64,000 nucleotides of DNA from Paraspadella gotoi (taxonomy: Eukaryota > Animalia > Chaetognatha), in contig CM119265.1 in the NCBI GenBank assembly GCA_051294375.1, positions 15,042,963 through 15,106,962 of the forward strand, given 5' to 3'. The notes beneath the pieces were generated by a model. The model did no database searches, was not told where the DNA came from, and worked only from the letters and a program-made list of their open reading frames with translations. The position numbers were made by a program, and so were the translations under genes. This document shows positions 1 through 64,000 of this stretch, one piece after another. The number at the start of each line of letters is the position of its first letter. Position 1 is the stretch's first letter.

Positions 1-2315
1 CCTCTTCGCCTTCCAGCAACTTCCGGTAGGCGGCTAAAAGAAACAATGATCGTTACTACCCGTTGGGGCAACCCAAGAAAACCATGATCATTTAACGCCC
101 ACGCTCCCTCTTCCCACCGATTTCCATGTCGAGGGCGAGCTTTATGTCCATTAACTCGTGATATTCCATCAGTTGATCGGCCATTTGCTGACGCAAACTT
201 TTTATTTCATCGTCCTTGGCGGTCATAGAGTTACGATACTCTTTCTCGCGCGACGCCAGGTCTGACTCCAAATCGGCGATGCGTCCCTCGTACATGCGAC
301 ATTTTGACTAAATAAACAAACAAACATGCATGAGCATAAGAATTAGTACTCGGTTTTTCATATTAAGACCTGTTTTTACCGAGAGTGTGTTAATATGAGA
401 GGTGAGTTCTCCGATCTTTAATCTCCCGGTAGAAATTTCTTCCTGGAAGCCCTTGTCTTCGGATTGACTCCGATTTAATGCGCCTTGAAGCCCATCGATC
501 TTGGCCTCGTACATCGCTTCCAGCTCGGCCTTGAGCAGGGCTGCCTGCTCGTCGTAATGACGACGTAGATCTTGGAGAGACTCTTGAAGGCGGTTGTCAT
601 ATTCTGTCGCCAAAGTTTGATCTAAAAATCGTGGAAAAACGTTTATTTAGATCTGGTAGGGCATTCGGCGAACCACAACCATAACTACCGATTTCCGTGA
701 TTTCAAGTTCTTTCTTCTTTCGGGTTTCGTTCAACTCGGAGTCGAACAAAGATTTCTTGAAGACTAATTCCTCCTTTAGAGACTGCAGACGATTCTCCAG
801 ATCAACTCGGACCAACGTCTCTTCTTCTAACTGACGTTTGGCGAGGTTCCTTTGTGATTCCAGTTCCGGAAGCTCGGCCTGAAGGCTTGCCAGTTCCTCA
901 ACGGCGCGTTGCTTGTCTTTCAGGGCGATGGAAAGGTTCGCCGAGAGATCCTACAAAAAATGTGAAGTCAGAGTAATAGTAATAGTCTTTTCATACAATT
1001 GAAACATTCTTTGAAATATTATAATACTTCATTGATAGGGAAGCCAGTACTCTGGGAGTGAATAAACAAGACAGAGAGTCTTGCTTGAAAGCTGCGATGT
1101 CATTATCTTGTAAGAATGATGGAGGCCTTAAACCACCAAAGCCTGCCCAAAGTCAGGGGCAAGATAGCTTATTTATTAGGTGAATGGATAATTTTTATTT
1201 TGGTTGTACCAGTTTCATATGATAAAATCAAGTTTAAAATTAAATTGTCAATGCAATAAATACAATACCGAGTTAAATTTTTTGTTCAATTCCGATTTTA
1301 GAAAATAAACCCTAAACCTGTAAATAGTACTAAGGCAAAATGGAAAAAGAATGCCTTGCCATTCTGATCCGAGTAATTGAAAAGTAACATTACAAACAAT
1401 ATAGACTAACTTCGACGTTTATTCTCACCGAAATCTTTTTTTCCGCGTCGGCGAGGGATTTGTGAAGGGCCGAGAGCTCCGAGTCCCGTTTGGTTAACTT
1501 GGCTGCAAGATCATCCGCTTCCGCCTTCCACTTTCCGACTTCGATTTGTAGATGTGCCTTTTCTTTGGCAGTCTCATCAAGAAGCTTACGGGCATCAGCA
1601 AGTTCCGCCTCGTAGAGACCCTGTTTAAAAATTAAAATTATTGCATCGACATAAAATTTTATAAAACAAGATGCATCACAACGCAGAGTTTGGGTAAATG
1701 GGTTAATAGGTAAAAAAATAACCTTTTTATAATAAAATATTTATATATTGTTGAATCATTAGAAGCAAAAATATTAAATGTCAAATATCAAATGACACGA
1801 GGCAAAAACCTTCAGATTTGAAATTTCTCTAGTCGTAGTGTCTTCTGTGCTCTGTATTTGTACGGTGAGTCTCATGTTCTCCGATTCAAGACTCCGAACC
1901 CTATCGATGTAGTTGGCGAAGCGGTCGTTTAGAACCTGTTAAAAATACATGGTTCAGCATATCAAAACTGGTTCATGTTCTGGTTTTTCGTTTCTCGTTC
2001 TCGACTTAGGTACCTGAAGCTCTTCCTTCTCGTGCAGTCGCTGCAGCCGGGCGGGCGACAGCGGCGACTGCTTCGCTTTACTTTTGGATTGCTTCGGAGT
2101 TTCGATCGGCGCGGACCCACTGGCGGCCACATCGTCTACAACCTCTTCTTCCACCGTGATCGTTTCTTCAATTCTAACCTGCAAAGAGGAAAGATAAATT
2201 TCAAAGTCACTTAAGCTTGGAACGAGCAAGCAACAGTTTTCACCTCTTCTTGAGGCGGTTCTACAGGTTCCGCCGCTTTTCCACGTTTGCTTGATTTCTT
2301 CCCCCTGGCCGACAT
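1..2315 (-). CDS. Nuclear lamin (intermediate filament), multi-exon, 3' part beyond left edge
   Basis: ATG at 2315 ([11 protein letters not shown]...). Spliced exons give the CDK1-type site [10 protein letters not shown], coil 1[35 protein letters not shown] and the rod end [28 protein letters not shown] introns. Confidence 0.92.
984..1218. repeat. Copy of the ~322-bp interspersed repeat family, in a lamin intron
   Basis: Matches the tandem unit at 21356-22581 and copies near 8880-9120, 11310-11390, 15810-16005, 29160-29360 and 61620-61710. Confidence 0.8.
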
Positions 2316-2973
2316 TGTAGGGCTTTTTGAGAGTTGGTTGGAAGAATAAAATTTGAATAAAATAAGATTCTTAAACTTGCTGCAGCAGAAATTACTTCTA
2401 AAAACAACTAAACGGGGAATTTACGTAGATTGTCAAGATAGCTCGTCAAAAAAGCTAATACGGAACAGTTATAAAATTTCACATTTGAAAGCTAATGAAA
2501 TTGAAACCGAGACTTATATTGATACTGTTCACCTAGAAAATAATTTTAGCATATCTTGAGCTCGGAAAATATCGGCGAGTATTTTTCTACACGCTATGAC
2601 TCAGAATAGGTAAAATGTCTCAGAAAATATCCAATGGGAATATGTATAAGAAAATATAATTATCAATCGTTCAAATAAAAAGGATATTGGAAAACGAAAT
2701 AAAAGTTTTATTACGTATTTTATGATAAGCATCCCATTTTAAGTTTAATAGTCATTTAGAGCTTTATGTAACGCCAGAAGAAAAAGTTTCGCCCTTCAAC
2801 AAGAATCCACAGACAAAAATAGGAGTTCATGGAAAAGAATTTAATATATTCCTAACACATATTTAAAACAATATGTCTCTCAATCTAAAAAAAAACCAAA
2901 AAAAAAAAAAAAAAAACGAATAACCGTAAAAAAGGAGGCCTATATCAGTGCTGACGTATAGATCCCACGTAGA

Positions 2974-4466
2974 TTACTGCGGCGCCGTCGAGGTCGAGGA
3001 AGTCGACGCAGAGGCGCCACTCGAGTCCGAAGAAGAGGAGGGCTTCCTCGTGAAGCCAGGAACGATGGGAGACTTACACCGAGCGTTCTCTTGGATCCAA
3101 GGGTGGGACAGCGCTTCTTCCAAGGATATGCGTTTCTCGGGTTGATATTGAAGAAACTGGCGAACGAGGTCACGAGCGCCAGGCGAGACGTGGCTAGGAA
3201 AATGGAGGTCGACGGAGCGGATGCGACGATAAGTGTCTTGCTGGGTCTGGCTCTCGAATGGTGGTTTGCCCACTAAAAACTCGTACATGAGTATTCCAAG
3301 AGTCCAGTGGTCAACTCGTTTATCATGTGGTTTGCTCTCAACCATTTCCGGTGGCAGGTAATCCAGTGTTCCGCATAAAGTCTCTCGGCGTGACGAGGGC
3401 GCGTGGACGGACCAACCGAAATCCGCGATTTTGACGTCCTCTCGAAGGCCGAGTAGCAAATTTTCGGGTTTGATGTCCCGGTGAATGACCTTCTTTGAGT
3501 GGCAGTATATCATAGTATCACATAGCTTGGCCATATAAGTCGCCGTTCGTGCTTCGTCAAACTTTCCCTCTTTCTGTATGAAGAGATACAATTAAGATCT
3601 TAAATACGTAACTTTTTTTATTACAATCGGCAGAGAGACCATGTATGATTTATTTGAACTATTGTTTTAAATAATTTATGAACAAATGATATACTAAATA
3701 CACAATTTCACGAGTATTTTCATGTAGGAATGAGAATGAAAACCTGAAGTTCCTTGTAGAGTTCTCCTTTGGCGGCAAACTCAAGAATGAGATAAACGCG
3801 AGAGTCGTCATGGAAATATCCGTAGAGGCGAAGAATGTTAGGGTGTCGGAGATGAGACTGAATTTCTATTTCTCGGCGTAATTGGTGTTCCACGTTGGCC
3901 TTGAGAAACGGGTAATACCTCAATCAAAAATGAATAAAAAGGGATCATATATTGAGGGAGTCGAAACCTTGTTGAGTTGAGATTTAAATAAGACTTTGAG
4001 AGCGACAATAAATTTCGTGGATCTTTCCCGAGCCAAATAAACGCTTCCAAATTTTCCTTTGCCCAACGGCTTGCCGATTTCAAAACATTCCAATGTCCAT
4101 TGTTTCTTTCTGTCTGAAGGAGCAACGGGAGGGTGATTTTCCTAGAGAATTTCGTAACCGAAAATTGATGAGTTGTTATCGGTAAAAAGATCGTACTGAG
4201 ATGCGAACCTAATTACTTGGGCGACTTTTAGATTAAAGAAATCGTTCACGATTAGAATCTTTTTAAATAATAAAATAAAATGCCCAAGGCCACCAAATAT
4301 GTACATATTTTTTCGAACTGTCAGTCAATCTTTACAACAAAAACAGTATACTTACTCTATCTCCTTCTGATCCAGTTTTGATAGTGCTTTGAGCTTTGTG
4401 GGCAGAATCTTTTAACTCTGGCTGGGAAGGTAGCGAGGACGGTTGCAAATTCCGTAAAGGATCCAT
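2974..4466 (-). CDS. AURKA: Aurora kinase (Aurora A-like), 4 coding exons
   Basis: ATG at 4466. Motifs [59 protein letters not shown] and [28 protein letters not shown] versus B subtype is not certain. Confidence 0.92.
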
Positions 4467-5246
4467 CTGGGAAATTACAGTCTCCGAAGTTTCAATTCAC
4501 TAAATTTTTTCAGTTAAGCATTGCGCATTCAAACGTTTGGGGTATATACAAGATAAACCAAAATTTTAATATACACCTGTAAAAAACAAGCAAGCACAAA
4601 TATTATTTTTAAGTGTTAATATGAATAGTAGGCGAGGACGCCCGAAAAAAAAACCAGACTTCGATAACAACATGTTAGGTATAAAGATATTTCATATAAA
4701 AATTCAAACCGAACGCAAAAAAATTAATTGTGTCAGAGATCGGGGAATTCATGCCCAGAGAGGTTAGCCTAACGCCTACTTCAGAATTCAATTTCATACA
4801 TTTAGAAACTAACAAATGCGAAATTTGACGGTTTTTATAAATAAAAACAAACATCCGTTAAAAATGAGGGAGTCCTGGTGCGGATGAAAGCAGGATGCAG
4901 TTCTCTGCAGAGGCACCAGGGCAGCGGCGGAGCTGGGAGATGGCTCGGGTCGTTGGAGATTGAAATCGCGATGAAGCGACATTATTGGCTGGATTCTAAC
5001 GGCGACCGCGACCAATCGAAAAGAGGATAACTAAGCGGACTTGATCAAAGAGTTTTTTTAACGGACGGAGAAAAAGTCAATTCCCGTGGCGACATCTCTC
5101 CGTTCTCACATTCCCATAATTAAAGCAAAAGACCAACGTATAATTCTCAAAATTAAATGTTTGCGTTATTTTATTAGCATTTTATATATATTAAAAATCA
5201 TCATTTCCTACAAGAAAGATGAAATTATATAAAAAATGCCGCTAAA

Positions 5247-5448
5247 TTTTACTTTTGCCGACCGCGGTTATGGCGGCTTTTGAAAAACCATTGAAAAATA
5301 CTTATTTTTTAAAAAAATATTTTAAAAAAATATTACCTAATTACCCTAACCCTAACTACCCCTAACCCTAAACCACTCCTAACCCTAAACCACCCCTAAA
5401 TCACCCTTAACCGTAACCCCTCCCTAACCCCGGTCAGCAAAAGTAAAA
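5247..5448. mobile_element. MITE-like element with 18-bp TIRs enclosing degenerate (CCCTAA)n repeats
   Basis: ttttacttttgccgaccg ... cggtcagcaaaagtaaaa inverted repeats. The interior has ccctaa/cctaac variants. A sister copy lies at 48881-48996. Confidence 0.7.
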
Positions 5449-6593
5449 GTAACCCAAAAAGGGCTAACACCATCGAATTCTTCAGACCTTATTACAGTAA
5501 AATAATTATGAATGGAATTTAATATCTTATTGTAAATCGCTTTATATATGAAAATATGCAAAATTACCTGTTTTATTTTTTTCATATCTTTTAATGACGG
5601 CATATATGCCAGAGAGACACAAAAGAATTGAAGCAATATAGAAAAAAAAATGCAAAATTAACTTAATAAACCGACTCACATTCGAAGAAGATAAAAATCA
5701 AAGAATAATAAAAAAATATATAAAAAAAAATATTTTTAATATGAAACCAAAATGAAAACCTAACACAAAACTATAAACTAGCTTAATTGAGACGGTGCTC
5801 TGATGTATGATATTTGGCACGGGCGCTTTTTGTAATTAGGCGCAAGTTTTACAATGTTTTACAAAAACGGAGAAAAAAGGCACATGATTTGTTGCGTCGC
5901 ATTTAAACATGATTTCCAAAATAAAACGAATTTTAAAATTTAAGGGAAGACAATTTCAAAAAGTCCAAGACTCTGACTGTTGCCTTGGCGTTTCCTCTCG
6001 TGGAAACGATGAGATGAAATCCATCGAAATTAACATAACTTTTGATTGAACTGTTGGGGATTCGAATCCTTCAATAATTCACCCCGCACAAACTGACATT
6101 GACTCTGCTATTCAAGCATATTCTATTTAAGAATCATTACTACTTTTTTTTCTTTAATCCTCCTTACCTTAACGGGTTTTTAATCCTAAATGATGCAAGT
6201 TGAAACAAAATTATTAGTAGCTGCACCCACTAGATCTGTACTTGCACCTGCTCTTCAACAAAATAGAAATCATTTTTTAAAATTTTTATTATCTTAAATC
6301 TTTAAAAATTGTTTTCCTTTTTTTTCTTATTCTATTTTATTTTATTCTATTTCTTATTCTATGTTTTGATAAAAGCATTTTAATCATATATCATACTTCA
6401 AAACAAAAATAATATTGTTTTGATTTATAAAATGATATTAGTGCCACTGTAACAGTTCATTTTAAGCCCTTGAAAGTGATTTACATGTATTGGCGCAGCC
6501 ACTGGTTTGAGCTTGTACTCATTATAAATTTTTGACTCACCCCATTGAGTGCGGCTACCCCTACCATAGAAAATGTTAAAATTTTAAAATTTT

Positions 6594-7080
6594 ACATAAT
6601 TTGGTAATTTTGCATAATTTGGTAAAATTGCATAATTTGATCAACTTGCAAAAATTGGTCAACTTGCATAATTTATTCAACTTGCTTTATTTGGTCAACA
6701 GGCAAAATTTGGTCAACAGGCATAATTTGGTCAACAGGCATAATTTAGCCAACTGGTAAAATTTGGTCAACAGGCCTAATTTGGTCAACAGGCATAATTT
6801 GGTCAACTGGCATGTTATGGTCAACTGGCATAATTTGGTCAACTGACTTAATGTTTTCAACTGACATAATTTTTTTAACTGGCATAATTTGGTCAACTGG
6901 CATAATATGGTCAACTGGCATAATTTGGTCAACTGACGTAACTTGATCAACTGGCATAATTTTGTCAACAAGCTTAATTTGGTCAAATCGCATAATTTTG
7001 TCAATTTGTTTAATTTGGTCAACTTGCTTAATTTGGTCAATTGTCATACATAATTTGGTCTACTGGCATAATTTGGTCAA
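6594..7080. repeat. 18-bp minisatellite (consensus ggcataatttggtcaact), roughly 27 units
   Basis: Direct tandem units are visible. Related reverse-oriented units (aaaatgatgcaagttgaa) occur at about 8140-8250. Confidence 0.9.
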
Positions 7081-7611
7081 TCAATCAATTAATTAGAGAG
7101 GGCTCCATCCAGCTCAATCACACACTTTCCTACCTACACACAAAATTTCATTTTAATCCTACCATCCAATCACGAGAAATTGGGGTTTAATGCTGACATG
7201 ATTTAAGTGAGTGCCGGACAACCTTTTGGGGTGGGACCGACGGAGTCGGAATCTGCTGTTAAAAATCACATTCATAAAAACTTTCTAGTCTCGGGAGCTG
7301 GAGTAGGGCGGATAAAAAATTCGTGAAAACCGGTAAAACAAAAAATGGCCGATCGAAGCAAAGGAACGCTGATTACGACTCATCGGGCGGAATATGTCAG
7401 TCCAATGATGTACCCAAAATATTCGGGACACTTTCCTGAAATCAGACGGCAGGCTGGCCAGGGATTTGCCCGCTCAACTAAAGAACACTTTCAGGTAAAA
7501 TTATCAAGTAAAAATCACCATATTTATCAACAAAATTTAGAGCAAAGTAATCGTATATATAATACTGGTATTTAAATATAAAAAAATGTTAAATGCGTCA
7601 CATAATTATTT

Positions 7612-8075
7612 TATAGTCGGATCTTTTATTTTGTTGGTCCGTCGGTCCGCCCCCTCAAGCTTGTCGGGCATTAACTTAAATCATGTCAGAACATCAAATT
7701 ATGATAAATTATACAAGAAAAATTATGTCCATCAGTCCAGCGTCCGTCCATCTGTCCTTCCCCTTTAGCAAAAAACTCCAATTACTCGTGATTGGATGGT
7801 TGGATTGACATGAAATTTTGTATGTGGTTAGGAAAGTGTGTGATTGAGCTGGATATAAAGTTTCGATGGAATCGTGAGAGTAGAAATGAAAAAAATATAA
7901 GTCACATTTACTTGAATATTTTTACTAATTTTAACCCATAATTACTCATAATTGAATGGATAGAATGAGATAAAATTTTGTATGTGGGTAGGAAAGTATG
8001 TGACTGAGCAGAATATAAAGTTTCGATGGAATCGAGGATTTTGCATGAAAAAAACCGAAGTCACGTTGACTTGAA
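7612..8075. mobile_element. HINE/DINE-1-like (Helentron-associated) non-autonomous repeat
   Basis: Shared blocks (gtcggatct, GTCC microsatellite, gaaattttgtatgt, gtgtgattgagctgga) recur at about 7090-7260, 8560-8880, 17640-17900 and 20560-20920. Confidence 0.55.
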
Positions 8076-9477
8076 ATTTTATTATTTATGCTTACTCATA
8101 AATGTTTTAATTAGTTTATTGATTAATTAATTAAATTGAAAAAATGATGCAAGTTGAAACAATGATACAAATTGAAAAAATGATGCAAGTGAAAAAATGG
8201 TGCGAGTTAAGAAAATGATGCCTGTGGAAAAAATGTTGCAAGTTGAAAAAAAAAAAAGTTAAAACAAATTTGAGCAAACAATGTGGGATCTGCCCACTAT
8301 CATTATCGGTATTTAATTAATTAATTCAAGTTGATTAATTAATTAGGCAATTAATTAATTTATTTAAACCGAAATGTGTGTTTTTAGGTCACTGACCATG
8401 ACAAAAGAAACGACGACGATGATGGCGACGACAACAATAATGCCGCTAACCATTGACTTAATTGATTGATTAAATAATTAATTTATAAATAATTAATTAT
8501 TGATTAATTAATTAACTAATTGATTAATTAACTGATTAGTTTTTTTGCATTTAATATCAAAAGAAAAAGACGTATAATCAATTAGTGAAACAGATTTTTT
8601 TGTTTTTTCTATTTAAACTCTTTTCCACTCGCACGATTCAATCGAAACTTTATATCCAGCTCAATCACACACTTCCCTACCAACACTCAAAATTTCATTC
8701 CAATCCAACCATGCAATCACGAGTAATTAGAATTTAGGACAGACAGACAGACCGACGGTCAGACATAATTTATATATTACATAATTCGATTCTGACATGA
8801 TATAAGTTAATGCCCGACAAAATTGAGGGGGCGGACCGACGGACCGACAAAGTGAATTATAGAGTCGGGATCTGCATAGCATTATGACATAGCAGGTCCC
8901 CTGCAAGCTTTCAATTAAGACTCTCTCACAGTCTCGTTTATTCACTCCCAGAATACCTGGTATAATGTTTTAAAGAATGTTTCAATTGTATGAAAAGACC
9001 ACTCCCTTAAGTATTAGATCGCCCAGCATCAAAATACAAGGAGCTGAATTTTCTGAAATTGGTACAACCAATATAAATATTATCCATTATTAATAAGCTA
9101 TCTTGCCCCTGACTTTGGACTGGACCGGACAGGACAGGACATATCCCCAACATCCAAATCTTCAAAGTAAAAATCAAATTTTAGGATTGTCGTGCCAGAA
9201 TTTTAACCAGTTCGAAAGGATCTTGGGGTTGCTCTGGTGGCAAGTTTCCGACGATTTTCACCCATGCGCCGAATTTGGTTTTGACAGCATTGGTAAGAAC
9301 CTTAATATTAAATAACGATTATGAATAAACTATAAAGCAAATTTTATTTAGAAGTATTTTTAAAAAATTAACTTTTTAAATTACTTCAAAGGTTTCGGTA
9401 AAAAGTTCCGAGAGTAACTAATTTAGTAGAATGTTCAAAAAAAGATATTTTTTTCCGTAACCATTTGGCCGTTAACT

Positions 9478-9655
9478 TTTCAAAGCGCCCCATTTAGGGC
9501 TAGGTTATGGATTAGGGTTAGGGACGAGGTTAGTGATTAGGGTTAAGGATTAAGGATAGCGATTAGTTGTTAGATGAGACTGAGGGGTTATGGTTAGAGA
9601 ATAAGGATTAGATTTTAGGATTAAGGAACAGAAATTCCAAAGGGGGCGCTTTCAA
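9478..9655. repeat. Degenerate TTAGGG-like tract bounded by short inverted repeats
   Basis: tcaaagcgcccc ... ggggcgctttca flank ttagggc/ttagggtt/ttaaggat units. Confidence 0.6.
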
Positions 9656-9823
9656 AAAAAAAAAAGCCGCGATTTTGTAACAGAAATGACATTTTTCTGC
9701 CAAGCTCTGAGCCTTTATTAGTATTAGGTATGAAAAAGCTATTAAACAAAAAATGAAAGAAAAGATGTGTAGTCGGGCATTGCCTAGGTTCACCCCGCCT
9801 AGAAGCATGACACTTTCAGTTGT

Positions 9824-10089
9824 GACGCGGTGGCTCATTGAGTAAAGCTATCAGCTCATGACCACTAGGTACCGGGTTCAATCCCAACCCGGTACCTACC
9901 GGGCGGGAAGCGTGAGGACGTCCGTAAGCCGCCTTGGGGGCGTGGCAAGCCCTCAAGCCTGGTTCCAAGCCCAGGAACCCGTTCCATGGCTGCTAGAGGG
10001 GGTTATAGAAGTTACGGACAGTAATCTTCAGCCCACGCAGCGCCTTATCCACAGATGAACTAAAGAAAGAAAGAAAAAAAAAGAAAGAG
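9824..10089 (+). mobile_element. tRNA-derived SINE candidate
   Basis: Pol III box A TGGCTCATTGAG (9831) and box B GGTTCAATCCC (9875), a GC-rich body, and an (AAAG)n/A-rich tail at about 10062-10089. No intact cloverleaf. Confidence 0.65.
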
Positions 10090-12854
10090 CCATAAACATT
10101 AAAAAGACTAAACCAAAAAGAAATGACCTTATATTTAAGTTAAGTTAAGTTAAAATTGATAAAGCGGCGGGCCAGCAGATGGCCTCAATGCAATGTCGGG
10201 ACAATGTAAGACTGATGAAGGGAATCCAGTTTTTCCAAAAGCTAGACGACTTTTGAGACCGAAATTAACTCATAGCTATTTCAATGTTATTTAATCATTG
10301 TTATTAGGTCATTGTTTAACAGGAGTGTTGACTTTGTTAGGGTAATGACCGTCGGTCAAGAAGCGACACACATAACTGCCCCACTAAGAAAATTACTCTA
10401 CCCGCGCTTAAGTGTGCAAGAGCCGATCATCTCAAGGTTTGGACAGTGGACATTAGACAAATTAAATGTTCAGAAAACAATAGTTAAGCCTACAAATTTC
10501 AGTAAACCGTCAGTTATAGAAAAGTTCTGAGAAAAAATTGCATTAAAATCATTTAGAACTTCGAGAAATTGGCCGAAAAACAAAGAGAGTTTTACTTGGA
10601 CCGATGCGGAAAGGTCCACCGCGTAGAGCATTTCAAGCTTCCAACCGAATACACTGATTTCTACCATCAGGTTTTTTGCAGCATTTTTTTTTTCCTGTTT
10701 TCTTTCTCTGTCTCTTTCTACGCTATTGTGTCTCTCCATTTCGCCGAGCGAATCGAATTAAGCAATGGTTTTTCGCGGATTCACTCTTTCAGGCTCCGAT
10801 CGTTCTTTTGTATTGTTTTAATTCGTGTTTCCCACCCCTTTCTGAGTCCGTTTCACAAATTACTTTTGCTAGCAGTTTCAGTTTTACTTACAGAATCGTA
10901 CTAAATCTCAAACTAGTTGTTAAAACAAGAAAACCAAAAACCAAAAATTATTAGCAGAATTAGATCGAAGTTTATCGTTATTTTCACTATTTAGATCCAA
11001 TAATTCAACTTTTATACTTATAGTTCACTTAGATGATTTCAGTAGATTACGATACCGCCTACTATTCAGAGGGAAGCCGAAAGGGAAAAACAATTTAAAC
11101 AATTGCTTGGTGAAAACTTTAAAAAGAAATTTTACTTGGATTAACTCGTACTGCTTCATTGGACCGCTCGCCTGTTTCCAAATAGGCATAATTATGCGGT
11201 TTCTGATATATCATCTGTCAGCAGATTTCGATTTATTTAAGATTTTAAATTTATAAAGTTAATTCTTAATTCTTAAACCCTCGGAGTAGGTCCTAGAAAT
11301 AAATGATTCCTATGAAATTGGTACAACCAATATAAAAATTATCCATTCATTTAATAAATAAGCTATCTTGCCCCTGACTTTGGACAGGCTTTTGTATGTT
11401 AGTAGTAGGTTGAGTAATGAGTAACTATATTGATAATAAAATTTATAAGCGCTAATAACTAACTTTTTTTGTTCAAGATGCGCTTCATGGAAATTCAACC
11501 GACTCACGGGGTTGCGGAAATGTGGTGTTACCCGACTCCTTCATTGATGGATTGAAACGAATTTGATTCCCACGAACAAAAGGCCACCAAAAAGCTACAG
11601 AGCTCTGGGAAAATACCTAAATTTGTTTATTTTTGTTTATTTCGATTTTTTTTTTTTGCCAAGGACCTCAGTTGGCCGTTTCGTCTTTTTCTTTAGAAAT
11701 AAGCTAATGTAGGTCATGAATAGTGAGGTTTTTTCGGTTTACTTTTCCGGCTTAAAAAAATATATCGTTTCAAATGGTAAGGAAAAGTAAAGAATTATAT
11801 TTTTGTCGGAATTTCAACCCATTAAAAAGTGCCTAAAATTGTCTTTTTGTCTCCGCTCTTTTTTTCGGACGAGTTCTCCTTTCAATCTTGCTCAACGTTG
11901 GTCTTTCTCATTTCTGCCGGCCTCCGCCCCATTTATCTCCACGCTCTCGTCCGATCCGGCGACCGCGCCCGTGTCTCGATTTTCTGTCGACTCAGAGGAA
12001 ACCGCGGCAGTCGTCGTCGTCGTCGTCGTCGTTCTCCAATAATAAGACGAACGAGGATCACGAGCCCCGAAATCCCGGTAGCTCTTCGCGTGACTCAGCC
12101 CAGAGTGAATAACGAAGAAACCGGCGCGATCATCGTCTAGATTGATAGACCGGCTATGTATCGATGTCCGGGCGGAAAAGGTTGGAGGTGAGCGTTAACA
12201 ATACGCTGCCCAGTGCTATTATTATAAGTATTGATGATACTGATTAACACTATCAGTCGCTATATCGTTGACAAAAAATTAATTAGTTTGAGAACTTGGC
12301 ACTCTCTCTTCAGAGGCATGAAATTATTTACGAAAACATCTTGGTCATGACGATTTCATTTAATGTTGTCAAAATGATAGGCTTAAATTGGTGTTTCATT
12401 GTAATTTTTTAACGACCTGACGCGGGCGGGTTTGGAACGGCGTCGCGAGCCACGACTTTCGTACGCGAACTGTCGAGAAGAGAGGACGATTGAGAGCGAG
12501 AGAAAGAGGAAGACAGAGGAAGACGATGGAGAAGAGAAGGAGGAGGAAGAAAAAGAGGAGGAGGAAGAGATCAAGGGATCGGCGAGGACCGGCTATGATA
12601 TAAAAAGTAAAAAATCTGGTGAGTAAGATTGGAGAAATAAGCTCTTTTTTTTGCGACGACCAAAAGTTGATATTTTTTTCCCTGGACTGGAGTGAAGACT
12701 GGAGACTGCCTGTTCCAACTACCCGTCTTACTCTTTCAGAAATTAGAAGCTCCTCCGACATTTTTTTCTTGTGGTCGAAAATCATCTTTTTTGTGGCGAT
12801 TTAAAAAAAAAACCCAAAAATAACACTTTCTTTTTGGAAACAACTTTCAAGAAG

Positions 12855-28513
<15,659 letters not shown>

Positions 28514-30139
28514 ATTTCACTTCAAATGTCAACAAACTTATTTTTAGTTTCAGTGTGACATACCATATTTAAGTTCCATTCCATTTATTACAAAAATAAT
28601 CTAAATATTCTGTATAATATTAATAAAATATTTATTAACTTGAAAAATTACTCATTTATTTCTTCGTTTGTGATTTACATACTACATGGTCTGTTGCGTA
28701 TAGAAGCTAATTGCTTTCCAGACTTTTGCCAAGAATGAAAATAAGTTTTGAAGTCTCCGACTCAGCATAGGTTAAAGTCAGTTAGTTATAATACACTAAG
28801 TTATATTACATATATTAATTAATCCAAGATGAAAAAGGTATGGCAAAGATAAAGCTAAAGTTAATTGCTATAGATGGCAAAAAGGATGGAATAAAAATTA
28901 ATCCAATAACTAATCAACTCTAAAATAGAACTTAAACTTATTTATTAAAATAACGGGAAAATTCCTAGATTAGTTTTACCAATTTTATGAAATGCATATA
29001 ATCTTAATAGCATTCACAATAAAGTGTCGACGTACTGGGCTTGCACATCGAGGCCTCCTCTGCTTCTCGCCCGACTTGTTGCCACTACAGAAGTTCGTCC
29101 CAAACGTCCCTCGAAGTCATCGACAGAAATAGGCGTAGCGCCGTCACGGAACACATAAAGCATTCCCCGATCTAATACTTAAGGGAGTGTACCTTTTATT
29201 TATTTATACAATTGAAACACACTTTGAAATGTTATTCCACTTTATTAATAGGGAAGCCGAGTGCGAGTCAATAACGAGACTGTGAGAGAGTCTTGATTAA
29301 AAGCTTACAGGGTCTTGCTATGTCATTATCTTGTAAGTGTGATTGAGGCCTTCAACCCCCCTTGTACTAGTAATAGACTTCGCCAGATATTTTGATCTTT
29401 TGCTACTTTTTAGGTAGCTTTTATTTTTCCAATTTTTAAAAAATTGCTCACAACTCATAAAAAAATATAAAAAAAATAAGTTTTTTGAACTAAATGATGT
29501 GAAATAGTTAGGAAAATCAATTATAATTGTTCTCATCTTTAAGATCGCATTACTTTTTACCTTACTTATGTATTTTTATGTATTTTTTAGTAATAATTTT
29601 CTCATATAATTTTTTAAAGATTAAAATTAGTGGAAATCATTGTAAAAATTTATTATTTAAGCTTTAATAACTTTTTAAAAATAACTTTTTAAAATTTAAT
29701 AAAAAAAATTCAGAGAAAAGTTTTAAAATTAATTTAAAAAAATTAAAATTAAATTATACCTTATGAAGTTTAAAAAGGGATTTAATTAGACACTAATAAA
29801 TAATAATTTAAAACAATCATCTAAATATTATAGTTTTTTAAAATGTTTAAAAAATTAAAACATTTGAATGAATATTTTAAATTAATATTTATGGGTATCT
29901 AAATGAAGCCATTTTTAAACTTTATGAATTAATTTTTTTTCAAATTTCACTATTAACTAACTCTACTGTAGTAGCAAACTTTAATTGTAAAGCATCGCCA
30001 TTTTTTGTAAGAAATATGACGAGAAGAAATTAGGACAATGCTATTAGTATTAACAATGGCATCGCCAATGCCATTGGCAATGGACAATTGAATGTCCCAA
30101 AACCGGCGAAATACCGTAGGCAACTGCATCATGCTTATT

Positions 30140-30640
30140 GGTCAATCGTCAAAGACAACGTGAGAATATTGCTCTTTCTCTTTTGCTTTTATTTTTTCTT
30201 TTCCGACTTCTCCTCCATGAACCAATGAAATGTAATGGCGGTAAAATTAACCGGGCAATGACGTTACGAGAGACCAGAAACCAACTTAATAGGAGTAAGA
30301 GATTTTACTTGATTTCCGCAGGCGGAATGCATCGATTCTATTGGTCAGGGACCGAATAACTTGCGACGCCAACGTGACCTGCAGCTTAAAGTGGTTGGCA
30401 ATAACGTCACGAAGAAACATTATTGAAGCTGTCATTGGTTTAGGAACATCACGTGATTATGAAATAGCCGCGGTTGCTCTTCTCTTCTCCTCATCTCTCT
30501 CTCCTATCTCCTGCATTCCCAGCAAATGGCTTCCACTCCAAAGCGGCGTGGCGTCGAATTTCTCATGGCCATGCCTTTTCATTTTCGCTTTCGTCCCTTT
30601 CCTTCGTCCTTCCAATCCGATTGACGTCGTTATTTAAAAT
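30140..30640 (+). promoter_or_regulatory. Putative promoter upstream of MED14 with a pyrimidine (TCT/5'TOP-like) tract
   Basis: Several CCAAT/ATTGG, CACGTG and TGACGT motifs, followed by ctcttctcttctcctcatctctctctcct at about 30477. Confidence 0.4.
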
Positions 30641-30874
30641 TTTTATTTTTATTTTTGTTGTACCTATAAATTAATTTACCCTTTTCATAATTTGTTAATG
30701 TCTTAATGTCTTAACACGTGTTATCGATTCTCTGGATCATCCCGGTCAGTTGAGTCGCTTAAGACTCGTTACTCTAAAATTCTATTTTCTGACAGAATTA
30801 GTTTTAAACAATGCTTGCTAATGCTAGTCACCGACATGCTTTCTTATCGTTAAACTTGTAATCTCTCTTTGGTG

Positions 30875-33800
30875 ATGGCGACGCTCACCCCGACATCCGG
30901 GGCAATATTGCCTGCCGCGGTTGGCGCCCCGACTGTTTACCAGCCGCCAGGTGGAACAATTCAACTGAGCGTGCTGATTGATTTCATAGTCCAGCGGACT
31001 TATCATGAACTGCAAGTCTTATCGGAACTGCTTCCGCGAAAGACGGATATGGAAAGAAAGATAGAAATTGTCCAGGTACGTTTATAATCTCGATATCCGT
31101 TGCGCCTCTTTTAATTCTAATTTTATTCATTTTATTTTCTAGTTTTGTAGCCGCACCCGCCAACTCTTCATTCGCCTCCTGGCGTTAGTGAAGTGGGCCA
31201 ATAACTGTGGCAAAGTTGATAAATGCGCCCAGATTACTGGCTTCCTGGATCAACAAGCCATGCTGTTCATACACTCTGCGGACAGATTGGCTCAGATTTC
31301 TCGAGAATCTCTTCCACAGGCCAGGTAAACTTTTCAGTTAGTAAACCGAGAAATAGTATTATAGACGCGACGTTTGATTTAAATCAGACTAAGCGTGTTC
31401 TCCATTCCTCACGCCATTGACGTTTTGACGACGGGCACCTACCCTCGCCTTCCCTCGTGCATCAAGGAGAAGATCCTGCCTCCAGACCCGATCACGCCGG
31501 TCGAAAAGGATTCGACCCTGAAGCGACTGGATCTCATCATCCAGCACCGGTGGGTGCGGTCTTTTGTTTTGTCGAGACCGTGTTCCCGGTGACTGACCAG
31601 TTCGTTCCGTTAAACCGCGCAGAATCGCCAGCAACGAATTTCCTCCTCAGTTGGCCATCGTCGGCATTTCCTCTGGCAAAGTTTTGTTCCGAGTCGCGGA
31701 TGAGTTTTCCGCGACTCTGACGGTCATGGGCGACGCAGGCAACTTCCCGTGGCGTCTTCTCGACGTCGAGATTCTCGTCGACGATCACGACACGTCGGAC
31801 GGAAAGGCTCTCGTCCATTCTTTGCAAGTAGGTTTCGTAATAACGAGTCGTTGATCGAGACGGCGGAAACTTGTTTTATTTTTGTTCAGGTCCAGTATCT
31901 CCACCAACTCCTTCAAGCGCGCCTTTACGAGGCGGCGCAACCATTGCATGATCTTTATAACGTTCTCCACGCCTTCTGCCTCTCGCTGCAGTTGGAGGTA
32001 CTGTTTTCCCAAACCACGAAACTGCAGAACGAGCGGCTAGGCGACGTTATCATCGTTGAAAACTATGTCGTGGGTCGCAGTTTGCATCTTGGATATTGGC
32101 GTGAAAAAGCCAAGCAGTTGGAAGGTAACTTTCGGCCGGAACGCAGTCTAGTTTTAATTTATTTTAAGTCTCGCTTTAAAACTAAGGATCGACGGGCTAC
32201 TCGCTGATCATCACCGTCGACGGTGATTCTCCACAAAAGCCGCTCTCGGTGACTCACAAACCGCCATTGCCCAAAGCCAGTCGTTCCAATAGAGTCGACG
32301 TCAAATTAAGAAGCGACAAACTCTCCGTAGAAAATTTGCTCATTCTTACCGCTCAGGTTGATCAGATTTTAAACTACTTTATTATTTTCTTAAGAACAAA
32401 TTCTGTTACAATTATTAAAATATTAATAAATTAAAAAAATAGGCTCGCTCATTGGTGGCCCTAGAGGCAATCACTCCGCTCTTCCAAACACGAGTTCAAG
32501 GCGATTGCGAGTTGGGTGGGACTCCGCCAGTGTTGACGGTTCCTCTGCTTCATCCGTGCATCCCGTCGGAGATGTTGAGAATATCTGTTTCAATTAGATC
32601 AGGTTAAGTCTAATAATGATCGCAATATTTAGTATCGCGGTTCCATGATGAATTTAAATGACTTTCGTTCTCCTGAAACACGATGACAACTTATTTTCTG
32701 AAGCTATTTCAATATACACAGATGCCGCCTACGGTTTGGAAAACGACGCTAATGTCCAGGTTTTCTATTTTGCAGGGTACTATCGTTTAAGCATTCCTGT
32801 CTTTGACTCTTGTGAAGCTTTAACGGACATGGAATCTGTTTTAAATGGTCCCTCGACTGGGTGGAACAAATTGGCCGGTTTAATCTCCGGGTTAGTCCTA
32901 CTTTACATGAAATAAACCTGTTTGTTACTTAAAACTTATTTTTAACTTTAGTTTAAGCGTGAAATTGACGATGCATCGTTGTCGAAATTCGATACAACAT
33001 TTGCCGGTGTTAATCATGGATTCCCTGCCTCTCGTCGGAATCGAGAAAAATCCGATCGCCAACTTGTCAAAGGATTCGATATATATTAAGTTATTAAAAC
33101 ATCCTGGTTTTTATATAGTTTACGAAACAAAACAGGTTGGTAGGTTAAAATGTGATGGAATGATTAGGTATAGTTATTGAAATTATTTATCCGAGCTTGA
33201 TTATCACCTTTTTCTAGATCGAAGGAGCGATTGAAACTAAATTTCATCTTCTACAAGCGAAATCTTGTCGATTTGCCAACGGAGATGCTGACGGCGACGC
33301 TTCCGCTCCTCAACTTTACCTTAAACCTTCTCACTTTCTTGAGCTTGAAAAGTTTATGCTCTTACACGGTCCGACCACGGAACTGTTCCATGAAGCGAAT
33401 GAAGGTAACCTCATTTCCTTACCCATCGTATTTATGAAACAGCGTTTCTAAATTTAAGCTCTCGCCGAGATCGATGGCCTTCCATCCTTTCGCCCTTCCG
33501 AGGGGGATCTCACCTTTGACGAAAAGCTTTATTGAAACGCTAAATAAGAGATACTGGCTCTCCACCGAAGCCCGATGCCAAATCGTGAAGGTCTTCAACT
33601 AAATGCCAGTCACATATGTTAATTACCCAACATGATTTTTTTCAATTCATCATTTAATACCTTTATACAGTTGAAGAGGATCCAAATCGCCTCGTCAGTT
33701 CGGAACCTTTGCAAACGCTCTTTACGAGCGGACGAAAACGCAAGTCCTGTGAACCCTCGGGTGCTTCGTCAGCTGCTAAAACTCAAAAGATCATGTCCCC

Positions 33801-36800
33801 CTATTTGCTTCCCGAGCTGCCATACGTAGTCTCCGTTTGTGACGATCGTATTCCCTTCATTACTTTACAGGAAGAACTTAACAAGCATGGGATTCATCAT
33901 CAGGTAACCGGCGAAAATGGTTAAAAATTACTTGTAAAATTAAATATGATGAATTCAAACAAACTGAATTATGTTGTGGAGTGATAATTCCTCGTTTCTG
34001 AAAATTTAAAAAAAAAAATTTTCAAACTAAATTTGACTATTTGCATTGAACGTCTTACTCTTACTTTCCGACAGGGCGTTCAAATTGAGGGACCTGGATT
34101 ATGTCTACAGTTGACTATAACTTCTTTTCCCGCGGTTGAAAGCAATGATTCACTCGCGGCCCAAGAATTAAACAGAAAGTTGCTCAAGTGCACGTTAAGG
34201 ATGCAAGGAAAAGTGTCTAACCCCAGAGTTTGGGTCGCTGAATTTTTGTTTAGAGGTTAGAAATAGGGTATACTATTATACTATTACTAACATGGTAACT
34301 AAAACATGGATTTTCTTCTAGATCCTCCTATTGCCTCTTCTCACGTGTGGGAACAACACAGCGTAAGACGTGTTCTTTTGGTCTTTGAACAATTTCAAGC
34401 GCTCGTCCCCGAGCTCTTGTTACATTGGGTATCTTTAGTTCATCTACATTGGGCCGTTTCTCAACTTGGAACCGTTTTGGATCCTCTCCATAAGACGTCC
34501 CTGCACGGAAAGGTGATTCGAGAGGAGTTTTGATAATCTTTGCCCAGTGACCACACCAGGAATGATGATAATTTTTCACCACTATTCAATCAGATTTGAT
34601 TGACAATCTCATGCACCACCGTCTGAGGAATTTGCGAATAGTAATTATTTAAGCTAAAGATTCTGAAATGGGCTGAAAATAGTTTCTTCTTTATTCAGGT
34701 GGAGGTGAAATGCTTTAACTACAAGAAAGTGACGCTCGGCTATGGGACCGACTTTAGCTATCTGGTCAACCTTGGTTATTCGGCTCATCAACGCCAGTTC
34801 GTTGTGACTTTCGGGTCTCGCGGCGGCTTTGGTTTTAACGGCCACTCACTCTTGGCGCCGTTTTACTTGTCCCTTTTTAACACGACGCGATCTTTGCCTC
34901 TTTTGGCTCAGACACTGGTCGTCACTTCTGCTCCAATGCAGGCGTTGGTTAAACTAAGTCAGGTGAGTGAACTTCTGTCTACAAATTTCAAGAGTAGAAT
35001 AAATGATGTTCTTCCACCAACTCTGTTAAACCATTCTACGGTTTATGCGGACAAATTTCATCACCCACTTGTCTGACGTTTTACTTAAACTATATCAATA
35101 TTACTAGCCATCGCTGCCATTCGATATCGGAGCTTTTTCTTCTTCCAGATGCCCCTTCTGGGCGTCGCGGAAAGTTCCTGGACGCCGACTCCCGGATTTT
35201 CTATATTGCCTCAATCTCCAACGCATCTTCGTCTCGCCTGTAACGGCTTGTATGTTTTGGACATAATTTGCCAGGAAAACGGACTCGTGGCTGTTCGGGA
35301 CGGAGCCTTCAGCCGTTTCGACTGCTCCTCCGTTGTCGAGGGCTTTATTCCCATCCAGAGTCTCAAAACTTTCCTGATCCAATTTGTGGACGAACGAGCC
35401 GTTGAAGCGCAACGGCACTCTTCGTCAGCAGACGACGACAATCCTCCTTCGCCAATCGGAGTGGAAACCGTCGAACCATCGCTTAATACACAAGTAGTTT
35501 TTTCTTTTCTTACCAAAATTCTTTTAATATGCAAGTGCTGGTATGTAAATTTTTTTTTTCTTCAGAACGTTAGCATTAACCCACGCACCCCCGGTGCAGC
35601 GGCTTCTCCCGCTGGTTCTGTTCTCCCGCGCGGCGGCTCCTCATTCCCGATGACCCCGTCTCCGGCTAATCCTTTGACGCCAGCTTCTCCGGCAGGAGCG
35701 GTTAATCGCGGCCCGTCACAGTCGCATGCATCTCCAGGTTGAAGAAAATTCCTAATAATGAAATTAAAGATTCGGTTAAAATTAAGACGGTCACAATTAA
35801 AAATATTTTTTCAAATTTTGAATATCAACTTACTCACTAATTACGATATCCTAAAATCCCCTTTTCAGGGGCGGCCTTTCCATCTCTGACCTCACCATCT
35901 GCTCCCTCACACCATATCACTCCTTCGCCGATGATGGGAACCCCCTCACCAGTAACAGTTTTCACGGGTAAGTTTTTCTAGCCTTGTTTTTTTTCTCGGT
36001 TTGAACTTTGCACGTTTTTGGCAGCCGCATCTCCGGGTAATATTCACGTTCCTTCGCCATCTTTCGGCCACGCTCCCTCTCCTTCCGGTGTCGGGGGAGT
36101 CATGCCTTCGCCTTCCTTCATTTCGCCAAATTCTCCGGCGAGAGGCGGTGAGTTAACTAGTTATTCTTCAGTTAAACCTATATAATCCTTCGTGATGAGA
36201 CATTATCACCAACAACAATCGATACGATGGTTGACAAAACATGCACCACTATCTGATGATAAAAAAGTTGTAACTTGTAACTTGTAACTTGTTCCCCTTC
36301 ATGATTATCGAGTCCTTTTTTTAGGCCCATGTGGCATTCCGGCTTCGCCCAGACAAATGGGTTTAGCCCATTCTCCAGCTGTCTCCGTTCCACAGAGTAA
36401 GTTCAGTAGAAATAATCGTGCATCGATATCCAGCAGTAGAAACCCCATACTCTTGGTTATTTTGTTCTCGCTTCGCAGATTTACCGTTGGCCCGTCAGCT
36501 TCCTCAGCGTGCCTGGGCTGCATCCGTTCCTACACTCCTATCTCACGAAGCCCTGCATACGCTATGTACCCCTTGTACTCTGAACGGATTAACATCGACC
36601 ATTCCTATCTCACCGCTTGAAAGGTTTGTTTTATGTTAGTCACGTGACTATTTCGGCCATATTCGAGACCATTGTTTCGAGGAGAAGGCCACGTGGAATT
36701 GTTTGGCGTTTCTCCTGATGATTACCCATGCACCACTCTGAACTTTTGACAATGCTGATTAAATCGGATCTGAAAATAACGCGCATACTTGTACGGCTAT

Positions 36801-38157
36801 AGCCGTAAAAATTTAGAAAAAAATAAAATTGAAATATCTTTTTTCAGATTTATCGGTTGTTCTACGTTAAGAAAACATCTTCAACGAATAATTGCCAAGG
36901 AAGAAGTATTACAACATATTTTGGGCTCCGATAATCGTGCAATTATGTTTCAGGTATTTAGCATTTTTTTAAATGTTCTTTTAAAATTCATCATATCAGT
37001 ATGATGAGTCACATGCACCACTCTTAGTGATAATGCCGACGATAACTTAGGTCTCTGAAAAAAAAGTATAAAAGTTAAATTCTTGAATCTTGTCTTATAT
37101 TCGGATTCAATGACAAAGTTTCATTCACAGACTCCGCCGATGCTCAACCACGTTCCTCAAATGCTGGAACCAGGGCTTTCGGCGCGCGTTCTTTTCAACC
37201 CGCAAAATATGTTAACGCTTCATTTGAAAGTTCAACCCCTGCCACATGCCAAGGATGTTTATACTCCGGAAGATCTTGCTATTTTCGAACGTTTTTTCGA
37301 CACCAGAGTGGCCATTCCCCCATATAAGGTTTGTTTTGCTTACAACTGAGTCCTTAGTTTTAGTTTCTGGTTTTAAATATCTTTAATTGTTTTAGATTAA
37401 CAGCCTAACGAGCTTCATGGACTTGTTTAAAGCGCCAGTCCGGGTACTAAAGGATATCATTCGAATCATGTCGTTAGACATGAACAGCTCCGCGTCGCTT
37501 CCCCCTAACAGCCCGCCCCTCAAATGGACTCCGCACATTTGTTTAACTTTGCCCCCTCAAGCGCCCCAAATATTTCCTCCCGGGCATTGCTCTGTTTTTA
37601 TCAAACCGAATGCAAACAAAATTCTCCTCATGCTGCAGCTCAATCGCGTCTTTTCTGCACCCACGGCTTCTGGTAATTCTTGGTTTCTAATTTTTATTAC
37701 TAAGTCAGATATCCGTTGCTCTTTTGTCATTTCTTCATTAGAGGGCGCTTTAGTCGCTTTTTTAACCTCGTGTTTCACCGATCCGATCTGTTCATTTTTC
37801 TCCATTATTTCCTAGCTTCGTCCCGAATGCTTTGTACAATCTTTTACAAACCGTTTGATTTCCGCTCTTGATTACAACGATTACTTTTGTTTCGCTATTT
37901 CAGGATCATCACCGTCCCCACCAGAAATAATGAGCGTCTGTGTCCCTATTTATCACGAGATTAGCTCCAACCAAACTTCATATCTCCAACCACCGCCGTC
38001 AGCTGTGTGTTTGGCCGTCGCCTCGCATCTCCAGCAATTTAACGAACAATTCCGCAACAAGAGGCAGATGATGCCGCAGTCGGGAGGTGGAGGGGTTACG
38101 GAATGCAGCCTCTTTCCTTCCGTCAAAGACTTGCTCCTCAATTTAAATTTAAAATGA
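30875..38157 (+). CDS. MED14: Mediator complex subunit 14, many short introns
   Basis: [89 protein letters not shown], and C-terminal [15 protein letters not shown]. Confidence 0.93.
32645..32701 (+). ncRNA. SNORD59: Box C/D snoRNA, U59/snR54-like (MED14 intron)
   Basis: ATGATGA...CTGA. Guide gactttcgttct is antisense to 18S AGAACGAAAGUC. Confidence 0.85.
33946..34001 (+). ncRNA. Box C/D snoRNA, snR57-like (MED14 intron)
   Basis: The D-box guide aattcctcgtt is antisense to 18S AACGAGGAAUU. D+5 falls on the G of AACG. Confidence 0.75.
34562..34626 (+). ncRNA. SNORD33: Box C/D snoRNA, U33/snR55-like (MED14 intron)
   Basis: catgcaccacc-gt-CTGA is antisense to 18S GGUGGUGCAUG. Confidence 0.8.
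35003..35076 (+). ncRNA. Box C/D snoRNA, paralog of 39406-39467 (MED14 intron)
   Basis: ATGATGT...CTGA. tccaccaact is antisense to 18S AGUUGGUGGA, and catcacccact is antisense (with GU pairs) to 18S GUGGGUGGUG. Confidence 0.7.
36192..36256 (+). ncRNA. SNORD33: Box C/D snoRNA, second U33-like copy (MED14 intron)
   Basis: GTGATGA ... catgcaccact-at-CTGA. Confidence 0.78.
36715..36773 (+). ncRNA. SNORD32: Box C/D snoRNA, U32/snR40-like (MED14 intron)
   Basis: CTGATGA ... ccatgcaccac-t-CTGA (D'), terminal CTGA at 36770. Confidence 0.75.
37001..37058 (+). ncRNA. Box C/D snoRNA, second U32-like copy (MED14 intron)
   Basis: ATGATGA ... catgcaccac-t-CTTA (D') ... CTGA. Confidence 0.7.
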
Positions 38158-38276
38158 TCATACTTTGTTTTTCTTAATTTTTGTTACCAGCTGTCATTCT
38201 TTTCCATGAAAACTATCGGTGGTCAATTTTTTTCGCGTTTATTTATTATAGAAGTTCATAAGCAAATCATCCACCA

Positions 38277-39904
<1,628 letters not shown>

Positions 39905-40571
39905 GTGCAAAGTCACGGCTTAATCTAGGGGATTCGGGATACAGGAATATAGTGAATTTCAACCGACTATTTGTACTTTATTAGGTCAAAACTTGTTAAG
40001 ATTCTAATAATTGGAATTTTGTCAATTTCCAAGTTTTAATTTAAATGTTTTTTCGTTTAGTGCATCTTTTTAATATAAAATTTATGAAACTGTTTCGAAA
40101 TACTAAAATAGTCATGGAACTATGTTTGCCTTGTCAACGGAATCGGATAATGGATCTGCTTTACTGATCGCTGATGGTAAGAATCTTATTCAGAGATTTA
40201 AATATTCTTCAACTGTACTTGCAACCGTATGATGATAAAAATACAGATGAGGACGGTCGCCTGAACCAACATTTACAATCGTTCAGTTTTAAGTTTACTT
40301 AAAATGACCAGAATTGAAGTATTAGTTTTTTTGTAATAATTAGTTTTTTTACTTCAATTTTGCGGATTGTCATCTTTATTTTGGTTCAAGGCCCTATGAT
40401 TACCTACCTGTGCACGCCTGATCATAATTGGAATGTATGGGATGTATTTATAGTTGTTATTTAAACTGATACGTTTGTTTCATATATTTCAGATGACCCA
40501 ACGACCTTCAAATCGAGTTGCAATGATTGCCGGTAAATATTGAAGATACTACTGTTTCATGTATGAGTAAA

Positions 40572-40626
40572 ATGATGATTCAGGTCCGTGTTGTTGATTA
40601 AATGAAAACAACCCAACCTTCTCTGA
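40572..40626 (+). ncRNA. SNORD18: Box C/D snoRNA, U18-like
   Basis: ggtccgtgtt-g-TTGA is antisense to 28S AACACGGACC. Confidence 0.82.
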
Positions 40627-40768
40627 ATATCAAAAATAAAGTACCTTTAAGTTGACAATTGAAGACAAAGATTGACATGTCGCTATTTCTTCCAGGCATT
40701 TCAAATTTCCTGGTGATGTGAACGAAAGGACCTGCAGAGGTAAGAAGAAGTTTGTTAGCTGTATTTTA

Positions 40769-40950
40769 TGCACAGATCAGCTCTAGAGATTTATTTTCTG
40801 TGAAATCTCCGGCGTTTCCAACTGTGCAGATTAACGCCGTCTTTAACGGCCGAGTCTGAACAACTCTATCTCGATCGCTATCTGAAGCGAGCTTCAGTTT
40901 CTCGCGTTGGACGAAGTCGAGAAACATACAGATACTATCAACTGACAATT
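40769..40950 (+). ncRNA. Candidate box H/ACA RNA
   Basis: Hairpin tgcacag...gagattt/aaatctc...ctgtgca, H box AGATTA (40828), branched 3' domain, ACA-att at 40945. Intronic. Confidence 0.5.
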
Positions 40951-41172
40951 ATTATTGTAGCATTTAATTAAACTTACTAATGCTAAATTGTTAAGTTATC
41001 AAAAGCCGTGAATACAAAATTATGTAGTACCTGAATAATCATATCCACCATAAATTTTTTTTTAGCTTATCGTTCATCTTATAACTTCGCGGCCTGTGTT
41101 ATCGAAAACTCGCAACGTTATTTAGGTAAGCGAAATCATAAATAAAAATGATTTCATTAATTAAATGCTTTC

Positions 41173-41285
41173 ATGATGAAAAGCTCCCTCGTTGTAGATC
41201 CTTCTTTAAGGCTGGTGCCCGAAAGGGCAAGAACCCACCAGCTGAAGGTGGATCAGAGACCATAAAATGCCGTGGGGCTGTCTGA
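41173..41285 (+). ncRNA. SNORD22: Long box C/D snoRNA, U22-like
   Basis: 113 nt from C to D box with a long internal stem. The core ctggtgcccgaaagggcaagaacccaccag and the ending ctgtCTGA resemble vertebrate U22. Confidence 0.7.
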
Positions 41286-41439
41286 AGACTAATTTTTTTT
41301 TCCTTAAATAAACCTTAGTTTTTCTGTTTTAACCTTGATAATTTAACTTTTAGGTTACAACCCGCTTGGAGCAACAACTTACATATGGCAACTGCCGGTG
41401 GGTTTTTGTTTTTCTTATTCAAAATAATCCATATTTTGA

Positions 41440-41498
41440 CTGATGATCACATTAGATGCATTTCCGAAATACATGCGGACAAATCGTTGCCCGACTGA
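41440..41498 (+). ncRNA. Box C/D snoRNA candidate, target not recognised
   Basis: CTGATGA...CCGA...CTGA with an atatt/aatat flanking stem. Intronic. Confidence 0.55.
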
Positions 41499-41660
41499 AT
41501 ATATTTTTTGACAACAAAAGTATTTATGTACTTTTAAGAATGGGATCTTACTCGTTTCTTTTTTTTAGGATTATCCTGGGATGATTTCGCTCGCTGATTC
41601 AGCATGTCGGGTACTTTACAATTGAAATATATTCAAATTCAATTGGCAAACTTAAACACG

Positions 41661-41724
41661 ATGATGATTACTTCTTTCCCCATCAGAGTGAAAGGTGCTG
41701 AAATTTTATTATTTAGTTTTCTGA
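41661..41724 (+). ncRNA. SNORD12: Box C/D snoRNA, SNORD12/snR190-like
   Basis: cttctttcccc-at-CAGA is antisense to 28S GGGGAAAGAAG. Confidence 0.85.
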
Positions 41725-41882
41725 CAAGCTTAAATTTAAAAAACCTTCATTGTCTAGAATTTCGTAATAAAAAATTATACATATTCTTTTAGGCACGAAT
41801 TTGGACGTTGTGTACTAACTGAATCGCGAGGTGAGCGAGCCTACTATTCGTTATCAATTAGTTTCGTAAATGTTGCGTTTTT

Positions 41883-41938
41883 ATGATGAATTAGTCCGTG
41901 CCATATGAAAAAAATCGCTGATTTATGGTCATTTCTGA
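41883..41938 (+). ncRNA. Box C/D snoRNA, 28S guide
   Basis: gtccgtgcca-t-ATGA is antisense to invertebrate-type 28S UGGCACGGAC. Confidence 0.72.
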
Positions 41939-42344
41939 TTTTAACGCTTATTTTTTAAGAAAACGGTTTCGATCATCTTTAAACGAAGAAGGCTTATAAA
42001 TAAAAATGAATCTACTCCTAATTATGAGATTTTTTAATTTCTTAACCATAAGAACATCGCCCAGATTTTATCCTTCTCTTTTGAATAAAACAGTTGAAAA
42101 CTGTTTTTTCTGTGGTTAAAAAATTGTTTTTAATTCAATATATTCCTTTTCACATTTCAGATGGTTGTTTTACTCGTTCAGTTTTTCTGCCAGGTAATTT
42201 TTAGAATTTTTTCGATTGGTTTGCTGTGTACGTATGCGACGCATAAATATGCTTTCTAGTTTCTATACAGTGTCATGTTACTTTTATCATACTGTGATTT
42301 GCTAATCATGAGACGAAATAGTTTCAAAAATTAACTTTAATTTC

Positions 42345-42401
42345 ATGATGATAGTACGATAGGGACATATGAATCAGTCCTGATTAATTATCTTAATCTG
42401 A
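42345..42401 (+). ncRNA. SNORD74: Box C/D snoRNA, U74/snR64-like
   Basis: gatagggaca-t-ATGA is antisense to 28S UGUCCCUAUC. Confidence 0.8.
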
Positions 42402-43102
42402 ATTGAAAAACTAGTCTCATTTGTTTTTCAGTTATTTGTTTATATTAACATATTTTTTTGTTTTTCTTTGCTTAGCCTCGCTTGTTTTGGAACAGTAATG
42501 AACTCTATTATAAAAGTAAGTTATCTTTAATGAAATATTAAGTTTTTATTGCGCCGAGAGTACTCGCGGAGCAACTTTTTTCGGTCCGTCGGTCTGTCCC
42601 ACTTATATTAAAATAAAAATGTTCTTAATATGGTAACAGCCGGGTTGCCTGTGATGCCCATTGGGATGGGGCATCTCACTGTTGGCTTTGTGAATATACC
42701 GCCACAATAACTTGCTTATAATTGGTTGCTAATATGTTAAGACAGGAAATCTCAAATCTAAGTAACTGCTAGAACTGCCTTCAGGAAATCCTAAAACTAT
42801 AGAATAAGACGGAATTCCGATGCAGTGCGTGTCATAAATACACTGGCTCGGAAAGTTATTTTCTTGTGCAGGTTTCATACTAGTGTAGTCACGTGACCAC
42901 CCAAAACTACGGTCACGTGATCCCAAAGTAAATGCGTCGTATATTGTATGTCGGAAATAAATCTACAGAAAAGTGATTTTGCTTATCCATGATATTAATT
43001 GAACCTTTTCTACTGTGTTGCAGATCCTCGCCGCAAAGCTTTTGGAAACCTACGATATGTTGTAAGTAAACCATATAATTTTTTTGTGGTTAAATATTTG
43101 TT

Positions 43103-43154
43103 GTGATGAGATTTAAGGAACCTTTGACAAAATGAAAATAATATATCGTTCTGA
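43103..43154 (+). ncRNA. SNORD42: Box C/D snoRNA, U42-like
   Basis: atttaaggaacc-t-TTGA is antisense to 18S GGUUCCUUAGAU. Confidence 0.72.
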
Positions 43155-43314
43155 ATTACAATCTTCATTTTGTAGATATTACCATGTAAATTATCTATTG
43201 GTACAAGTCTCTACTTTTGATTTTTCCTAGGCTGTATTGTTGGGCTACCTGTATACATCAAGATTGATTCGAGGTGAATAAGGATACATAATTTATGAAT
43301 TTTAGATAAATAAA

Positions 43315-43366
43315 ATGATGGCTTGTGTCAGACTTTTGAAACTACTGAAACCAAATTCTTTGCTGA
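43315..43366 (+). ncRNA. Box C/D snoRNA candidate, possible 28S guide
   Basis: ATGATGG...CTGA. gtgtcagact may pair with 28S AGUCUG(G/A)CAC. Confidence 0.6.
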
Positions 43367-43753
43367 TTATAAAGAAAGAAAGAATAATTAAAGTAATTAG
43401 GCCTTTTAAGTCTAAATGGCAATTTCTGTTTTTCAGCTTTTAACGGCGTTAGGGGACATTAGTAGGACAACACAAGGACAAAACCTGGCATTAGTAAGTT
43501 TCTTTTATAAAATAGCTTCCTTATATTTTAAAAATTTTGTCGCGTTTAATATTTATATAAATTTTTAAAGCCTTTTTTTATGGTTTACTAGAATAAGTCT
43601 CAATGTTACACATTTAATATTTCCGTTGTGGAAAATTCTAAAATCCCCCAGTAAATTACGCCCGATTTCAAATATTTCAATTTGGCTTAATATTAACTAG
43701 TAACAATTTTAAGACTGGTTTAAATTAAAAAAAATTCGCGACATAGTTTCTCA

Positions 43754-43809
43754 ATGATGATCCTGGTCCGTGTTGTTGATTTTTATGAAAAAAACATTAC
43801 CACAACTGA
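43754..43809 (+). ncRNA. SNORD18: Box C/D snoRNA, second U18-like copy
   Basis: tggtccgtgtt-g-TTGA, paralog of 40572-40626. Confidence 0.82.
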
Positions 43810-44236
43810 TTTATGGTAAAAATAAAAGAATTTTACAGAATGGAAATGCATTAATAACATACTATTTTCTGTTTTGACATCAGGAAATTCGTGGCGTCAA
43901 AAAGTAATATTCGTTCGTTGATATTATCTTCGTGCAAAGTGGGTCCCGACTTACCGTAAGTTCGTTTAGCTGAAAACCTTTAAAACGTTCTGTCTTATTT
44001 CTTCATAGTCTTTGTAGGTTTCGTGATTAAAAATTTAAAAATTAATACCGGTATTATTCTTGAATAAAGACGAGTTTTGCTTCGGATTCGTTTTTTTTTT
44101 ATGAAAGGAACATTCACGATATTTAACTGTACATAAAATATCTTCGAATGCCAGGGCGAATTACTTATAAATCATTTATAAATTTTCTTAATCACGAACT
44201 CTACAATTGCTATGGCGTTATGAATTCTTAATTCAT

Positions 44237-44291
44237 ATGATGCTCACTTAGGACACCTTTGATTTGAAAATGAAAATCACCAAATATCTGA
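44237..44291 (+). ncRNA. SNORD58: Box C/D snoRNA, U58-like
   Basis: cttaggacacc-t-TTGA is antisense to 28S GGUGUCCUAAG. Confidence 0.82.
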
Positions 44292-44503
44292 TGTTTTCTG
44301 AGTTTTTTTTTTTTTTTTTGTTAATTGAACTTTCAAGGATTAAGCAATGAATTTTTTTTTAAGGCGGATTTGCAAACTACCTGACCGCTTATTTTTAATA
44401 AAATCAGCCCTGGACAACTGCAGTAGTCAACGTAACTTAAAAATATACTTCGTTAAAGTAAGTTTCCCATTTTCATAAAAGATTGTTACTTAATTGTAGT
44501 TGA

Positions 44504-44559
44504 ATGATGACATTTTAGGACACCCTTTGAAAAATATGTGTAACTACTTAATTGTCTGA
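44504..44559 (+). ncRNA. SNORD58: Box C/D snoRNA, second U58-like copy (register shifted by 1 nt)
   Basis: ttaggacacc-ct-TTGA. Confidence 0.78.
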
Positions 44560-44704
44560 AAAACTGCTGAGATAAACGTTAAAAAGTTAGTCACGATTAG
44601 AATATCCACCGGACCTCTTTTTATCCTTTAGGTACCTCGTTTGAAAGAACTTTTGGCAAGTAAGTAGAGTAATTGTGCTATTTATTTGCAAGCTCTTGTC
44701 AAAT

Positions 44705-44778
44705 ATGATGAATATCTACTGACACCTCTAGTGTAAGCAATGCAATTGGCATTCGATGAACGACTTTGAATTATCTGA
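44705..44778 (+). ncRNA. SNORD60: Box C/D snoRNA, U60/snR48-like
   Basis: ctgacacctc is antisense to 28S GAGGUGUCAG. Confidence 0.72.
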
Positions 44779-44935
44779 GTTTTATAGAACTTATAAAATG
44801 TAGAAAAACTTGATTAAACGATAAATAGGTATGTATATGAATATTTGTTTCTTAGGTACCAATTCGAGGGATTGTTCAATCGAAGGTCGAATTTGGCATC
44901 GGAATCGGTGAGTAATTTTGTTTTTGGATCAAGAT

Positions 44936-45061
44936 TACCTGCTTGAACCAACAAACAAAATAGTTTTTGCTTGTGTTGAATGCAGGTTAGATTAAAAAAG
45001 GGTCATGTGAATATTATAATTTTTTTTCGGAAAAAAAAATTTTTCGCATAGCCCTAATAAT
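44936..45061 (+). ncRNA. Candidate box H/ACA snoRNA
   Basis: Hairpin acctgc...gcaggt, H box AGATTA, second hairpin aggg..atgtgaa/ttcgcat..ccct, terminal ATA variant. Intronic. Confidence 0.45.
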
Positions 45062-45223
45062 TTTTTATTTTTTTCCTTAGTGTTGTAGCCAATCTACATT
45101 TCTAAGAAATTGGTTTGCAATTTGGATTTGAAGAATATTTACTCGGTCTTTGATGTTCTTTTTGGACTTACCAACTCCGCTCAAGTAGGCAATAAGAAAA
45201 CTTAATTGTGACTATAAAAAAGC

Positions 45224-45280
45224 ATGATGATATTTCACTGCTGTTCACAGTCTGAATATTTTGTTGATATATGAATCTGA
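45224..45280 (+). ncRNA. Box C/D snoRNA, 28S guide
   Basis: actgctgttcaca-gt-CTGA is antisense (13 nt) to 28S UGUGAACAGCAGU. Confidence 0.8.
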
Positions 45281-45432
45281 TTATCAATTTTTTTTTATTT
45301 TTAAGCGTTTACTATTTTAAAGTAGGAAAGTAATTTGTTAATTCTTTTAATTCCAGGCGAAGGTCACTCTCATCAATTGCCATGGTAAGTACGGTTGAAT
45401 TTAAGTTGAATTTGGTTGATTATTATCATAAT

Positions 45433-45490
45433 ATGATGCTTAACCATCTTTCGGGTCTGATTTAAATTGATTGACAACATTTTCAACTGA
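45433..45490 (+). ncRNA. SNORD2: Box C/D snoRNA, snR39B/SNORD2-like
   Basis: accatctttcggg-t-CTGA is antisense to 28S CCCGAAAGAUGGU. D'+5 falls on G. Confidence 0.82.
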
Positions 45491-45688
45491 AACCTTCAAT
45501 AGAAGCTGTTCTTCTTTCTTCCTGAGGCAAGAATCAAAAATAATTATAATCGTTTTTCTTTAAGGTTACTAACTGCAATCTCCATAAGATTAGAATTGCG
45601 CTCTTTCGGATATGCGTCTTTAAGTTAACCGACGACGACCGTTTGCAGGTTACTTTCTAATACGTTTAATCTATTTTTTTTTATAATC

Positions 45689-45745
45689 ATGATGCTAATC
45701 AATACCATCTTTCGTCTGAGAATTATGAAGAAAGTTTATCACTGA
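45689..45745 (+). ncRNA. SNORD51: Box C/D snoRNA, U51/snR39-like
   Basis: accatctttcg-t-CTGA. D'+5 falls on the A two nt downstream of the snR39B site. Confidence 0.8.
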
Positions 45746-45950
45746 AATCTCTTTTATTTTGATCATCTTCGAATGTTCTGTTTTTATAGTATGGCCATAG
45801 TTATTCTTTTTTTAATATTTTTAGCTTCCTGAAGGAGTGAGGGTGTAAACGTCATCGTAACCGGCAAATTCGTCCATGAAGATTTTGCGACTTACAGGTA
45901 TATGCTTAAATATGAAATATGCTTAATATTATGCTTATTTTCTATTGTAT

Positions 45951-46000
45951 ATGATGAGAAAGTTTTACCTGATCATTTGATGAGATCCCTGCAATTCTGA
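45951..46000 (+). ncRNA. SNORD96: Box C/D snoRNA, U96-like (5.8S guide)
   Basis: cctgcaatt-CTGA is antisense to 5.8S AAUUGCAGG. Confidence 0.72.
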
Positions 46001-46124
46001 TCAAGTAACAAAATCTAGTCGGCACTTTTTTTATGTTTGTGAACTTATCTTTAACTTATCTTTAACAGGAACTTTCAATTTGGAGGTAATTACACTTCTA
46101 CTGCAATCCTCTCCTCAATAAAAA

Positions 46125-46190
46125 GTGATGAGTTCATAGTTCAAATGAATGGATGCTTCAATCCTTGACGAAAAATTCGCCCCTATCTGA
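46125..46190 (+). ncRNA. SNORD80: Double-guide box C/D snoRNA, U80/snR60-like
   Basis: catagttca (28S UGAACUAUG) and ttcgcccctat-CTGA (28S AUAGGGGCGAA). Confidence 0.88.
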
Positions 46191-46355
46191 CATTATAATT
46201 AAGAACAATGTCTGGTGAGACAAGGTACCATTTATTTCTAACGGTAAAATATGGTTTCTTCAGATTAAAATTACGCCGAATAACTTCGCAATATTAACTG
46301 GATTTATTTCTTAAGGTAAGTGAACTTTTTTATGTGAATTAGTGATAATTATAAC

Positions 46356-46409
46356 GTGATGAGTTCATAGTTCAACTGTATACCTGACGAAAATTTCGCC
46401 CCTATCTGA
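46356..46409 (+). ncRNA. SNORD80: Second U80/snR60-like copy
   Basis: Same two guides as 46125-46190. Confidence 0.86.
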
Positions 46410-46550
46410 AAAATATAATTTTATTTAATTTTAAGTATATTAACGATTCGCTACTAATATTTAAATTCTTTTTTTAGGTTACAATCGAATTTACTTGAAA
46501 CTTTCTTTGGGTAAGTTTACATTATTATTTGTTTGAAAATATAAACATCT

Positions 46551-46604
46551 ATGATGAAAGTACATTTTGGGCGACTCTAATGAGCTTTTGCTTACCAAGT
46601 CTGA
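46551..46604 (+). ncRNA. Box C/D snoRNA, 28S guide candidate
   Basis: tgcttaccaag-t-CTGA is antisense to 28S UUUGGUAAGCA. Confidence 0.68.
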
Positions 46605-46749
46605 GATAAAATCGTCATATCAATAGCTTTGTATCAGAATTTTCTCCTTTAATAGTTTTTTCTCATTTACAGGGAATTAAATCTTGCGAACTCGCTCATC
46701 AAAGGTTCGTGCGTGTTACTGTCTTCAGCGTGATAACATTCGTAATTAA

Positions 46750-46799
46750 ATGATGAACAATTGGGACGTATACTGAAACATGATGTTTTTAGCATCTGA
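46750..46799 (+). ncRNA. Box C/D snoRNA, U82-like
   Basis: gggacgta-ta-CTGA is antisense to 18S UACGUCCC. Canonical C' (ATGATG) and D boxes. Confidence 0.68.
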
Positions 46800-47121
46800 A
46801 TTCAATCGTGTATGAAACCGCACTTAGTGGGCATCTACAGATTTTGATTTCAAATATTATTCTTTTAGGATCATGCCTATTCCGCTATTGGCTTTGAATT
46901 TTCTCTGACTTCACTATATGACAATACTACTTTCGGCGACAACAATCAAATTCTAAAGACTAATCTTCTGAATTATAAGCAGTCCTGTTTGTTTAAGTAA
47001 CTTCTTTTTGAAACTTTTTTTTGAATCAATTGTTTTAGACTACGGTTAGTTTCCGATCGCGTTTTTCCATTTTTTCATGGATTTCTTTTTTTTAACAGAG
47101 GGGTTAAAATAAACTAAAAAA

Positions 47122-48204
47122 ATGTTGATGCCCAAGAAGAATAGAATTGCTATTTACGAGCACCTCTTCAAGGAAGGTGTGATGGTTGCGAAAAAAGATC
47201 TATTCGCACCAAAACATCAGGTATGATTTTAAATGCTGTAACTCTGTTACAATTCCTGCGTTATTCGTACGTGGAACTTTTTAGATCCATGTATTGCGAA
47301 CGCTGGTATATGAAAATCAAAGAAGTATCTCCGATTTTATCCTTGTTTTTCCGGTTATAAATTGGTCCAATTTCTTTGAACATACACTTTTCAATCGACG
47401 GTTCAGTTTTTCGAATCATGAAGACTAAAGACTTTCTTTGCAGGAATTGGATAACGTCCCTAACCTTCACGTTATCAAAGCATGCCAATCTCTAAAGTCT
47501 AAAGGAATGGTGACGGAACAGTTCGCCTGGAGGCATTATTATTGGTGAGTGAGAACTTTCATTGTCTTTAAAGATTAGTGCATACAAATTTTTTTAGGTG
47601 TCTTGTAATCTTTTATCAGATTTCGTTTCATTTTTGATATTTAAAATTTTTGCTTTTAATTTCTTTTTTTCTCCTAAATTCAGGTACCTCACGAACGAGG
47701 GTATTCAATATCTCCGCGACTTTCTTCATCTTCCTCCGGAGATCGTTCCCTCAACCCTCAAGCGGGCGACTCGTCCCGAAGCGCGACCTCGCGCCGCCGG
47801 AGCCGACAAGCCACGCCCATCGGGACCGGGGGCGGGTGCCGGCGAACGTTCCGAATACAGGTACGTCCGAACGTGTGGAAAGAAGGAAGATAACTTCCCC
47901 ATTATGATGAATACTTAGATGACGAGTCTGAATCTCGACGGAAAAGATAGCGGTTCGACGTGTCTTACGTCAATTCGTAACGTTTTTTCTATCGAAGTTT
48001 GAAAGACGCTCACATTTCTGACTTCCTCGCGAGTTTGCATTCAACGGCGCTTGAATTTTGCATTCCCCACATATTTATTTTTTGTGTCGTTTGATTTCCA
48101 GACGAGGAGGCGGAGACAAAACCGGGGAGGCCGGTGCCGGTGCACAGAAAGACTTTGAATTCCGAGGAGGATTTGGGCGTGGGAAACCTGCCCCCTCCGA
48201 ATAA
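47122..48204 (+). CDS. RPS10: 40S ribosomal protein S10 (eS10), 4 exons
   Basis: [73 protein letters not shown] and FRGGFGRGK. Confidence 0.96.
47257..47386 (+). ncRNA. Candidate box H/ACA snoRNA (RPS10 intron 1)
   Basis: Hairpin gcgtt...aacgc, ANANNA hinge, hairpin tcaaagaa...ttctttga, then ACA-tac. Confidence 0.45.
47904..48021 (+). ncRNA. SNORD15: Long box C/D snoRNA, U15/snR75-like (RPS10 intron 3)
   Basis: ttagatgacgag-t-CTGA is antisense to 28S CUCGUCAUCUAA. Long structured insert as in U15. Confidence 0.8.
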
Positions 48205-48437
48205 GAAATAACATCACTTGTCGCCAACATCTTGGTCGATTTCAATTCGATTGATTAGTCCACGACCACCTTTGTGATTCTTTGGGCAAATAGAAAGGGC
48301 CTTGTAGTAGTAATGTTTTATTTAGTGTTTTTCTTCAAAAAGATGTTTAAATAAAACCCCATTTTCAATGTTTCTTTATTTTCATTAAATTAAAGCGAAT
48401 GATGAACATTTAGCTGTTAACTTGTGTAATACACAAA

Positions 48438-50014
<1,577 letters not shown>

Positions 50015-51264
50015 AATCGAAGGACAGCAAAAGAAACGCACACGGAACCGGTTGCAGATAGCTTTCCAACTTGACGTACGAATGGATTTTTAAAATGATT
50101 GTGAATGATATCTGGACTCGCATTTTGTCTTAACTGCTTCCAGTTTGTTGAAATTTAATAAAGTCGAATGTTTTATATGCCGCACGTTTTTATTTCACAA
50201 TGACAAAAACGGGCAGTTCTGTTAGCTTTTATATATATACTAAGAACTATGTTACTAGTTTTATTATTTCTTAATGAGTGCCAGAGCACAAAATAAGGTT
50301 AGCGGCATAAGCTCATGAAAACTACACGGTACACACAGAAGGCTAAAATGAGGTAACCGTTTTTTGTGACCAGAATCTGTTCACAAACTACCCGATCATA
50401 TTTCATGAAATTTGAATCGCTAATGACTTAGGGGTAGTTTTGGTCATGAGGGTGAGGGTAATAATTTTAAAAAGATTTTTAAATTTTTTAAAACGCCAAA
50501 ATAGTGGTCGGTGAGAGTAAAATTAAACTAAAAATTTTAACAAATAAAGAATATTCATTTATTTTAATTTAAAATAACTAAATGTTTTTTAATCAAGCAA
50601 GTGATTTGTAACTTTCATATTAATATTAATTAGGCTAGTATCCTCAGAAGAAAGTATTTTGACAAAAATATTTTATCCAAATCGATGATAGATTGTTTTG
50701 CCTCTTGGGAATTCGTTACTTTTTATTTACTTAAAATGGCGCTCAGATTTTGGAACAAGGTTGGTAAGTTTTATTTATCAACAATTGGCGAAGAGGACGG
50801 GATAAAAATGTTTACAATTAAAAACGGGGTGTGGAATTAATTATTTAATTTCGAGTTTAAAAAAAATAAAATCTTGACTTAAAAACGATTATAAACAACT
50901 CCCAACGCGGTTAAAAGCGTTGAACGCCTAGGGTCTTCAAGAGGCATAAGTTTCTCTCTCGCGAGACGTTTAAACAATAATATCGTCACATTCGAATCAA
51001 ATCTTCTCGGGAAACGGGCGAGGCAGAACCCAGATATTAACTCGTCGGCGAGTCCCACGGCCACGGTCGTGTCAAATGACGTCCGTAACTAAATTTTTAC
51101 CACGGTGCGGTCTTTGTATCCATTTAATTTTGTTTTCCTTCTTGCGTCGAGTCTCACCTTGCGCAATAATATATTTTTTTGTTCAGTAATACAAATTTTA
51201 TAAATAATAATTGTTTTAAATTTATTTTAATTATTTTTATATTTGAGGTAGAAAATGAATTGTT

Positions 51265-51510
51265 TGTTTACGTACGCGTTTTATAAAGAAACAAATTTCG
51301 GACATGTTTCAGCTTCAATGTTAGCCTTCATCAGCGGAAAAACGAATTGATTTTTGAAACAAATATTTTCATAGACTTTCTCTCTTCAAACTTCAAAGTC
51401 TGTAAAAATTTTTTTTTTCACAAATCAATTTGTTTTTGCGCTGATGGAGGTTTACATTGAAGCCGAATCATATCCGAAATTTGTTTCTTAATAAAACTAG
51501 TACGTAAACA
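51265..51510. repeat. Imperfect inverted repeat with ~95-bp arms (MITE/foldback-like)
   Basis: tgtttacgtac..aagaaacaaatttcgga..gcttcaatgt pairs with acattgaagc..tccgaaatttgtttctt..gtacgtaaaca. Confidence 0.7.
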
Positions 51511-52277
51511 TAAGGAAAAAAAAAATTTTGATTTATATTTTTTAAACGGTTAACAATTGGGTTGGTTAGGGATTAGGGTGGTAAGGGTGGTTAGGAATTT
51601 GTAATAAAAAGTTTTTCTCCTTTTACCAGTATCTTTTTTTTTTATTTTTGCGTAGTAAAATTTTTATATAAGTCGCTCATAACATAAGAAGCGAAAAAAA
51701 AGATCGCAAAATCCTGGTCGGCAAATGTATAAATAAGCCACATTTAAATTTTTCGGCTATGATTCATCTTGCCCCTGATTTTGGATAGGTTTTGGTGGTT
51801 TAAGGTAAAGATCTACTATAAAATCAAAAAGGGCAGGGGTACAAAACTTTAATCTTGATATCTATTTTCAAGTAAAGGAATTTTTTTAAATTTAATTTAA
51901 AAATTTTTTTTTTATCATCCTGAATTATTTTGATGGATTCGGATAGAGAACAAAAAGTTAAATAAAAAATGTAATTATAACTTTTAAAAATTATGTTTTT
52001 TTAGTAAAAATTTTAAAAAACTGATAAATTAATGAAAAGGTAATAATTTTTAAGTTTTTCCTATTTTTCACCCACTTATGAGCAGAACATCAAAAAAAGA
52101 ATTGTACTTTGGGTAAACAACTTTTTGCCAGCTACCCGAATCCGATCTTTAAAAATTTTTTAGCCATTTCTATCTATNNNNNNNNNNNNNNNNNNNNNNN
52201 NNNNNNNNNNNNNNNNNNNNNNNNNNNNNNNNNNNNNNNNNNNNNNNNNNNNNNNNNNNNNNNNNNNNNNNNNNNNN

Positions 52278-55200
52278 GGTTAACCAGGCAAATTCGTCCA
52301 TGGGGCCGAAAAAAGATTTGGCGACTACACGGTTATCATGCTTAAATATATGAAATATGGCTTAAATTATATTCATTGCTATTTTCTATGTATATGATGG
52401 AGAAGAAAGTTTTACCTGATCATTTGATGTAAGATCCCTTGCCCAATTTCGATCAAGTTAACACAAAAATTCTAGTCGGCCCCACTTTTTTATGTTTTTA
52501 TGTGGTGAACTTATCTTTAACTTTTATCTTTAACAGGACTCTTTTCAAATTTGGAGGTATTACACTTCTACTGCAATCCTCTCCTCAATTAAAAAGTGAT
52601 GATTCAATAGTTTCAAATGAAATGGTATGGCTTCAATCACTTTGACGAAAAAATTCAGCCCTATTCTGACATTATTAATTTAAGAACAATTGTCTGTGAG
52701 ACAAGGTACCATTTTATTTTCTACGGTATTTTTAAAATATATGGTCTTCACGATTTTAAAATTACGCCGAATAACCTTCGCACGCATATTAACTGGATTA
52801 TAAGTTGCCCTTTGTTTTTCTCTCAAAATCCTTTTTATTTCTTAGTCTTCTCTTTGACTCGGAGATGGCCGACGCGAACAGATGACAATATATGACTCAA
52901 ACGAAGCCAAAAACTCTGACAGTGAATTAAATAAACGAGATGGCATGATGGGTTCCGTTCTCCATTTCTTTTATTCTATCTCCTATATCTTCTTTTGGTC
53001 TTTTTTTTAGATATACTTTCCCGTCAAGTGTTATAGAGCAATAATTCCCCGGTCAACTACATAATGAACTTATATGGTCTTTTACTTATTTAACTCGTTA
53101 AACTTATGTTAATTTGTAATTTAAATTCCAACGTTGTTTGGAATCTATTTTTATGATTTTTTGTACATCATGACTGATGCTAAAATCTTGATAATTTTCG
53201 GTGCGCAAATCTCATGCTTCTTTCAACGCAGTTGATTTCATACGTAATTAACCCGCGCTAGAGAAATTTGTAATTGTTCGATGTGACCCAAATTGACAAA
53301 TAATCGTGCTCTCTTGGAAGTTGTCCTCAGCGTTTCTCACACTGACTTACGATCGCCTTTCTCGGAAGCTAAATCTGGGTATTAATTTAGTTAAGATTAA
53401 TCTAATTAATCTGAATTTGGGACGATAAATATTGATTCCTCTTACTTCTGTCAATTCTACATTTCATCTCGGGAGAAAAAGTTTAAATACTGTTTCAGCG
53501 TAGGACCATTATTAACATATCTGAATACCGTTTATGTGAAAAAAAATTAAAACTTAACTGTTATAATCCGAAAATATTCCTCTGATAAATTATTAATACG
53601 ATGAAATTAACCAAGTAGCCCGGTATTATTAACCGGTATCTCATGCTACTAATATTTTATTAAATTCTTTTTTTTTATGACCCTCAGTCGTTGTACTCAT
53701 ATTATAATATATCGAATCTAATTATAACTGAAACTTTTCTTCAGAGTCCTTCCTTTTGTTAAACCTATGAGAGATAAAAACTAGTTTTCATGGATTCCAC
53801 TTTCAGATAACTGGATTTTATGATATTTTGACCTTTAGTTTATTTGATATATATAATAAACATCCCTAATGGATGGAAACAGTACATCAGTTGGGGGCGA
53901 CCTGTCTAATGGGGCTTTTTGTATTATGTTTCTTACCAAGTCTGATGATAAAAATCTATATCAAGAGCTAGGGTCTGTTAAGCAGAATAAGGTTTCTCGC
54001 CGGGCTAGAAATTTAACTAGTTTTGGTTTTTTCAACTCAAGAATTTTACCTACACCGGAAGATTAAATCTTCGGCGCGAACGTTTATTTTTTTAATCCGG
54101 TTTTCGTTTCGCTTCAATTCAAAGATTGGTTCGTCGTTTTTGTTACTGTGTCTTTATAGAAATCTTTCTGGTTGTTTAAAAATGGTCGTTGTTATATACA
54201 TTCTTCGTAATTAAATGTATCAATGATAAACATACAAAAAAGTCATGAAAATCTAATTGAGGCGAATGGAAACCCCGTTAATACCCATGAAAACACATGA
54301 TGTGTCCAGTTTAAGCCCCATACTGAATTCTAATCGTGTATGAACCGCAATAATTCCCAACTATGTAATAAGTGTGTAAGCAGCAATCAATACATTTAAA
54401 TTAAATTAGATTTCAAATTTATTATTCTTTTGAGGTAGGATTCTCTCCGGAAGATGATCCTAATATGAAATTCCGCTATGGATCCTCCTCTGACACATGA
54501 TTCGGTTATCTCTGGATCTGAACTTCACCAACCATAATATGACGGAATAGATTTACTAGATCTCTGTGGCGCGACAAACAATTCAAATTCTAAAGTACGT
54601 ATATTATTGATGGCTTAACTCGAATTAAATTATAAGGCCCGACAGGTCCTGTTGAGTTTAAAGTAACTTCTTTTCTCTTGAAAAACTTTTTACGGGTATA
54701 GAGAGATCAATTGTTTTAGGACTACGGTGAGGTCTCCTGATCGTTCGATTTTGCCACTTTTAATTATTCTCTTACTGGATCCTAATTCTTTTTCTGGTGG
54801 TGTTTACAGAGGGGGTTTAAGGACGAATAAAAACTAAAAAAAATTTACGGAGCAGTCACTGCCACGTCTTAATTTAGAAATTGTGCTCAATAAATTAAAT
54901 AACTGACCCGGCAAAAGGAAACAAGAAGATAGATAATTTAGCCTCACTTATACTCTGTTTAAATGTGCACCCTCTGGCTTCATTAACAGTAATAAAAGGA
55001 AGGTGTATCTAGGGAAATACTTTTCGGCCGGGAATGAGTCTCTCGCTGCACACACAAAGATATTGCCACTCTCCAAATTCATGGCGACGGGCCTGAAAAA
55101 TACGAATTTAATATTGTGAACATTAATATTGTAACTCTGTTTACAATTTCCTGCGTATTCGTACGTATGTGATATCTATATTTTATTTAGACCATGTATT

Positions 55201-58200
55201 GCCGAACGCTCTTGTATCCATTAGATAACCAAATCAACTTAGTCAAGACCATCTCCTCTCCTAGACACGCTAAGACTCTCGTTTTTTCAGGCGTATCGCT
55301 TGCTCTCTGTGTATACCAAAGGTTTAAATAAATTGGAGGTTAAAAGTCCTTAACCCGATTTTCTTTAGATATATCCACAAATTATCTATATTTACAATTT
55401 CATTCTTTTATATTTTGAAAATTTCAATACACTTTTCAATCGACGGATAACTTCACAAGTCTTTTTCGAAAAATCATATATTTATAAAAGACTAAAAGGA
55501 CCTTCTGGTTGCCTAGGAATTGGATAACGTCCCTACCGTCCTTCAACGATTATCGGGAACAATGTTCTTTAAAAAAGTTCCATCCAATCTTTCCAAACGC
55601 TCTAGAGAAGGACTACCGAGGGTAAGGTATTGAAGTAACTCAATTTTTATTTTATTTTAATAATGACCTTTAATATAGGAGTGAAGGAATAATCAGTTCG
55701 CTATTAACAATTCTTTGTCTGGTGTAGTCACTATGAGGTCATTTATTCTCCAAAATGAATTGAAGAATGACTGATCCTAAGAGTGTAGAATAGCTGTCAT
55801 GTGTCATTTAAAGATCTGAGAATAAGTCCCATATCAAAAAATCTCCTTATATTACCGCTGTCTGTGTTAATCTATCAGTTCTAGTCCAGTATGCAGTGCC
55901 TTCGATATATATTAGAGTCTAATCGCACGAAATTTTCGCTCCCCACTATACCCTCCTCACCATTTAGTGTTCCCGGGTGGGTGTTTTTTCTTCGCTCCCT
56001 AATTCAGGGTGGGGCCGCTACTCCAAAGGCAACGAGTTAACGGGGAGGGATGAGTTCAATATGGACGCTGCGCGCGGGGCCTGCGATAAACCTCTCTCCC
56101 TTCCTGACTAATACTTTCCTGGCATGTGGAAGATCGTCTCCTTCGGCATATCCCGAACCGCCTCACGAGAAGCGGGGGCGAAGCTCGTGCACCTGGATAG
56201 CGCGACCTCTAGTCACGCTCGCACGGGTGTCTTGCTTTTAACACCTGTGGAGCCGACAAGCACTTCGCCCATCGGGAACCAACTAGGATTATCTGGCGGG
56301 CTCCGTGTCGGTAAGCTGGACCTCTTTTTTCTGGTTGACAAACATTGCCACGTGTCCGGACACCTACAGGTTACTCCTTTTCCCACCCCCGAGACGTGTG
56401 ATAAGAAGAATCGACCGGATATAAGCTTCCCGCGGATTATTGATGGGGATGGAGTCTTTATGGATGCGAGTCGAATCTCTCATGTAATATATGTAAGAAC
56501 AAGATATTGCCGTGTATTCGAACTATTAACCTTGCTGTCTTACGTTCTATTTAACTCTCCGCCTCAAACCCTGCTTCTTTTCTATATCGACCTTCTATCG
56601 TCTTGGGGGAACAGACTCTCCGCTCCAAGCATTTCTGACTTGTCCTCGCGAGTTTTGCATTCAAACGGCGAGGCTAAAAGGTACTCTGAATTATGAGAGA
56701 TCATGGGTGACTCCACACCTAATTTCATTTGTGTGTGTCAGTTAGAAGTATCCAGAACAGAAGGAAAGAGAGCAGTGAGGAACAATAAACGGGGAGGCCG
56801 GTGCCTGGTGAGACCCCCCCCCCCCCCCCCTCAGAAAAGACTTTGAAGTTCTCGAAGTCAGGGGAGGATTTTACGAGGCAGGTGCGGGGAAACACCTGCC
56901 ACCTCCTCCGGGAATAAGAAAATAACAGGATCACTTGCTTCGACCTTCTGAACATCTTGGTCAGATTTCAATCGTCGAAAAGAGGCTTGATTTTAGGTCC
57001 GGATCGACCACACTTGATTGTGATTCTTGTGGGGCGAGAATCTGAACAGGCCTTTGAGTAGTTAATGTTTTAATTTAGTGTGTCTCTTCACTTCATATTA
57101 AAGAGGGTACTGTTTTTAATATTATTAGCCCCATTTCAATGTTTCTTTACTTGTGTGGGGCGATTAAATTAAAGCGGAAAATGAAAAACATGAACAATTT
57201 AGCGTCAACTTTGTGTATAATTACCACATAAATTGCCTGTCCGATATCAAAGATAAAAGGATGAAAAATATGTGTATATCAATTATGGTTTTTGCAAGGT
57301 GGGTGTATGTTATATTCACCTAATATTAGGTCATTTCAAGTCCTCGACTCATTTTAACAGTGATTTTGAGAGAGTATTTATATAAAAGCTCATTAATTAA
57401 AACTGAATTGATTTTTGACGGACCAACTTAAGAGAAAATTGGTAAAATTCTGAGGAATTGGATATCAGCTGGGGTGATTTTATTTTTTTAGGGTGTAGAG
57501 GTGGCTTGGGAAATTTGTCGGATTTAATGGCGAGAGGAAGATCAATGTTTCAACTAAATTCTAAATTTTTAGCTAAGTTTAGAATATGCTGGGGTTGTTC
57601 TGAATTGACTAATACTGACTGGGACTAATTCAATGAAATTTATCAGAGTTGCCAGCTTTGATGTCTCTCGCTCGAGAACTTGAGATTATAATCTTGGAGC
57701 TACTTTAATTTCAAAACATTTAGGGTTACATTCAAAAATCTTTTTTGTATCTTGGGATTCATAATAAAGGACTCAAAAAGGAATTACTATCGAAGTAATT
57801 AACATAAGTCTGGTTGTTCAGAAGAGGTAACTACCAGAAGGGGCGAGAGGTCGAGAGTTAGTTTTGATTACGCTTTCTTTAATGTAAATAAAGTGTGTTC
57901 TCGAGTCTCGTCGAACTTCTTGTCATTTGGTGTAGCAATAATATTAGTGATAATGTGGTTCCCGGATACGTGGGTTAATTGGTTTCTCTCTACTTTTAAA
58001 GAGTCAGCACTTTTAACCCGGATCGGCAAAAGGGAGGATAACTTTACATTTTTGTGCATTATTTTGTGGTATCCGAATGCATAATTAGGGGTTTATCTCA
58101 TGAATTTCACGACTTTCTCTCTCGTGTGCCACCCCGACTTCAAATCACCCAATTATAAGATAATTTCACAGTGAGTCTTTTCGTTTTCTGAAAAAAAAGT

Positions 58201-61200
58201 GAGAGAAAAACCATCATCGTGTGGCCTGTTCCTTTAAATTGTGCTTTTCCCCATTTCTTTTACATCTTTATTCCCATTTCAATCTCTAAAACAGGTTGCC
58301 AACCTTTCGTTTGGGGCTTTTGCGGGACTCGCATTGCCCAAGCGAGTCACTTCCCGGTCAAACTCATCGGTGGTTTGGCTGTGCGGCGACAGCTTGCTAT
58401 GGTGTGCTCGTTGTTCTTGAGATACCTTATCGGACCAATCCGGAGCCAAGGGCTTCGCGAGGTCCTAGTAGATTTTTTTGTCGATTTTTTAAATTTGTTT
58501 ATTGAATTGTGGGTTTTGACGTGACAATGAATACGTCTTAGTTTGGCCGAAATTCCTGAGGCGTTTGGACGATAGACTTGAATGAAACAGTTTCAGGTTA
58601 AATCGCTCGCTTTTATTGTTTATTAAATTAAATCTTTGTTTAACGCTTACGTTTAACCAAGGTGGTCGTCTCTGGGAAATTGCTGGGTCAACGAGCAAAA
58701 GCAATGGAAAAGTTCGTTGATGGTAAGTAAAATTTAGGCCCCGCCGGTCAATATGCACACCTTTTGTTTAAATTTTTTTTCCTCAAAACTATCGTAGACC
58801 GTAGTTATAACAAACGAATTCTTTTCAGGCTTATGATACCATAGCGGTAACCCCCCCGTCAATGATACGTTGATTACTGCCGTTTCGACACGTTCCTCTT
58901 CGTCAGGGAGTTCTGGAAATTAAGGTTTCTATAATTATATTTATTCCCTTTTTTGTTCTTGGGGTCTTTTTGAGCGTCTCATATTTTATTTTCCAATAGT
59001 TTACCGGTCAAAAATTTCATGCTCCCCACTCGATTCGCGACCGGGCGGTAAATATTAGATGGGTTCCGAAAAACTCGGCTTTGTACCTGGGTCAATAAGC
59101 ATTCTAGACATTTTTATTCGCTCTGATTGCTATCATTATTATCATTGATTCTTAAACTTCCTTTCCTTTCAGATCACTGTCTCTATTCGTCGAACCCAAA
59201 AAGAGGACAGGAAATTATTCCTGACCAACCGTATTCGGAGCAAAAAGGCAGCAAGCTTCCCGAGCAGATTCAGCCCCCCCAACAGCAGCCTGTTGCAGTC
59301 CCAGTCCCCAGTGTCTAAAATCGAAGGACAGCAAAAGAAACGCACACGGAACCGGTTGCAGATAGCTTTCCAACTTGACGTACGAATGGATTTTAAAATG
59401 ATTGTGAATGATATCTGGACTCGCATTTTGTCTTAACTGCTTCCAGTTTGTTGAAATTTAATAAAGTCGAATGTTTTATATGCCGCACGTTTTTATTTCA
59501 CAATGACAAAAACGGCAGTTCTGTTAGCTTTTATATATATACTAAGAACTATGTTACTAGTTTTATTATTTCTTAATGAGTGCCAGAGCACAAAATAAGG
59601 TTAGCGGCATAAGCTCATGAAAACTACACGGTACACACAGAAGGCTAAAATGAGGTAACCGTTTTTTGTGACCAGAATCTGTTCACAAACTACCCGATCA
59701 TATTTCATGAAATTTGAATCGCTAATGACTTAGGGGTAGTTTGGCTCATGAGGGTGAGGGTAATAATTTTTAAAAAGATTTTTAAATTTTTTAAAACGCC
59801 AAAATAGTGGTCGGTGAGAGTAAAATTAAACTAAAAATTTTAACAAATAAAGAATATTCATTTATTTTAATTTAAAATAACTAAATGTTTTTTAATCAAG
59901 CAAGTGATTTTGTAACTTTCATATTAATATTAATTAGGCTAGTATCCTCAGAAGAAAGTATTTTTGACAAAAAATATTTTAATACCAAAATCGATGATAG
60001 ATTGTTTGTGCCTCTTGGAAATTCGTTACTTTTTATTTACTTAAAATGGCGCTCAGATTTTGGAACAGGTTGGTAAGTTTTATTTATCAACAATTGGCGA
60101 AGAGGACGGGATAAAAATGTTTACAATTAAAAACGGTGTGGAATTAATTATTTAATTTCGAGTTTAAAACGTAAAATCTTGACTTAAAAACGATTATAAA
60201 CAACTCCCAACGCGGTTAAAAGCGTTGAACGCCTAGGGTCTTCAAGAGGCATAAGTTTCTCTCTCGCGAGACGTTTAAACAATAATATCGTCACATTCGA
60301 ATCAAATCTTCTCGGGAAACGGGCGAGGCAGAACCCAGATATTAACTCGTCGGCGAGTCCCACGGCCACGGTCGTGTCAAATGACGTCCGTAACTAACAT
60401 TTTTACCACCGGTCGGTCTTTGTTATCCATTTAATTTTGTTTTCCTTCTTTGGTCGTCACACTTGCGCAATAATATATTTTTTTGTTCAGTAATACAAAT
60501 TTTATAAATAATAATTGTTTTAAATTTATTTTAATTATTTTTATATTTGAGGTAGAAAATGAATTGTTTGTTTACGGTACGCGTTTTATAAGAAACAAAT
60601 TTCGGACATGGTTCAGCTTCAATGTTAGCCTTCATCAGCGGAAAAAACGAATTGATTTTTGAAACAAATATTTTCATAGACTTTCTCTCTTCAAACTTCA
60701 AAGTCTGTTAAAATTTTTTTTTTTCACAAATCAATTTGTTTTTGCGCTGATGGAGTTTACATTGAAGCCGAATCATATCCGAAATTTGTTTCTTAATAAA
60801 ACTAGTACGTAAACATAAGGAAAAAAAAAATTTTGATTTATATTTTTTAAACGGTTTACAATTGGGTTGGTTAGGGATTAGGGTGGTAAGGGTGGTTAGG
60901 AATTGTAATAAAAGTTTTTCTCCTTTTACCAGTATCTTTTTTTTTATTTTTGCGTAGTAAAATTTTTATATAAGTCGCTCATACATAAGAAGCGAAAAAA
61001 AAGATCGCAAAATCCTGGTCGGCAAATGTATAAATAAGCCACATTTAAATTTTTCGGCTATGATTCATCTTGCCCCTGATTTTGGATAGGTTTTGGTGTT
61101 TTAAGGTAAAGATCTACTATAAAATCAAAAAGGGCAGGGGTACAAAACTTTAATCTTGATATCTATTTTCAAGTAAAGGAATTTTTTAAATTTAATTTAA

Positions 61201-61473
61201 AAATTTTTTTTTTATCATCCTGAATTATTTTGATGGATTCGGATAGAGAACAAAAAGTTAAATAAAAAATGTAATTATAACTTTTTAAAATTATGTTTTT
61301 TAGTAAAATTTTAAAAACTGATAAATTAATGAAAAGGTAATAATTTTTAAGTTTTTCCTATTTTTCACCCACTTATGAGCAGAACATCAAAAAAAGAATT
61401 GTACTTTGGGTAAACAACTTTTTGCCAGCTACCGAATCCGATCTTTAAAAATTTTTTAGCCATTTCTATCTAT
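52278..61473 (+). other. Insertion-riddled duplicate of 45857-52177 (snoRNA host end, RPS10, RPS3), probable assembly artefact
   Basis: Begins right after the 100-N gap and is colinear with the upstream copy. It is very noisy at left and centre and near-identical beyond about 59.2 kb. Confidence 0.85.
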
Positions 61474-62198
61474 AAATATTAAAAATTAATATATAGGGTA
61501 TAAAGTCAATATTAGAATATTTGTCCACCTTAATTTGTTTAAAAATGTATAAATTTTCGTTTGAGCAGATATTCGATTAAAATTTTTGACCCAACTTACT
61601 GAGATAGGCCACCCCTATTTAAGGCCTCCATCCCTCTTACAAGATAATGACATCGCTTTCCATCAAGACTGTCCGTCTAGTTTATTCACTCCCAGAGTAC
61701 ATGGCTTCCCTATGTAGTATCTATATATGTATTCCCTCTATATATTATAGACTTTAAACGTCTATCCTAAAAAATTGGTTTGAAAATAAAACATCTTGAT
61801 ATTATTATTTCTTTTACTTATACAGAAAACAAAAGTTTAATTTTGGCGGGTTCAATTCGTCGGTAGGTGTCGCTCGGGCTTTTTCAACGTTCAGCGCCGA
61901 AACCGAATCAAAGCCGTTGTTCCTGCAACGGGCCTTTCAAACAGTTGAAGCCATCATTGCTTTATTATGGGTTTGGACATAGCGGGTGACGCGTTTCTCC
62001 GTTTTGTAATACGAATTGTATTGATATTGTTTTTCGGACGATTATCTTTGATGTGGGTGTATTTGACATTTTCTTATTTGAATTTTTTATTTATCTATAT
62101 TAATTTGTTGAAAATTTTGACTATTCACAAGTCGACGTCGGAAAAAAATTATTCTAAAACTGCTTCTTGGCTTTCCGAAAAAAAAGAAGCCAACGAAT

Positions 62199-63461
62199 AT
62201 GGAGTCCTCGCTCCTCAAATCCCACGAGGCCTTTAAGGCCCGCGCCCTGGCCACTCCAGTTGTGGAAAAGACAATCAAGAAAAAAGACGGTGGAAGCGGA
62301 AAGAACTCTCCCTCCTTATCACGACGCTCCACCCCGACCCCTTCGCCTGCGCCGAACTTTGATTATAAAACTAGCACCGGTTCTTCACAGTACAAGTTTA
62401 GGTAGTTCGCTGTGCACGCTTGTTGATGAGTTGAAAAAATTGTCCGTTTTACTAAAAGTTACTCATTCTCCATTTACTCTTCAGCGTTTTGGCGAAAATT
62501 GTCAAACATATGCGAACTCGACACCAGCAAGGGGATAGATATCCGCTGTCCCTTGAAGAGATTCTGGATGAAACTCACCAAACAGATCTGGGATTCAAGA
62601 CCAAAGGTTTTGTCCTAAGAATTTCCTTTTCTCACGGTTGTGGTTGAAGTTTAAACCACTTTTCCGGGTTACTTTTCCTTTCACTAATCTTTATTTAGTT
62701 TGGCTGGAAAACGAAGCCCTGGGAAATAACCCAAAGATCGAAATTGTGCCTCCGGAAGACGGTTCCGACAAGAAATACGGATTTAAACCTGCCATTCCTG
62801 TCAAAGACCGAAAGACGCTCTTGCAATATTTGGACAAGCAAGAGAGCGAAGGACTTGGTCAGTTTGGGAAGTTAATAGGCCAGTTATTAAATGGTGCCGG
62901 CCACATATGTGACAGTTTCTATATCTAACTATAAAAGTTTTGCTCCCATTTGTTCATAGTTTATTTTCTTTCATAGGCGGCGTCTTAATGGACGACATTG
63001 AGGAAGCGTTGCCCCACGCACAGAAGGCGATTCGCCGTCTGACGGAGGAGAATCACATCGCCACCGTCGCACGTTCTCAGGACAAGAAGCAAATCGTCTT
63101 CTTCAGGCCAAAAGGTAAGAGATGCTTATGCAAGTTTTTTTTTCGTTTACGTCTAATCAAATTTGGCAAATCCTTACACTGCTCTTTTAGGCCGAGAGTT
63201 TCGCGTGGACGAAGAGTTCGTAAAACTGTGGCGCGGGGTAGCCGTCGATGGCATTGACGACGGCAAAGTCGAGGAATACTTAAAGAAGCACGGAATTACC
63301 TCGATGGAGGACGTGGCGCCAGGCAAGAGGATCATCGGAAAAGATCTCAAACGGAAAAAGGGAAAATCGAAAGCTAAAATCGTTAACAATGAACATTTGA
63401 AAGACGTTTTCAAGATTATTCGGACAAGGCTGCCCTCGGCGGGAAAAAAATCGAAAATTGA
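62199..63461 (+). CDS. GTF2E2: General transcription factor IIE subunit beta
   Basis: [58 protein letters not shown] and [16 protein letters not shown] probable 1-nt error near 63410 hides NEHLKDVxQDYSD. Confidence 0.92.
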
Positions 63462-63587
63462 GGAGACTGTCTTTGCCGCTTTTTAATACTCGAGCTTACT
63501 GTGATAAAACTTAGCTCGCCGGGTGTGAGCAACTTACCATTTTTTCATTGTTATTCGTTTATAGAATAGTAAATCCTACAAAACGCT

Positions 63588-64000
63588 ATGAATCTCGAAC
63601 TTTTGGAAAACTTCGGCAGAATTATCCCGAAGACTACGATGGAGCGTTGGATTGTTTTTCGATGGCGCTCACGTGCCAATTTAATCGACAGGGAACGCTC
63701 CTTGCGGTCGGTTGCAACGATGGGAGACTAGTCATCTGGGATTTTTTGACCAGGGGTGAGTTTGAAACGGATATACCAGTAACCGCGTTTTATTGGTTTT
63801 ATTTAATTTTAAAGTGTTTTTTGTGAACTACAGGCATCGCTAAGCATATTAACGCTCATGTGCATCCGATTTGCTCACTTTCATGGACACGGAACGGCCG
63901 TCGCGTGGTTAGTGCGTCCACGGACAATTGCGTTTGCATTTGGGACGTTTTGACGGGAGATTGCGTCAAAAAATATCGGTTTCCCTCGCCAGTACTTAAA
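63588..64000 (+). CDS. RBBP5: RBBP5 (COMPASS/MLL WD40 subunit), 5' part
   Basis: MNLELLENFG(Q)NYPEDYDG, GTLLAVGCNDGRLVIWDFLTRGIAK and HVHPICSLSW. One apparent 1-nt error near 63617. Confidence 0.92.

What the first reader, a model, noticed from the sequence alone, without database searches (positions are those of the whole stretch)
40100..47100. Hidden non-coding snoRNA host gene with about 24 intronic snoRNAs between RPS2 and RPS10
Seen: this ORF-free 7 kb has a ~250-bp rhythm of 5' splice site, RTGATGA...CTGA module, polypyrimidine-AG, tiny exon. Most modules carry 9-13-nt stretches next to D/D' boxes that are antisense to conserved rRNA sequence. Known: vertebrate UHG/SNHG1 and GAS5 and the fly Uhg genes use non-coding exons as scaffolds for one snoRNA per intron. 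Inference: this is an unusually large host. It pools families that humans spread over many hosts (U22; U74 and U80; U18; U58; U42; U96; SNORD2; SNORD12; U51; U60; U82).
Basis: partly seen in the sequence, partly recalled or inferred. Interest (0 to 1): 0.88.

Follow-up and report, generated by a model that had tools for sequence, protein, structure and literature searches.

The report
snoRNA host gene inside arrow-worm operon
A spliced, likely non-coding 7-kb gene, in what is likely an arrow worm (chaetognath), carries at least 21 predicted guide RNAs for ribosomal-RNA methylation, about one per intron, and sits so tightly between ribosomal-protein genes that it is probably transcribed with them as one trans-spliced operon: a known kind of host gene in an unusual setting.

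Summary
Window 40061-47098 has 24 predicted introns carrying 21 clear C...D box modules and 2-3 doubtful RNAs, all on the + strand. In 19 of 21 the D box lies 61-79 nt before the acceptor. None reaches an Rfam gathering score, but 13 of 22 hit C/D families at E<=0.1, and 8 of 22 have box-adjacent guides that beat shuffles at p<=0.05 on proxy rRNAs. RNA contigs show 4 host junctions directly, and their depth profile fits most predicted exons.

The window's RPS10 groups (100/99) with marine sequences, some starting with a translated chaetognath spliced leader, as do RPS3 relatives. MED14, RPS2, the host, RPS10 and RPS3 are packed head to tail, with unpaired acceptors 23-25 nt before each ribosomal-protein ATG. 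Contigs run unbroken from RPS2 into the host and from the host into RPS10. The host is probably a non-coding member of a trans-spliced operon yielding about 35 snoRNAs. Single transcription and leader addition were not shown in this species, and paired E-boxes inside the host hint at an internal promoter. Verdict: new variant of a known kind; interest 0.5.

The parts
40061..47098 (+). Spliced, likely non-coding snoRNA host. Predicted exons: 40061-40176, 40493-40532, 40696-40739, 41066-41125, 41354-41397, 41569-41610, 41793-41830, 42161-42193, 42476-42515, 43024-43061, 43231-43273, 43437-43493, 43884-43955, 44364-44457, 44632-44659, 44856-44907, 45081-45184, 45357-45384, 45565-45648, 45825-45897, 46069-46085, 46264-46315, 46478-46510, 46673-46704, 46869-47098. 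Possible extra exon 42872-42927 or alternative donor 41695. The 5' and 3' limits are inferred from unpaired acceptors.
   Evidence: four junctions seen in RNA contigs; bin depths fit 12 of 16 bins, one of them fitted
40229..40264 (+). Doubtful module: perfect C box, first CTGA only 32 nt on; no target found
   Evidence: p=0.11
40396..40469 (+). C/D module with variant C box, orphan; only 23 nt from the acceptor
   Evidence: (p=0.78)
40572..40626 (+). U18-type guide, LSU target
   Evidence: SNORD18 E=0.094; 10-nt duplex, p=0.065
40790..40950 (+). Unidentified structured RNA in intron 3 (multi-branched fold, ends in CTGA)
   Evidence: fold z=-2.6; no Rfam hit
41173..41285 (+). U22-like snoRNA (a processing snoRNA in vertebrates, recalled)
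   Evidence: SNORD22 E=0.041 over the whole model
41440..41498 (+). C/D module, orphan
   Evidence: (p=0.26)
41661..41724 (+). SNORD12-type guide, LSU
   Evidence: E=0.00019; 11-nt duplex, p=0.055
41883..41938 (+). C/D module with a likely LSU guide (10 nt in one metazoan proxy)
   Evidence: (p=0.71)
42345..42401 (+). Me28S-Cm2645-type guide (U74 by recall)
   Evidence: E=0.025; p=0.07
42889..42920 (+). Pair of TCACGTGA E-boxes in intron 9 or in a possible extra exon; candidate internal promoter
   Evidence: 4 copies in 64 kb against 0.57 expected, all in this gene cluster
43103..43154 (+). C/D module; U42-type 18S guide by recall only
   Evidence: SNORD58-like E=0.021, probably from box geometry; no target in proxies
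43315..43366 (+). C/D module, snoR64/Z200-like; possible LSU target (11 nt with 2 G-U in one proxy)
   Evidence: E=0.64; p=0.82
43754..43809 (+). Second U18-type guide
   Evidence: E=0.017; p=0.05; paralogue of 40572
44237..44301 (+). SNORD58-type guide
   Evidence: E=1.3e-6, 39.7 bits against gathering 42; p=0.015
44504..44570 (+). Second SNORD58-type guide, register shifted by one base so that it would mark the neighbouring U
   Evidence: E=0.0026; p=0.01
44705..44778 (+). snoR1-type guide (U60 by recall); 13-nt exact complement to LSU, degenerate D' box
   Evidence: E=0.00045
45224..45280 (+). C/D guide to a conserved LSU site (13 nt in the fungal proxy)
   Evidence: p=0.055
45433..45490 (+). 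SNORD2-type guide
   Evidence: E=0.0027; 14-nt duplex, but the proxies were selected on this site
45689..45745 (+). Me28S-Am982-type guide (U51/U32 by recall)
   Evidence: E=0.00069; same caveat
45951..46000 (+). C/D module, likely 5.8S guide (U96 by recall); 8-nt core found in 12 places in the proxies
   Evidence: SNORD57 E=0.17
46125..46190 (+). snR60/Z15-type double guide (U80 by recall)
   Evidence: E=0.0052; p=0.025
46356..46409 (+). Second snR60/Z15-type double guide
   Evidence: E=0.011, ceN111 E=0.004; p=0.01
46551..46604 (+). C/D guide with a 13-nt LSU duplex (U73 by recall); no Rfam hit
   Evidence: p=0.005
46750..46799 (+). SNORD82-like module
   Evidence: E=0.18; p=0.24
30878..38157 (+). 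MED14 gene; about 7 intronic C/D modules (32645, 33947, 34562, 35003, 36193, 36715, 37001); E-boxes at 30449 (upstream) and 36640 (intron)
38252..40058 (+). RPS2 (ATG 38277, stop 39902-39904); unpaired acceptor AG 38250-38251; C/D modules in introns 1, 2, 4, 5; no AATAAA, variant AATATA at 40072
47099..48385 (+). RPS10 (ATG 47122, stop 48202-48204); unpaired acceptor AG 47097-47098; AATAAA 48350; snR75-like module at 47904
48414..50180 (+). RPS3 (ATG 48438); unpaired acceptor AG 48412-48413; AATAAA 50157; C/D modules at 49013 and 49330

Best explanation
The stretch is a spliced, likely non-coding host gene whose introns hold at least 21 predicted box C/D snoRNAs, and it is probably transcribed as one member of a MED14-RPS2-host-RPS10-RPS3 operon of a likely chaetognath, which spliced-leader trans-splicing would cut into separate RNAs. 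Mechanism: (1) Pol II runs on from RPS2 into the host (inferred from spacing and unbroken contigs). (2) The RPS2 3' end forms near 40060-40100, and the host is probably capped by leader addition at the acceptor 40060, or persists as spliced read-through (inferred). (3) The 24 short introns are cis-spliced (4 junctions shown, the rest predicted). (4) Each lariat would be debranched and trimmed to the C/D core, and the 61-79 nt D-box-to-acceptor spacing fits splicing-coupled snoRNP assembly (from vertebrate knowledge, recalled). (5) Most snoRNAs would guide 2'-O-methylation at the D+5 base, mainly of 28S rRNA, and one is a U22-like processing RNA (predicted). (6) Leader addition at 47098 and 48413 would free the RPS10 and RPS3 mRNAs (shown for relatives only). 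The 1.5-kb exon scaffold would be waste, destroyed by NMD or dropped at the RPS10 trans-splice. One promoter could thus supply three ribosomal-protein mRNAs and about 35 snoRNAs.
For: Modules, strand bias and spacing. Family hits. Guides. Splicing: joints 45898>46262 with the 17-nt micro-exon between, 46509>46672, and 46698>46867 (the last in runs X1 and X3); exon footprints fit 12 of 16 bins and the contig length to within 2 nt. Lineage: RPS10 falls in a 100/99 clade of unnamed marine sequences; members of their clusters start LSSFNLFK (P0162) or EANFYYFTCL (P0168), and RPS3 relatives P0307 and P0310 start LSSFNLFK. These are the translations, done by hand, of leaders SL2.0 and SL3 in Table 3 of PMC2481426. 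Chaetognaths trans-splice nearly half their genes, with 18% in operons, ribosomal proteins included (PMC12460157). Unpaired acceptors lie 25, 23 and 24 nt before the RPS2, RPS10 and RPS3 ATGs. MED14 stop to RPS2 ATG is 119 nt; RPS10 AATAAA to RPS3 acceptor about 60 nt; RPS2 contigs of X3 and X4 end at 40058 and 40057, next to the acceptor at 40059-40060. X1 contigs run unbroken past the MED14 stop into RPS2, from RPS2 into host exon 1, and from the last host exon into RPS10.
Against: No leader was seen on any RNA of this species: the contig from X2 starts at the G of the RPS2 acceptor with no loose leader letters, and none of the 20 loose ends listed (of 165) lies at a predicted site. A contig across two genes does not show one transcript, and intron-covering contigs of depth about 4 in X1 (pre-mRNA or DNA) could bridge separate genes. 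The X3 and X4 ends come from one study. E-boxes at 36640 and 42889/42913 suggest internal promoters. No module reaches an Rfam gathering score, 14 of 22 guides miss p<=0.05, and the species' own rRNA was not available. One bin (41382-41785) has 82 nt more contig cover than the exon model explains. A 104-codon frame spans exons 1-7 (p=0.012-0.064).
Confidence: 0.55

Rival explanations
1. Hybrid operon with internal promoters. The paired E-boxes at 42889/42913 start a second transcript, so the 3' part of the host (14 C/D modules, 43103-46799) is a long cis-spliced outron of RPS10 and is discarded when the leader is added at 47098. The E-boxes at 36640/36690 would do the same for RPS2. This can coexist with the best explanation.
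For: TCACGTGA occurs 4 times against 0.57 expected, once upstream of MED14 and three times inside the cluster. Fly Uhg1, 2 and 5 have Myc peaks on E-boxes (PMC4430873 passages). A 56-nt exon holding both E-boxes (42872-42927) closes the contig-length sum to within 2 nt. There is no AATAAA between the last host exon and the RPS10 acceptor.
Against: Four motif copies are a small sample picked after the fact. MED14 and RPS2 also lack AATAAA, so its absence says little. The alternative donor at 41695 fits the length equally well. X1 record 2 appears to run through both halves of the host.
Confidence: 0.2
2. A free-standing UHG-type gene with its own pyrimidine-start (TCT/TOP) promoter near 40065, merely packed between independently transcribed ribosomal-protein genes in a compact genome.
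For: This is the known layout of Uhg and SNHG genes. A CTTTTT run lies at 40065-40070. Nothing here proves a shared transcript (caveats).
Against: Its promoter would have to overlap the RPS2 3' UTR, and that of RPS10 would have to fit in the 230-nt last exon. Relatives' RPS10 and RPS3 carry spliced leaders. Pyrimidine runs are common in this A+T-rich DNA.
Confidence: 0.2
3. The first seven exons encode a 104-aa small protein, so the host is an ordinary coding gene with a very long spliced 3' UTR.
For: The frame is longer than in most shuffles: 1.2% of base shuffles, 2.2% of 2-mer shuffles and 6.4% of exon-order shuffles reach 104 codons. The start has A at -3.
Against: It opens at the third AUG, behind two AUGs of a 27-codon frame. 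Its codon score is -0.004 against 0.055-0.29 for 9 of 9 correctly framed coding stretches; two more were entered out of frame and are left out of that range, though they stayed in the training set. GC1 is below GC2, unlike those exons. Its stop is followed by 18 junctions, a typical NMD signal (recalled). It depends on exon borders that were not seen directly.
Confidence: 0.05

Closest known systems
Drosophila Uhg1 and other Uhg genes (PMC4430873, passages read)
   Same: Non-coding, multi-intron host devoted to box C/D snoRNAs; E-boxes at the locus; tandem paralogues of the same guide
   Different: Uhg1 has 16 snoRNAs and its own promoter. This host has 21-23, a different family set (by Rfam hits), and sits within about 250 nt of ribosomal-protein genes on both sides in a trans-splicing animal.
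Vertebrate SNHG1 (UHG) and GAS5 (recalled; GAS5 seen only as a cited title)
   Same: Short non-coding exons, one C/D snoRNA per intron about 70 nt before the acceptor; shares U22-like (SNHG1) and U74/U80-like (GAS5) members
   Different: Those are 5'TOP genes with 8-10 snoRNAs (recalled). No TOP start was shown here, and a spliced leader would replace it.
Chaetognath operons resolved by spliced leaders (PMC2481426 section 12 and passages; PMC12460157 passages)
   Same: Same-strand genes under 250 bp apart, ribosomal proteins among them, acceptor right behind the upstream 3' end (3 nt in the S14-PCNA operon)
   Different: The operons described in the passages read are of protein genes. The word snoRNA does not occur in either main text, nor in the 3 supplement files of PMC12460157 that were searchable.
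Trypanosome snoRNA clusters (PMC3273796, passages)
   Same: snoRNA precursors that are polycistronic, trans-spliced and polyadenylated
   Different: Those snoRNAs are cut from intergenic stretches by nucleases, not released from cis-spliced introns of a scaffold.

Membership tests
Non-coding snoRNA host gene (UHG/GAS5/Uhg) | Many introns each carrying a snoRNA | tested here: met
   21 clear modules in 24 introns; 19 of 21 lie 61-79 nt from the acceptor; strand and shuffle controls
Non-coding snoRNA host gene (UHG/GAS5/Uhg) | Exons are spliced together | tested here: met
   4 of 24 junctions displayed (45 joints not shown); depth footprints fit 12 of 16 bins
Non-coding snoRNA host gene (UHG/GAS5/Uhg) | Spliced exons encode no conserved protein | tested here: inconclusive
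   Longest AUG frame 104 codons with a non-coding codon score; no homology search of that frame was run
Non-coding snoRNA host gene (UHG/GAS5/Uhg) | Own Pol II promoter with a 5'TOP/TCT start | not testable with these tools
   No start-site data; contigs cannot show starts
Non-coding snoRNA host gene (UHG/GAS5/Uhg) | Spliced product turned over by NMD | not testable with these tools
   Early stops are present; no inhibition data
Box C/D methylation guides | Terminal C and D boxes 50-120 nt apart | tested here: met
Box C/D methylation guides | 9-15 nt antisense element next to D or D' with a D+5 target | tested here: inconclusive
   8 of 22 at p<=0.05 and 12 of 22 at p<=0.07 on proxy rRNAs, two of them circular; own rRNA not held
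Named Rfam snoRNA families | Score at or above the family gathering threshold | tested here: not met
   0 matches; best 39.7 bits against 42 for SNORD58. Family names are 'like', not membership.
Box C/D methylation guides | Mature small RNA is made and the target is methylated | not testable with these tools
   No small-RNA or RiboMeth data among the runs
Spliced-leader-resolved operon | Same-strand genes under about 250 bp apart | tested here: met
   criterion from PMC12460157 methods
Spliced-leader-resolved operon | Unpaired 3' splice site before each downstream gene | tested here: met
   AG at 38251, 40060, 47098, 48413; motif-level evidence only
Spliced-leader-resolved operon | Leader found on the downstream mRNAs | tested here: inconclusive
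   Seen as translated leader on relatives' RPS10 and RPS3; not seen in this species' contigs
Spliced-leader-resolved operon | One primary transcript from one promoter | tested here: inconclusive
   Contigs bridge three boundaries but cannot prove a single RNA; internal E-boxes

The most novel reading that the evidence does not exclude
In chaetognaths a single ribosome-biogenesis operon makes three ribosomal-protein mRNAs and about 35 snoRNAs. The 7-kb snoRNA scaffold is the cis-spliced leader or intercistronic stretch of RPS10 and is thrown away by spliced-leader trans-splicing rather than by NMD, so every RPS10/RPS3 mRNA comes with one set of rRNA guides.
Probability: 0.25. Interest if true: 0.75.

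Novelty: new variant of a known kind. Interest (0 to 1): 0.5.

Why it matters
Non-coding snoRNA hosts are known and common. What differs here is the coupling: a host larger than fly Uhg1 wedged into what looks like a trans-spliced ribosomal-protein operon. If confirmed, operons can contain non-coding, intron-only members. Pol II would have to cross 7 kb and 24 cis-splicing events between two cistrons, whereas the operons in the papers read have gaps of about 1-500 bp. A snoRNA host could also work without a 5'TOP start. The locus gives a first guide set for predicting chaetognath rRNA methylation, including 4 orphan RNAs, and suggests how snoRNAs spread into any intron of a polycistron, even MED14.

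Tried and rejected
No whole genome was held, so the species' own rRNA, snRNA and leader genes could not be used. I used eukaryotic rDNA contigs lying in prokaryote assemblies as proxies; 10-11 of 53 loci went into the guide tests, chosen for length and spread. No RNA holder is on record for the stretch, and the kind of all four runs is a guess; the spliced joints show that they hold RNA. Only one read-laying result was obtained, so most host junctions remain predicted. The metagenome scan for relatives' RPS10 loci gave 3 bacterial chance hits, so conservation of the arrangement is untested. Matching contig lengths of relatives' RPS10 and RPS3 as a sign of dicistronic contigs gave one exact pair (1400 nt: P0140, P0330) among dozens listed, and P0140 ranks only 4th of 20 to the window's RPS10: inconclusive, not used. 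Its RPS3 ranking failed through my own exon-border error. The protein atlas gave no usable hit for lineage, and 5 peptide motifs were absent from 3 supplement files of PMC2481426. A first loose guide scan gave many A+T-rich chance duplexes and was replaced. Long single-reference duplexes for 40229 and 41440 fall in stretches not shared by the other proxies and were rejected as chance. Minus-strand Rfam hits (SNORA69, SNORD19B) and microRNA, CRISPR and bacterial hits were rejected as noise. Depth was used only to count how many bases one flat-depth contig covers, not to rank expression. The inverted repeat at 44013-44205 (z=-4.0) and the repeated element at 42629-42689 were not counted as snoRNAs.

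Full report
Observation. The stretch between the RPS2 stop (39904) and the RPS10 start (47122) is about 30-34% G+C and has no stop-free frame of 70 codons on either strand. Exact C boxes pile up on the + strand only: 17 in 40-48 kb against 0 on the - strand. From splice-site scores trained on 13 introns seen in RNA contigs and by eye I drew 25 exons and 24 introns. Twenty-one introns or intron parts hold a clear C...D module of 50-113 nt, and in 19 of 21 the D box lies 61-79 nt before the acceptor. A strict filter finds 11 modules in the host, none on the other strand and none in 43.7 kb of the rest of the window, against 0.15 expected from 300 shuffles.

Families and guides. Nothing in the window reaches an Rfam gathering score, so family names here mean 'like'. 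In E-value mode 13 of 22 modules match C/D families at E<=0.1: SNORD58 (three, one probably by box geometry alone), SNORD12, U18 (two), SNORD22, SNORD2, snR60/Z15 (two), Me28S-Am982, Me28S-Cm2645 and snoR1. E-values shrink with narrower windows, so these are the favourable figures. The species' own rRNA was not available. I used eukaryotic rDNA contigs as proxies. Box-adjacent duplexes beat shuffled modules at p<=0.05 in 8 of 22 and p<=0.07 in 12 of 22. The proxies were fetched with the target of two of these, and without them the counts are 6 and 10 of 20. Most called targets are in the large-subunit rRNA. Two guides are duplicated (U18-type, snR60-type), and the second SNORD58-type copy is shifted one base and would mark the neighbouring U. 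Four RNAs stay orphan. The human names U74, U80, U51, U60, U73, U96 and U42 are my recall of target sites.

Splicing. Run X1 holds 26% of the sampled words, about the exon share. Laid on the window, it shows the RPS2, RPS10 and RPS3 introns removed and four host junctions, one pair flanking the predicted 17-nt micro-exon; 45 further joints were not displayed. One contig (2008 nt, flat depth 2679.7) appears to carry RPS2 and most of the host, so bin depth converts into bases covered. The result is within about 3 nt of the exon model in 12 of 16 bins. One of the 12 (exon 17) was fitted after the fact, two misfits touch a repeat, one mixes two contigs, and one (41382-41785, 82 nt excess) is unexplained. 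The contig length is met to within 2 nt either by an extra exon 42872-42927 or by a donor at 41695 inside the SNORD12-like RNA; I cannot tell which.

Coding potential. The spliced model (1494 nt) has one 104-codon AUG frame over exons 1-7, reached by 1.2-6.4% of shuffles. It opens at the third AUG and its codon score is -0.004, against 0.055-0.29 for the 9 correctly framed coding stretches. GC1 is lower than GC2, and the stop precedes 18 junctions. I read it as chance; no homology search of it was run.

Lineage. MED14 is 67% identical to an unnamed marine sequence and 44-55% to the other hits, among them fish, crustaceans and a snail. RPS10 falls in a clade of unnamed marine sequences with 100/99 support in a tree of 33 rows, 32 of them picked from the 120 listed hits. 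Members of those clusters begin with LSSFNLFK (P0162) or EANFYYFTCL (P0168), and RPS3 relatives P0307 and P0310 begin with LSSFNLFK. These are the hand translations of the chaetognath leaders SL2.0 and SL3 in Table 3 of PMC2481426. The window is therefore very likely from a chaetognath, and RPS10 and RPS3 are trans-spliced in its relatives.

Setting. MED14, RPS2, the host, RPS10 and RPS3 lie head to tail on one strand. MED14 introns hold about 7 more C/D modules, RPS2 4, RPS10 1 and RPS3 2, about 35 in all. Acceptor-like AGs with no partner donor sit 25, 23 and 24 nt before the three ribosomal-protein ATGs and at 40060. RPS2 contigs of X3 and X4 (one study) stop at 40058 and 40057, while X2 stops at 40021. 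X1 contigs run on past the MED14 stop into RPS2, from RPS2 into host exon 1, and from the last host exon into RPS10. In chaetognaths nearly half the genes are trans-spliced and 18% lie in operons defined by gaps under 250 bp, and only 3 nt separate poly(A) site and acceptor in the S14-PCNA operon. Against this, no leader was seen in this species' contigs, low-depth unspliced contigs could bridge separate genes, and the E-box TCACGTGA occurs at 30449, 36640, 42889 and 42913 (0.57 expected), which points to internal promoters like the Myc-bound E-boxes of fly Uhg genes. AATAAA follows RPS10 and RPS3 but not MED14, RPS2 or the host.

Mechanism. Shown: modules, spacing, four host junctions, gene order, leaders on relatives. 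Inferred: one primary transcript; leader addition at the four acceptors; release of snoRNAs from lariats; methylation at D+5; disposal of the scaffold by NMD or at the RPS10 trans-splice. I put the host itself at about 0.95, membership of an operon in some form (best explanation or hybrid) at about 0.75, and a free-standing gene at 0.2.

Comparison and novelty. It works like fly Uhg1 (16 snoRNAs, own promoter; PMC4430873, passages) and vertebrate SNHG1/GAS5 (recalled). It meets the tested host criteria except non-coding status, which is likely but open. Earlier notes of this scan file arthropod hosts of this kind as ordinary, and I agree for the host alone. Ten literature searches combined snoRNA or host gene with operon, trans-splicing, spliced leader, outron, chaetognath, Oikopleura, Uhg1, GAS5 and U22. 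In the listings and passages I saw, none described an intron-type snoRNA host inside a trans-spliced operon; the nearest was trypanosome precursors, which are trans-spliced but not intronic (PMC3273796, passages). The library lacks most subscription papers, and I saw most hits only as listings. Papers seen: PMC12460157 passages, plus a word search of 3 supplement files (others may hold annotation I could not see); PMC2481426 passages, section 12 and 3 supplement files; PMC4430873, PMC3273796, PMC1474057 and PMC7986045 passages; PMC13228274 supplement search only.

Verdict. The feature is real and was read correctly as a large snoRNA host. It is a new variant of a known kind because of its probable place inside a chaetognath ribosomal-protein operon. 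Interest 0.5, or 0.75 if the scaffold proves to be a trans-splice-discarded leader of RPS10.

Noticed in passing
window 52281-59602: After a 100-N gap lies a colinear copy of 45858-50300 (end of host, RPS10, RPS3) with very few mismatches but hundreds of small gaps, mostly insertions: most likely an uncorrected long read patched into the assembly, not a paralogue.
   Followed up: partly
window 49902-49970: RNA contigs of X2-X4 show single-base insertions against the window in the last RPS3 exon, so the frame shifts there are probably assembly errors; a similar one-base difference lies near 46699.
   Followed up: partly
window 32640-37062: MED14 introns carry about seven C/D modules (SNORD59-, SNORD65-, SNORD33-, Um1356- and two Gm1358-like); the one at 35003 is a paralogue of the RPS2 intron-4 module. 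I do not recall MED14 as a snoRNA host elsewhere.
   Followed up: partly
window 40790-40950: Multi-branched structured RNA in host intron 3 (z=-2.6) with no Rfam hit; could be a scaRNA or a processing snoRNA.
   Followed up: partly
window 44915-45070 and 47225-47440: Multi-hairpin stretches in host intron 16 (z=-3.9) and RPS10 intron 1 (z=-3.5), possible H/ACA-type RNAs; no Rfam support.
   Followed up: partly
window 44013-44205: Long inverted repeat (z=-4.0) in host intron 13 before the SNORD58-like RNA; transposon remnant or structured RNA.
   Followed up: partly
window 42570-42820: Repeated element in host intron 9: many contigs with loose ends at 42629 and 42689, and part of it recurs at 20.5 and 25.0 kb.
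   Followed up: no
window 18900-26600: Inverted duplication carrying beta-tubulin-like exons (ORFs 20933-21244 + and 24322-24633 - start with the same residues); recent duplicate or assembly artefact.
   Followed up: no
L002-L053: All 52 listed hits in prokaryote genome assemblies look like eukaryotic rDNA contamination; Rfam confirmed the two I scanned.
   Followed up: partly
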